This document shows positions 1 to 64,000 of a DNA stretch of 64,000 bases, one piece after another. The stretch is from Eutreptiella sp. 'Long Island Sound 2002'. Lineage: Eukaryota; Protista; Euglenida. The notes beneath the pieces are model-generated. The model saw nothing but the letters and a program-made list of their open reading frames with translations. It had not been told where the DNA came from and made no database searches. Positions within the stretch are counted from its first letter, which is position 1, and each line of letters opens with the position of its first letter. The stretch covers positions 182,962,001-183,026,000 of the forward strand of contig OZ038378.1 in the NCBI GenBank assembly GCA_964036045.1. Reading direction: 5' to 3'. The position numbers were made by a program, and so were the translations under genes.

Positions 1-1060
1 TGCCAAGCCCCCCCCATCTTTACCGAAACCCCCCCCAAGAGTACCCAAAAAACCCCCATTTCTTCCCCCAAAAAAGACCCAATCTTCCCCCCCCCCCCCC
101 GCCGCGGCCAAAACTCTTACCTAAAAAATCCCCAATTCTTACAAAAAAACCCAATTTCTTACAAAAAACCCCGTTTCTTACCAACCCCCCCCCCATTTTT
201 TACCAAAAAAGCCCGCCATTTTACCAAAAAAGCTCCTGCACCACCCAACCGTTTGGACGACCCTACCACACCCTGCAGCCATACATTAATTGAACTACAA
301 ACACAAAGCACAGAAACACGAAAAAAACGTCCACATAGATCAAACTCTTGAGCAATTATTGTTGCATGGATGTAGGTGTATCCACACCCGTGGATCCCTT
401 CTTTTCCAGGCACTTAGTGCACCCATACTCACTTGGCTACCACACCAATATGTTGTATTATGACCGAGGCACTGCACCTGAAGCAAGCAAAAAGAAAAAA
501 GGGAAAAAGTGTAGACTTGTCAAAATCGCCGATTGGTCGGCAAAATATGGGTTGTTGCCGTGAAGCAGATCTCCATGCACTCTTGACCACTACAACCAAT
601 GAGCAAACACACGGACAAAGACCGCATGCTCTTTCCTCGTGTTTGTAGACACCTCTGCTTTGGCTCTCACTAGATCGGATATGCAAGCCACAATCTCCTT
701 GCGCGTGCAATTTTTGCAAATCTTCCACATATCATGGCACATCTCTTGGTCGGACTGTAGCCTACCACCATAGCCAACCGGAACCGGAAAGTGCTTCCTC
801 CCGATTTTGACAAACGTGGGAGCGGGGTTGCATCCCCATGCTTGTTACAAGAAACCTCCCCAACGGAAGCGGGTTGCAGCGCATCCTTGGCAGGGCAATG
901 GGTACTATCCTCCTTCATTACAGCAACCCATGCAACCAACCCGGCTGCACGCACATCACCGCAGTAGTGGGTTTTGACCTTCCCAACGCACATCCATTTG
1001 GTCGCCTTGCACAGCCACAATGCGACCACAATACAAAGAGCGCTTTTCACCACCAGTGGT

Positions 1061-1212
1061 ATATCCCCAACTCTAGGGCCACACCAAAGCGTGGGAGTCC
1101 ATATCCCCAACTTGAGGGGCCACACCGAAGTGTACGACTCTATATCCCCAACTCGAGGGCCACACAACTTTGTGGATTCATGAGTCCCTATCCCCAACTC
1201 AAGGGGCCACCA
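1061..1212. repeat. Degenerate minisatellite, 4 units of ~40-47 bp
   Basis: Core TATCCCCAACTYRAGGG(G)CCAC at ~1061, 1101, 1142 and 1188; the intervening segments resemble one another. Confidence 0.8.
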
Positions 1213-1269
1213 AAAATTTGTGGGTTTCAAGTCTGTGGCCAAAATCCAGCGTTTGAAATGGGTTTTCTA

Positions 1270-1500
1270 AAACACATCCCGGTTCTTACCAACCCCCCCC
1301 CCCCCATTCTTACCGTAAAACCCCTCAAACCTTACCAAAAAACCCCCCAAAGTTTACCAAAAAACGTTTCTTACCAAAAAAAAATCCCCCAAACCTGACC
1401 AGGGATTTTTTGGGGTGGGTGGGTGGGGGGGATTTGTTAAAAAGTGGTAGGAAATGCGGGGGGTTTTGGTAAAAAAAACTGGGGCTTTTTGGTACGCACC
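1270..1500. repeat. Low-complexity C/A-rich repeat followed by its G/T-rich inverse (fold-back); similar tract at 1-270
   Basis: cccccccattcttaccgtaaaacccc-type tract at 1290-1400 is mirrored by ggggatttgttaaaaagtggtagg/ggggttttggtaaaaaaaa at 1400-1500. Confidence 0.5.
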
Positions 1501-2624
1501 ACCATCACAAGGCGACCGGAGGGGGGCCACCTTGGGCAAGCGGCGAAGCCCTGTCCCAGGGGGAAATAGAGCAATAAAATTGTCCTTCATCACGGCAGGG
1601 GTTGCCTCTGAATAGTGCTGATGGCATTTTTGTTGAAAAACCATTGAAAAATCAATTATATCAATTATAATATGAGAAAAAGCAATTGAATTCATGAGAT
1701 ATTTAGGTTGCAAAATGGGTGCCAGATCCCCATGCCACTGCAGGACGCCTCATTTTCTCAAAACTGAATCGGGCACAATTTGATCAGGGGGGGGTCTGGT
1801 TTGGAGGCCAACGCGACGCACTTATGCCGGGGATGTCACTCTGTGGCTCTTGGTGTACCTCCGGCGTTTCTGTGCACATGATACAATGTCTCTGCTTGTG
1901 GGCAAGCGGCTGCCCGTTGCCTTTACAGTGCCGGAGGTGGGGCTGCGCTGCCCTGCTCTCTCAAATGTAAAAAAATAGACCTCCGCCCCCGCTATCTCTC
2001 GGGAGTGTGGGTGTACATGGGAGCGTTGGGCCCTGTGCAAAAGGCGGTGTACTTGATACGCCCTTTTAAGCACCGGACCCGTGGGGATGAGGAGGATTGA
2101 CCAAGGGGTGTGGGGGATCTCGCATACCCTTCCTCTCGGTCACCTGCGGGGCGAGGGAGAGTCAAATGAAGTGGGCGCTGCACTGAACTCGCTTCGTATG
2201 TCCGGCTTCGTGAAAGGTGCCTGTGACATGACACCAATAATCTTTGAATGATACCATTCGCCACCTTGTGCCATAGCGGTACACAGCTTGTCTCGAGCAT
2301 CTGCTTTCCCACAGCGGGGGTGGGCGGGGGGGGGGGGGATGGATCCTCTTAGCGGGTTAGGGGTCTGGGTCTGGCTGGGATGTGCGGACAGGTGCAGCGA
2401 GAGAGTGCGGGGAAGCGACAGAGGGGGCTCGGGGCAAGGAGAGCGAGGCGGAGGGGAAACGATGGACATTGTCCACAAGTATTTGATGGGGAGGGGTGTA
2501 CAAAGTGCTGGAGCCAGAACATTGCACCCCATTAAAGCATGAAGGGCTTTGCATGTTGCGTTGCGTTGCATTGGTGGTGGTTTTGGTGTGTCTGTGTGTG
2601 TGGGGGGGGGGGGGTGTCCTTCAG

Positions 2625-3300
2625 ATTAGTGCACCTCGCAACATTGGAAGTCCTCCTGCCCATTGTCACCAAAGATCCTGTTCTGAACACTTGCTCTGTC
2701 TTCGCACTTCTTCATGCCTCATTGGCACAGGGTCATGCGCACGTGTGTGTGTCTTCCACCTGCTTACGTCCTGTGTGCAGCGAGCCCAGGCAGAGCGCAA
2801 GATGCAGATCCTCCGAAGTCATAAGAAAGTTTTGATTCACTTCGCTACTGGGAATTCGAAGGGTGTTTCGGGCCCGAAGGTTGACAAGCGGGTGTCTATG
2901 CAACATGTGTTCGCACAGCTGAAGACATAATATTGGGGTTATTTTAACCAAGCTGGCATCCCGGATCGCCCTCCTTCCGACTGCCTCTTCCCACACTTAC
3001 TGAGTTGGGGTATCTGGGCAGAAAAGGCCGAAAAAGAGGCCCTGAGCAGTTCTTGGATGGCGTTTCATTCATCGAGAAGCTGAACGGTCAGCTTTTGGAC
3101 AAATATTTGTGCGCCGAAATTGTTCAGAACGAACAATGACACAAATATGAAAACATCCTTCAGGACCACTTGGCCTGTTACCAACATCTATTCTGGCAGT
3201 TTGTGTACTTTTACATTCCCGGTTACAATGGGGTGGACCCAAGGGTTGTTCTGATGGGCTAGGTTGTAAGGCTGTGCAAACCAGATATTTTGCTGTCACT
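2625..3300 (+). pseudogene. Unidentified, probably decayed coding-like sequence
   Basis: Protein-like segments (LVHLATLEVLLPIVTKDPVLNTCSVFALLH; RAQAERKMQILRSHKKVLIHFATG; FLDGVSFIEKLNGQLLDKYLCAEI) lie in different frames with stops; candidate AG acceptors at 2624 and 2780. No family recognised. Confidence 0.25.
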
Positions 3301-4612
3301 GTGGACTGAGTTTTGGACCAGGGTTTCTGCCTCAGTTCTGCTCAAGTGCAAGCTGCCATGGTATTCTCTCCGTGCTGCTTTCCACCCTCGTCACTAGATC
3401 CCGAAACCTTGCTGGCCCAGCTCAGTGACCGTAACCACCCTGGATACTAACCCTCTGCTATTGCCTTTGGTTGGCCAAAACGGGTCAAAAGTGCCTGACT
3501 CTGGGTTTTGTGTGAGGTGGGTCAGAATCATTTTTGGAAAGACATTTTATTTTCAACTTTTGCGGTACAAGATGGGCCACTTCCAGACACTTTGGGCTTG
3601 AGTGGACTCACGACAGAGGACCACCCGTGGCCGTTCATGGCCTAAAAAGCACCATCTTTTTGTGCCATCCTGGTATCAGTTTTAAGAAATACCACCAAGT
3701 GAAAAAAAAATATGCAGGCTTTTCCCGCCATTTTTAGATCCCTTTGGAGCCAACCACATCAGCTTTTTAATCCAACCCATCATAACCAAAATCTGGGCTG
3801 AAACTGAGCTACCAGGACAGAGATGATTTGATATGATTTTGTCCTATTTACCTGCTCCTGGTGACACCAGCTCGGTGACCTGATTGTAAGCCATATTGGC
3901 CCCGACGAAATTTCATGTGTTTGCTCTGATATTCTACATTCTGTCAACATGGGTCTCAACAGGTGTCAATGAAGGTGTCTGTGTGTCAATGAGGGTGCCG
4001 TGGAGAGTGTCAGCACATGTCAATGTGGCTGTTAATCAATATGGGACAATGTTGTGTCAACATGAGTCTGAACAGGTGTCAACATTCTCTTCTTGCATTG
4101 CTCGTTGGGGTATATAGACAACTGCCACACTGGCAGCATTTTTGCCTTATTTGTCTTGCCATTCCGTTTAGTAGACATTGTGGCAAACAAACGGGGGCGT
4201 TACTTTCTTTTTTCTCAGAAAAAAATGGCAGTTTGGAAAAATGTCTTTTTTGTTTTTTGCAAAATACCTAAAATTTGCGTCAAAACAACTAACCATAAGG
4301 GATTTTCAGTTTTGGAGACCTGAAAAAAAAGGGGATGTTGGCAATCTGTGATGCACTGAGGGAAGGTACAAGTAGTTAGTAAGCAGCGCCCAGGGCCCAT
4401 CATCAGCTGACACCCGGGGGGGGGGGGAGGGGCGACTCCGCGGGTCCTAGGACGCCACCTACCCCCCCCCCCCTAGGGGGCCTCCGGCCAACAGTCAGTT
4501 GCCAAAGGTGCCACCCTCAGGAGTCCATGGGCGCAAAAGGCGCGTGACACTCCATGGGCACCAAAGCCGCCCGAAGGAAAATTTTGTCCACTTTGCACCC
4601 CACCACTATCCT

Positions 4613-4743
4613 TAAACCCAACCCTGACCCTAACGCCCACCCCAACCCTCAACCTAGCCCTAACCCTACACCTACCCCTAGCCCTAACCCCAACCCTAAC
4701 CAAGATTGAATATTGGGACCGAGATGGTGGGGGAAGGAACATC
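4613..4743. repeat. Family B: degenerate (CCCTAA)n telomeric-like tract joined to a conserved ~42-bp core, copy 1
   Basis: ccctaacc/ccctagcc units directly followed by CAAGATTGAATATTGGGACCGAGATGGTGGGGGAAGGAACAT. Confidence 0.85.
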
Positions 4744-4759
4744 ATCTGTGAGAGTTCAA

Positions 4760-6790
4760 CAAAAAAATGAGGTACACATCGGAAAGTGGATGAGAGCGGC
4801 TCAAAAGAGGCTCAAAATGAGTTCTATTCATCTGTTTGGGCACCACAACTGGACTAGGATCATTTTTCGAAAACCATGGTTTTTACCGGTCTTTGAGCCA
4901 TTTGTGGTCCCAAATTGGCCCATTCGGCCTTGAGAGGGGCCTGAATTGCTCAACATGGGCTCAAAATGGGCTCATTCCACTTGTTTAGGCACTCCAAATG
5001 GTCTCGGATCATTTTTGGAAAAACACATTTTTGACCCATTTTTGGTCGCAAAACAGCACATTTTCAAGGCATTTTGGGATTTTAGGAGGGCCAAAACGAG
5101 CCACCACGAGCTCAAAACGCGCCAAAAACACTTGTTTTGGCATTCCATGTGGTCCAAGATCATTTTTACAAAAAGTCTTTTTTTTGCACCCGGTAGACCT
5201 TGTTGACCCATTTTGGCACCCACCTCTTTGGGCTACCTCTTGCAGCTTGCCACAGCCCACTGGGCCTAGGTACAGGGATCTAGGCGTCGGTTAGCACAAT
5301 CTTGAGGGGTGCAAACCACCAAAAGTGGGTAGTTGCGGGTGGATTAGGTGCACTCGAAATCGCGTTTTGAGCCACGTAGCCCAAGGTATGGTCTAGTTTT
5401 GGTTTGGGGCTGCCGGCGGCCAATGTGCACAGATTCTGGGGCTATTGAGGGCCTTTTGGGTGCGGTTCGCGGACATATTGCAGAGTTAGAGGGCCCTAGA
5501 GGGCCCTTCGGCACGAGGAAGTCTAGCTGCATGCGTAGAGTAGCCACTATTCCCCTTCATTTGGCCGTTTTCAGCAGGTTCTAGGGCGGTTTTGGGCAAA
5601 AAAAAGGCTGATTTTGGCCCTAAATTGGGGATTTTGAAATGGAGGTCCGGCACTTGCGAAGCCCATTCCTGGCCGCCACCGTTGAGTTTCTAGCTCATAC
5701 TTTGTGTGGTTGTCCCTCACACCCATAGGTACCATCCACCCTAACCCTAAGCCTCGCCCTAACCCTAATCAACACTGAATATTGGGACCGAGCTGGTGGG
5801 GGAGGGAACATCAGCTATGATTGGTGCGGGACATCAAGAATGATTCACACTTTGATGGCTCTTGACAAAGTGAAATCAGCTTGCAAGTGAACCCCATAAC
5901 CACGAGGCCCACTTTCAAGGCTTTTTGGACTTCTGAGGGGCCAAAATGCCCCAAAATGGGCTCAAAATGGGCTCATTTCACCCGTTTGTGCACCCCAAAT
6001 GGTCTAGGATGAGGTTTGGAAAAATGCGTTTTTGACCCATTTTTGACCCATTTTTGGTCCCAAAACAGCCCATTTTCAAGGCATTTTGGGGATTTCGGAG
6101 GACCAAAATGGGCCACCACAAGCTCAAAACGGTCCAAAAACACTTGTTTTAGCGCCGCACATGGTCTAGGATCATTTTTGGGAAAAGTCATCTTTTTGCC
6201 CCTACTGGACCCTGTTGACCCATTTGGGCACCCACCTGTTTGGGCTTGAGCTTGGAGCTTGCTGTAGCCTAGTGGGCCTAGGTATTGGGGTCTAGGCGTC
6301 CGTTTGGGCAATTCTGAGGGGTGGAAACCACAAAAAGTGGGGGGTTGCGGGTGGAGTAGGTGCCCTCAGAATCGCATTTTGAGCCATCTAGCCAAAGATA
6401 TGTCCTATTCTTGGTTTGTGGCTGTCGGCATTTGGAGCTTCTGGGGGCCTTTTTGTGACGTTTCCGGGACATATCATGGCGTTAGAGGGCCGCAAAGAGC
6501 TCGTTGACACGGGGAAGTCAAGCGGCACGTGGAGTGTACCCACCGTTTCCATTCGTTTGGCCGTTTTGACTGTGTCCCAGGGCTTTTTTGGCCCAAAAAT
6601 GGCTGTTTTTGGCCCTAAACTGCAGTTTTTGAAACTGAGGTCCGCCACTTGCGAATCCCGTTGCCGGCCGCCACCGTTGAGTGCTTGCTCAAACTTTGTT
6701 TGATTGTACTTCACACCCATAGGTATCATCCACCAAAACTTCAACCAAATCCGGAGCACCACGACGGAGTTTTGATTTTTACCCATTTCG
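4760..6790. repeat. Dispersed repeat family A cluster (ccaaaatgggctcaaaatgggctcatt...); related copies at ~3470-3800 and 63850-64000
   Basis: 4900-5700 and 5940-6790 align as two related copies; 5880-6000 is near-identical to 63870-64000. Confidence 0.85.
5737..5812. repeat. Family B copy 2
   Basis: ccctaaccctaa...CAACACTGAATATTGGGACCGAGCTGGTGGGGGAGGGAACAT. Confidence 0.85.
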
Positions 6791-6909
6791 CGCGTGCTGT
6801 TGCTTGCTTGCTGCTTGCTGCTGCTGCTGCTGCTGCTGCTAAACCTGGTAGGTCCACCCTAGACACTAAAAAGGGTTATAAAACCAAGACTGGTTCCACC
6901 ACCTCGGTG

Positions 6910-6965
6910 ACCCTAGCCCTAACCAGGATTGAATATTGGGACCGAGCTGGTGGGGGAAGGAACAT
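6910..6965. repeat. Family B copy 3
   Basis: ccctagccctaac CAGGATTGAATATTGGGACCGAGCTGGTGGGGGAAGGAACAT. Confidence 0.85.
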
Positions 6966-8491
6966 TGTCTAGGAGACTTCAACGACAAATGAGGTACGCA
7001 CTCAAAAGGATCAACATGAATGGGATTCCAAGAGTAGGGACTCTGGTGCAAGATTTGTTCCACAAATCCTGATTGATGTTATCTTTAATTCCAATTCAAC
7101 TAAATTCCAAGTTGATTTTGAAATTACAATTTCCTCAGATTCTAATTTCTTTACTTCCGTCTCCATTTGTGCCACAAACATGATTTCAACTTAACACACT
7201 TGTACCAAATAGCGACGTCAAACCACTGGAAACCGACCCTAGTTTGCATCGGTTGATTTAGGTTCCACAGCATCATCGCAACTGGCCCAAGTATTACCCC
7301 ACACCGTTTGTTGTGATTGCAGCTTGCATATGTCTTTCTTTGCCTGTTGACGCGCTCCTGGGAAGAACAGGCCCATCTTCAAGGCTTCGGAGGGGAGTTA
7401 TTTAGTAAGGGCAAAACAGGCTGTTGGGGGAATTCATTTTGGTGGGGGGTTTGGTGGGGAAGGAAGACCCCCCGACCTTCGTTTAGTATGCACCCCCTCC
7501 GGCATGCTGACAAAGGGCATCCCCCCCCCCCTTATCGAAGACGGTTCCAGCAGTTCAAACGGTAGCATGGCAGCTTCCGCAGCAAATCTTCTTTGGCGGT
7601 GGGTGGCGAATCCGGTTGCTCAGGCTGACACAGGGTGTAGACTGCAGCAGGCCCGCTTGTGAGTGATAGTTCCGCTTGTATTTGATGGGGCGTTCTGATT
7701 GGTGCCTCTAGTTTAGAATTGGCGAAGTGGGAGGTGGAAAGTTTGGTGGACTTTATTTTTGTTTTTGTTTGTTGTAGTGTTGTAGTGTTTGTTACATACC
7801 AATTCACGAACGCCCATTTTCAGCACTCTCGGTGTGGGATGGAGTCGGTACAATTGTGGGCTACTTTTTCGTATCCTCTTGCCTGTCCACTCCAATGACC
7901 TCGCACAGTGCAATTACTACTTCACCTGCCCTTTTGTGTGACACTTCCAATCCACCATGTTTGCCAGATAACATTGTTCCAATGTAGTCCAACCGCAGGA
8001 CTCCTGAGACGGCGATGCACACACAGGCAATGGACATAAGAACAGGGCCACTAATTTGCCACTAAACACCATGTTTGCTGGATAAGACGAGCAAGTTGCC
8101 AACGGTCACACAAAATACCAGACGCTATGAACCAACTCCAAGCCCTCCGACAAAAATACCCCATGGACTTCCCGTCATGGAGTTATGGAGCTCCTATTAG
8201 GTGACTCTCAAAACATATCCGTGTCTTTTGCTTTTTGTAGTTTTCCCTTCTTTCTTGCACGACATGATGGGCATGGAACAACCTACACTTGGTCCTGAAA
8301 TCATAACAACTGTTGAAAGCTGTAAGTTGGCGATGTTGTGGCCAACAACACGATGTGGTCCTGTGTTGGCGGCCACCTACTGCATGCAGATTCAAAGCAT
8401 TTTCCTACTTGCACCACTGCACCCCGTGGCTTCTTTGGTCTCGATTTTTTTAGTTCGAATCATGTAATGTCTGATCATTGACTTTCTTCAG

Positions 8492-9442
8492 ATGGGGCAT
8501 GGAAATATGATTCGCATCATGCAGTTCGCATTGTTGCTCATGCAGCCCTTTGCAGAAGGCGTTTGTGTCACATCCTTCGGCGATTACCCTGAGTGTCGAG
8601 ATAGAATAGATTGGATGACTCAGCATTGGAATGACCATTATTATACTCGCAAAGGGGTTGATGGAAGGGTGTGTTCCATACAAGCTTACTTGCATGAGTA
8701 CGAGGGTCATTGTCCTCCATGCGAGTGTGAAAGCCTCACCCCAGGCCATTGTGTCTCTTCGTATGCCGGCTACCCGCAATGCCAAGCCCGACTAGATTGG
8801 ATGAGCAGGAATTGGAACACTCCATACTACATCAACAAAGGGGTTGATGGAAGAAATTGCTCTATCCAACATTATCTCAATGAAAAGGAGGGCCCTTGGT
8901 GCCCACCGTGCACTTGTGATGATATTCCTGGGGATGGGCTCAGCAATGTCATCTTCGATTGGCTGCCAATTTGTGTGGCAATCATAGTGGGTATTTGTGC
9001 TGTTGTCACCTTGCACCAATGGCACAAACATCACGATCGAAGTCACACGTGGAAGTACGGTTGTCCACTTTGTGCCATATCCAAGTGGCTGGGACACCGC
9101 GAATCGGACGCACAACAAGAACTTAGTGACATTGAAGGGCACACCAATGATGGTACCTCTCATCACGTCGACCAGCATCTGCAAACCAACGAACCCTGTG
9201 CGATGACAAATGCGGTCCCAAGTGGCCACGAACAATTGCATGGCAATGCCGGAGGACAAAATAGGGTGGATGGAACAAAGGAATGCATCATTTGTAATGA
9301 CAACGCTGCCTCAGCTTGTGTGGTTGATTGTGGTCATGCACAATTTTGTCACGATTGTTTGAACAAATATCGCTCGCAAGGAAATGCAACGTGTCCGATC
9401 TGCAAGAGAATTATTACTCAAGTTATCACAGTGTACACATAG
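8492..9442 (+). CDS. Type-I membrane RING-HC E3 ubiquitin ligase-like protein (signal peptide, two ~58-aa Cys-rich repeats, TM helix, C-terminal RING)
   Basis: 316-aa intact ORF: hydrophobic N-terminus, duplicated CVxSxxxYPxCxxRxDWMxxxWxxxYYxxKGVDGRxCSIQxYLxExEGxxCPPCxC, TM segment WLPICVAIIVGICAVVTL, RING CIIC...CGHAQFCHDC...CPICK at the C-terminus. tttcttcAG lies immediately before the ATG. Confidence 0.9.
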   Translation: MGHGNMIRIMQFALLLMQPFAEGVCVTSFGDYPECRDRIDWMTQHWNDHYYTRKGVDGRVCSIQAYLHEYEGHCPPCECESLTPGHCVSSYAGYPQCQARLDWMSRNWNTPYYINKGVDGRNCSIQHYLNEKEGPWCPPCTCDDIPGDGLSNVIFDWLPICVAIIVGICAVVTLHQWHKHHDRSHTWKYGCPLCAISKWLGHRESDAQQELSDIEGHTNDGTSHHVDQHLQTNEPCAMTNAVPSGHEQLHGNAGGQNRVDGTKECIICNDNAASACVVDCGHAQFCHDCLNKYRSQGNATCPICKRIITQVITVYT

Positions 9443-10349
9443 TAGTGGCCTTGAAGGCGCAGTGGTGGCATGGCGTAAATACTTCAACGATTTTCCTTCT
9501 TACGCTGGTTGTTTTCGCCCCGTGTGCTGTGGCCACGAGCGCCACATGATCCTGGGCACCCTTTGATCAATCTCCAAAAGCACACAGAAGTGATCATGCA
9601 GTTCAAGCCCATCGGCGATGGAGGTTTGCAGGTTTGACGCGAGCCTGATATGGAGCAATGTTGCATGTCACCGTACTTTGCAAAGGGAGCGCATGCTGGA
9701 TGGCCCTGGTGCACGTTGGAATACTAGACACTGGCAAGAACCATGCGATCCATGGCGCATGCGGGCCAGATCTACATGTCTACAGACATCCAAAGGAAGT
9801 ACCTTATGACTGTCGCGATCCACGCACCTGTTGCATTTGGTAGACACGTTCTTTTCCGAGACACGAAGGGGCACCCAGGCACATTCAGTTAGAGCAAGGC
9901 CGCCTCCAGCACAATGTGGTACTTGCAACCTCTTCACTTGCCCAAGTGCTGGGAGCCATTGTCCATTCGGCCTGCCGTCGGTCTGTCGGTCTGTCGGTCT
10001 CTCGTTCTGTCCGTTTTGATTTGCCAAACATCAACCAGGATATTCGAGGCTCTGCCTGTGTATTATCGTGTTTGGAACAAGGCTGTGGGTTGCATGGTGT
10101 CAAGTTGTTGATCGACCTGTTACGCTGCAATCACCATCAGGCTCAGGATGAACGCACAACTTACAAGACGATATCGATTTTGATGCTGCTTCTCACATAT
10201 CTCTCTGGGACGGTAAAGAACCTGCCAACACGGAGCGTTTTCAGGGGTCGCCGTCATTGTTGCCTCGTTTGTGCCCGCTGAGTGTCCCAAAGGGGGGGGG
10301 TATGTGGGGTATATTCGGAAGGCCCTTTCGGAACACCCTGGGTCTGCAT

Positions 10350-10860
10350 GCTGTACTGACGACATATTTGAGATTTTCGTCCTTTTTGGACGGTGCCTGT
10401 GTTGCTTGCTGCCTTCTTTTGCCGGGCAATGTGTGCCATGTTTTCATGGTGCTTGGCCCGACGCTCCAACATATCGTCACTTCAGCAAAGTTTTCTGGGA
10501 TTACAGAGATGCATTTTTTCATGCCGAATCCATCGGTGCAGGTCCCATCCTTCAACTCAACGATATGTCAGAGAAATTGCCACTTTACTGCCAAAAGTGC
10601 ATATTTTACTCTATGTTTGTATTGGATGTCACCAGCGTGGCAGTGGATGTTGGGGCAGTAAATGAGGAATATCTCTAACATATTGCCTCGTTGAGCCCAA
10701 ACTCTTGCATTTTTGAATTCAGCACATCAAACTGCACAAAATGACCTGGTTGCACTTTTGGATGAGGTGACAACATTTTGGAGCAATGCCCATGGGAAGT
10801 TATGGAGCATGCTGCGCATGCACCCTAGCAGCACAAAAGCCCCGCGGACCCTGAAACGCC
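10350..10860 (+). pseudogene. Decayed Cys-rich ORF, possible relative of the PHD-like ORF at 40654-41259
   Basis: SSFLDGACVACC vs ASFGLTAVRCACC, LYCQKC vs VQCRKC, and DLVALLDEVTTFWSNAHGKL vs DLLADTLQSAASFWNNAPSRL; broken by frameshifts and stops. Similarity judged by eye. Confidence 0.35.
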
Positions 10861-11699
10861 GAAAAATTCGGCTCCGGTACTCAAAAATATGGTCACCTAC
10901 CCCCCCCCCAACCCATATATTTCTGAAACGGCCTTTTCTCACAGATTTCGAAAAGCATACACATACCCCCCCCCCCCCAAGGGAACGACATTTTGGTGCA
11001 TTAGACCAAAAGTTGAGAAAAACGTGAAAAAAATGTGAATTTGCTCCGTGTTGGCAGGGAATGAATGTCCCCGAGAGATATGGGTGCATTGATATCGTAG
11101 GCAGGAGATGACCAGCCCCGGTGCACATGTGGTTTTAGGCAGAAAACTATCCTACATATTGATCGCTTGGGAGATGATCTGTACGGTTGCTGCATACATA
11201 CACACGGCATTTATGGGGCGGAAGGTTTTTGTTCAGGTGTCTTTGTACTACTATTAGCTGTGGGTGACGTCTGGCTGATTACTGCCAATACATGCACATT
11301 GAATATTGAGACGCGACACATTGGGAGGCTGAACGAGCTCGCGTTGCGAAGGTTTCTTCCTGTTATCTTGTTTGGGCTGCATGCAAAGAGATTGCACGAC
11401 AGTGTAGCAGTGCAGCGCGTGTATTGTTTCACTCGCATAGCGCACACATATCATAGCATAAATATGTAAGTTCATCTGTGCCCAACAATTGTAATGACTC
11501 TGATCTTGGCCCCTTCCATCATGTAACATTCTGTTATTGTGGCTGTTTGGTCCTTCAACATGGCAAGTGCTCCTTAATGTGGAACTCTGACCTCTCGCCT
11601 ACTTGACAAATCATGTGAACTCTGACCACATCTTCAAAACCTGCCGGGATCTTTGTGACTTTATACTCGGCTTTAACGGCAACCACCAGGGCGGATGTG

Positions 11700-14000
11700 T
11701 GTTGACAATCAACTGGAGCCATGTGAATGCATATTCAGTTGTTAGTTAATTCTGATATTCCGCCACATTCCCCCAAGGCAGGGTCCCCATTTGTGGCCTC
11801 TTGTGGATACCTGTTGCATTGTGCAAAGAGTGGTGATGGAGAGTACAAAAATGGCACAATGGGCCTGGCTCTGGGTACAACACTTTCGTATGCAAAATTT
11901 GAGCAAGCACAGGTTCTTGCAGTGGCCATATGAAATTGAGAAGATGCGCAACTGTAAATGTATAAATACATGGCAACCGTCTGTTTGTTGTCGTTCCCGT
12001 GAGTTCTGTGGTGTGAACCTAATAGGGGTTGCAGAAGAGTAGACGAAAGGCGAGCTAAGAGAGAGAGTGGGGAACACATGATAGTAGTACATGTTACATG
12101 CGAGTACAATGTAACGCATGGTGCTTTTAATGGCATGAACATGAGCCAAACTGTGGTGCTTGCATGGCATGACACGAGCATGAACCGGTTGGATTATGGG
12201 GCTATGCCCGGTCGGAGAACACGTGCATGTGCCTCGTTCACTCTCTCCAGCTTATGGTCCAGTGAGCAGTCTATTCTTGTGTTGTGCATGCCTGGCTCCC
12301 TTGTGCTGTTTTGCGCTTTACCTGATTGCTTGTGATGTTATTTCGCGCAACATACCATTCTAGAATTCAGAGGTGTGTAGTTGTGGATGGCGGCAAACGT
12401 TTGGGGCAGTCTCATGTAGGGCGGGACTCTGAACTCCACTTCCCCAGCCTGTTTGTAGGTTACTAGGTGCGTATCCACACCCAGCACCTCAACCAACAAC
12501 CTTCCCTCCGCAAGTCCACACCAGGGACCCCACCCCCCGCACTCCAGCAACCCAACAACAGGGTGGTACCATAACATAGCAACTGGTGATACAGCCCAAC
12601 CTCAACCCCACCTGAATGATGGTGGGCAGCGCAGGGGCAGGGTCGACAGGGGGGCAGTAGGATGGCACAAAGCACCACACCGCTGTAGAACAACCGAAGT
12701 GCGTGAAACCGGAAGTACCGCCTGACAGCCCAACACCACCTTCATGGTTTATCTGTGCGTGCCTCCGGAAAACTCCCCATTTTTGGGTGAGGCTGGGCTG
12801 TCCCGTGGTACATTTACCGTGGGATTTTGTAACAGGAAGGGTGATGTCCCTCCTGTGACTGTGCTCTGTGATGGTGCTGTGGGTGTAGGGGAAGGTCACA
12901 AAGCCTCGAGCTATAGGGGAAAGGGGGAGCACAACATGCCTTAACATGTGGCCTTTGTAGACATAGAAACAGATATATCACTTGATTTTCCTGGCCCTGC
13001 ACGAATCGTGGTGGTAGAGTAGACATACACACGCATACCATTAACAATCCTTACCCCTCATGCAAGTGGTTGTAGACACTGTTCTTCTTCTAGGCATTAT
13101 GTCTGTTGAGGAAAAGCAGGCTCTCATGGCACTTTGTGCTGTGCATGTGCTGGGCCGGTGTCGCCTTTTGTTTTTGGGTCATGTCCTGTTCTGAGATTTG
13201 GAGAGGGGTGCCTGTGACTCCTTGCAAGGGTAGGGTGAATGCCAACCACTATTTTCCAAAAGATGATGCTGTGCACCACCGATTTGCAACATTTGGTGGT
13301 CTGGAAGTGAAGGCTGCCGGCACCCACACTGGAGTGGCGCCATTGGGACAGAAACAACACTTGTGAGAAAAGGGACAATTTCCCAACTCTCGCGTACCAA
13401 ATATGTTTCACTGGCATCGACAAATAGGCACTTTCCTCTCGACAACTTGGATACACATCCAGAAGTACCATTCGGCGTACTCAGTTGGCATTTCTTGCAA
13501 CCCCCCACAGTCACACACCCCAGCTAACTCTACTGGGCTGAGCATAGGTCGCAACCAGAAGGTCATGGGATGGATTCCCAGTATGGGCGTGTCTGGAGGC
13601 AGGTGGCAGCAGCCGTGTGTCAAAGGCATCCTTTGCTAGGGAATAGGCCGTGGAGGCAGACTTGCTGCCACGAGTACCCCACTACGCAAACAACACATGG
13701 GGCAACATGGCAATGGCGGGCTCATTGAACTCATACTGTGGAGCTGGCCTGGCAGAAGCCACGAAGCCACCATACCAGGGTGGTCCTAGGGCAGCAAGCC
13801 AGCTTCTGGCCCAAGTGCATAACAGCACTGGTCAAGGGGCACACAGGGATGCACCCCTGGCCCAAAAGGGCTAGCACTATAGGGGGTGCGACCCAGCCCC
13901 AGGACGCCAGTGAGGCCATACGGGCCTATCCAGAGAGCTACCTGGTAAAAATGGTGATCTCCCCACAGTCACACACACACACAGATTGAAACAAAGACAG
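11700..14000 (-). mobile_element. Decayed coding-like element, possibly a DIRS/Ngaro-type retroelement remnant
   Basis: 13350-13400 (gtgagaaaagggacaatttcccaactctcgc) matches 58980 and 59640; the shared minus-strand frame reads CPxxHKCxxCP (gag-like zinc knuckle); many stops. Confidence 0.35.
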
Positions 14001-16861
14001 AGCGTCACACGGGGAGTAAGGGAGGCCGCAAGTCCACCACTAGTGGCAGGAACAAGTGGACCACAAGCTTGGAAGGTTTAGCTGCACTAGGCAGGGATCT
14101 AGAAGGCAAATCGGCGAGGTGATTGGCACAGCAGTAACGGAAAATCCCTCAATAACATAGGCGATCCCACGCCCTGACCGCCGCTTACACTGAACCCTCC
14201 CCCCCTTTTTCCCTTTTGGTAAACACAACACAAGCCAGCATCCACAGCGGAACCCAAAAAAGTTTTTTTACCGGAAGGTGCAGGCACTATGCAGCAAGCT
14301 GATCTCCTCACATACAAAACCTAAAGCACCTCACATGCCGGAGAGGGTGCATCAGCGCGCTGTGGGTGCGCCGTGCCACTAAGGCCAGTTGGCGTAGAAC
14401 GCCGGTACCAATGAACGTTGGCCAGAAGCCGTCATATCAGAAATGGGTGGCCAATTGTTGTGTTTGGGCAGAGATAACAATGTTGGGGTCCGGGAGTGGG
14501 CTGCAAGGCACCTCGTGCATTCAAAATATTGGTGTTACTATATTTTGCCTCCTTTGTTTTTCACAGGACATATGACAATGAATACTGACTTTTTGGGCCC
14601 AGGCAGCCACCACCTGCCGCCTGCTGGGGCAGTTGCAGAAGTGTGGGCGGCCGCAACCATCAATTCCCGAGGGATGAGGTCTTTGGAGTGGAGTGAACCA
14701 TTGTTGCGTGCTAACCACTTAAGCCATCAAGTCCTTGCCTGAAAAGCTTGTGTAGTACACCTGTAAGTGGCATGTCTTCTGAAGTGCACGGTGCACACGG
14801 TGCTACGTGCGGTGCAACTGAGGCACCCTCGAAGGCCATGGGTGCTACCCCCTTGTATGAGCTACGCCCTTGTCCAAGCTACAGTAGGCGTAGGGACCGT
14901 AATAATTGTGTGCACAATTTAATTTAGCACAAAATGTATTGCAGCCACATAAGACATGGGTTTGTCATCACGTTTGCCAATTTCAGCACATGTGGCCCCC
15001 TGCTGGTGCACCAAGATTTTTTTTTCTAGTCTGATGCATCCCATAGGTCCTGAATTGCCAATTTCAGCACATGTGGCCTGTGCACGTGTGTTTCGGCAGT
15101 TGTATGTGTTTCATGCAAGCCACGCCGTTGTCCAAGCTACAGTAGGTGTAGGGACCGTAATAGTTGTGTACATTGGCGTGGCTTATACAAAGGGGGGGGG
15201 GGTAAGTTTGCAAAACATGAACGGGCCTGTGAAGTTACCCTCATGCACTCTATGATAGCCCCCATGGACACACAACATCCACTTACAGAATTATTGTCTT
15301 CCGCACCAATCTATTCTGATCAGGTGCTTAGCCAGCAAATCCACTGCCCACATGAGACATTACAGCAGGACTTTGCTCATCAAGTACAAAGGACCTAGCG
15401 TGCATGGATGGAGTGGACCGCACAGACAGTTGTATCCTAGGAGGTAGGTTGTCAAACACGGCAAATCATTACTGCATAACAGTCAGGTCGGGCAGGGGTG
15501 GGCAAAACCTGCGCAACTGCAATTGTGCATCGAGAAGGGGGGACATGTCGGCCAAAGTAAATGTTGGTTGGTAAACATCACTCAACATCTGTTAGGCAGT
15601 TAGATTGTCACAGCTTGCACTTGCACTGTACGGATAGCTGATTTTCATTTCCTAGTGCGCCGTTGAGTATGGTTCATAGTAGCATGTGGTCCAAACAAAC
15701 GTCTACATGCTTCAAATTGAAACATTCAAAGCTTGGCATATGATGAAGGACTCATTTGGTTGGGCCGCACTTGTGAACGGCATACCACATGCAGCCTACC
15801 ACCAGTGTTCCACAACAAAGAGAACATGGAACAAGCATGTGACCACATACACTTGTAAGCATTTGCCGTATGGCAACCAGGGGAGGCTTCCAGCTTGGGG
15901 TGCAGAGGACAAAATCATCATCGGGAAGCACCACTGGAAATGCTTGGCCAACTGCCTCCCGCGCCACTGGAGTCACCGCTACATCGTGTGGTACAACACC
16001 CAAAATTAGTGTGAAGTCACAAATTTCAGGAAACCCAAGGAAGTCCTAGTTTCCTGCCAAGTCAGAAGTCCAAATCGGATTTGTTTCATGCATTTGAACT
16101 GTGAATGGATGTGAGTGAGCAATCTCCCTTCTGATGCCCTGGCTGTGCTCTTGGTGTACATAGTGGATGCTTAGATCAATTGAGAAGGGATTGTTTTGAA
16201 ACTTGCATGGTGTTCAAAATAGGGTGCTGAACAAGCGAATTTTTCTTGCCGTGTCTTTCTGGCGTGACATCGCGAGGGCAGGCGTGCCTCCACCTCACGT
16301 CCAGCTCTCTCCTGAGGCCACCCTATCTGGCCGTCGGGGGGGGGGGGGCTCACGGAGATTTTGCAGGATCGTCGGTGTGCCACCCTTGTGTTTTTGCTAT
16401 CACAGAGCAATGCTTTAGCCTCCAGGCTGCACCCATTGTCATGTGGGTGCTCAGAGGACGGCACCCTTTTGCTTGTTGAGGGGCGTCATGGCGCCATCAA
16501 GTTCATGGCGTCGCAAGGCCAAGTTGCGATTGTGTGCCAGGGCGTTGTTGGGGCCTGCCACCGGAGATGTGGATTGTCTGTGCAAGGCATGCGTTGGCAG
16601 TCAATCCCCCCCCCCCCACTGGGCCCATGGAGCAATTTCAACTGATGTTTCGCAATAAACATTAGTTCAACCCCGGCAGTAACAGGTCGGGTCACTGTGT
16701 GTGGTATCAGAGGAGACACAGGCTTCAGTAGCAAGTGGGGGAGGGGGGGGGGGGGCAGGCCACAGTCAGTACACTTTGTTCTCTCATCACAGGATAGCGG
16801 TGGATAGGGGTGGACAACGAAATCAGCGAGCGAAACGACACAAAATGTTTTTTCAAGACAC

Positions 16862-17179
16862 CTGATTCATTGTTCAAAAAATTATCAGCAAGGCAAAGTT
16901 TATGAACGTTTGGCGACAGCTTGACAACCTGGCCGAAAATGGACACAATTAGCACCTGTAATCCTCCTACGGTATTTTGTTAGCTAGTCATTGAAGCCAC
17001 ACCTCTAATACAGGTCGAATTCCGACACGGCCAACGAAGTTGAGGTTTAGCTCAAGCTCTGTTAACAAATCCCACTGGTGCGAATCTGGCAGCAATTTCA
17101 TCAGCTGCGAGTTTTTGTTGCATCGGTGAGCATTGCACTTGGTAGCGTATACCTCTCGGGGGCTCAGTGTGCTGCACAT
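16862..17179 (-). CDS. Leucine-rich-repeat protein (RI-like LRR), first two exons: join(17179..17003,16928..16862); downstream exons uncertain
   Basis: LTELELNLNFVGRVGIRPVLE | VVKLSPNVHKLCLADNFLNNES; 74-nt GT-AG phase-0 intron at 17002-16929; next GT donor at 16861. Confidence 0.65.
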
Positions 17180-18080
17180 GGAGTGAAGTGATAGGCCTAA
17201 TACCAGAAGCCCTGTCCCCGCCTTGAAACCGTAACAATACATCGAGGACGGAACAATTACGCAATACATCGCAAACCTCCCTGTCTCGTTGACCATCGGT
17301 GCGTAATAAATGCAGATCACTTGGTATTCAGGCGTGCATATTGGACAGGTTGGTTCCACAGTTTCGAGAAATCAACCCGCCAGGCCCCTCGAAGTCCAGT
17401 GTGTTCGCGTGTGCACCACAGAATGCTCAATGCGCCCTCAAAATGCTACAGAATTTAATCAGAATGGGATAATAATGGTGTACAAATGGGATATGCTTTC
17501 CTCCTTTTCTTCTCCTTATTTTTTTCTGGTGTAGCTTATACACCACCCACCCTGAATGAAGTGTACCACCCCGTTAAACAAGAAATGCACATTTATGCAA
17601 GTTTACGCATAAATGGGCGGCGGAAACAATTTTGCGTGTGAATTTGTGCTTCGCAAATTACGGTGTCTTTTGGGCCTCAACAGGCAAGGAGCGAGGTTGT
17701 GTGTACGTTTACGTGTAAACATGCGTCTATGCACAGCTCTCTTTCGATGTCGGACATGGAACAGGCCGTGACTAGGCGATTTTCATTTGCCAATGTCTCT
17801 GGACACGTTTACCATTCATCGGCCATCTGCTGCTCTTATGCACACTGCTCACCAGCACTGGCGTACTCTCTTCATCCTTTGTGTTCAAAAACCTTGCGAC
17901 GGCTTGCAAGACCCTCACCATTTCCTTCTTGGCCCCTACGACCGAGGCCTTCAGCTTGACTTGTTTCTTGTGCGGTTGCCCCTTCCCCTGCTGCCCTTTT
18001 GCGTGCTCTCCTGCTGCCCACCCTGCCCCCGACGATGTCCCCGATGATGCAGTCAATGTCCATCCTTCATGTAATTTGTC

Positions 18081-21000
18081 ATGACCTGTTGGGTTTTGTT
18101 GCTCTTTGTTGTATCAAGTGCCATAGCACAGGACGAGCTGACAGTGCTGGACTTCGTAGCCAATGGGACCACCGCAATGGCTGGTGAGGCATTGTCTGCG
18201 TACGAAGGTTTTGCCAAAAAGGGACGTAAGGACTTTAGGTCTGCCTTTGCGCAAGGAGTCCCCTTCCCACATCCCACGGACCGTTTGGTCTCAGCAACAG
18301 CATTGCCAACAGCAACAGCGATGCCAACGTTAACAGCAACTCCATCTCTACGTGCAGTTTTCTATGTGAAGTCGGGGCTTTGTACGACGGACAACAGCTG
18401 CTTTAGGAGCCCTTTCTACCCTGCCGACTACGGTAACGGTGACCAATGTACGATCGTCGCCGCAGGCAATGCAATATTGCGTGTAAACGACTTCGCAACG
18501 GAGAGTTGTTGTGACTCTCTAAGCATCAATGGGGTGGCCTACAGTGGCTCTGATGGGCCCTCCGGGCTATATGTGGCTGCTGGGACCGAGATCATTTGGC
18601 AATCCAATGCCGCTGGAACAGCGGGTGGGTTTGAGATCTGCAAGATCACAGGATCCGTGGAGGCCTGTGTGTTCGCGTCAGGGACCAACACCTCTGCCAC
18701 CACTCCCTCTGCCACTCCGCGCCCCACACTATCAACCACCCCATCAGCGTCCCTGTCCTGCACATGTACACACACCCCAAAACTTGTGCCCACAGCCACT
18801 CTTTCAGCCAGTCTGTCACACACAGCATCAGCGGCTTCATCATCCACTGCAACAGTCAGTCCTTCAAGAACAGCGTCCACCAGTGCACCACCCTCTTCCT
18901 CCTTCACGGCGTCGGTCACAGGGTCCGTCACACCATCAACCACTGCGACTGCCCAGCCGTCACCCACTCCAGCAGCCACACTGTCGGCCACCCTGTCAGC
19001 AACAATGTCGGGCACGGCATCAGGTGTTGCATCAGTCATGTTCTCAGTAACACCGTCACTCACTGCACGGGATACACTGTTGGCCTATCCGTCAATTACG
19101 CCGACCATGACTTGCACGCCGATTCCCTCGGTTAGTCCGTCCGCCAGCCCCTCCATCACTCCATCATTCACCACCTCATCTACCCCTTCAGCCGCTCCGA
19201 CATGCACTGCTTCAGCCACCTCCTCGGGCACTTCCTCTGGCACTTCTTCAGCCTCTCGGTCAGCTTCATCCACGGCCACACTGACCACCACCCCATCAGC
19301 CGTCACAACAGCCACCACAACAGCCAGTGCGACATTCAGTTTCACCGCCACATCCTCAGTGTCCGCCACAGCCACTCCATCAGACACTCCATCATCCAGT
19401 TCGTCAGCCATTTCATCAGCCACTCCCTCGGGCAGCTCATCAGCGGCTTCTTCATTGACGTCCACTGTGACATCTACTTCCACAGGCACGTGTTCACCGT
19501 CTGTATCAGCAACTGCATCAGCCACCCTGTCATCCACCGTATCAGCAATTCCCTCATTCACAGCATCAAGCAGCTCATCAGCGACTGCGTCATTGACATC
19601 CTCCGTCTCGTTGTCAAGCCACCCGACGGTGACACCTACACTCACCCTCACACCCATTCCCTCAGCTACTCCATCCCCTGCCCCATCATTCACTTCATCA
19701 TTCACCACCTCATCCACCCCTTCAGCCACTCCGACATGTACTGCTTCAGCCACCTCCTCGGGCACTTCCTCTGGCACTTCTTCAGCCTCTCGGTCAGCTT
19801 CATCCACAGCCACGCTGACCACCACCCCATCAGCCGTCACAACAGCCACCACAACAGCCAGTACAACATTCAGTTTCACCGCCACATCCTCAGCGTCCGC
19901 CGCAGCCACTTCATCAGACACTCCGTCGGGCACTTCAACAGCTGTATTGTCACTCACCATGTCACTCACGTCAGCAACCACCACGTCAGCCACGTCAACC
20001 GCCACATCATCAGCCACTGCGCCAGCGACCATTTCAGCTACGCTGTCCGTGACTCCTTCATTCGGCTGGCCCGTCATCAGCAACCACTGCCCGTTCCCGC
20101 GTTCCGTGTATAACATGTCCCTTGGCACATCCCTGGCCGATTGCAGTGTGGCCTGTGCCCAGGCTGCCCAGTGCGTCAGCAGCCACCATGTCAGCCACGT
20201 CGCCACTTCAGCAGCCACTGTGCCAGCGACCCTTTCAGCTACGCTCTCCGTGACCCCGTCGTCCTGTCCTCCCGTGAGCCCCGGTTGCAGCAGCGACCGC
20301 GACTGTGGTCGCGGGCGATGCTCCGCCGCGCGTGTCTGTGTGTGCCCTGCGCGCTTTGCCGGCGCCAACTGCCGTGTGTGCGAGGCCGGTCGGGCCCCGC
20401 CGGGGAGTGCGACACACCCGTGCCCGAGTGCGTGCCCGATGCAGTGCTACGGGACTGCGACGCGGGCTGATGCGGCACCATCTACAGCAATATGGCCGGC
20501 ACCCGGTACCCGCCCAATGCCCGCTGCCCCTGGCGCATCGCTCCGGCAGCCTTGCGGCCCACGGATGCGGTGTGCATCAATGTCACGCGGTTTTGGACGG
20601 AGCAACACTGGGATAAGCTGTGCGTGACCGCCGGCGCCGCAAGCAGTACGACGATTGGCGACGCCTCATTGCAGTGCCTGAGCGGGCAGCGCACCCCGGA
20701 GACCCTCGTTGGGGCGCTTGGGCAACCGCTGGAACTGACATTCACCTCCGATGCCTCCACCGAGTTCTCCGGCTTCGACGCCTCCGTCAACGTGTGCCCA
20801 TGCGCGGGCTGCAGCGGCTACGGCGCTTTCGTTTGCGCTGCGTGCGTGTGCGACCCGGGCTGGGCAGGGGCACTGTGCGCGCGCCCGCGCTGCCCCCGGC
20901 ACTGCTCCGGCGCCGGCCGTTGTGCCACGGAGGGCTGCGAGTGCTACAGCGCGTGCCCGCCGCACGGCCCCGCAGGCCGGCGTCCAGGCCGTGCCCCCTG

Positions 21001-24000
21001 CGGAACTCCGCGCGGAGGTCGCGCTCACCCACCACGCCACGAACGCCATGCACTCCGTCTTTCGGTACACGGTGACCTCCCCGAACCGGTCGTGGTCCGT
21101 GCGGCTGCTGCTGGGCCTGTGCCTGCCCCCCGTCGGCCGTCTGGGCCATCGGTGGCATGGCCGCGGCCCCGGACCCGCACACGGGCCTGTTCGGCATCGG
21201 TTGGGACCCCGCGGCCGCGGCGACGGCCCCCGCCTCCGCGGCGTTCGCGCAGGGCTGGCGGCCCACGTACGCGCTGGTCCTGGAGGGCGTGTGGCCCGCC
21301 TCCGGGCGCCTGCCGTACGCCCTGCGGGACCGGCTGCGGTACGCCGAAGGGATGGTGCGGGAACCCGCCGCCCCGCGGTACGCCGTGTCAGGCCCGGCCT
21401 GCGAGGTCCGCACCTGCCGGCACCTGCAGACGGTGGAGGTGGACGTGGGCGATGAGGTGCGCTTCGTGAGCCGAGCGGTTGGCGGGGAGCTGCGGCCGTA
21501 CCCGCGCGGCCTGGCCTGCCAGTGGCACGTCCGGGCACGTCGCGCGTGCATGCGGCTGGAGCTGGAGGTGGCGGTGCTGGAGCTCGTCCGCAGGGCACGC
21601 TTGACCGATGCCGTGGTGTTGCAGGTCTCGGACGCGGTGACCAACACGACCGTCCTCCGCTGGGCCCACGGTGTGGCCGCCCCTGTGCAGTACCATGTGT
21701 TCGCACGGGATGCCTTTTGGGTCACGTTCATCAGCAATGCCGGGGGCTACGAGCACGTGGAGGCCCTGGGGCTCGACTTCACGGTGCGCGGGACGGAGCA
21801 TGACTGCGTCACCCCCACTGCCACGCGCACGCAAAGTGTGTCACCGGAAGCCACACACTCAGCGACGGTGGTGCCCACCGCAACCTCAACGGCAACGGCG
21901 ACCGGTCTTCCCACCGCAACTGCAACAGGGTCCCACGCAACTGCAACAGGGCGTCGCACGGCGACGCCCACCACAACTTTCAGCGGCATGGTGCACCCCC
22001 GCTTTGCCTTCGGAGTCCATGAGCTGGACCCTTCCTGCAACGTGACGGCCACACCTGAGCAGTTTGGCTTTGGGACGCATGGCTTGGCAGCGGGGCCCGC
22101 CTCATTGATGCACTGGGGGCACACTGAAGGTGTTGTGGCCTCCCTGTCGGACCTGTCCGTACAGCGCAGGTACCCCATTTCCGCGGATCGCATGATTTTC
22201 AGCGACGTGGCAGATGGAAAGGTGTATGAATTCACTGGAATGCCAAGCGGGAGGCGCCGCGCCTTGACTGAGCTTCCTGAACTTGACGAGGCCGACCTTG
22301 ACCGCACAGCGCAGGTCATTCGGCTGCAGGTGCAGATCGTAGCGGAGAAGGGCTGCACGTTTTTGCCGGTCGGGGCCAAGTGGTGCTGCTCGACCGGTAC
22401 GACCGGTGGGTGCGCGTGGTGCTGGACTCGACGCACGCCACGGGGAGTGTGCAGTACTTGGCACAGAACGGCGGCCCGTACACCCCTCGGACGTGCCATG
22501 ATACCGTCACTGGCCGTTTCGCCCTGGGGGTGGTGGAGTACAACGGCTGCCAGCACCACGTCGTGTACTTTGGGGAGGACGGCCGGACCGTCCAACGCAA
22601 GCCCATCCCGAAGGGGGACGCTGCGCTGCACACACCGCATTCCCGGGCGAATCCGGTGCGTGTGAGCTCGCGGTAAGTGCTCGGCACGCGGCGTGGTATT
22701 TCGCATCGAAGGGGCTGGGCTGGGGCCGCCGGCTTGGCGTGCGGCCCGCGCTCGGGGTATGCGGGGCAGTCACCGCCGCTCCGTACCTACCCACTCGTAC
22801 CCGCACCCCAAGTGCCACGGCGGTGCCGACAGGCACACTCACGCCGTCGCTCCGTCCCGTCCTCCCCGACGTGTTTCCCGATGGGCGAGGGCCCGACGCC
22901 CGCGACTCACCCACCGCCTACCAATACCTCTGCGGGGCCTGGCTGGACTCGCCACGACAACAAGTCCGGCGCGTGCCCGTCCCCGAGGCCTGTGCCGTCG
23001 ACACGGCGCTGTGCTGCCTGGCGTGGCTGGGCCCGCGCCGGGCATCCTGCGTGTTTGACGTGCGGGCCTTCTGCGATTGATCAGCGGCTAGCGCGACCCT
23101 CCTGCAGCGGCTGGAGGATCCGCGCCTGCCTGCGGTCCCGCCGGAGCTCATTCCTGCGGTGTCTTGCCACTGCAGTGGCCATGGGGCGTGCAATGTGGGG
23201 AGCTACGTGTGCGTGCCCGGGTGGTCGGGCACCGACTGCGCAGTGCCGGTGTGCGCCTCCTGCAGTCAGGGGGTCTGCATGCTGCCTGGGGCCTGCAAAT
23301 GCCACGAGGGGTGGCAGGGGCTGGGGTGTGCAGAGTCCACTCCGCACGCCGCCGCCGCTGTGGCAGTCCGCGCCTTGGCGGTGGTATTGGGTGGATTGGT
23401 AGTGGTGGCGGTGGTGGGAGCGGCATTGGGAGTATGGGTTTTGCGACGGCGGAACCGGAGGGGGTGAGTGGCACCTGATCCTAACCCTATACCCACCCCT
23501 AGATACTTCTGCGTGCCTCCGGCTTCTGATCTCCAATATCTCCCGAGGGTAGGCTCGTTCAGTCGCCAGCAGCGTCCTTTTGGGCGGAGTGTTGATACTG
23601 AAGTGCGCATGACGCAGGAATGCGAAACGTGCCACGCCAAACGGGAATGGCTGGCGGAGCGCGAGGCTGACATCACTTGCGTCTCACGGCGGCTGCTCCA
23701 GTTGGTGGACCCGGAGCTGCCAGTGGAGTCGGATGAGCCGCCCCGGGACACGGTCAGGCGGGTGCTGCCGGACATGCCTGAGGCCACGCTGCCAGTCGAT
23801 GTGCACGTCGAGGGTGCTGGCATGAGCAGCGAGGCGGCGATCTTTGCAGACACCCCAACTACGTCCGCGCCCACCTCACCCCAACGAGTTGAGCCGGTGG
23901 ATGTCACGTTCACCACGCTGGGGACCGAAGGGCACACGGGGCCCACCAGGATCGGCGCTCACTACGATGGTATGCGGCTTGAGGGTAAGGTGACCTTGGT

Positions 24001-27000
24001 CGAGGGCTATCAACGATGGAAGGTGCCGTACACCAGGCGGTACCGCATCGAAGCGCACAGGGCTGCCAGCCACCCGCAACGGTGCAATGAGGTCTGCGAT
24101 TATTTCTGGCACGCGGGCAATGGCGCGATCGTGCACGCGCGGCGACTTTCAGCCGCAAGCCGGCCGGTGTCTGCTTATTCTCGTCGGCCAACACCCGTTC
24201 AAGGCTACTGGTCCATTGCAAACCTGGGGGGGGGGGGCCTCCAAGCCTGTCCAAACAAGGGGGTGGGGGGTGTAACAAATAGGCTCAAAGGGCCAAGCTA
24301 GCAAATCATCTCGAAGAGAGGTTGTTAGACCAAGCACAGGTGCAGGCGTCGTATACCCCCTCTTTTTTGGGTTCGTTCGCATAGCATACCCCCATTATGG
24401 TTTCTGACGTCTAACCCCTTGTAAAATCCTCATTTTAGGACCAAAAATGATCCCCCAATTATTTTTTGGATTTTTACCCTCCTACAACCCCCTACCCGCG
24501 TACTCCTTTTTGGGGGGGGGGGTCGTGGGGGGGGGGGTTAAAAACTTTTTTGCGTATTATGGCCGTTGTGTGTGTTTTTGACCTGGGTCCCAAAGAACTT
24601 TTTTCCAGAATATGGACCCCCAAACCCATGGCCATCGGATATTTTATCATTTTGAATGTTGAATGGTTAGAATATAAATAAAGTCAGTTTTGGAAATCAC
24701 CTCGCAGAGGTTGTTAGATCAAAGCCACGCATGCCTGTATACAAGGGAAAACGCCACATACCCCCCCATTTTGGGCCTTTTTGGGCCTATTTGCGTACCC
24801 TACCTCAAGGGGTTGAATCGTGTGTTTAACCCCTTGTAAAATCATTATTTTGTCCAATAAATGCATCCCCCAATGAGTTTTTGGTCCGGACCCCCCTAGA
24901 CCCCCCCACCTGAAGCCCACTTGTTTGGGGTTTTGAGGGACGTGGGGGGGATGAGGGGGGGGGATGACCCCCCCCTTTTTTGGGGTCGAAAATCATGAAT
25001 CTTTTGGTTTTTTTCGATTTTGAGCCGAAAAAGTGTTTCCGGGTCCCGAATCCATGGGGTTTGTATGGGGCGGAGTGGGATGAGCACTGATGCAGTTTAT
25101 GCATTTTTCGGCCATTTTTGCTATGTTGGCAGTTTTGGCGGCCTTGGTGAACCCATGGTACCCACTATGAGGGGTGTGAGTGGGGATGTTGTGACAGTAT
25201 ATGCCTACTAGGGTACGAAAGGACGTTTTTTGCAGTCTCTAGCCTTGCCGAGGGCCGGTCAAACCCCGTGCCAAAGACGTGAAATGACAGTTTCCACCAA
25301 TAATGGCCTACATGAGTGAATGGGCCGGTGCACAACCTGCTTGTGTAGTTTTTCACCATGGGAAGCTCAAAAATCAAGTTTTCGAAACTTAGTTTTTTGA
25401 TATTGTGATCACCTAAAATGACCATCCAAGGTATGTCATGTCATGTCATGTCATGGAGCGCTAGAGCCATCGTCCGCTGGTCCACCCAGTGGGCGTCCAT
25501 CGGCAGAACGTCTAGCCGTCACACACACACGCACTCCGATGGAATGGGCCCCAGGTGAGGGGGGGCCGAGAGCACCATGCATGGCGCGAAGGAGAGAGGT
25601 ACCCGGACCAAGCTAGGCCCACCACGGGCATGCGAGCGGACGCTCAAAAACACCAGTCCCGCCGACAGGCCCCAGCTTTTTGGGTACTGGTGGGTTTCAC
25701 CTTAAATGGAATGGGCCCCAGGTGAGGGGGGGCTGAGAGCACCATGCATGGCCCGAAGGAGAGAGGCGCCCGGACCAAGCTAGGCCCACCACGGGCATGC
25801 GAGCGGACGCTCAAAGACACCAGTTCCGCCGACAGGCCCCGGCTTTCTGGGAACTGGTGGGTTCCACCTTAGACGGTCGACGCGCGCACTCGAGGCACAC
25901 TTGGTGAGGCAGTGGTGCGTCTGCCCCTCGCAGGCTGCACCGCTGACCCCGGGGGGTGCCCAGGGTGGGTGGCGGCGTCGTCGGCCGGCCTAACTTGGTT
26001 AAGAGAGGACTCTTCCTGGCGATGCCACTGTCATCGAGACCTAGGACCTCCCACCCGGTGGCGAGAGACACAATAACCGCGCGCTGCGGGAGCAACAATG
26101 TTTCTAGGGGCAGGGCCTCAGTCAGTTAAAATGCACCATGTCCTCATTCTGCCGCAGCTCTGCCACCACGTTAGCGTGGTGTGCCACCATCCAGATGTGG
26201 GAAAGGCCAAGTCCATCGGATAGAACGGGACTGTTGGGGCATTTTGACTGTTGGGGTTCATTGGGCTGCTGCGTTGACCAGCGCTGCACCGCTGGACGGG
26301 TCGAATCTGCACGATTCGTAACGGTAAATCAGACCTCAACAGGCATTTTAGATTCAATAGGAGAATCAATTGTAGCCGCATCTGCGTTGTGGGACTGCTT
26401 TGAAACTCGCATTGTCAGCTTCACCTCGGGATTGGTCCGACAACCATGCCGTGTTGCATTGGTCACTGCGTGGTCCAGGATAACGTCGCACGCCATGGGA
26501 TCCAGCATCACCACATGAAGGGGGCATTCAAATTCGACGTCTCTGCCCCTCACAAAGTCTGCCGCAAACTCGTGAAGATTGACAACCTCCGGCTCTGATT
26601 CGTATTGTCCGGCCACCATCCTCAGCATCGCTTCGCGCAATTTGCACCACCACATCCCTTTGAAGAGGCCGTCAGAGGCTTTTGAAAGGAGATCGACTGA
26701 GGGCGAACGTCCTAGACCTCATGAACGCCAACTCTGCGGTCTCAATGCCACGAAATCCTGGTGGCTTGACATTGGAATTGAAAGATCCATCGCATTCGTT
26801 TGGGGTCACGGCGAAAAACCTCGGGTAAGACGATGTGCTTGGTGCCCTGGACTTGCCCTTTGACTGCACGGACACCCATGTTGCGATACTTCGGGCCCCG
26901 TCCGAAAAGGTGCTAGACTTGTACGCCACCGAATGCACAGACAGACCCCCCTGGGTCTGGCATGCTGTATGCACCCATCGTGGAACTACCAGGGCTTCGG

Positions 27001-30000
27001 GATACATGTGAGAACCGCGAGGAACAAGCATCGTGTGCTTTGGACATCCCTCGTCTCTTGGACTGCTCGGAGTTGCTTCGTGCCCCATCCGGGCCATGGT
27101 AACAATCCCCCAAGACAGAGGACCTACTTGAAGGGGCTGGAGAAGCTGAGCTTGGATTTACTGGGCGGACTTTCGGGGAAGATCTGCCTAGGGCCTTGAA
27201 TGGGGAGCGAGATTCTGATGGAGTGTCCCACGGGTGCACTGCGGATGCAATGAGAGTCGCACCCTCCTCAGCGGTGGCAACGTATCTCTCTTTCGAAAGG
27301 GACACCCGTAGGCTCGGAGTCCCCGGTAAATTGACAGAACCCAGCACTGGTGCAAAAGCAGAAGTCAGGGACGAAACCACGCTACTGCGGGGCTCGCTAG
27401 TGCGGGCCTCGCTACTTCGGAGCTCATCCAGGACCATCGGAGAATGTCGTCGAGCGGGATCAACATTCGTTGTTCTGAAATCAAGGAACCCTTGGGCCTC
27501 TTGGACCTAAAAAAAAAAATGTCCGAGTAACATGGGACATAGACAGTTCCCGTGATCAGCAAGGTCGTCCTGCAGGCAACAAGCATCGACAGCAGGTGGC
27601 GGAGTTCAAGATGCTGGGGGCTCCTGTGGCAGCGACACGGGGAACACGAGGAGCATAGCGGCAGCACAGCCTGTTTTGTTCTTGTAGTCGTTCCCGGCTG
27701 TGCCCGAGCTGCTACTGCAGGCACACGCGGCTGCGTCGCTTGTTTTGCGAAAGCAGAGTCAAGGGTGGGGTGGGGGGGGGGGGGGGGCAAAGCTGTGGCA
27801 GACCGCCTCGCTCAGTTGACACCCCATTTCCCATCCCCATTCTGCCCGTGGTTGGTGCTGTGAAAAAACTGATAGGGCTTGTTTGTCGCAGCCCAAAAAC
27901 GGCCTGGTGGAGCAGTGTGCCAGCTGGGGTCAGGTGGCACTGCAGATTGAGCCCTGGGACCATGAGTAGGTCCCCCGGGTGGGCTGTCGGCTGGTCGGGG
28001 CATGTCGGCCCAGAGCGTGCCTATGGACTGGCCTCCGCGCCGTTAGGGGGGCGAGGAGGGGGGGGGGGGGCTGGGGAGGGGGCGTTTGCATTTCACCCAG
28101 GACCGGACTGGGCTGACGCACGACACCGTTAGCACCCCTGCCACAGGCAGGGGCCCAGGCCTTGTCGTGTGGGGCTCCGCACCTGGTCACCATCCCTGGG
28201 TGGGTGGCTAGCTCGGCATCCAAGGTATGTAAAGCATGTTTTAGGCCGTATTTATTTCGTTTTCACCTTATTTGGGTATTGGGCGCGCGGGGGGGGGGGG
28301 GGTCTCCCAAGTGATTGGTACACAACCTGCTTTCCACCAATAATGGCCTACATGAGTGAATGGGCCGGTGCACAACCTGCTTGTGCCGTTTTTCACCATG
28401 GGCACCTACAAAATCGAAGTTTCTGAAACTCATTTTTTTGATACCGTGATCACCTAAAATGATTATCTAAGGTATGTAAAGCATGTTTTATGCAGTATTT
28501 ATGTGTTTTTCACCCTATTTGGGTATTGGGCGCGGGGGGGCGGGGCACCCAAGGGATTGGTACACAACCTGCTTATGCAGTTTTCCACCCTGGGCAGCTC
28601 AAAAATCGAAGTTTCTGAAACTTATTTTTTTGATACTGTGGTCACCGAAAAATGACCATCCAAGCATGTTTTAGCCCGTATTTATGTAGTTTTTACCCTA
28701 TTTTGGGTATGTATTGCTTGGGGTAGATTCTCTGCGAGGTGGACTTGCTGAAGGCAATAGAATTTCCATTTTTTAAGCTGCAGAGGCTAGAAACTGCATA
28801 CATAGGTTGTTCCCCAACCCCCTTGGGAGCCCCCCCCCCCCCCAAACACTCAAATAGGGTGAAAAACACACAAAGAGAGCATTCGTCTTATAGCGTCCAC
28901 TGGCCTATATACAGAGGTCGAGGGGCGGGGAGGTGGGCCGAGTCGAGTTCAGGCGCCCGTGTCCTCCCCTACAGGCCCCCCGCCTGTGCCCGCACGGTGG
29001 CCAGGAGGGACGAGGCGGTCATGACTAAGTCACTTCCGAGCTCGCCCTCCCGTGCAGCCGCCGCCGCGGCGCTCTTGCCCTCCGGGCTGGGTTCCCCGGC
29101 GCCCCGGAGGACGCGCCCGTCAATGGGGGGCTGCTGCTGGCCGCCCCCCGCCGCTTCACCCCTCCACCCTGGGCCAGCCACAGGCCGAGGCCCTGCTGCG
29201 CGCCCTTGTACCCTGCCTGGGGTGAGTCGGTCACCCCGTGTCCCCTCATCACTCCATGCCCCTCCGGGGCCGGCCACAGGCCAAGGCCCTATACCACCTC
29301 TTTCTCCCTCTTTTGGAGTAAGGGGGGGGGGGGCTATGCGCACTCACCTTGGGGAGGGGGTGATTGTGGTCCCCCATCCCCCCTGGCCCCTCTGGGGATG
29401 CCCCTCCGTTGGGGCACCGTGCTGCCGACAGGGGATGGTCTTGTCCTTTCCCTACCGTCAATTGGGGGCGGGGGTCGGGGTACCCAAACCCTCCCCCCTC
29501 CCAGCACTCTGCTTGTCCCTGTCCCAGGGTTAGGTTAGGGGAGGGGCGTGGAGGCAGCCCTTAGGGCCTCTCCAGCACAAGGCCCTCGTCCTCTGGCAGC
29601 GCTTCGCCATTGAGCAATGCACTAGTCGGGCGGGCGGCAAGGCCCGCAGGCAGCGCACCGGCAACGGCATGCAAGATTGGCAGCACTGGTGGCTGCGAAG
29701 GTAGCGCCGTCGCCGCTACCCCCCTCCTGTTCCCCCGGGGCCTGGGGGGCAGGGGGCTGTCATCTGGGCAATGGAGGGGAGGGGTGGAGCCCCACCCCTC
29801 CCTACGACATACAAGAGCTGTCCCCCAGGGCGCCGCACAGGGCTTGCGTCCCGGGGGAGGGTTAGCGTATAAATCGATGGGGGAGGGGGGGGCAGCACAG
29901 CGCAGCCCCTGCTCCCAAAAACCGTGCAGCAGCAGCTCCCGCACTGCATCTTGCAGTTCTTGGATGCACCTGCCGGTGCATTCCTCCTCGTCCTGGAGGA

Positions 30001-33000
30001 CCCCAAACTGGGGGATGGGGTGTTCTGGTTTCTGCACCCCCTCCCCCCCCCCCTGGATACCTCCTGTTCGGTGCTGCCCCGTCCGCCAGGACTGGTGGCC
30101 TGGGCACTATGGCTGGTGCCACCACTGCCGCCAGACTTGATGGTCTAGACGCCATTGCTGGCGCTACCACTACTGGCGCCGCTACTTCCGCCAGACCTGG
30201 TGGTCTGGACCCACTGCCCGAGCTGCAACGTCCGCCAGACCGGGCGGTCTGGACATCACTGCTGGTGCTGCCACTTCCGCTAGACCTCGTGGTCTGGATG
30301 CCACTGCCGGTGCTGCCACCTCCGCCAGACCTGGTCTGGACGCCATTGCTGGTGCTGCCAGACCTGGTGGTCTGGACGTAACTGTTGGTGCTGCCGCTTC
30401 CGTCAAACCTAGTGGCTTGGACGCCACTACTGGACGCCACTACTGGCGCTGCCACTTCCGCCAGACGTGGTGGTCTGGACGCCACTACCGGTGTGCCAGT
30501 GCTGTAGCTTCCGCCAGACCTAGTGGCCTGGACGCCACTGCTGGTGCTGCCACTTCCGCCAGAGCTGGTGGTCCGGACGTCACTGCTGGTGCTGCCACTT
30601 CCGTCAGACCTGGTGGTCTGGACGCCACTACTGGCGCTGCCACTTCCGCCACTTCCTCCAGACCTGGTGGTCTAGACGCCACTGCTGGTACTGCCAACTC
30701 CGTCAGACCTGTTGGTGTGGACGCCACTGCCGGTGCAGCCACCTGTGCCAGACTTGGTGGTCTAGACGCCACTACTGGCGCTACTGGCGCTCCCGGCTTC
30801 GCTAGACCTGGTGGTCTGGACGCCACTGCTGGTGCTGCCACTTCCGCTAGAGCGAGTGGTCTGGACGCCACGGCCGGTGTTGTAACATCCGGACCCCCCG
30901 CCCCCCGAAGTCGACGTTGACGGCGGCACAGGGGCAGCCTCACTGTTGCCGCCACTGCCCTCGAATCTGGCTCCGCTAGCGCTAGCGCCAGAGCTGGGCG
31001 TCACCCGTAGGGTTAAGGGTGGGTCAGGGGGAAGGCCACACTTGGATTTATGGATGGCGCCCAAGCGAGGCGCGGGTGGGAAGCTAGGGCCACAGCAAGG
31101 GGTTAGACTGCCGCCGCCGCCTGACGCCATCTGGGCCCTGGGTGCGCCACTGACGGAGGGGCTGAAGCCCCCAGAGTGCCCAGGGATGCCGCGCTCCTCC
31201 ACGGCGCCCACCTGGGCTATGGCCGTATAGACAGCCTCCGGGTGGGGGGGCAGGTCGGCCCCCGGGCCCCCGAGGGGCATGTGCACCGCGTTTCCCACAA
31301 TGTCTGCGCAATATGCAACCCGCTGGCTGCCCCAGAGAGCTGCTGCGCCCAGCCCTGCGGCCTTCTCTGCTGCTGCATCGTCAGTGTCCATGAGGTCGGC
31401 CCACGACCGCCGGGCAGAGCCTGTGGGGCTAGGGTGCTAGGGGATGCATCCCCTCCAGCCTCCGGTGTCCCAGAAGCCTCCTGACGGCCGCCCGAGGAAC
31501 CAGCAACCAGTATGGCCGCCAACGCGGCCAGCACGGCCGCTATCTTGGCGGCGCTGGGCCGCCGCTGCGCGACGCTGGCGGCGGCTTGCGGTTGTCGGCA
31601 CCATTGGCGATGCCGGGACGGTCGTCATCGTGGGGGGCAGGGAGGGCCAGCGGGCGTCCCCCTCCTCCCACAGGGTACCCTGACATACCTGACCGGCTAC
31701 GGGCGGCGGCAGCGGCGGCGGCGCCTGCGCCGCCACATTGTTGACGCCCCGATGGGGGAGCAGGACCGCCCCCTGGTACCCCATGATGCCCAGGGGGTCC
31801 GTCCCCGGGCAAGCGAGGTGCACATCCTCGTCGACACCCCGCTTGTATTGTAAGCGGCGAGCGTCCGGCCTGGCATGAGCGAGAAGGGTGTGCCCCCATT
31901 CATGAGCCAACCCCCCCCCAGGGTCCTCCCAATTGGTGATGTAATGAAACGGTGCCAAGGGAGCTCCCCCTTCATGGAGGGCCCCCCGCGGCAGAGACAT
32001 GGTGATTGCGGCTTGGCTAAGGCAGCCTCGCCATGTGAGAGGCTTGAAAAACACACAAAGAGAGTCTAAAACATGCTTTACATGGGATATTTTGGTATTG
32101 TGAATGGTCAGGACATCAAGAAAATTTTGAAAAATTTTTCATCTTTCAACTTTATAGGGCTTCAGCTCTTGGGGCTGGGCTCACCAACATGACCCCACAC
32201 TCTACCATTCCACATTCTACACACATTTGACAGATCATAGCTCACACACATAATGCCCCCTAGTTGGCGCTGCACCCACTGATGCAAACCACCTACCCCT
32301 ATTTTTTTTGTGGGGGGCGGGGGGGCTGCCTCTTTCCTATGCACCCTAACCAAAACAATCCTTGGAGGCAAAATGGTTGCAGAGAACTTTCCAATTGGTG
32401 CAGAGAAAACTTCGCGACAATTGAAAATTGTGGTACAAAATACCCGTGATTCAGAATCCCCCCATCCCCCCTCCAAACACCCAAATAGGTAAAAAACACA
32501 TAAAGAGGGTCTAAAACATGGCGGGGTCCCGGGTCCCAAATCTGGGTACCTCCAGTCAACTCCCCCCATATGTCCCCTTGCCAGTGAGGACTCAACTGTT
32601 TTCACGCTAGTTAGGCTGTTTAGTTGCACCTGAAAATATTTCAAAATTCGACTTTTTATGAAACCCTTCCGTTGCTACTAGGATGGGTTTGGATGATCAT
32701 TTGGTAACAGTGCGGGTACTTGAGCACCCATAGGGACCCACATAGTGGCCGCTAGGCCTCTGTAGCCCATGCCATGGGCCCCCCAAAAGCCCCAAAATTG
32801 TTGTTGCGTAGGCTGTTGAGTGACGCTTGAAACAATTTCAAATTCCGACTTTTTCCAAAACCCATCTGTTGCCTCTAGGATGGGTTTGGGTGATCATTTG
32901 GTGACAATACGGGTACTTGAGCACCCATGGGGACCCATGTAGTGGCCGCTAGCCCGAGCCACGGGCCCCCCAAAAGCTTCAAAATTGCTGTTTGTAGGTG

Positions 33001-33826
33001 GTTTAGTGGCATTTGGTGTGTGCACAAGCACACAAGCAGTAAGGGGTTGGGATGTTGGGAAACAGGCTGGGATGGCCCTCCCCGTGCATTTGAGGTGTAA
33101 TTCTTGGAATTTGTCTGGGGTCATTTGGTGGGCCCAGCCCCAAGAGCCCAATAAGAGGGGGAGGGGTGTGGGAAAAAGGCTTGAAGGCCCCCCCCACCCG
33201 GAGTTGCAATGGATCCCGGGCCCAACCCGGTCAACAGTTTCAGCGGTGGTGGCAGTGGAACTGTTGTGATAATAGGCGCCGATCTCCGAACGGCAGAGCC
33301 CATTCTGGTTGCCGGGGGGGGTGGATCTTGGCGGACCTTCTATTCAGAAATGGGGGACCCCACTCTCTGTCACGCGACAATTGAGAGGACGGGTGTCAAC
33401 GGGGGTTTCGGACTTCCAGGTGGCCCTGGCGGTGCTGGATCACGGCATCGGACCCAAAGCGATGCGGGATCGGGTGCAGCAGGTTTCTCAGGTTCCGTGA
33501 CAGATTGTTTTGATGGCATGACATCAGCGGCACAGTCGTTCCGGGACGGCGGGATTGGTGGGACGTTCAAAGGCATTCGGGCCGACTGCAATGGTGGCTT
33601 TGGTTGTGGCGGCTGTGGTGGATGGGGTGGGTCTGGCGGGGTTGGCGGCTACTCCGGCGGCTCTCCAGGGAACGACCTTACTGTGATGTCAGCAGGCGGC
33701 GGTGGTTCCTTCAACCTCGGCCTGGAGGCACGGAGGCAGGTGCTGAAGACAGGCAGGCAGCAGCGCAGCGCACTCAGAGGATTTTGGACAGGTCCATGCT
33801 GTTGCTATCACTCATTGTTTCTGTGA
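18081..33826 (+). CDS. Large cell-surface protein: signal peptide, CUB, Ser/Thr/Ala mucin stalk, EGF, CUB, EGF, CUB-like, EGF, TM, then an ALK/LTK-type glycine-rich domain. Frameshifted as assembled (possible pseudogene or assembly indels)
   Basis: CUB motifs (RSPFYPADYGNGDQCTI; RYPPNARCPWRI...FTSDASTEFSGF; PYPRGLACQWHV), EGF motifs (CVCDPGWAGALC; CHCSGHGAC...GWSGTDC), TM AVVLGGLVVVAVVGAALGVWVLRRR. Gly-rich domain FTTLGTEGHTGPT...GYQRWKVPYTRRYRIEA...LILVGQ resumes at ~33218 with GGGSGT...PILVAGGGG...GGFGCGG...GGYSGG...AGGGGSFN. About 6 frameshifts and in-frame TGAs at 20468 and 23078. Confidence 0.8.
19164..19925 (+). repeat. Internal ~230-bp duplication in the mucin stalk (19164-19392 vs 19698-19925)
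   Basis: Near-identical CTASATSSGTSSGTSSASRSASSTATLTTTPSAVTTATTTAS coding blocks, period ~534 bp. Confidence 0.9.
23464..23502 (+). other. 39-nt conventional GT-AG intron just after the TM helix
   Basis: GG|GTGAGT...cccctAG|A; removal deletes the TGA at 23465 and fuses ORFs 23159 and 23468 in frame (RRNRRG-YFCVPP). Confidence 0.85.
25540..25872. repeat. Tandem duplication of a ~167-bp unit
   Basis: atggaatgggccccaggtgagggggg...ggtgggtttcacctta occurs twice (~25540 and ~25707). Confidence 0.9.
26121..26680 (-). pseudogene. Histidine-kinase HATPase_c (catalytic) domain fragment
   Basis: VVNLHEFAADFVRGRDVEFEC...MLDPMACDVILDHAVTNATRHG (N-box-like)...FTVTNRAD...SDGLGLSHIW (G2-box-like); in-frame TGA at 26329-26331; no H-box seen. 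Confidence 0.7.
28880..32044 (-). mobile_element. 3.17-kb insertion with a 20-bp target-site duplication, carrying a frameshifted ORF with 15-aa repeats
   Basis: TGAAAAACACACAAAGAGAG at 28860-28879 and 32045-32064; empty-site-like copy at ~32485. ATG at 32000 (MSLPRGALHEGG) lies 45 nt from the element end, with protein-like pieces through 29561; no RT or transposase motif seen. Confidence 0.75.
30080..30900. repeat. ~45-bp minisatellite (gccactgctggtgctgccacttccgccagacctggtggtctggac), roughly 15-17 units
   Basis: Directly visible tandem units; the minus strand reads (PPGLAEVAAPAVASR)n. Confidence 0.9.
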
Positions 33827-35099
33827 CTATTGCTGGTGCTGGTGCTGTTCATGTTGGTGTAACTGTTCATGTTGGTGTGACTGCGGCTATGGCTATGGCT
33901 ACTGTTGTTGCTTCAGCATCCTAGAACAACAACCTCTGTGACAGCAATTGCAAACATTGCTGCATATGCATACCAAGACCCGCATGTGTGATGCACTATG
34001 TGACCTGCTTGTGGCCCTGGTAGCAATAAGTGGCCAAAAGCCTCCCGCAACCATTAGGAAGCCCCCCAGAATTTCTGGTCAGGGTGCATCGAAAAGGGGC
34101 AGCCCCCTCGCACGACGAGGGGGTAGGTGGTTTGAAATGGTGGATGCAGCGCCTTCCCTCAGGGCGGATTGCGCTGACAACCAAGCAAACCAAAACGGCG
34201 GTGATGCAGGGCGCACAGCCAGGCCTGGTATGATGTTCATCCGGTCAATTTGAAATTTAAACAAGGAAATGGCTGGTGCGCGTGAAGGCCCGCCTCGTTC
34301 TCCAATTTATTAGTGAATCTTTCGCTCATATTTATTGTGTGTAGTCGCACGGTGATCCCACTCCCATATCAAGGCTGTTCGTGGTTGTTGTGCTGGTCCT
34401 CCTCTCCTTCGTCCCCGGGAAAAAGGCTTTTTCTACTCGGAGGTTTTCATCTTTCCAGCCCATTCTGAGGCGTCCTTGATTAGGTGTCCGCGGCAGACAT
34501 CGTGTGGCATTGGAAGGTGAACTTGAATGCGCTTTTCAGAGGATCTTGTCATGAACTGCGCAGCCTGTGTGGTCTGTGGGTGACCGTTGGTTACCTATTG
34601 GGAGCCATGGGATGTTATGAAATAAATGTATGTGAAACTGTTTTTGCACATACCCTTTTGGATCCTTTTGGCCTTGAGCCTGGGGTGCGGGAGCGGGTTC
34701 CAAACAAAAGAGGCCGGCTCTCCACAGGCACAAGTGGTCACCATTCTTCTCCCATAAGCTCTCAGTGTTCTTGATAGTCGTTGCATCAAAGGATGTAAAG
34801 TAGAGGGGATCCGTTTTGGATGACACAACACGCGCTTCACTTGTTTTGTGGGAAATGTGAACAGCCCTTGTGAGCGTATAAGTGGAATGAAAGAGGGTTT
34901 GTCTCTGCCCAACAGAAAGAACGAACAAATGAATCGCAGAGAATTCTGAAACATGAATATTTGTGTATTTCTGTCTCTTCGATTTCTGAGGAAATATGTC
35001 ACACACTATGGACACACCTGTGCAGTGCCCCATTGGTGCTGTCGCCGAAACGACACCCGAGTCACACTATAACTCGCCAGTGGGATACCCCCGGGACAC

Positions 35100-35440
35100 C
35101 CATTGAACATGGGTGGCAAAGCAGGTGAGCTCAAAGACGGCATGGCTGCAGATCTGACATTATGGGATCTGACAAGCTTACAGCTACTGCCGCACACCGA
35201 CCCACTCGGCCAGCTTGTCTTTGGCTCGCGCACCCAGGCACCTTTGGCAGGGTCTACGCTTGACTCATGCTGGGTGCGTCGTCTGCGTGTCATTGAGGGG
35301 GGCTCGCCCTGCGGCGTTGACCTGCTGAGGCTGCGGGAGCTATTGGCTGCAGCACAGCCGAAGTACTGTGACTCTGCAATCACCGACCCGGGAACGAGGG
35401 CGGCGACTGTGGCGGATGAGATTATGTACCGTGGCGTGAA
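35100..35440 (+). pseudogene. C-terminal fragment of a metal-dependent amidohydrolase (AtzA/TrzA/MTA-SAH deaminase-like)
   Basis: GKAGELKDGMAADLTLWDLTSLQLLPHTDPLGQLVFG...LDSCWV...GVDLLRLRELL matches the family's C-terminal G-x-L-x-x-G-x-x-ADL / P-x-x-DP / V-x-x-V-W-V pattern; the upstream frame has a stop and no N-terminal exons were found. Confidence 0.65.
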
Positions 35441-36361
35441 TGTCCGGAATGTTGATCAGTCCCCACGCCGCGTGCTATTCAGTTCCTATGGCACCCTGAT
35501 TCCTGGATGTTCAGCGAAAGGGAGCGACAAGAATGGACGCAGTTGCTGCCATCAAAGGCTCTGTTGATAAGCACCTCCTCCACCCAGGGGGGTACACAAA
35601 TGCCAAACCACATGCACTGCCGGGGTTTCAGTGCTGGTGCTAGTGGGTGTATCAACTCCCATCCGACTAGATCCCGCTGCCGCATGCTTCAGTACTGCAG
35701 GGTTGCTGGAATTTGATGCCGCAGGCATACCAACTTGCATGCGGGCATTGTTCTGGAATGCAAAGCACCGTCAGTAGTGTAGAGGCAAATTTTCTCTGTG
35801 TTTCCAGGTGCATTACATGGCGGCTGGAGACCAAACAATATCTGGAATTGTATTCAGGATCGTATTGCTGGTTTCGGCACAAATCACATCGGTTGATGAG
35901 CATGTCACATACGGGGTATTACCTATGGGTTGAGGCCAGGCGCACACTTGGTTTTTTGGATGGCGCTCAAGCGAAGCGCTGGACAGGGCAAGGGGCCAGA
36001 TTGGGTTGGCACATGTCATTGGTGGGCATCGTGGGCGAGAGACGCTTCCAGTGCCATTTTGTCAGCGCTAGCAAGTAGACTGTTCTGGAATATGTTCAAA
36101 AAAAAAATGTCTAAATATGTATAAAAAAAATGTCGGCCCCCCAAAGCGAGTGAAGACTAAGTCTGCTTGTCGGAGGCCCTCTCTGGTTGCAGCCCACTGG
36201 GATGGAGCTGGAAGCCCAGCCCCCTGCACCGCTGCCCCTGTGCGTATTCACCAGTCCTCAGTCCGCTCAAGTGACCTCACACGATGTCATCGTATCATCT
36301 TCATCTACATACTTCACAGCCAAAGTGGCCGGAGGCTTTTGTACACGTTGCTGAGCCTGGT

Positions 36362-39300
36362 ATGGGCCCCGGTCCAAAGCTCCTGTGCGCAACGGTGCTG
36401 GTGATCTTCCTGCTGTTGGGTCTTCACGCCGTCTTATCTGTGCCTTGGGCCCAGCGCTCCATCTCGCCGATGCCAGGCACTTCACACGCCATCGCCGCCT
36501 CGCAGCTGCGACCAGCGCTGGGCTGGTCCACGTGGAACACGTTCCGGTGTAACGTTAGCGAGTCCTTAGTGCTGCGAGTTGCCGATGCGCTCGTCGCGTC
36601 GGGCCTGCGTGACCGCGGCTTCAAGTACGTGAATATCGACGATTGTTGGATGGCGCGCACGCGCGGGCCGCGAGACGAGTGGCGCGCCGACCCGCAGAAG
36701 TTCCCGCGTGGCATGCGTTGGCTCGCCGATGCTCTACACGCGCGGGGCCTCAAGCTTGGGCTGTACTCGAGCGGGGGTGCGACCACGTGTGGCGGCTTTC
36801 CAGGGTCGTATGGCCACGAGGTCGTCTGCCCTCCTCCCTCGGCTCCCGCCCCTCCCTGCCTCGCTCACTCACCCCGCGGGAGGCTTTGAAGGGCACGGCG
36901 CGTGTACACCGCCCCAAAACTGCGGCTCTGAGTCCTTCCCAGGCGCTATCCTCTGCCCTCGGTTGCTCTTCAACACCTCAGAGACTACGGCTGGTGGAGA
37001 GGCTAGAGCACATGGATTAAGTGCTACACGCCGTGCGCGCGCGGTGCGTGTGTTGGGGTGATTTTGTAGACCACCTGTTCGACAGTGAAGTGCATGTGTT
37101 TCCAAGCTGAAAAGGTATTACCATTGCACATACTGCAGTGTACCCCCTTACAGTTTCACCCATGTGTCTTTCATGGCTTCCTGCGGGCATCACTGGCACC
37201 TGCACTCGATCAAATGGTGATAGGGTGCCTGTCACCGTCATCTCCGCCTCCGATTGTGGGCAGAACATGAGCATCAAGTAACCAAGGAGCCAAGGAATGA
37301 CTTTCTCCATAGTTCCAGCACGTTACGCGGTGACGTTACCCCGTGGTTGTGCCGTGTTCTCGCCTTCCCTCGCATTGCCTTCGCTGGATTCTGCTATGGG
37401 CTGTCAGGGGGCCAGCCACAACTCCTGTGTCCCAGGGTACCGCCTCCACAAGCTTACACCATCCATCCATCCATCCCTCCCCCATCGGGGGGGCAAGGGG
37501 GGCGGCCTGTTCGAATTCCACACCCCCCCCCCTCCAGACCCCCCCCAAAGTTTTCGAACCCGTCTTTCTCCAATTTGAGATTTGGGGGGAAAGGGTCGGC
37601 GCCAGAGGCGCCGAAATTTTTTTTTCCCTTCCTGAGGGGGTATTTTCTTTTTTACCCCACGTGTCTATACTCAAAATACTCAGAATTTGGTGGAGAATTC
37701 AAAAATGTTTGAAAAACACAGAACATTTTTTGACCCCTGACCTGACCTCCAGGTCTGACCTTGGCTGATGGGAGCTTGAGCTAATGGGCAAATTTTTCTG
37801 AAAATTTTTTTGCCCCATTTGTGTATGTTCAAAATGATCAGCGCGTCATGGGGATCATTTTGAGGTATGTATGTCGGGGTACCCACTGACCCCCCTCTAG
37901 GGACCCTGGCGGCTGACCGGCCGACCCACCTCCCCTCCCCCCCCCTCCAGACCCCCAAAAGTTTTCGCACCCGGTTGGGGTCTAGAATTTGAACAGGCCG
38001 AACCCGTTGGGGGGGGGGGGGTCACTTTGACAAAAAAGCAAAGGAAACACCCGGCACCGAAGGCGCCGAAGAAAATTTTTCTTTAGGTCATATTGGAAGT
38101 GCTGCAGTTTTAGTGTAACCAGTGTGTGGGGCAATCCCCCAGGGAGGGGGGGGGGGGGCACAGTCACTTCATGACCCCCCCCCCATGGGTGGGACCGGCC
38201 TGACAGTATGGGGGGATTACAAGAGGGGAGGGTATGATCCCCCCCCCAGCGGCATTACCAACGCCCTTGTTGGGACAACAGTAGGTGTCATTTCTGTATC
38301 TTTTCCATCGGTCGAATTTGGCGGTGCCTTTTTCTCTTTGTTCGTGCAGATCAAGCTTTTCCTTGATTCCATGATTCGAGGCCGGGGATGGTATTTCAGG
38401 GATGTTGATTACTGCCCTGCCACTTTTTGCCCCTTCCTTTAGGATGTGACTTGCTTCCAATTCATAGACATGGCTGTCTAGCCTCGGGCCTCAATGATGC
38501 ACTGCTTTGCTGCTGGTGCCATTTCACAGTGCAGACATACAACACCCTCGTCAGAACAAGAGGAGGTTTTGGTTCCATCAGTATTTTTGCAGTCCAAGAC
38601 ACGCCGCATCTCACGCTAATCAGGGGATATGATGGCAACGTCATCAACCTATGCCGGGATGGTACTCATAGGGAACTTCCGCACTAGCATTGTGTGGAGC
38701 GCATGGGACGATTAATGTTGGCAACAGTAGGCATCCTTCTTTGACGCTGCACAGCAACGAGAAGCACTAGTCCCCATACAACCCTTGGTAAATGGTGGCC
38801 ACCAAGGCCCGTATGTGTTCAAGGGCCACAAACAGCCGATACCATTCAATGATTGGATTTGGCTTGCTAGGATACGCTTTGGTGATTTCCGAACACCATG
38901 GCCCCATCCGTGTGTTGGTGCAATTTCAAGGTCGTGCACAAGGCTTGTTGCGATGTAGTGTGCCCCCGTGTGCTCCCTGCTTCTTGATTGTGTGTCGGAC
39001 AACGCGGTTGCAATAGGGTCTCGCAAACGGATAAGTATGAGGCACGCCGGTATCCCTTACATGCCCGTGGGCACGCTAATGGGACTGCAGCTTCTAGCTT
39101 GTTGCCGTGGTCCGTTTTTGTATATCCTGGATATGCGCGCGGTCAGCTAGTGTTGGGGGACGGTGCGTTGAATCTAGGCATGACACGCCGCCATGTTGAG
39201 GTCCCATGCAATTCCCCAGGCAGCCACCGGTCTAGGTGGGGGGGCCACATGCCTAGTGCTTTTCTGTTGGGTTTCTCCATATCTAAGGAGAGCACTCCAT

Positions 39301-42300
39301 TCATCATGCACTAAAGTACCTAGAACACACGTAGGGTAATGTTCAACTCGCATGCCGGCCTGTTTTGAGCAGCTCGAGCGATACACAGACGATACACAGA
39401 CTTTGAACCGCCGTATCTTAGACAAGGCCCCCTCCCCCTTGCACAAGTACGGGGGAAGTAAAGAACTGGACTGTGAGATGGGGTCACCGTATTTGGCATT
39501 GGGGATCTGCAACCTTGGTTCCAAGTTGCCAAGTTGCAAAATGCTATTCCATCGGCAGAAGAGTATCCGCGGCCGCGTCCTACTACAGCTAAGTGGCCGC
39601 ATATGTACCCGCCTCCAGGGCCGCTGCCCGGTCAACCACACTGAGGTGAGGTGGGGCCGGCTATGAGCACTCTTGTGAGGCCGCTCTCTCACCCCGCAAA
39701 GCATAGTCCACCACGCACAAGAGCGCACATGCCACACAACACGGACAGTGGTACGCGCTATGCAAGCAGGTAGGTGCATTGGGCGGAAACCAAGTGGATC
39801 ACCAACAAGATGTCCAAGGATGTCCAATTTGCATGATGCGCTGTGGGTGTCCTCCATGCTACAGTGGGCTAGGGGCACCATATCTGTGAGCGTCTCGAGG
39901 CACCGCAGTACTAGTGTCCGCTGCCATGGCCGCCGCCACTTGATAGACACACCGGGTGGGATGGTATGTCATGGCCAACTCCGTACCTCCGGTACCTCAG
40001 CAATGAGTCTAGCCGTGGTCGTGAGCAACAAGCCGACAACCGCGTGGATGTCACGGGGTGAGCGCCTGCCCGGCAAGAACTGCCCCCGTTTGGGCGACTG
40101 CCACGTGGTGCACAATACACGGCAACCCCCTCACAAATGGCGAGTGCGAGTCGGTCCCACGCCAGGACCGACACGCCAGGACGCCGCTAGTGAGATCTAA
40201 GGGTGAATTAAGTACTGGCCAGGCCACTGGCCAAATGGCAAATAAACGCGTTTATGCGTTTATTTTTCGAAAAACGCCCTTTTTTGGGGGGATAATCGTT
40301 GTTTATCGGCGTTCATTGGTGTTTATTGACATTCTTGCATATATTGCTGATGGTTTCTGTACCTTGTGTGACGTAATTTTAGAGCATTTGTGCATTTGTG
40401 CATGTTTGAGGGTACCAAAGTTAGAATGTGGTGCAGGGAAGGGTGAATAGTATTGTGTGTCGGCCAGCATGGTGCATCATAGCGGGAAGATCTAGCATGT
40501 GGCTCATGGCATGAAAGGACACACGGACACACCATATACACTCATTCATGCCCCGCATTCATGGCATGTGCATGTGTGCATGTGTGTCATTAACATTTTC
40601 TATTGTTCCGTATATCCCTTTGTCAGACTCTCTTTCCCTTCCTCATTGTTCTCATGGGTTCTAACGTATGGATGCGCCCACTTGGCCCGGTTGTAGCTGA
40701 GGAGCCGGCGTCCATGGTTGTCGCTAGGCCCGCGCGTCCGCAGCCGGCAGCCACACCCACTTTGGCATCATTTGGGCTGACTGCTGTGCGTTGCGCTTGT
40801 TGCGGTGCGAACATATGTGGTGTGCGACACTCTTGCACCAGGTGTAATGCGACTGTCGACGAGGCTTGTATGGCCCGTGTCAGCACCGAGGTACACTGCT
40901 TCACATGCACGTGTCGGGCTTGCAGGCGTGCACTAAGCGGCCACTTGGTGCAATGCCGGAAGTGCAACTTGCGGGTGCATGGTGAATGCACCACAGATGG
41001 CCTTTGCACCCTTTGTAGTACCGCATGCGCTTCCAGTGGGACAAGGTATAACGTGATTGTGCCTTACCATGCGAGTTGCCACAGGTGTGACCTAGCCTTC
41101 AAGGCCGCCATGCAACTTGACCACGCGTTTTTGGATCTTTTGGCAGATACCCTGCAATCTGCCGCGTCATTTTGGAATAACGCCCCCTCTAGGCTAAAGA
41201 CCTTGCAGGTTGTTGCACAGAGTCTTGAGGCGGCATGCACACTTCCGCTCGGAATTTGACTGTGACAGTCTGCAAGTGATTTTTTCAAATTGCTTTATTG
41301 CTTGTATACCATGTGCACAATGTCATCTTCTCAATCATTGTTCCACTGTTTGCAGGTGAAACGTACAAAGTGTGATGGTATGTTTAAAAAATGAACCATC
41401 GGGCAATGCGGATGAAAACAACCTCAAGGAAATAGCTAGCGCAAATGAACTTGCAAAAAGCATCAGGTAATAAGCAGTTTTACACTTTTTGACAAAAAAC
41501 ACAAAAAAACCAAAGAGCAGTGTGTATTTCAAGGCAATGTGGATGAAAACAACCGGAAGGACATAGGAAGCGCAAATGAACTGGCAAAAAACATCAGGTA
41601 ATAAGCATTTTTGACACTTTTTGACAAAAAAAACACAAAAAAACCAAAGAGCAGTGTGTATTTCAAGGCAATTTGGATGAAAACAACCTCAAGCAAGTAG
41701 GAAGTGCAAATGACCTTGCAAAAAGCATCAGTTAATTGGCAAAAATGACAAAAAAACACAAAATAAACAAAAGTAAACATTGAAATCAATACTTTACTGG
41801 CCACTGGCCAAAAACCCTTTGGCCAGTGTTTAATTCACCCTTGGTCAGATCTAGCACACCAACTGGGACCGCATCAGGGCATGGCCTACCCGGACCATTG
41901 GCCCACTTGACATCCAAGGCATGGCACAATGGTGCATGGGTGTAGCAACATACATTAAAGTCACTCGGACGTCCACGAGCAACTCCCCATCAAGGGGCTA
42001 GCACAATGATGTTTCCCCACCAGCATAGGTTGTAGTCACTTAAGCGTCTAGAGTGTCCCTCAATGCTTGTGTGTGCCTACCCGATAGTGTGCGGCCGTCC
42101 CTATGACTTGGCGTCTGCTAGGGCGGACCCCATTTTGTGGTTTTGTGTCCACTCCCCGCGCCCTGGCGTTCCAGCACGTTACGCGGTGCGCGCGCAGTGC
42201 AGGTAGTCCCCATGAATTGTGTACCCATGATGTCAGGTCCGAACACATGAGTCGACCGGTGCCGGGAGTACGCCACGGCATCCGAACACACCTGACGACC

Positions 42301-45300
42301 CCATGGTCGAGAACTCGCAATCCGCATTCCGGCACTGATGGTGGGAAACGCCTGGTGATGCGCTGAGTGGTACCCACCCCCCCCCCGAGAGAACAACGCC
42401 CACGTCAGAACAGGTGAGGTGTTGTTGCCGCACCTTTTGGAACCATAAAACTTTGGCGGTTCCTTTTCTGGTTGTCTGTGAAGATCAAGGTTTTCCTGTG
42501 ATTCGGGGCTACTGCTACTTTTCGCCCCTCCCTTCAGTGTGGGATTTTGACGCACCTCCAAATAGACATGGTTGTCTGGGCCTCAATGATGCATTGCTTT
42601 GCTGCTGGTGTCTTTTCACAATGTGCGCAAACACCGCTCTTGCTAGAACGATAGGAGGTGTTGTTTCCGCCATTTTCAGCACTTTTAGCGTTGTTCTCGC
42701 GCGCGCGGGGGCGGGGGGTTTGGCACAAGGCCTTGGTATTAGGTTGTTTGCCTTTGGCGGCGCCTGTTGGCCTCTCACCACTGCTCATTCGGACCCTCTG
42801 TGGGTCCAAACGTGTTTTGGTTGTGTCAACGGAGCCCCTGGATGACTTGTCCTGTTTGACTGCTCCAGGTTCGGCTGTCCCAGAGACGGGCTGTTGCCCG
42901 TGCCGTTGACCAGGTGCATCCAGATGCACACTCCGAGTCCATTGTGGGTTTGCCGACTCCAGCACTGACTTGTGCGCGCTGGGGTGTGCATCTGCAGGAT
43001 AATTTTCCTGATCGGGGCTTCTAACAACTACAATGATTCTTTCCCTTTTGTCCTTTCCTTCTCCTCCTTCTGCGCTCTGCACCGTTTTCGGCGAGTGGGG
43101 TCTGCCCTGTCCTGTTACCTCCCCTTGTTCGTCCCTTTCCCCATGCCCAGTTTCCTCTGGGCCCTCCCTATTCTTTCTGCCCTGGGGAGCATTTAGTGGC
43201 GGGGGAGCGTGTTGCTGTGGGGAGGGCGTAGAGGAGGGGGAGTGGCAGTGGGTTCATCACACCCTGTCCCCTCATTCCCCTTGAGGAGGAAAATCCTGGC
43301 TCAAGGGGGCTCCATGTTGGTGTCGGTGTGCTTGGTGTTGGTGGTTTTGGCCACTTGCTTTGTGGGGGGGTATGGTGGTCAGCCCGGACAGCACGTGGAG
43401 GAACAGGGCACCTGGGCCTCACAGAAACACAGCGAGGCAGGCTATGGACGGCCTGTGGACAGAGGTGTGTGGACAGCAAAAACAGTCAAACGACCCCGGC
43501 AACAACCAGCACATCATCAATGCGCCAATGATTGCCTGCTGCTGACGCGCAAACAGCACACCATGCCACATTCAGCACAGCCCCAACACACCAACTACTG
43601 GGCTCCGCGAACGCGGAAACGACACCAGCAAGAGCACCGGACGCAGCGGCCAACAGAAAGCAGCGACCCGACGCAACATGCGAAGGGAAGAACGGGTGAC
43701 CGTCCAGGGCCCCGTAAAGGAGCAACAACCAGACGGAATGTCACACAGGGGGGGGGGGTTACACAGAAACTGGGGTGGGGGTAGGGGCAAACCTTCGGCC
43801 TCGAATTTTTTTTGGGGGGCAAATGAAAGTCACCGCTTGTTTCCTGTTTCCGCCAATTTTAAGAGCTGCAGTGCCTCGCTTGTGAGCATTTTTGTCTGAA
43901 CATCTGAACATAGGCCCCCCCTTGCACTGGCGTCGACTACGTTGGCATGTCTGCCGCGGTGTTCATTGGGGGTGGTTTGGACGAGGACGGGGACATTTGT
44001 TGTGTTCTGTTCAGTGGTCAACAATCCAAGATGAAGCAATTGATGTGGAGATGGGTTTCCTTCAAGTTGAAGCATCACTTCAAAATTTTTTCGGCACAAA
44101 TCTTCACACAACCAAAAATCACCGCGAAGTCCCCCCGCCGCCCCCGATGAATTATGCCCCGAAATACCCTTCAACACCTGCCGTTTACCCTCCAGCCACT
44201 GCACCGCAGCCCCTCCTGCAGCAACCCCTCCTCCCACTCTGTCCACTCAGCGCCAGGACGCACAACTGATGGCGTCATGGCACGTGGATCTCCTCAAGTA
44301 CGACTTCTGCGGCAAGCGGCCGTCCAACGTGACTGCCGAGGAGGTCTACCGCCGCATGGCGCAGGCACTGCACGAAGCCGGCCGCCCCGTCGTACTGCTC
44401 GCGTGCTCGTGGGGCCAGGGCGAGCCTTCGAAGTGGGTGCGCGAAGTGGGGGCTCTCGCGCGCGCGGGTGCGACGGTGCACCCGGAGGATGGCGCGGCGC
44501 TGGCGGCGCCGAGCTGGCGCACCGGGACGGACCTGTGGGCGGTCTTCGACCAGCAGCAGCAGTGCGAGCGCGGCGTCGCGGCGGTGTACAACTCCATCGC
44601 GAGCACGTCCGACTGCTACGCGGACGCCCGGGCCTGCGGCGCGGGGCTTTCCCCCGGGGCCGACCGTCTCCCCGGGGTCGGCGACCCGGACATGCTCGTG
44701 GCCGGCATGGACGCGATGACCGTCGATGAGAGCGCGGGCGTTGTCGGCCGCCCGGGTGCGTCGACCGCCCCGCTCTCGCCCGACGAGTCCACGGCCCACG
44801 TGCGGCTGTGGGCGATGTGGTCCGCGCCGCTAATCATCTCCGTCGACGTCCGGGAGCAATGGCGGGCGCGGGCCTACCAGTCGCGGGCGCTCGTGTACAT
44901 CGACCAGCACGGCGCGCCCGCGACGCGCCTGCGGCAACTGCGGGGCACCCCTGCGGGCCTGACCGGGGACGTGGGCACACCGCAGCCGCGATGTGCCGGG
45001 GCCCGCGCACCGGCGGTCATGGACGTGTGGCGCAAGCGTCTGGATAGCGCCACCGCGGTGCTTCTGTTTGTGAACCGGGCCCCTTTTGCGATTGCGCCCA
45101 CGCTCCTTCTGTCCGACCTCCCACCCGATTGGTGTCCGCGCGAAGGTGCGGGCCGCGCCATGCCGTCGCACATCGCCTCCCAAGTGCTCGATGACCCGCC
45201 GCTTGCCCTGGCTACAGCAAAGGTGCTCAAGAATCTTAGTGAGGCGCTGGCGGCCCCACCCGCAGCGCCCGGTGAGCAGCCCCCCGCTGTGCGCCTGCCC

Positions 45301-45378
45301 CCCGTGCGCAAGCATGCGTCGCTGTGGCTGGCCCTGTCGGTGGTCAAGGGTGAATGGTTCGCCTGGGCCCACACATAG
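36362..45378 (+). CDS. Alpha-galactosidase, glycoside hydrolase family 27: join(36362..36820,44251..45378)
   Basis: Signal/anchor helix, PALGWSTWNTF, YVNIDDCW, KFPRGMRWLADALHARGLKLGLYS, GFPGSYGHE|RQDAQLMASWHVDLLKYDFC, WRTGTDL, DPDML, LWAMWSAPLIIS. 7430-nt phase-0 GT-AG intron at 36821-44250. Confidence 0.92.
40199..41842. mobile_element. 1.64-kb TIR element nested in the element above
   Basis: AAGGGTGAATTAAGTACTGGCCA (40199-) vs TGGCCAGTGTTTAATTCACCCTT (-41842); CTAG occurs just outside both ends; the flanks read as continuous sequence when the element is removed. Confidence 0.7.
40654..41259 (+). CDS. Tandem PHD-like zinc-finger protein (201 aa) inside the TIR element
   Basis: CACC...CTRC...DEAC...CFTC followed by CRAC...CRKC...VHGEC...CTLC (C4HC3 spacing in the second finger); intact intronless ORF. 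Confidence 0.65.
   Translation: MGSNVWMRPLGPVVAEEPASMVVARPARPQPAATPTLASFGLTAVRCACCGANICGVRHSCTRCNATVDEACMARVSTEVHCFTCTCRACRRALSGHLVQCRKCNLRVHGECTTDGLCTLCSTACASSGTRYNVIVPYHASCHRCDLAFKAAMQLDHAFLDLLADTLQSAASFWNNAPSRLKTLQVVAQSLEAACTLPLGI
42722..43083. repeat. Dispersed repeat family G (~360 bp), copy 1
   Basis: Highly similar to 54576-54934 (gtgtcaacggagcccctggatgacttgtcctgtttgactgctccagg...). Confidence 0.92.
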
Positions 45379-46729
45379 TGACGCGGGTGCGTGCCGGTTT
45401 GAAGGCGACACAATGTATCGTCTATATTGTGGAGCACGCGACGTTATTCGCCGCCGTGGTGCCGGTGCCTCCGCTGGACGCCTGCCAAGAGGTGGATGGC
45501 GGGTTCAGGGTCTTGACTGCGGGATACGACGTTGTTCTGAGGGTGTCCACTGCAGCGTGCAGCTTGAGCTACAGGCGCGGGGGGGGGAATTTCGTGGGAC
45601 CATTTTGTCTTTAAGGAAGGTGGCGAAATTTTCCCCTGGCGAAATATAGGGGGTGTCGGCAGAGCAGAGTTCGTCTGCACATCTACACAGTGTGTTCTTC
45701 ACAGGACTTCCTTGAGGGCTACCACCCAGCGCCGACACACGGAAGCAGGAAGGGCACACCCTGACTCACGCCACTGTTCACTCAAGGAAGACCCATGCCA
45801 CCTGCTGCGGCCACCACCGCACGCCATACGGATGGCGCTGGGGTCTACACAGGGGCGTTGCCCACCCGCACAAAACCTGACCGACGGGCGTTTGAAGGCC
45901 TGGGCATCGCCGAGGATGGCGGAGGCGGTTGGGAGCGGGCCATACCGACCGGCCGAAGTGTTGTGCCGTGCGATGCTTTTTTTCTCTGGAAAGCAACCCC
46001 CGCGGTCCCGCGCCGAGTCTCTCCTGCCTGGGCCCGGACCGAACAGTGGGGGAGGGGGGTTGTGCAGGGATGCGGCAAATTTCGGGGTGGGGGGCCATTT
46101 CGCCGCCCTTGGGAATCCCCAATCCCCAGCTGCCTCACGCACACCCGAACATGCAAGCCAATGATGCGTTCAGGGTCATGCCATTTGGACATCGCATTGC
46201 CGCTGAAAGCAGCGTGAGTTCACAGCATTCCAAAGAATCCGCTGTTCCAGACACTTGCCCAAAAAGTATGAAAAACTATGGAAACAAATGCAGACTGTCG
46301 CCTGCGAGGCAAACAGTTTGGCACACAAGTGTCTTCTGCGACCCCCCTTCATTTCAATCCTTCTCAGGCATGAACGGGCTGCTGTTGGCAAGCCCGCCGC
46401 CCAGGGGAAGGGGGGAGGGAGGGAGGACCCGCTCACCCCCACCCCCTCCGCTCTTAAGCGGGTGTGGGCCGTTTTCCAGCTGGGGGAAAGTTTTTGCTCC
46501 GTGTGTTTGGCACATGTCAAAGAGTATTGAATTATTGTTCTACATCTGCCCGATGTTCATTATCTTGTAGATGGTACCTGCACGCCCCTTTACCTCCCCT
46601 CACCTTGACCAACCAGGGTTGTATGCTGCAGCATGCCGCAATGAAATGCAGCGTGCCGCAGTGAGAAAAAATTTTCTATGCGACTGCTGAGGCTTGTTGA
46701 AGGCTTATTGGGTTGCTCAAGTAACATGG

Positions 46730-47715
46730 TACCGTGCCAATATTAATTTAATTATTTGCGAAAGCAATTGATTCGCGCCACAAGGTGTTGTTTTGCCAAA
46801 AAGAAAACGCAAAAAAAAGAAATTAATTTTCAGCTGCATGCCCTTCGCAAAAATTGGTTCTGCAAAAAAAAAATTGCAAAGTGTGCTTTTCGTCCGCACC
46901 CCCCTTCTGACTTGAACATACTTGTGCTGCATGGTGCATTCCTTCCCCAAGCCTGCTGATTCTTTCATGGGGGGGGGGGTGTTTTGTACACTGGTGGCAA
47001 CGGGGCTACGATTGGGGGCATGGTGGTCAAAGACCACGGGAATGGCCAATGGGATATTCAGTTCCAACAGGAGGGCATTTCCGTGCCTGGAGCCAAATTG
47101 CAAATTGCAAAGGTGAGGCTTTCGTTGTTCATGGTATTTCTCTTTTGCAGCCCTGTACAGTGTTGTATTGCTTGCTGTTGTATGCTCCTGCACAGCTTTC
47201 TGGGCCATTGTTTCAGCATTTGATGTGCCTTGCACACTATTATCGACGAACTGGTTTTGTGAAAAAGCGGTAGGGCCATATTGCAGATTGCATTGGTGTT
47301 TCAGCATTCCATGTACCATGAGCACCAGTATGGACGAATTTGCAACTGGTTCATTGAAAAACTGGTCGGCCTGAATCATCTGACATTTGCTGGTTGGTGC
47401 TTCTGTGCTTTGGACTGCAATCCCAGAATCCAATTGATCCACATTTGTATGCATGCGTAGGAATGGATTGCAATCCCAGGGTCCAAGGTACCCCAGGTCC
47501 AGGAGGCCAAACGCAAAAGTAAAAAAGCCAAAATAAAAACAAATTGACTCAGTGTGCCAAAAACAGCTGCACAAAACTGATTCCCATGGGAAAATCGCAA
47601 AAATAGAATATTTTTCCCCTACTTTTGGTGCTGTTGCAAAAATTTTGCGGAAATAAAAATTCAAAACACCCAGCAAAAAAATTAGTATTCCGCAAAATAT
47701 ACATATTGGCAACAT
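46730..47715. mobile_element. Decayed MITE-like copy related to 56061-57350
   Basis: Starts TACCGTGCCAAT and ends ttccgcaaaatatacatattggca; internal blocks (ggactgcaatcccag..., gccaaattgcaaattgca) are shared with 56830-57330. Confidence 0.7.
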
Positions 47716-48784
47716 GTTTGTAACTAACTCCGTGCCCAATGTGGTGACCCACATTGCATAAGTAAGGTACAAGAGGCCTGAATATTGCCCACAGAGAAAC
47801 ATTGATACTGCTGGTCACCAACTCAAGACAATATCTAGTATGAAAACAAAGGAACTCAAGGTATCCAATTTGGGTTGTCCTTGAGGGTTTTGGTGAACTG
47901 TTCATGCCTTCGCAAAAACACCCATGCATGTTGCCTTAGAACCTTTGCCAAGACATATTGGAAGCCCTTAATAATGTTGAGCTGCAGTGTTTTGCGAGTT
48001 CCCTGTGGTTTGGTGGGGTTGGGGTATGGTTGTGTCCATGCTGTAAAGGGAGGTGTGGGGGCTACCTTGCAATGTGGTGCTTAAATCCGGCCCATGACAT
48101 GGGATAAATACCTTTTCCATCCGCTATGGGTGTGTGTGTGTGTGTGTATGTTCTGCGACAATGTCTCCACGAGGATAGGTTTTTTTCCTTGCCTGCCCCT
48201 GACCTGTTTGACCAATAGTTGCTGCATGGGTTGCAGTAGAGCTCACTCCTGCCCACCTGGGTGCCATGTATGAAATAGAGATCGTCTCCAAGCAGCTTGA
48301 TCCCCGGGAAGGCTGATGCTGTTCTTTGTAGAGTGCTGGGAATGTTGGGTATGCTCTGGGACATAGTGTAGTTTTGCCCAGCTGCCAAGAGAAGTGCACA
48401 TGTCCAGTTGAACTATGATCATTTTTGTTTTGGTTCTGCATCCCCTTCCCGTCTACCAGTGTACTGCTGACAGCAATTTGCGATTATACCCAATAACCTG
48501 TGGTGGTACATCCTCAACCACCTCACCTCCAGCCCTGTGTTGTCGTAGATTTTGCAGTCACTGCATTGCAGAGGAGGGTGGGTACTTGAAACGGACTAGC
48601 CTGGTGGAAGGAAAAGGATGGGTGAGAGGGTGACATTCCAGGAAGGGGCAGTCGTAGCTATGGCAATGGCGGTGATACAAAGTGGTCATGTTGCCTGCCT
48701 GATCAAGAAAGGGTGTCGTGTGTGCTGTGCGGAAGTTCAGCCGCTTTGGGCCCCCCACCTGGGAGTATACATTCTTTCTCAAAG

Positions 48785-48999
48785 TTTGCCACCAACTCAA
48801 AAGGATACTATCCTCGCAGGCTCCAACAAGACCATCCATCAGGGACATCTTACTCCACCCCTTGTTTTGGGAAGCAGGCATGGAAGCACTGGTTGGTTTT
48901 GTTGGAGATTTCAGTTTTGAACCCTTACAGCGGTCCACCATCTTATTCTGTGAGGCTGTACATAGTGCCCCTGTGGTGTGCAGAGTCTTGTGTGCTTGA
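48785..48999 (+). pseudogene. IRE1/RNase L-like kinase C-lobe end and KEN-start fragment (single exon)
   Basis: LKRILSSQAPTRPSIRDILLHPLFWEAGMEALVGFVGDFS resembles the IRE1 RP...VL.HPFFW...L.F..DVS pattern; candidate tctttctcaaAG acceptor at 48784; no other kinase exons found. Confidence 0.45.
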
Positions 49000-49150
49000 C
49001 ATGTTCATAGGGGTATTTCATCCACTGTTGGCTAGTGCCCTAAAGAGTTATTCTATCATGGTGTGAGTTGTTGCATCTAGCTTGTGCCCAGTTTTGTGTT
49101 GATTTCCTTGCGATTACTTTGTACTATTTTCGCACTGGTTTGGTATGGGG

Positions 49151-49880
49151 TTACAAGCCTCCTCGACCGCTAGTGTCTGAGATTGCCGCTGACCAGTCGC
49201 CGCTGGCTAGTATCTTGTGGTATGTCTTGTAGGGCCACCGAGCCATGGTGACCAGCCAGAGCCATAGTCTTTTTTGTGCCAGATGCTCTTGTTTTGTGGG
49301 TTGGGGTGTGTGTTCTTGTTCGAGCGCGAAGCTTGTCCCCTTCAACTGGGGCAGCAACATAGGGCAAGGTGAGGCGCAGCCGAGCCTTAGCGACAATTGG
49401 GGTGGTTGGTGGTTTTGAGGTTGGCTCCGGTTAACCAGGGGTGCATTAGAAGTGAAGGTGCGTGAGAGGTGGCCCCAGAAGCAGCTAGACAGGCGGTTGG
49501 AGGAGGTTGCCAAACATAGTTGGACATAGGCTGGGCACCTTGAAGGGGGGATGGGGGTGGCAGTACACTGTACGACGACAACCTGGGTGTCAAGCAGCTC
49601 AGAAAGCACAACACCAATCAAGTGCTGGACCAGGCCAGGTGCTTGGTGTCAGCCAAATGGCACATGCATACGTGGTGCCCGCCGCCGCGACGCGGACCGC
49701 CCCCGCCATCGCCGGCGGGAGGCGCACGCTCCAATAGCAATGGCTCAGGTCTATTTTGGCACCCCATACCCCACGGTTGTATCGCTGTCTGCAACTGGTG
49801 GCACCCAGTGGCCTCTCGCCACTTACGGCCCTCCTTCCCTTGAACCCTTTTCCTCCATAGGCAGCAGCACCCATCAACCT
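49151..49880 (-). mobile_element. Decayed reverse transcriptase, DIRS/Ngaro-like
   Basis: WGAKIDLSHCYWSVRLP...AGTTY, then after a frameshift VPFG*HQAPGLVQHLIGVVL...QVVVVQ; the catalytic YxDD motif is disrupted. Confidence 0.65.
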
Positions 49881-50389
49881 CTCGCCACCTGCATGGCTAT
49901 CCTTACTTCCCTACTCACCCTTCCTTTCCTTTGGGAGGTTTTGCCAACAGAACCCCCGGACTGTCCCTGTTTCACTGCTCTGTGTCGGATTCACCCAGAC
50001 GAGGGCAACTGCCCTCACCATTGGCCAAGTGCGTCCAAGTCAACACCCCATACCTCTGGTGGGGGACCCCTCCCCAACGGCGGCTTTGGGGCCCAAGATG
50101 TCCACTTGCGGGGTCACTTCCCCTAGGGGGCACATAACAACCTTCGGCCTGTGTGTTCCCGCTCTCAGTCCTTCTAGTGGTGAGTGCATCATGTGCACTC
50201 CTATACCCCCTTGGGTTTGTAGTGTGTGTATTGTTTGTCCAATCCCACGCATGGCATGGGTGCCACCTGGGGTGGTTGGTGGGGCCGTGTTTCGTGTTGT
50301 GCTGGTGCTGGCGCCGGTTCTTGGCCCGTCGCCCTGGTGTGTGTGCTCCGCTGGTGCTTGGCCCGCCGCCTTGCTCGGGCTGTTGTGTT

Positions 50390-50900
50390 GGTGCGTTGCC
50401 CGCCGCGCTGGTCAGGCGTGTTGTGCTGCTGCTTGGCCCGCCGCCATGGTCGGGCGTGCTCGGCTTGTGCTGGGCCCGCCGCCATGGTCGGGCGTGTTGT
50501 GCTGGTGTGTGGCCCGCTGCGGTGGTCGGGCGTGATGTGCTGGTGTTGGGCTTGCCGCCATGGCCGGGCGTGCTGTGCTGGTGCTGGGCCCGCAGCCATG
50601 GTCGGTCGTGCTGTGCTGATGCACCCACCGCCATGGTCGGGCGTGCTGTGCTGGTGTGTGGCCCGCTGCGGTGGTCGGGCGTGATGTGCTGGTGCTGGGC
50701 CCGCCACCATGGCCGGGCGTGCTGTGCTGGTGCGCCCGCCGCGGTGGTCGGGTGTGCTGTGCTGGTGCTGGGCCCGCCGCCATGGTCGGTCGTGCTGTGC
50801 TGGTGCGCCCGCCGCCATGGTCGGGGTTGCTGTGCTGGTGCGCCCGCCGCGGTGGTCGGGCGTGCTGTGCTGGTGCTAGGCCCGCCACCATGGTCGGGTG
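50390..50900. repeat. ~40-bp GC-rich minisatellite (gtgctggtgctgggcccgccgccatggtcgggcgtgctgt), about 12 units
   Basis: Directly visible tandem units. Confidence 0.9.
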
Positions 50901-51871
50901 TGCTGTGCTGGGATATGTTGGGTGGGTGGTGATGGTGCGGTTGTAGGGTGATGGGTGGGGATTGGTGTTGTAGTGGGAATTGCCACAGGGATGCATTGGA
51001 AATGGGGGGAGCCCCGCCCCCCCCTCTTCCAAGTTCATCAACATCGCTGCGGAGAGGTCATAATTAAATATTCCCCTAGGTCCCTTCCCCTGAACTGGGA
51101 ACCTGGCCAAGCATGGCATTGCTTGGGAGGCCAAAGGCTCAAACACCACTACTGAGTCTGGGGGCTCCCCGCCATCCATGTAAACCCCCGGTGCGTAAGA
51201 ACCAGCAATGCTTTGCCATGCGACCAGTAGCAGTCGTTGGACAGTGTTTTCAAGCCAAAACGTGCCATGTGACGGGGACACCTTATGGAACGGCGGCAGG
51301 CCAACCGAATGGGTGAGACTGCCAGAGCAAGGAATATCTCATACGCGGACATGCTCTGCTGTATCCCGGCGCATGTCGGAGGAGGTGGGCCTGCAGATGC
51401 AAGTGGCCCAAGTAAACTCAGCCCCATATTGGCGCTGTGTGCAAGCTCCCCCAGAATCCTAAATTACACCCCTTGTTTTTTGTCCCATGGATGCTGTCAA
51501 CAACTGACGTGGTCGTCAGGTTTTTACAACAGCTGGTGATGCACCGACAACGCTCTGTCATTGAGTGGCGGCGTTTGATGGTCAAACAATGGCGGTTGGT
51601 TGTGGACCGACTGCGGTTGATGCCCAATTGCTGGTGATTAGTGGTGAAATGACAGCGGGTGGGACGGCAAGTTAATGGTTCACTGATGTCACTGAGCGGT
51701 CCACATAGGCAGTCACCTGTGTCCCTTTTGGTGGGCATGACCCCTCTAGTATTCTTCTATTTTAGTGGAGGATCACCCTGGACGCAACAGGGGGAGCAGC
51801 ATTGTCTCCGCACTGCAACACTAAGAGACATGAATTCACCCCTATTCTCTCAGCATCAGCACTTCTGGGCC

Positions 51872-54800
51872 ATGCGGTTTCTGATTTTGCTGCTGTGTTG
51901 CCTCGTGGGCCCTGCCAGTCCGAACTGGTTGCTGTTTGACTTGGTCGCAAACAACTCCCGATTGCTTCACAACATCAGTGCGCACTTGGACCTGTGGCAA
52001 GTGCGAAAGGATGGGGCGATGGTGGTGGCATCTGTTGCCGCCACGCAGCCGGAGCTGCAGGCGTTCCTGGGCCACAACAGCGGCTGGCAGATTCGCAGAA
52101 CAGTGGACGTTCTGGAGGCCGCCGACCTGACTGCCAAGGCGCACAAGGGGTTTCGCACGCAGGACGACACCCGGTCGTTCCGGGACAACAATGAAATCAG
52201 CGCCGCACTGAGAAGCCTTGCAGAGGAGTACCCGGCGTTGTCGAAGGTATCCCGCTTCGCTCTGCCGCCTACAGGGCACCCCCGGGCCCCTGCTCCCCAC
52301 ACTTCACCTGCGCGTTTGCCACAGGTCACCCCCTGCCCGCCACCACCAGATCGGTATGGCCTAGGACTTCCAGGCGTTCCTGCCACTGGGAAGGAAAGCC
52401 TGCGCCCGCATCCGTAGCCATCGGACATACGATCGCAAGCTCATGCCCAGGGATGCACCAGAAGGGAAGGGATCTCAGAGGCGGCCCCAGAAGCGGGTAG
52501 AGAGGCGGTTGAAGGAGGTTGCCAAAGCGGTTGGGTGCGGTTACTGTCGGTTACAAATGCCAGAGGCTGGCATAGGCTGGGCATAGACAGTGGCTGGGCA
52601 TAGGCTGGGCGCCCTGGAGGGGGGTGGGGGTACCTCCCCCCCCCGTCCGATGCATCCCTGCTCATGCAAGTCAGCCGGGAAAAGCAGGGGACTTAATGCA
52701 TCCGCTGTGATGCATTTGTTAAATTTTGCAGAGGGAGTCCTGCGAAGTGTCTACCTTGCATGCTGAGGGGTGCAGCATGTAGGCTGCTCACTGTGCCAAG
52801 CGTGAGTTGTGCTACATGTTCTTGGATTTGGTCCTGATATGGGCAGACGTTCTGGTGCGCCACTGGTGCCACCATAGGGCAACTGCGCGTCAATAGATCA
52901 CCCGCCTGTCCTCAACAAGCCCCAGATCCTCTGCCCGTGTGACCCTTGTGTTGTACCATGAGTGCAGGAAAGCAATCAATTGGCTGGTTCGTGCGTACCG
53001 ACCAAATAATGGGCAAATTCCTGCAAATGTTGTATTGTTGCAAATACAGTACGTGGTTTTTTGGCACTCGCAAATTTTGGTATTCATGTTGTTGGTACTC
53101 CCGAATACGTTGGCACTTGCAAGTGTGATAATTACACTGTGGTATTGGGGATGTGGTGGTGGGCTAAGGGGTGGGGCCAGTCATGTTTCATGGTTCACCC
53201 TGGGTCCGGCCCCTTCCAAAGCAGTTGCACATAAAGGCATTTTCCGGAGCGCACTGTGCGCCGTGCGATGTGCGCAAATTCAGCCGTTTCGGGCCCCGGC
53301 CAGAAGTAGACGCAAATGCTGACCTTTCCACTGAACGTATCGTAACAGAGGGCCATGGCAACAATCAGCACATCACAAGCCAAAGAAATGAAGGTTTGAA
53401 CGTTCAGTTTTCAGCTTTAGGCCATCGCATGCGGTATTTTGAGTGGATGGTGGGTTTGGGGCATACTTGCTAAGAACACCTGCCAGAACGGCTTGAGACA
53501 CCCGCCAGCAATTTTCTTGGCACCTGCCAACGCCTGCCGAAAATTTGCCACGCACATGTCAGTGCCTGCTGGGGTGTGTGGTGTGTATGCATGCAACAGT
53601 AAGCGTGTGATTCTATGATGGGCTGCATTCCATCTGTGTCTATGTATGGGGTCTGTGTGTCTGCACTCACGTGTGGGTCTGTGTGTGTCTATGACCAACC
53701 TGCTTAACGCCTGCCGACACCTGTCAAAAATTTTCGTGACACCTGCCGACACCTGCCTCAGCAGGTGTTATCAGCGAGTATGGTTTGGGGTTGGTTCCGG
53801 CTGTCCAGCATCATCGTCCGCCTGCCCCCCTAGGTCTATGAGATTGGCCGGAGTGTTGAGGATCAGGAAATCTTGGGACTGAAAATCAGCAACACCCCCG
53901 ATGCCGACGACCCGAACGTCCCCGAAGTGTTGTACGTCGGGGGCCATCACGCGAGAGAGTGGCTGGCCCAAGAGGTCACAATGGACCTCGCGGCCTATGT
54001 TCTGTGCGCGTCCACCAAAGTGGACCGCGTCAAGTCGCTGCTGAATTCGGTGGAGATGTGGTTCATCCCGGTCCTCAATCCGGACGGGTATCAGTACTCG
54101 TTCTCGACGGGGAACCGCTTCTGGCGGAAGAATCGCCAGGTCAACTGGGACGGCACGTACGGCGTGGACCTGAACCGGAACTACGAGTATCTCTGGGGCA
54201 AGTACGGCGCGTCGGCCCGGGCGAACGACGAGACATACCGGGGGACGACGTACAACACGGAGCCGGAGATCAACGCGCTCCGCGCGCTGATCGGGTACCG
54301 CCCCAGTTCGCAGTTCTACTACCTCCCGGTCACCTCCGCCGACATCCAGTCGACCAGCGGGACCCTCAACGCCCGTACCACGACTCATCTGGATGACACG
54401 GTGTGGCCTACGCAGCGCCTCTGACCCCAGTGACTAGTCCCCCCGGCCCTTGTGCCAGGCCCTCGCACCTCCAGAAAGGACCCCCACGCTCTGGCTGACC
54501 GCTAGCAGCCCATGTGGCGCAGCAGCGCCGCTTGTGCGCAAGTCGCTGTGCTACTCATCGAATGAGGGGGGGGTTGGCACAAGGCCTCGGTATCTGATTG
54601 TTTGCCTTTGGCGGCGCCTGTTGGCCTCTCGCCACTGCTCATTCTGACCCTCTGTGGGTCCGAACGTGTTTTGGTTGTGTCAACGGAGCCCCTGGATGAC
54701 TTGTCCTGTTTGACTGCTCCAGGGTCGGCTGTCCCAGAGACGGGCTGTTGCCTGTGCCGTTGACCAGGTGCATCCAGATGCACACTCCGAGTCCATGAGG

Positions 54801-57800
54801 GTTTGCCGACTCCAGCACTGACTTGTGCGCGCTGGGGTGTGCATCTGCAGGATCATTCCTGACAGGGGCTTCTAACAGCCACAATAATTCTTTCCACTTT
54901 GTCCTTTCCTTCTCCTCCTTCTGCGCTCTGCACCGGGGGGCGGTCCCGAACCCCCTGGCCCCCTCTTTGGGGCTGTCACGTGCATATGGAATGGTGTGCG
55001 CCGTGAGGAAGTCAACCGCTGGACCCGGACGCCCAGTCATTCGTGAACAAGCGATGGGAACATTTCAGCTCTAAACCCGCACACCGGCGCGCGAACCCGG
55101 AAGCACCAACCGGCACACTTACCGAGCCTGTATGGCAAGCCCCCCCCCCCCCCCCGGCTCTCGCGACACTGTGGGAGGGCAGTGTTGGGGACCCGGCGGG
55201 GGCTGAAGGTATGGATGACGAAGCCGTGACATCAACGAATGTGTCGTCACCGCCTCCCCCCCTCGTTTGTAGACGGACAGCCTGTGGGTGCACTGCTTGG
55301 CCGTTCTGTCCTCACCGCAGTTGAGGGAGTCGAGAATTTAGGGCCAATGGATATGAGCCCATGGCAGTGTGGAAAGAGGGAGTGGGAGATGCACGTTCAT
55401 GCCCATCACAGCATCCGCCTTGGGAGCCCCACGCACGTCCGCACAAGCTGGGGTTGGGGGGTGCAGTGATGTGGGCGGGGTGCTTCTCACATTTTATTTT
55501 TTCACTGTCATTCTTCTGTGGAGGGCGTCTCCATTGCACATGGGGAACCCTGCACGAGGAGTGCGCCATGCGACTCTCAGGTCAAGGATAGCATTCATCG
55601 TCTGTGTCCCACAGGTGACTGGTGGACGAATATCTCAGCATGTCAGGCCTTGTTTCGAGAGTACGTTAGCGCGCCGCGCAAAGTTTCCCCTATTTTCCCA
55701 GCTGTCCCCTTTCTTCCCCATTTTTTGTCTCCGTTTTGGGGACCCCCAAGAAGGCAGGGGTGATGTAGCCATTCCGCCCACAGGTGGGCCCCCGAGACGG
55801 CAGGGGTTTGGTAGCCTGGGCTGGAGGAGGGAGTGATGTTTTTGGGGGTAAAGCGTGGGGATAGATGGCCGGAACATTGATTTGGATGCCGGGCGCACCG
55901 GGCGGCGCCGGGTGCTCGCTGGGCAAACGTACCATCTTAGGCTAGTTTAGTAGAGGCATCCGAACCCGGCCACACCACTATCTCCTTGGGGTACTTCTGT
56001 TGTCTCAGCGAAAGGCGCCTACGCCTTTGGCACTGTCACTGAAGAGAATTTTGTTCTGACTACCGTGCCAATCCTAACTATTTGCGGAAATAATTAATTC
56101 CCGGTCCAAGGTGTTGTTTTGTGCAAAAAATAAAAAACGCAAAAAAAATATTAATTTTTTGCTTTGTGCCCTTCGCAAAAATGGGTTCCGCAAAAAAAAA
56201 TCGCAAAAAAAAAATTTTGCCCCTGCCCCCCTTTGCAGAAATACCACAGTTGTGGGACGGATGCTGTGTTTGCCCCACTGCTTGTTGCCGCAACCCCCCA
56301 CCCTTCTGTTTCTCAGACCCCATTCTCCTCCTTGCTGTGCTGTCAGAGAATGTATTATGCAGCCCACGAGCGTCAGGTATTGTGTGAGCACGTTGGACAT
56401 ATTTGAATTTGGATATTGGTGTGCCCCAAAGCAGATAACGGAGCTAGTTCTGTGCTGCTGGGGTCCATCGTGATTTGATTTTGGTTGTTGAGAGGTAAAA
56501 AGGAGTAAACCCGCGGGCCGAGGGTTTCTCCTGGGGGGAAGACAGGCCCACTCGCCCAAACCAAGGTAAACAAAACGCGACCACAGGGGTGGCTCGCCAG
56601 GCTGTGCGCGCGTAGGTGGTGTTAGAACCCCTTGGGTTCTGGACCAACCCGGGGTCCTAACCAAGGGTCTTGTCCCCCGGGCGGGTTCGCTCACACCTTG
56701 CGGTAACCACACCTTGTTGCTTGCTTTACAAGAATAAACAACTGCCACTCGCTCAGTGTCAGTTCCTCATAGTATGAAGACTAGGCCACTGCTTGCTCAC
56801 AACACAGGCTCTGGGGCAAAGTTTTCCCCTAAAAATCATGGCAATGGCAAATACGACATTCAATTCCAACAGGATGGCAATTCTGTGGTCCGCCTTTCTG
56901 TGCCCAGGGCCAAATTGCAAATTGCATAGATGAGACTGTCTATGTACAGCGGCACTATTATTTGGAACTGGAAATTTGGAACTGGCTCATTGAAAACTCG
57001 TAAGGTTGAAGCATCCGAAACACTTGCTTGTTGGTGCTTGTCTGTGCTATGGACTGCAATCCCAGAGTTCAACTGATCAACATTTGTATGCCTGTGTAGG
57101 ATTGGACTGCAATCCCAGAGTCCAAGGTACCCCAGGCCCTTCGCAAAAATGGGTTCCGCAAAAAAAAACGCAAAAATAAAAAAACTTTTGTCTCAATACG
57201 CTCCGCAAAAATGGGTTCCGCAGAAAAAAATCGCAAAAAAAAATATTTTTCCCCCTGTTTTAAGTGTTGCCGCAAAATTTTGCTTAAATAAAATTCAAAA
57301 CACCCAACGCAAAACTTAGGATTCCGCAAATAGTTAGGATTGGCACGGTACTGTTGCTTTGCAGCCTGTGCCTTGCAGGGTAAAGCTCCCCACATCTGCA
57401 TCCCTCAGCGGGGGGATGCCGCTGCGCAACTGCCATTGTCTCAGGTGGTGACCGACTGGACGAACACTGATACTTATTTGAATTGGACGGCCCTCTCATT
57501 TGAGAGCGGCACGTACCGTGTGGAGCTGGAGCAGGCGTCCAGCACCGGCAATGCAGGGGCCACGTACGAACTGGCGTTCGCGAGCTCGGCGGGGACGCAC
57601 ACGCTATCGGGCACCATCGAGTCCACCCGCGACGAGTGGATCAAACTCGTGGTCGTCGGCACCGTCAGTCTGGTGTTCCCTTCTCGCCTCTGTCCTCGAC
57701 CCCTGGGGATGCCCCGGAGGACCTCTGTCGGTGTCATCTGCTTGACCCACGGCCCCTCCATGGACCAAGTGCCCCACATTTCATCGGTTATGGAGCTTTG

Positions 57801-60093
57801 TGATGTTGCGTAGCTTTGGTGACGTTGTTCCCAGCCCCCGGCGATTGTCGTTGAGGACCTATTCTTGTGAAAGCAAAACGCCCCCCCCCCCCCAACCCCC
57901 CCACCTCCGCCCCGGATTCTGTTCCGACTCCAATGTCCCTTTGGGCTGTGTAGCGAAAGGGCGCAGGGGGCAGGGATGGCCCGAGCGAATAATGAAGATT
58001 GGGCGCTTGAATGGTGGGCAACGGCCGCGGTATGGCAGGCGCGGCTGGAGTCTCGTGTGGACATCACGGCCTGCCCTGCCCCGCACCCCCTCCGGTCCCC
58101 GCCGTTCGTGCCGACACTTCCTGGCCGAAACCGTTGGTTGACTGCCGAGCGCTGGCATTTACCCTGCCTCCGGGGGGCAGCCCCTGCGGATGATGGGCCC
58201 ACCGCTGTCGTTGAGCGGCCGACGAGGACGACGCGTGCGGACGTTCAAGAAAAGGCGCGTTCGTTTTTTTTTTGTGAATCCACTGCGTCCAACAAGCAAA
58301 GTTTGAGCATTTGTGGCCCCCCACCAATGAAAGCGGTGAACGTATGTGATGACCCGAGCTTCATTTGCGTGGCCGTGTGGTTGTGATCCTCTGTGGCAGG
58401 CGGGTGTTCCGCAAAGGCGGGTGGCGTACCACGCAGTACCATCTCCCATGCAATGTCTTTTGTGTGACCTGCTTCGTGACCAAAGGGGACGACAAAGAAC
58501 ACCAAAACTCACAATACGTCAACAGAGGACCGCGCATTTCCTGCGCAATGCCCATGCGTGTGCGCACAATCCGCCTACCAGCCAGCATGCATGAGGTCAC
58601 TATTGTAAACGACTGATACCGGGGAGGGGGAAATCGGCAACATGCAAAAATTGGAATGGCGAAATGCCCTGCGGAGAAAATTTGGTGCCAATGTTAAATA
58701 CCCGTGCAAAATTTGGGACAAAATTCCCAGACTGTGGCACAAGAAGAATAGACCATGAATGGTCGCTGCTTGCAACACCAAGGGCAAAATGCCTAGAAAT
58801 GCATCACACCACTGCCGGCTAACGATTGGTCATCCAGAACCCTCTGGCCATGTGTTATAATTCCCACAGCAGTTGTGGTAAAAAGCACCCTCCAAACCTC
58901 ACCGCCCTGGAAATGACTGCATGTGAGGCTTGGAGAGGCCAGCACGGACTGGACACCACTGGGGCAGTACGCTGCACTTGTGAGCAGTGGGACAAACAAT
59001 CCCTTCTCCCCCACAAAGCAGATCACCCCCACCCCCACCGAGTCCGGCTTAATTTGGTCACCCAAAGATACAACACTGTGCAGGGGGGGCACCAACCAGG
59101 AGTGCAAGCCCCTGGGCCAACACGGAAGGCCGAACAGACCACAGGAATGGGCAGAATTGGGGGAGATTCGCCGCACCCGCCACCACTGGCAGCCAGAACC
59201 AGGCGGTGGTCCAGGAGAAACCCACAGGTTGAGGGACGCAGCAATGAAGGGCGAAGACCCTTCAACAACAAAGGCCCCTGTTGGTAGCCCACCCGCGTGC
59301 TATTGTCAGGCTGATCCAGTCCGCCTAGAAAGGAGCTGTGACACCGTCGAGTTGCTTCAGTAGATCCGGTCTGCCCTTGACAAATGTCACAGGGCTCCAA
59401 CCCGTCTAAATGCTGCCACACCGCACGCACAGGGTGTGGAAAAACTAATGGCAAAATGCCTGGAAATGATGTGCGTTGCTGATAGGTAACACTTGGTGAT
59501 CTGGAGCCCTGGCCCTGTAGTACATTCCCCACATCTGTGGTGGTGACCACCCTCCAAATTTCACTGTCATGGGAATGACTGAATGTGAAGCATTGCCGGA
59601 ACCGGCATGGGAGGGACGCCAAGGACAGCAGCAGCACTTGTGAGCAGAGGGACAACTGTCCCACTCTCGCCAACTGAAAGTCCTTTTTCCCAGTGGCTTT
59701 CTGGGTGAAGCAGTGTGGCAATTTCCCCCTGACAACTCAGACCAGTGCACACCCTGAAATGCCAATTGACACACTTCCTCAACCCCACCCCACCCCCACA
59801 GACAAATGACCTCGATAAACAAGCCAGTTCAAAAAGACATGGCGGGCACCAATCGTGCCTCGCAGTATCAAACCAGCCTGTATGGACCCCCCCCCCTTCC
59901 CTGAACTCTGCGTTCCTCCCACCTTCCAGGAGAGCGGTGTGTCGTATTCCCTGACAATGACTGCCACTTCGTTGGGGCCTGGTGGGGCCGTCGGCATCGT
60001 GAGAGGTGTCAATTTGGTGTCCCAGACTGGCTCCAAGACCAATACAGGGCACATCAGCGATCCTCTAGGGATGCTGGCGTATCATTCATACGG
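51872..60093 (+). CDS. M14 zinc carboxypeptidase (carboxypeptidase T-like), 3'-incomplete: join(51872..52246,53834..54400,57409..57663,59930..60093,...)
   Basis: Signal peptide MRFLILLLCCLVGPASP, prodomain, YEIGRSVEDQEILGLKIS, GGHHAREW, FIPVLNPDGY, FWRKNR, GVDLNRNY, YRG...EPE, AYHSYG. All proposed introns are GT-AG and phase-compatible; the 54400/57409 junction is the least certain. Confidence 0.85.
54576..54934. repeat. Dispersed repeat family G, copy 2
   Basis: Highly similar to 42722-43083. Confidence 0.92.
56061..57350. mobile_element. Non-autonomous TIR element (MITE-like, Tc1/mariner-type TA ends) in a carboxypeptidase intron
   Basis: Perfect 29-bp inverted repeat TACCGTGCCAATCCTAACTATTTGCGGAA (56061-56089) / TTCCGCAAATAGTTAGGATTGGCACGGTA (57322-57350), including terminal TA. 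Confidence 0.85.
58880..59780 (-). mobile_element. Two tandem decayed copies (~660-bp period) of a gag-like segment related to 13100-13700
   Basis: gaaatgactgcatgtgagg...gcacttgtgagcagtgggacaa vs ggaatgactgaatgtgaag...gcacttgtgagcagagggacaa; CPxAHKC motif on the minus strand. Confidence 0.5.
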
Positions 60094-63000
60094 GTACAAG
60101 CCACCAACCCTCTCCAATCCTCCTCAAACGCCCGAACCTCACCAGCTACATCTGTGTCCACTGCCCTCTCCGACTCCAACTTTCCAATCACTCTGGGGCC
60201 GCCATCCACCCAACCATCTTCAATCCTCCCTACCCCTCACCATCTCCCAAAGCCCATTCTGCCAGCCCTCCACAGCTCTCTCTCCAACTCTTTCCAACCC
60301 ACCTGCTGTGCTCCAATCCGGTGCAACTGTCCTTCACTGTCCCCCAACGGGACACATAACAACAGTTTATTGGTGGGGTTTGAGGGCACTTCAGGGGATG
60401 CATGAACACACTAAATTGGTTGGGTTTGAGGGCGCTTAGTGGGATGCATAAATTCAGTGAAGTCGGCGGGTTTGAGGTTGCTTATTGGGACTCACAAATA
60501 CAGTCCATTGGTGGGGTTCGAGGGCCCTTAGTGCGACACAAACCCACAAGCAAGAGATCAAGATTGGGTGCATGCAACGTGCTGTTGTCTTGAATGCCTG
60601 GAATTGATTGGGCAGCAGGTGCCCTTAAATATGATTTTTACCCACCCGAACACCCGCCACCCCCCGCCCCCCCAGTGCCTGCGGCTAGAAATCCTCCCAC
60701 AACCATCCCCCCACCTAGTGCTCAGATTCTTCATGTCCCTGAACCCAGACCCAAAGCGGCACATGGAGGCAGTGTGGCAGGCTTGGCACTAACTACAACT
60801 CCCTTTCCAATGATCGGCTTTCTTTTTGTGGCAATGGACCATGGAAAAGACTGACGGTTGGTCTAAGGCTGGCAAAGTAGCAACCAGCAGGCACAGCCTG
60901 CCCGCTCCACGGGGTATAGGAAACTGTTCAGCATGCAGTGTCAGGGTGTCGATACGTCACGGTGGCCGTCCACCAAGCACACCACTGCCTTGGGCCGGCG
61001 GTAACACCTGACGGATCGCATAGTGACCTGACTGTCACAACGTGGGGCCAGCCATTGATCTCCCTCACCACCCCCTTGGAACTGGCACTGTGGTCAGCTG
61101 CTTGGGCGTCATGGTCTCTGCACTGTGCCTTCAAGCTGCACAACTCAGGGTCATTTTCCAAGTTCCGTTGGTGTCTGTGCGCCGGGAAATTTATGATGGC
61201 GGGGGGGGGGGGGACTGTTGTAAGATACCTGTGTTATCCAATGACTGCAATGCTTGCACAAGCAGCGATGTTTCTGTGGCTGGGAGGGTGGGGTCTGGAT
61301 ATTCTTCCCACCCCCATAAGACCTTGATGCACATTGCTGGCGGCTCAGTACAGGGCGATCATAGACCAATATTCAAGGGACGGATGGGACATGGTCTTCA
61401 CAGATGGGTCCTCAGAGAAGCACCCGGAAATTGGGTAGTCGGCACCCCCTACGCTCGCAAGAGAGGCCAGTCCGGTAGTGTGCTTTTGATGCCCCCAGGA
61501 CTAACAGGGCTATAGCGCCGCAACCTGGGAGCTTTCCCAGGTGAGTCTACAAGGCAGGGATGCACTCAGCGTGCCCTGGAACCCCTTCGACTGCCTTGTG
61601 GACGCCCAAGCCGTGGGAGTGTGGGACTCAGCCATCACAGGTAACACTACTCGCAGGTTAGTCAAGAAGGAGCGCGAGCCCCCCCCTAGTCGTGCCCCAT
61701 GTGCTGATGCCCCTGTGCGATTGCAGTCGTGGGGACCCGGCAGCCTGTCCCTATGACCTGGAGGTTGCGATGCCCTGGCCCACGTCTCCTCAGTGGGCTC
61801 AGCACAAGGCTCCCAGGCATCCCCGCCTGGAGCACCATGCCACATTTACCCCCCGCACGCAAGAACCCTCCCTGCCCAACCTGCCCCACACACGCATGAA
61901 ACGACAGCAGACCAGCAAGCATGTAAGGAATGCAATTGAATGAGACACCAGCTGGGCCATGTGTTTGGGCCCTGCATGTGGGCCAGGCAGGGCTTGCACG
62001 TAAAACCGGTCATGCTTTGGGCCCCACCATGTTGCCAATGCCCCAGGGGAGTAGGGCCCGATGGTGCCCTGTGCAAGTGGTCCCCCCTTCCCCCTGCGCA
62101 CGCATACAAACAGGACAGCAGTGTCTGCCGCTCACCAACGCTCCGGTGTGGTCTGGAGGTTGTGGATAGTCCGCTCAGCCTTGGAAACGGACAGTCAGGT
62201 TGTTCAGCCTCATCGTTGGGCAAGGAAGGAAGCCTAGGCGCAAGACCTTGCTCCTGCATGAGGCACCCCCACCACCACCCCGCCAAAGCAAGCCACACTC
62301 CCGGATTACGGATTAGAGGAGGGTCTCTGGGGCTATAGTGACCAGGTGTGGAGCACCACACCACAAGGCTCTGGGGCTCTCTTTTGGGTAGGGGTATGCT
62401 AACGGCGTTGAGGGTAAGTGCCTTGGTTTAAAACGCTACCCCTTTGCCCCTGTGCAATTTCTTCGTTCTTGAGTGCCCATAGAGTGTTGCCCCAAGTGGA
62501 GTCACCCAATGGGAGTAGCCTAGGGGAGTAGCTGGGGTTTCCCAAGGACAAGCTTTCTGGATTTAAAAGGGGTGTGTACTTTAGCCGACTGCCTCTCTCT
62601 CCCCCACCCACCCCACCTAGTGTACATTAGTAGATTCCTCCCTCTATTCCCCTCCTCTCCTCTCCATCCTTCCCTCTCCTTGCTTCCAGAAGATTGGCGT
62701 TAGGGAGACTCGAGAACTCTTTTTTGGATGCATCTCCTTGCAACTCACGCCCCTGCAGAGGGAAGCGAGGAACAAGAAAACATTGAGGGACAAGAAAACA
62801 TCCAACAAGAGGGAATCACAGGGGAGCTGCAGATGCAAGAGGACAAACCCCCCACCCCAACCTCCTCCCTAGCAAACAGTGACCCCCCTCCGACTCCCAA
62901 TAGGTAAAGGGAGAGCAAGAACACTATCAATCAACATAGGAGACTGGGTGCTTTTACCCTTGTGGGATGTGGAGGTATGCACCCCGGTACAACTCCTCAA

Positions 63001-63734
63001 GTGGCACCCCTCAGATTTCCCTTGCCCAAAGGGTGTTTAGGCCACCCCGATGGCAGTTGCATTTACCAAGGGGGCCATGTGCCCTGAACACAAATACCAG
63101 CCCATCCCACTTGCTGACCTTAGGACTCCTCCCCCTCCCAACCACTTGGTCCTCTTTGGGCCCCAAGAACCCCAACACGAGTTTGCCCCTCAGTTGTCGG
63201 AGATTGTAAGAATCGTTTTCCGGGTATACCACCATGGATGAACAAGTGGCATGCGCCCCAGCCAAGCCTCTGTCGTGGCAAAGGGGTCACTCTGAAAAAG
63301 CACTTCGGAGGGCAATATAAGCAGTGATTAGTTTGAATTCTTTTCCTCTTGTTAGTTTGGGTTGATGCAGGCAACAAGATTCCTGAAGGTTAGCTGTAGG
63401 GTGCGACCAAAAAAGGTCCGCAAGGTTCGATTGAGGTTGCTGAAAGAAAAATTCCTGAAGGTTAGATACCCGGGGGGGCGGCCGGGCACAGTCCTTGTAT
63501 GCGACCCCCCCCAGCCCCCCCCCCCCCCCCCCCCCGGGTTTTGAAAGATAGTGGTGCCAGGTCGGCCACCAACAAGTGTCTCTAGAGAAAATTGTCCGGC
63601 GCCGAAGGCGCCAATTTTTTTTTTTCATACTATGTGTTTATACTCAAAATACTCAAAATTTTGTAGAGAAATCATATTTGTGTTAAAACAACAAGGAAGG
63701 AGGGCTACAGGAGGGCTGCAGGCCCTAACAGCAA

Positions 63735-63812
63735 CCACAACCCTAGCCCTAACCCTAGCCCTAACCCTAATCAAGACTGAATATTGGGACCGAGCTGGTG
63801 GGGGAGGGAACA
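63735..63812. repeat. Family B copy 4, followed by family A as at 5737-6000
   Basis: accctagccctaaccctagccctaaccctaat CAAGACTGAATATTGGGACCGAGCTGGTGGGGGAGGGAACAT. Confidence 0.88.
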
Positions 63813-64000
63813 TTAGATATGAATGGTGAGGGACACCAATGAGTTACACATTGAAGGCCGTTGACAGGGTGGAATCAGCTTGCAAGTGATCCCCTTCACC
63901 ACAAGGCCCACTTTCAAGGCTTTTGTGGACTTGTGAGGGGCCAAAATGCCCCAAAATGGGCTCAAAATAGGCTCATTTCACCCGTTTGTGCACCCCAAAT

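Follow-up and report, generated by a model that had tools for sequence, protein, structure and literature searches.

Architecture of the locus

The window (the whole stretch of 64,000 nucleotides that was analysed) contains a gene copy encoding a glycine-rich domain that is interrupted by an inserted element (Table 1). The flanks of the element encode consecutive parts of a single domain of the PF12810 type, with profile positions 77–97 to the left and 100–269 to the right. A profile built from homologs matches the right part with E = 1.5e-40 and the left part with E = 1.5e-9; one of these homologs carries PF12810, the ALK/LTK-type domain, and paralog P0017 matches it weakly. The domain pieces, searched separately against Pfam, gave no matches, and neither did a sequence search of the PDB. 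Protein searches, by word index for each flank and exhaustively for the right flank, returned only the open reading frames of the window itself, paralogs and distant homologs; the word-index library lacks the spliced alpha-galactosidase product of this species, used as a control, so blanks in that library are uninformative. Further upstream, a candidate 39-nt intron would take out the TGA that separates the transmembrane segment from the glycine-rich part.

The neighbouring gene, for an alpha-galactosidase, has a GT-AG intron of 7,430 nt, confirmed by collinearity with homolog P0044. A length of 9 kb is therefore not exceptional here, which weakens the original prediction that the interruption would be an unusually long intron.

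Table 1. Features of the interrupted gene and of the inserted element, in window coordinates.
Feature	Position	Strand	Basis or content
Candidate 39-nt GT-AG intron	23464..23502	+	GTGAGT...C-rich tract...TAG, read directly from the sequence
N-terminal part of glycine-rich domain (ALK/LTK GRD-like, PF12810-type)	23897..24129	+	Frame of 23402; profile 6-79
Four extra bases relative to L004, frameshift within the domain	24130..24133	+	Alignment and frame switch of the profile match
Next domain segment (RGDFQPQAGRCLLILVGQHPF)	24138..24202	+	Frame of 23400; collinear with L004 RGEFQLRAGQSLLLLVGQRPV
Left copy of 3-nt target-site duplication CAA	24200..24202		Three-way alignment with empty-site paralog L004
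Inserted element	24203..33222		9,020 nt; without counterpart in paralog L004
Left terminal inverted repeat	24203..24248	+	Outer 9 nt imperfect (GGC matches); 37-nt core from 24212
Nested high-copy repeats	24290..25436		Summed word depth 1e4 to 9e5, versus 10-40 over the gene
Low-copy 2.8-kb insert inside high-copy repeat	25437..28230		Self-BLAST; flanked by 157-nt direct repeats
GC-rich segment	28900..32045	-	Minus-strand ORFs and 45-nt tandem repeats (30166-30879)
Right terminal inverted repeat	33177..33222	-	Holds C-rich run then AG (33202-33203), plus ATG of ORF 33209-33826
Right copy of CAA duplication	33223..33225		Three-way alignment with L004
C-terminal part of glycine-rich domain (NPVNSFSGGGSG...GGGGSFNLG)	33223..33721	+	Profile 100-269, E = 1.5e-40

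The insertion site and its empty counterpart

The ends of the element follow from L004, a paralog (not an allele) from the same assembly (ERZ25074135), which runs uninterrupted through the insertion point (...LLLLVGQRPVNPIERFSGGGGGTFV..., L004:10385–10445 in the DNA alignment to the window). The DNA matches to the two flanks lie back to back, L004:10102–10416 corresponding to window positions 23884–24202 and L004:10414–10577 to 33223–33383; identity to L004 is 83% for 23897–24129 and likewise 83% for 33223–33721. A single CAA in L004 is present in the window at both flanks of the insertion, a target-site duplication that is short, at 3 nt, and is judged against a paralogous empty site. Without the element and one CAA, the window reads HPFNPVNSFS, exactly collinear with RPVNPIERFS of L004. 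No ordinary target duplication exists beside the perfect 10-nt core of the inverted repeats; the CAA copies emerged once the alignment with the paralog had shifted each end outward by 9 nt. A 3-nt repeat taken alone has a chance of about 1 in 64, and the site may also be aligned as an imperfect direct repeat of about 17 nt with a 9-nt deletion.

The left junction is not an assembly error, since a 304-nt contig (23983–24286) bridging the flank and the element is present with 0 differences in the three sequencing runs X1, X2 and X3. Its depth equals that over the rest of the gene. The runs are DNA-like, with even depth over gene and repeats and longest contigs of up to 133 kb, and among the loose ends listed for them none lies at 24203–24212. 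The terminal 75 nt or so of the left end are in a contig of single-copy depth and are single-copy at the 31-mer level.

The inverted repeats and the inside of the element

The arms of the terminal inverted repeats (TIRs), 24212–24248 and 33177–33213, are 37 nt long and match at 32 of the 37 positions (86% complementary), including the perfect core TCCATTGCAA at 24212–24221 and 33204–33213. Their local alignment score is 49, compared with 16.6 ± 2.2 (maximum 28) in 300 shuffles, about 15 standard deviations above, and the two ends cofold with −72.8 kcal/mol versus −35.5 ± 3.8 for shuffled sequences. Both values are far beyond the shuffles, bearing out the predicted 9-kb block with a perfect stem and, on folding, strongly pairing ends. 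The pairing, perfect over 10 nt and imperfect over 37 nt, places both junctions next to each other in the way expected of a nonconventional intron; for the terminal 10 + 10 nt the folding energy is −8.7 kcal/mol, inside the range of terminal folds reported for euglenid nonconventional introns (Gao et al. 2024, PMC11170887).

High-copy repeats begin about 80 nt inward from the left end; in the three runs, which appear to be DNA, those up to 25436 give numerous loose ends and joints. The 2.8-kb low-copy insert is flanked by direct repeats of 157 nt (25291–25446 and 28331–28486, 88% identical by self-BLAST), and the consensus of the loose ends at 25436 runs on as sequence found near 28231. These repeats and the insert agree with the earlier proposal that the block was enlarged by nested insertions. 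On its minus strand the insert has an ORF with a faint resemblance to histidine kinases (HATPase_c_2, E = 0.09 only). In the GC-rich segment, the minus-strand ORF 31437–32054 has an HExxH motif and a weak, reprolysin-like Atlas lead (score 0.84), and a Pfam search of the ORFs of this segment gave no match. Neither a transposase nor a reverse transcriptase domain was found by Pfam search within the element, which thus appears to be without coding capacity of its own. An Rfam search of the window returned nothing.

Searches of the window, of L004 and the further gene copy L003, and of JGI metagenome contigs found no second copy of this TIR, and the search for more elements with these ends, proposed as a check of the original prediction, yielded none there. 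In the DNA searched, mobility of the family is represented by this single element, which is a point against its reading as a transposon.

State of the host gene

About 70 nt upstream of the insertion the domain is frameshifted by four extra bases (L004 GGCGCGGT----CACGCGCGG versus window GGCGCGATCGTGCACGCGCGG), and the profile match changes frame at positions 77–79. The extra bases are confirmed in contigs of all three runs, with 0 differences. A small intron was rejected as the cause of the switch: the profile match is continuous across it, with no missing residues. The claim that excision of the 9-kb block restores the frame thus stands for the final 24 codons before the insertion and fails for profile positions 6–79, which the four bases place in the other frame. 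Both flanks are still open and collinear with L004, and most indels relative to L004 are multiples of three; the frame was perhaps kept during part of the history of this copy.

The ratio dN/dS between the window and L004 is 1.07 over 269 codons (dN 0.19, dS 0.18); a value near 1 is a soft argument in a glycine-rich, GC-biased gene. Family-conserved columns have been lost at similar rates, 6 of 78 in the window and 5 of 78 in L004. L004 carries a TIR MITE of its own, 478 nt long and with a TG duplication, within a coding exon, and L003 is a heavily deleted remnant adjoining a retroelement. This comparison suggests that the gene family is decaying. Given the uncompensated 4-nt frameshift and the neutral-rate divergence from L004, the copy in the window is most likely not a working gene any more.

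Origin of the element

The combination of terminal inverted repeats, a duplicated target and an empty site is the hallmark of a DNA transposon, and the 9-kb block is read as such for this reason; derivation from a TIR element, as originally predicted, is upheld. Judging from the sequence, this is probably an old non-autonomous TIR transposon, later filled with repeats, in a decaying, frameshifted gene copy. The element would have landed in an ALK-type glycine-rich domain, at a CAA of the loop that separates 'LVGQxP' from 'GGGGG', creating the 3-nt duplication, in one paralog of a multi-domain gene (CUB/EGF/transmembrane/GRD) of a euglenid-like genome. Other repeats would later have nested within it, expanding it to its present 9,020 nt. 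With a host copy that has most likely stopped working, as its frameshift and neutral divergence indicate, the paired ends are most likely transposon inverted repeats and not a structure retained for splicing; the copy would be a pseudogene, and dedicated splicing of the element is not expected. One observation runs against this reading: the register in which the ends pair is that of euglenid nonconventional introns.

The 3-nt duplication and the GG... ends suggest, with low confidence, a PIF/Harbinger-like superfamily, on duplication lengths that we take to be typical. TIRs of about 40 nt, a short flanking repeat, an empty site, lack of coding capacity and nested insertions are shared with MITE-type elements of that kind. 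The duplication, however, is CAA here and usually TAA or TTA there, the outermost 9 nt of the TIRs are poorly matched, and no other family member was found in the DNA searched.

Possible removal of the element from RNA

Removal of the element, at least in part, as a conventional spliceosomal intron is unlikely. The donor would be the element's own GT at 24211 and the acceptor its AG at 33202–33203 behind the C-rich run, in an introner-like manner. This GT and AG are present, as originally predicted, and in frame with the left flank over its last 24 codons; the run CCCCCCCCACCC ahead of the acceptor is consistent with the C-rich polypyrimidine tract that conventional introns of Euglena have (PMC11170887), and length is no obstacle, given that the 7,430-nt GT-AG intron in the same window has such a tract. 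The MITE of L004 also offers an in-frame GT...C-rich...AG pair inside its TIRs. However, the donor GTCCA is weak, sharing only its GT with the GTGTG consensus, and the good tract ends in an acceptor that is GAG and not CAG (CCCCCCCCACCCGGAG). The product, ...HPFKAT-VAMDPGP-NPVNSFS..., would exceed the paralog by 10 residues (junction ...GCTACTG/TTGCAATGG..., the slash marking the splice), and the protein would still be broken by the 4-nt frameshift upstream; many other in-frame GT/GC-AG pairs also occur by chance. With the introners of Micromonas, dinoflagellates and others (reviewed in PMC11282704) the element shares its TIRs, a 3-nt duplication, its location within a coding exon, and ends that contain possible splice signals (a GT, and an AG after a C-rich tract). 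Introners are short, high-copy and demonstrably spliced, whereas this is a single 9-kb copy with weak, putative signals.

Also distinctly unlikely is a euglenid transposon turned intron and tolerated at 9 kb, removed either through the geometry of its helix without CAG and CTG triplets, or by the spliceosome at its own GT and C-rich tract with AG.

Euglenid nonconventional introns are said to have been treated by Milanowski et al. in 2014 and 2016. They are thought to be derived from MITEs, with TIRs and repeats resembling target-site duplications, and a full-length circular RNA on excision is one of their features (PMC11282704). For Euglena their genetically defined code is 5'-N3-C-D-G ... 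C-H'-G-N5-6/R; single substitutions within CAG or CTG abolished splicing, and 38.8% of the E. agilis members do not follow it (Nomura et al. 2025, PMC12501133).

According to the original prediction, 24210–33217 (slidable by GG) is a nonconventional or intermediate intron, its ends joined by the TIR helix and excised via CCA and TGG; we regard this as very improbable. The borders T/GG and CC/G are as described, without GT-AG, and CCA (+4 to +6, 24213–24215) stands opposite TGG (−8 to −6, 33210–33212), with the appropriate 3 nt ahead of the one and 5 nt past the other. The short direct repeat GG gives the slidability seen in the class, the end pairing is strong, a transposon-like origin has been proposed for the class, and members without that code exist in E. 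agilis. Of the code itself, however, only the purine opening the downstream exon is found (G at 33218): C stands at +5 and A at +6, the 3' triplet opens with T, and none of the three slidable positions follows C-D-G and C-H'-G, the other two giving CAT with GGA and ATT with GAT. The boundaries had been picked to fit the register, and the true ends are 24203 and 33222 plus CAA. Cutting out 24210–33217 would leave in the mRNA 15 nt that belong to the element and the duplication (predicted junction ACT/GGGCCC), and the ancestral coding sequence is not restored; moreover, the host reading frame is already disrupted 70 nt upstream. At 9 kb the block also exceeds the maxima of 4.7–5.9 kb given for such introns from a draft genome.

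In-frame excision is weak evidence, since dozens of other GT/GC-AG or code-matching pairs near both ends are in frame too. A code-matching in-frame pair at 24205 and 33242 (CTG...CAG) was rejected as being at chance level, with an estimated 7 or so such pairs expected and 9 seen among about 4,900 in-frame pairs.

Precise removal of the element and one CAA from RNA by an unknown mechanism using TIRs and duplication, restoring the ancestral protein (predicted junction ...CCGTTCAA/CCCGGTC...), is extremely improbable: it would be in frame and exactly collinear with L004, and the MITE of L004 plus TG (480 nt) behaves likewise, but its boundaries carry no known signal, neither GT-AG nor CDG with CH'G, the frameshift would persist, and an in-frame result has a 1-in-3 chance for each element.

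Implications

Read as a transposon in a gene copy that is decaying within a repeat-rich genome, the event is an ordinary one. It offers a test case and carries a caution for euglenids, where inverted ends that fit the expected register, and an excision that keeps the frame, are easily found and are insufficient to identify a nonconventional intron. Here, it was the empty site of the paralog that placed the ends correctly and revealed that splicing at the proposed junction would leave the gene unrestored. Should the element be removed from RNA after all, it would be among the few TIR elements without CAG and CTG that act as an intron, the differently placed TIR element of L004 would add a second example from this family of genes, and the finding would bear on how nonconventional introns arose.

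Boundaries of the inserted DNA

The 9-kb block that splits the glycine-rich domain of the host gene is, with high confidence, an inserted transposon with terminal inverted repeats (TIRs). A search with the left open reading frame (ORF) found two further copies of the gene, L003 (protein P0016) and L004 (protein P0017), in ENA assembly ERZ25074135, where the window belongs to a 1.59-Mb contig. L004 is uninterrupted at the insertion site (...GNGAVTRGEFQLRAGQSLLLLVGQRPVNPIERFSGGGGGTFVTVGTDHRTAEPI...); its DNA matches window positions 23884-24202 and then, directly adjacent, 33223-33383. In a three-way alignment, CAA is present once in L004 and twice in the window, flanking the block at 24200-24202 and 33223-33225; this defines the inserted DNA as 24203-33222, 9,020 nt long. 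Taking out the element with one CAA yields HPFNPVNSFS, equal in length to RPVNPIERFS of L004. The original prediction was an intron excised at 24210-33217; according to the L004 alignment, this excision would leave 15 surplus nucleotides (HPFKATGPNPVNSFS). An alternative alignment, invoking an imperfect direct repeat of about 17 nt and a 9-nt deletion, is ranked second because it needs two events and gaps.

L004 contains an insertion of its own, a 478-nt short non-autonomous TIR element (MITE) at L004:10578-11055, in the coding exon after LCHAT, with the TIR TGTACCCTTCGTGAAC... and a TG duplication. Its site is uninterrupted in the window (equivalent to 33383/33390), and removal of the MITE with one TG, 480 nt in all, makes L004 collinear with the window. 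Inside its TIRs lies an in-frame GT...C-rich...AG pair.

The three sequencing runs compared with the window behave as DNA, with an even depth of 10-40 over the gene, about 9 × 10^5 over repeats, and longest contigs of 133 kb. A 304-nt contig spanning 23983-24286 was found with zero differences in all three runs, so the left flank-element junction, the only one covered by this check, is real in genomic DNA. Its single-copy depth places the terminal 75 nt or so of the element outside any young high-copy family; high-copy repeats start between 24287 and about 24396.

Ends and contents of the element

The arms open with a perfect 10-nt core, TCCATTGCAA, set off from each element end by nine poorly matched bases; GGC...GCC at the very termini are complementary as well. 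When the left end is aligned locally with the reverse-complemented right end, the score is 49 (300 shuffles, 16.6 +/- 2.2, maximum 28), with similarity gone beyond 37 nt. An RNA duplex of the two ends is predicted at -72.8 kcal/mol (shuffles, -35.5 +/- 3.8). Sequence checks bear out the T/GG and CC/G borders, the CCA opposite TGG and the in-frame GT(24211)/AG(33203) pair described originally. The inner TIR at 24226-24245 (G12 then CCTCCAAG) resembles an abundant local repeat motif (G13 then TCTCCCAAG; 28289-28311 and 28822-28843), and runs of at least 12 G or C are very common across the window, L003 and L004.

Layered repeats and inserts within the element support the proposed growth by nested insertions; most genomic copies of the repeat surrounding the 2.8-kb insert run straight across its site. 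No transposase or reverse transcriptase domain was found inside the element. A minus-strand ORF at 31437-32054 contains an HEWGH (HExxH) motif; it has no Pfam match and only a weak reprolysin-like lead in Atlas (score 0.84), and may be a captured metalloprotease gene fragment.

Features of the host gene, the inserted element and the adjoining gene
Feature	Position	Length	Details	Basis
Glycine-rich domain, profile positions 6-79			frame of 23402	homolog profile
Glycine-rich domain, profile positions 77-97			frame of 23400	homolog profile
Glycine-rich domain, profile positions 100-269			right-hand ORF, E = 1.5e-40	homolog profile
Candidate GT-AG intron	23464-23502	39 nt	GTGAGT...CCCACCCCTAG, C-rich tract, TAG	sequence reading
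Left/right arms	24212-24248 / 33177-33213	37 nt	86% complementary	sequence comparison of ends
High-copy repeats	24290-25436
Low-copy insert		2.8 kb	between 157-nt direct repeats
Repeat units	28218-28900	~247 nt (unit)
GC-rich stretch		3 kb	minus-strand ORFs and 45-nt tandem repeats
Further repeats	up to right TIR
Alpha-galactosidase (Melibiase_2) GT-AG intron	36821-44250	7,430 nt	GAG/GTCGTC ... CCCACTCTGTCCACTCAG/CGC, C-rich tract

Architecture and state of the host gene

Both flanks are parts of one ALK/LTK-type glycine-rich domain. A Pfam search of the separate domain pieces gave no match; matched to a profile made from the homologs found, among them one with PF12810, the domain runs collinearly on either side of the block. 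Upstream of the domain come CUB modules, EGF modules and a transmembrane segment. From that segment to the glycine-rich part, the only stop sits inside the candidate 39-nt intron; if this is spliced, all these modules would form one protein. An EGF-like module and the CUB-like module that follows it are in different frames, the switch falling at 20440-20490 (CGTIYSNMAGTRYPPNARCPWRI), and a TGA immediately precedes the start of the CUB; the cause is either a short intron that escaped recognition or a further defect of the window copy. A 454-nt interruption at 33722-34175, after ...GGGGSFNLG, is present in L003 and absent from L004 (L004:11407/11408 adjacent). Its best-looking pair, GT(33740)-AG(34162), leads to a stop, GC(33736)-AG(34162) is in frame, and its ends do not match the nonconventional intron code.

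In the homolog profile, the domain switches frame near 24130 without missing residues, and must therefore contain a frameshift rather than an intron; the 304-nt contig establishes that the frameshift is real. The three-way alignment shows four extra window bases relative to L004 (GGCGCGATCGTGCACGCG versus GGCGCGGT, a four-base gap and CACGCG). The shift is uncompensated: by our reading of the frames, a message read from upstream and spliced at 24210/33217 would meet a stop in the right flank, about 55 codons from its start. Over 269 aligned codons, window and L004 differ with dN 0.19 and dS 0.18 (ratio 1.07), and among 78 family-conserved columns six are lost by the window alone and five by L004 alone, roughly as expected of neutral change. 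Two observations speak against full decay: each flank in the window is still open, and the indels separating the copies mostly have lengths divisible by three. Our reading is that the gene family is under relaxed constraint, the window copy being probably a pseudogene.

L003 is a remnant with 90% DNA identity, lacking equivalents of 19322-23093 and about 24166-33736. Some 2.8 kb upstream of this decayed copy, L003:1996-7233 encodes a 1,745-aa ORF with the RVT_1 and RNase_H domains of a retroelement. An insert of about 200 nt (L003:10624-10847) lies exactly at the window's four extra bases, 24130-24133 (ATC/...GTGC.../GCGCGG); these four bases could be its leftover, or it could have integrated where an indel already existed.

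Comparison with intron classes

From knock-in genetics, the requirement for nonconventional introns is 5'-N3-C-D-G ... C-H'-G-N5-6/R (Nomura et al. 2025; PMC12501133). Splicing was abolished when CAG or CTG carried a single change, and likewise when the 5' spacer was changed by 1 nt; 61.2% of nonconventional introns match the code (PMC12501133). Nonconventional introns of E. gracilis have CCAGG at +3..+7 and CCTG at -9..-6 (Gao et al. 2024; PMC11170887). The CCA/TGG of the block breaks the nonconventional code twice in the 5' triplet and twice in the 3' triplet, at all three slidable placements; only register, pairing and purine agree. Compared with the conventional consensus GTGTG...C-rich tract...CAG, the block has a weak donor (GTCCA), a good tract (CCCCCCCCACCC) and a GAG acceptor; C-rich tracts before AG in the window agree with the published Euglena pattern. 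Among about 4,900 in-frame position pairs around the ends, some 50 are GT/GC-AG and nine match the nonconventional code (about seven estimated by chance), so preservation of the frame weighs little.

The alpha-galactosidase gene adjoins, its intron being confirmed by exon-junction collinearity with the homolog P0044 (GSYGHE/RQDAQLMASWHVDLLKYDFCG). The longest introns published from a draft genome measure 8.2 kb in the GT-AG class and 4.7-5.9 kb in the nonconventional class.

The paralog that carries the transposon is frameshifted and evolves under relaxed constraint, and the transposon origin of the block accounts for its paired ends. If any transcript removes the block, the weak GT-AG pair of the element would be a more likely route than the nonconventional one. 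A MITE origin of euglenid nonconventional introns has already been proposed (PMC11282704); the locus adds one more transposon that resembles an intron.

Follow-up and report, generated by a model that had tools for sequence, protein, structure and literature searches.

A LINE with an exact target in a tandem-repeat family of Eutreptiella, its non-autonomous partner, and a neighbouring insertion that is probably unrelated

LINEs with an AP-endonuclease can insert at a fixed position within a second repeated element: Tx1L occupies Tx1D in Xenopus laevis, and Tx1-Mar and SINEU occupy Mariner-N4_AMi in crocodilians, that is, a non-autonomous partner can have the same target preference as a Tx1-type LINE; the Tx1 clade, described as found in animals, also includes the microsatellite-targeting LINEs Kibi and Koshi (PMC4494074). 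The best-described site-specific LINEs that occupy other repeats come from animals (Tx1 in frogs and crocodilians; R1 and R2 in rDNA), and a full-text literature search for Euglena together with site-specific non-LTR retrotransposons found nothing relevant. In the trypanosomatids, which belong to the same phylum as Eutreptiella (Euglenozoa), ingi and L1Tc choose their sites only loosely, duplicate 12 bp and carry poly(A) tails. The window that we analyzed (64,000 nucleotides of Eutreptiella sp. 'Long Island Sound 2002') contains two inserts in neighbouring copies of a repeat family, D, whose 191-bp tandem unit forms the tail of a retroposon-like element. The D-targeted system pairs a site-specific LINE with a non-autonomous partner; the lifestyle, known from Tx1/Tx1D and Tx1-Mar/SINEU, occurs here in a Euglena-type genome. 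The two inserts probably record unrelated target-primed events: one (insertion 2) is the partner of the D-targeted LINE and the other (insertion 1) is a coincidental, off-target neighbour.

By direct reading, each insert is enclosed by an exact target-site duplication, of 14 bp around the 2780 bp of insertion 1 and of 20 bp around the 3165 bp of insertion 2 (Table 1). Both were mapped on one 191-bp D unit (window 28368-28558): duplication 1 corresponds to unit positions 98-111 in a plus-oriented copy and duplication 2 to unit positions ~126-145 in a minus-oriented copy, one on each side of the motif AAAGCATGTTTTA (4 matches in the window vs 0.06 expected). Reading and unit mapping thus bear out the initial annotation, which had placed two long duplications within D, in opposite-orientation copies, around this motif. 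A BLAST of the full-length D element L014 against the window aligns reference positions 1-754 with 24699-25446 at 89% identity. We also checked for an assembly join or the edge of a segmental duplication; the locus is neither, because each insert is a member of a repeat family whose defined ends recur at many loci, and every family copy there carries its own flanking duplication.

Table 1. Features of the two-insertion locus (positions are those of the window).
Feature	Position	Strand	Basis
D-element A, 5' part: ~630-bp unique head and first D unit as far as the insertion-1 site	24699..25436	+	BLAST of full-length D element L014 and family structure
Target-site duplication 1, left copy, CATCCAAGGTATGT	25423..25436	.	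direct reading; unit 98-111
Insertion 1: composite non-autonomous retroposon; 3' end (CATGT)n, also given as (CATGA)n; 5' end ..CCGAGCTAGCC	25437..28216	- (sense)	same two ends on C13, C2, C8, C9
562-bp 3' module of insertion 1, abundant alone as a short element	25437..25998	-	many 94%-identical 562-bp copies
Target-site duplication 1, right copy	28217..28230	.	direct reading
D-element A, 3' part: remainder of unit 1, two further units, 3' end ..GAAGGCAATAGAATTT	28217..28766	+	D unit mapping, BLAST
D-like unit of older minus-oriented element B, left of insertion 2	28770..28879	-	D unit mapping, BLAST
Target-site duplication 2, left copy, TGAAAAACACACAAAGAGAG	28860..28879	.	direct reading
Insertion 2: 3.2-kb non-autonomous partner of the D-specific LINE	28880..32044	- (sense)	same-ended family copies at the same D site
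~190-nt 3' tail common to insertion 2 and the LINE, ending ..CCAGTGGACGCTATAAGACGAATG	28880..29070	-	82-87% identity to LINE 3' ends on C1, C17
45-bp tandem repeats inside insertion 2	30167..30879	.	
5' leader common to insertion 2 and the LINE; 13 nt of leader missing from the window copy	32000..32044	-	alignment with LINE 5' end L076 and two short copies
Target-site duplication 2, right copy	32045..32064	.	direct reading
D-like unit of element B, right of insertion 2	32045..32083	-	D unit mapping, BLAST
Nearby empty target site, variant as at insertion 2 (..TAAAAAACACATAAAGAGGGTCTAAAACATGG)	32458..32520	-	D unit mapping

Every sampled end of the insertion 2 family and the LINE (23/23) is joined to the same 20-bp D sequence and has the same relative orientation, that is, both elements join one exact D base, are always co-oriented and are flanked by a 20-bp duplication (23/23 sampled junctions); three of the LINE junctions in D were read directly. 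The flanking 20-mers match exactly or almost exactly at any one locus but vary from locus to locus, and local variants are common to both flanking copies (e.g., cacgtaaatacgg in L052, catacagaggg in L063 and cacacaaagagag in the window). The family has ~467 3' ends genome-wide (vs 1 control match), and the exact GTGTTTTTCA follows at the exact offset in 65 of the first 100 of these; D constitutes ~0.2% of the genome, with ~23,920 target sites empty. Canonical 5' junctions are fewer (214 vs 467 3' ends), and a ~980-bp 5'-truncated copy (L072) retains the canonical 3' end and an intact duplication but begins with a different 5' end. Copies also occur in head-to-tail stacks with one target copy between neighbours; the duplication rebuilds the target. 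One exact base, fixed orientation, no poly(A), 5'-truncated copies and stacks formed by repeated insertion are all as in the R1 and R2 elements of arthropod rDNA, but the target here is a non-coding repeat, not 28S rDNA. The target also differs from that of the Tx1 elements, being a tandem unit and not a DNA transposon, in a Euglena-type protist; the duplication of Tx1L, ~23 bp, is similar in size to the 20 bp found here.

Some copies are found in complex tandem blocks, with a 2.8-kb period on C22 and with nine 3' ends spaced ~951 bp apart on C5. Such blocks would be expected if insertion 2 had entered D only once and the composite of D and insert had then spread by segmental duplication or inside a larger element. 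We consider this highly improbable: the flanking 20-mers match within a locus and differ from one locus to the next, the D copies at the flanks belong to different variants and form arrays of different length, 5'-truncated copies retain intact duplications, and the enzyme-encoding LINE, with a different interior, occupies the same D base.

That LINE is the autonomous element with the same target that the initial annotation had proposed to look for. It is 9-10.7 kb long and encodes a reverse transcriptase (RT) and, probably, an AP-type endonuclease domain. The copies on C1 and C17 terminate in ..CCAGTGGACG(C/T)TAATCG(G/A)CGAATG, at the same D base as the insertion 2 family. The longest open frame among the genomic copies is 1837 aa (C17), and the RT ORF in L074 contains a YADD motif. 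In a protein atlas the RT scores 0.96 against RVT_1 clusters, and an 85%-identical relative (P0002) passes Pfam RVT_1 (34.8 bits vs a cut-off of 29.6). The single RT ORF matches nothing among solved structures and a profile is required; the profile, built from relatives, matches human LINE-1 ORF2p with an E-value of 4e-17 and R2 with 8e-10. The nearest solved RT is thus L1 ORF2p, and Tx1 belongs to the L1 group, a likeness that does not by itself show membership in the Tx1 clade. Upstream of the RT, the C17 copy (the one copy read) has a 450-codon open frame with GDFN, SRID and SGH motifs that matches Pfam Exo_endo_phos below the cut-off (E 0.006; 16.8 bits vs 24.5); its best match among solved structures is a weak one, to the SRID..SDH end of APE2 (E 0.36). 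Judged from this copy and a score below the Pfam cut-off, the domain is likely an AP-type endonuclease, and its position N-terminal to the RT is as in R1 and unlike R2. An R2/CRE-type LINE, with a restriction-like PD-(D/E)XK endonuclease C-terminal to the RT, was rejected: an AP-endonuclease-like domain lies N-terminal to the RT, the ORF downstream of the RT has no Pfam match, and the RT profile matches R2 less well than L1. The 2A-like peptide motif DVEPHPGP immediately precedes the endonuclease; L1Tc also has such a motif before its endonuclease.

The 5' junction of the LINE within D consists of the same duplication followed by the leader GGCCTCTTATTGTG.., and the junction word occurs 214 times genome-wide (vs 0 in controls). 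It lies 5-7 kb upstream of many RT matches, on the correct strand, and the 3' ends belonging to those RT matches are also found (e.g., 5' junction, RT match and 3' end at 62126734, 62132345 and 62135961 on C6 and at 65562073, 65569003 and 65572712 on C7); the autonomous element is apparently intact. The leader resembles the target (G/ACCCTCTTTATGTG), as it might if a recombinase had integrated the element between an element-borne 20-mer and the D 20-mer, in the manner of a phage att site, with the repeats as crossover core. This explanation is barely credible: private variants of the local target are present in both flanking copies, copies are 5'-truncated, and the partner LINE encodes an RT and an AP-endonuclease-like domain, not a recombinase.

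The relationship of insertion 2 to the LINE is seen at both ends: the last ~190 nt of the short element are 82-87% identical to LINE copies, and the first ~58 nt of intact short copies are 78-81% identical. Because the short element shares both of these stretches, its RNA was probably copied in trans by the LINE proteins. A short partner built from the two ends of a LINE is also the arrangement of ingi/RIME and L1Tc/NARTc, although the Eutreptiella LINE differs from ingi and L1Tc in its exact site, 20-bp duplication and lack of poly(A). Insertion inside another repeated element together with a non-autonomous partner is shared with Tx1, but the partner here, at 3.2 kb, lacks a Pol III head and has both ends in common with its LINE. 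The comparison covered the ends of the two elements, on either side of a LINE middle of ~5 kb, and the short one might still derive from the LINE by deletion and extensive rearrangement. A Pfam search with all insertion 2 ORFs identified no family, and we treat these ORFs as non-coding because protein identity among copies is not above DNA identity; a HEWGH motif at 31437-32054 found no support. Neither insert is a SINE, given their sizes (2.8 and 3.2 kb) and the absence of a Pol III-type head (no tRNA and no Rfam family at E below 0.4 in the two inserts). A Penelope-like element was likewise rejected: the Rfam families identify no ribozyme, hammerhead included, in 24000-33500, and the endonuclease of the partner LINE is AP-like. 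There is also no HDV-like ribozyme in the short element or its flanks, a difference from R1/R2. Folded as a consensus, the 3' tail common to both elements has two long predicted hairpins, which covariation does not support (term +1.57; 5 sequences).

The steps of integration, and the order of events at the locus, are what we infer from the anatomy of the sequence. The LINE endonuclease would nick the D unit at ..GCATGTTTTAG(A/G)^CC.. on the priming strand, with a second nick 20 nt further on, in the other strand, after ..GTGTTTTTCA; reverse transcription would begin at the nick from the RNA 3' end ..GACGAATG, without poly(A), and fill-in of the staggered nicks would produce the 20-bp duplication. 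The common ends, site, orientation and duplication length suggest that the short element would be copied by the LINE proteins in the same way. Insertion 1 was probably made by other machinery, with CA/TG-type microsatellites as the family target, and would have landed once, off-target, where D offers ..GGTATGT beside the tail repeat. Three features make the system useful: the 20-bp target is exact and ~24,000 copies of it are empty, the LINE is apparently intact, and the partner shares both LINE ends. Together they offer a clean setting for studying long-target reading by an AP-type endonuclease and the recognition of a passenger RNA.

The initial annotation had attributed both inserts to a site-preferring system on D that moves non-autonomous cargo. 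This stands for insertion 2, which has the ends of an RT-encoding LINE, and is not supported for insertion 1, which has different ends, a (CATGT)n tail, relatives that reside in microsatellites and a D junction found once in the genome. Both inserts do carry long duplications, and their sites in the D unit are no more than 30 bp apart, as they would be if one system recognised a ~50-bp stretch of D and moved two unrelated cargos in trans; nevertheless, a single system is very unlikely. The inserts have no common ends. The LINE family always keeps to one base and a 20-bp stagger; the site of insertion 1 is 28 bp distant, its stagger is 14 bp and its orientation relative to D is reversed. The copies of insertion 1 on C13, C2, C8 and C9 each have their own 11-13 bp duplication or microsatellite flanks, and its relatives have (CA)n, (CACT)n or (CACCCA)n on their flanks, or else duplications of 11-13 bp; D was found in the flanks of none of the 19 other sampled loci. 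The family has 225 3' ends genome-wide, and 1 of its ~225 copies joins D. Since D is ~0.2% of the genome, 225 copies would place ~0.45 anywhere in D and ~0.14 within 30 bp of the LINE site by chance. The closeness of insertion 1 to the LINE site is best explained as chance, helped by TATGT microhomology. The value of the analysis is mainly corrective: one of the two inserts is targeted, and a chance neighbour easily mimics a hotspot.

A 97-bp poly(A)-tailed insert at L006, with the duplication GACCATCCAAGG, lies at unit 94-105, almost atop the insertion-1 site, and leaves some room for a real second hotspot. With it, three kinds of insert are found in unit ~94-145 (the LINE family at 126-145, insertion 1 at 98-111 and the L006 insert), as would be expected if this were a general hot zone, exposed or easily nicked, that several unrelated LINE machineries hit above chance. 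We regard such a zone as unlikely: outside the LINE family there are just three events, the third of which (L015, 886 bp, poly(A)) lies at unit 158-170, and each site is self-explained, by TATGT against the (CATGT)n tail and by the A-rich CTAAAATG for the poly(A) insert. A slightly more doubtful form of the idea is that satellite structure or chromatin would make this ~50-bp stretch a landing zone for at least three unrelated machineries (the D-specific LINE, the (CATGT)n family and a poly(A) LINE); if true, D would be a genome-wide safe harbour for several families, not one. A genome-wide pattern for further inserts that would begin directly behind ..GGTATGT in D, with three non-A bases, has 263 matches, many of them inside one variant satellite array.

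Insertion 1, read as a coincidental neighbour of the LINE site, resembles Kibi, Koshi and other tail-repeat LINEs in that its family has a simple-repeat tail, copies inside similar simple repeats and short duplications; it differs in that the window copy is an off-target event in D. A Pfam search with its ORFs gave only a weak hint of HATPase_c_2 (E 0.09). Its 3' module contains a 167-bp tandem duplication at 25539-25871.

Two exact duplications bracket the inserts: CATCCAAGGTATGT (duplication 1) occurs at 25423-25436 and 28217-28230 on either side of the 2780-bp insertion 1, and TGAAAAACACACAAAGAGAG (duplication 2) occurs at 28860-28879 and 32045-32064 on either side of the 3165-bp insertion 2. 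Both map to one 191-bp unit of the abundant repeat family D (reference unit, window:28368-28558) in oppositely oriented copies: duplication 1 corresponds to unit positions 98-111 in a plus-oriented copy and duplication 2 to positions about 126-145 in a minus-oriented copy, with one duplication on each side of AAAGCATGTTTTA, as the initial annotation described. A single site-preferring system acting on D had been proposed for both inserts; this interpretation is right for insertion 2, with its constant site in D, but wrong for insertion 1, with relatives located outside D.

Family D is not a free-standing satellite. A unique head of ~600-700 bp, starting CACCTCGCAGAGG, is common to 30 genomic copies; behind it come 191-bp units, in numbers that vary between copies, and then a constant 3' end (..GCCGAAGGCAATAGAATTT); some copies are shortened on the 5' side. 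This organization suggests that D is a retroposon-like element. The unoccupied target word, that is, the D insertion-site sequence, is present in ~23,920 copies in the genome of 2.28 Gb (controls, 0), so about 0.2% of the genome consists of D. In the window, the full-length D element A is nested in an older, minus-oriented D-like element (element B) that carries insertion 2; no clear duplication is seen around element A in the window. D elements inserted into other D-like elements are found in the window (24400-24698 and 28767-32520) and at a sampled locus (L017:860-1460), where a 5'-truncated D element lies within a minus-oriented D unit. Pattern matches also identify a long array of one D variant (G000:C4:42380210-42412193), with a spacing of ~195-390 bp, that departs from the usual unit right after ..GGTATGT.

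Site specificity is genuine for insertion 2. Copies of its family are spread across many chromosomes, and in the sampled loci the ends reading ..GACGAATG adjoin one 20-bp D sequence, in constant orientation to D, in 23 of 23 cases; the same 20-mer precedes the opposite ends (sense strand, ..GGCCTCTTATTGTG..; n = 10). The two flanking 20-mers at a locus share private variants that differ between loci; these are, therefore, real duplications of each local target. The occurrence of locus-private variants in both flanks argues against both a copied composite of D and insertion 2 and a recombination core as the origin of the flanking 20-mers. In targets reading ..TTTTAGACCC.., ..CGAAT is followed by G; the end of the element is therefore ..CGAATG, and the duplication spans 20 bp. 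Across the genome there are 467 occurrences of the 3'-end word (control, 1). An exact GTGTTTTTCA follows 65 of the first 100 at precisely the right offset; D copies differ from one another, and this proportion is what would be expected if nearly all of the 3' ends are located in D. Several loci (L053, L054, L065 and L071) contain head-to-tail stacks with exactly one target copy between elements. At L072, a ~980-bp copy has the normal 3' end, a different 5' end and the duplication, that is, it is 5'-truncated; this identifies the sense strand of insertion 2 as the minus strand of the window and the plus orientation of D. On C14, an ORF that resembles a SAP/HeH motif (L071:5874-6149, minus strand; ..LTKVEFKAISRKHGLSVRGGKGELMERV..) adjoins a stacked element.

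The initial annotation called for an autonomous element with a reverse transcriptase (RT) and endonuclease that shares the target, and such an element was found: a non-LTR element (the LINE) with an RT and a probable AP-type endonuclease, inserted at the identical D base. On the same chromosome as the window, ~122 Mb upstream, an element end (..CCAGTGGACGCTAATCGGCGAATG) is located at the D base used by insertion 2 (C1:60719196), and an ORF with a YADD motif lies ~2.5 kb upstream of this end. This ORF is grouped with RVT_1 clusters at 0.96 in the protein atlas, and it has many relatives in public assemblies, with RVT_1 recorded for some; one of them (P0002, 85% identical) scores above the Pfam cut-off, and a profile of 14 relatives matches human LINE-1 ORF2p (E 4e-17) and R2 (E 8e-10). 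Genomic copies of the RT have open frames of up to 1837 aa. The C17 copy, which has the 1837-aa frame, also terminates at this D base and is followed by intact D units; a 450-codon open frame upstream of its RT contains GDFN, SRID and SGH motifs and gives a sub-threshold match to Exo_endo_phos (E 0.006); judged from sequence, the endonuclease is probably of the AP type. Directly before the endonuclease domain (L077, G000:C17:3375000-3376350, frame 1, about codons 97-106) is a 2A-like motif, GDVEPHPGP, with His in place of the usual Asn; this recalls L1Tc of Trypanosoma cruzi, which reportedly has a 2A sequence. The 5' junction of the LINE on C6 reads D..TTTTAG/GCCGTATTTACGTGTTTTTCA/GGCCTCTTATTGTGAACCTGCACGTGG.., and the corresponding junction word occurs 214 times genome-wide (controls, 0), often 5-7 kb upstream of an RT match on the correct strand and with the 3' end further on. 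Taken together, the 5' junctions, RT matches and 3' ends define an RT-encoding LINE of 9-10.7 kb at the insertion-2 site with the same duplication.

Coordinates of the D element and insertions in the window and of LINE copies in the genome
Feature	Location	Strand	5' junction	RT match	3' end	Length	Note
Full-length D element A	window:24699-28766	+					hosts insertion 1
Insertion 1	window:25437-28216	-					
Insertion 2	window:28880-32044	-					
LINE	C6		62126734	62132345	62135961	9.2 kb	
LINE	C7		65562073	65569003	65572712	10.7 kb	
LINE	C2		53694147	53699488	53703694	9.6 kb	
LINE	C18		14560802	14555080	14551305	about 9.5 kb	
LINE	C7		25589445	25596297	25599283	9.9 kb	

The short family (insertion 2 and its kin) resembles the LINE at both ends: its last ~190 nt share 82-87% identity with the LINE 3' end and its first ~58 nt share 78-81% identity with the LINE leader (13 nt of the leader are missing from the window copy); inward of these shared ends the two are divergent, and no similarity to insertion 2 was found in the 4.5 kb upstream of the LINE tail. 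Searches of insertion 2 found no recognisable protein and no tRNA-like head or ribozyme. Common ends, site, orientation and stagger classically mark a passenger element that LINE proteins copy; from these four features we infer that the insertion-2 family would be copied by the proteins of the LINE. The leader opens with bases (GGCCTCTTATTGTG) similar to those at the start of the target (G/ACCCTCTTTATGTG), a similarity that might aid joining of the 5' end. The 5' 300 bp of the short family identify only about 71 candidate loci, so the family is modest beside the LINE. Copies of the short element (L052-L072) are mostly flanked by the target variant ..CCCTCTTTATGTG.., whereas the LINE copies that were read (L073, L075 and L076) are flanked by ..GCCGTATTTACGTG..; in this small sample, the difference may reflect subfamily-specific target variants or a difference in age. 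Nine LINE-family 3' ends on one strand of C5 (G000:C5:154021947-154029085), ~951 bp apart and each followed by the target 10-mer, are a stack or an amplified array of short copies.

The LINE and its partner belong to a known type of system, in a host group for which our full-text search of a paper collection found no report of such a site-specific LINE system. Tx1L in Tx1D and Tx1-Mar with SINEU in a crocodilian Mariner, in which a target inside another repeat is shared by a LINE with an AP endonuclease and its non-autonomous partner (PMC4494074), work in the same way; the likeness meant here is one of lifestyle. In exactness and stacking the D-specific LINE resembles R1 in rDNA, and the pair recalls ingi/RIME, in which the short element is made of the two ends of the LINE. 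The trypanosomatids that host ingi/RIME belong to the same phylum as Eutreptiella.

Insertion 1, a (CATGT)n-tailed non-autonomous retroposon, is the product of another system. Its sense (minus) strand extends from ..CCGAGCTAGCC to ..CCATGACATGACATGACATG, and its final 562 bp are also found as an abundant stand-alone short element. Other copies of the family, short or long, are located within (CA)n, (CACT)n or (CACCCA)n or have duplications of 11-13 bp (e.g., cccaccccacc, acatggtgaagag and cttgac(a/g)catgt), and D is absent from the flanks at each of 19 other sampled loci. The junction between D and the insertion-1 tail is unique genome-wide; the remaining pattern matches are plain (CATGT)n, with the reversed control equally frequent. 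The target ends in ..GGTATGT, four to five bases of which prolong the (CATGT)n tail; microhomology of this kind is typical of target-primed insertion. An ORF in insertion 1 (window 26329-26655, minus strand) gives a weak hint of a histidine-kinase-like ATPase (HATPase_c_2, E 0.09), and other family copies have ~1 kb extra at insert position ~1258; these observations would fit a captured gene fragment as well as intron loss or a deletion in the window copy.

With about 225 family 3' ends genome-wide and D at 0.2% of the genome, chance would place about 0.45 insertion-1 family copies in D and about 0.14 no more than 30 bp from the LINE site. The position of insertion 1 could instead reflect a general hot zone in D, an explanation that we consider rather unlikely. 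Two other simple interruptions of D units were found in the sampled loci, both poly(A)-tailed: a 97-bp insert with the duplication GACCATCCAAGG at unit positions 94-105 (L006:1820-1945) and an 886-bp insert with the duplication TTGGGTGCGGGG at unit positions 158-170 (L015:1700-2600). The first nearly coincides with the insertion-1 site, so that two of three events are close together, which is suggestive; however, such clustering is far from significant, and a local sequence explanation exists for each site. Within the 97-bp insert, GACCATCCAAGG is present a third time, together with a D fragment in inverted orientation. The two inserts with poly(A) tails show that a third LINE machinery, of the poly(A) type, is active in this genome.
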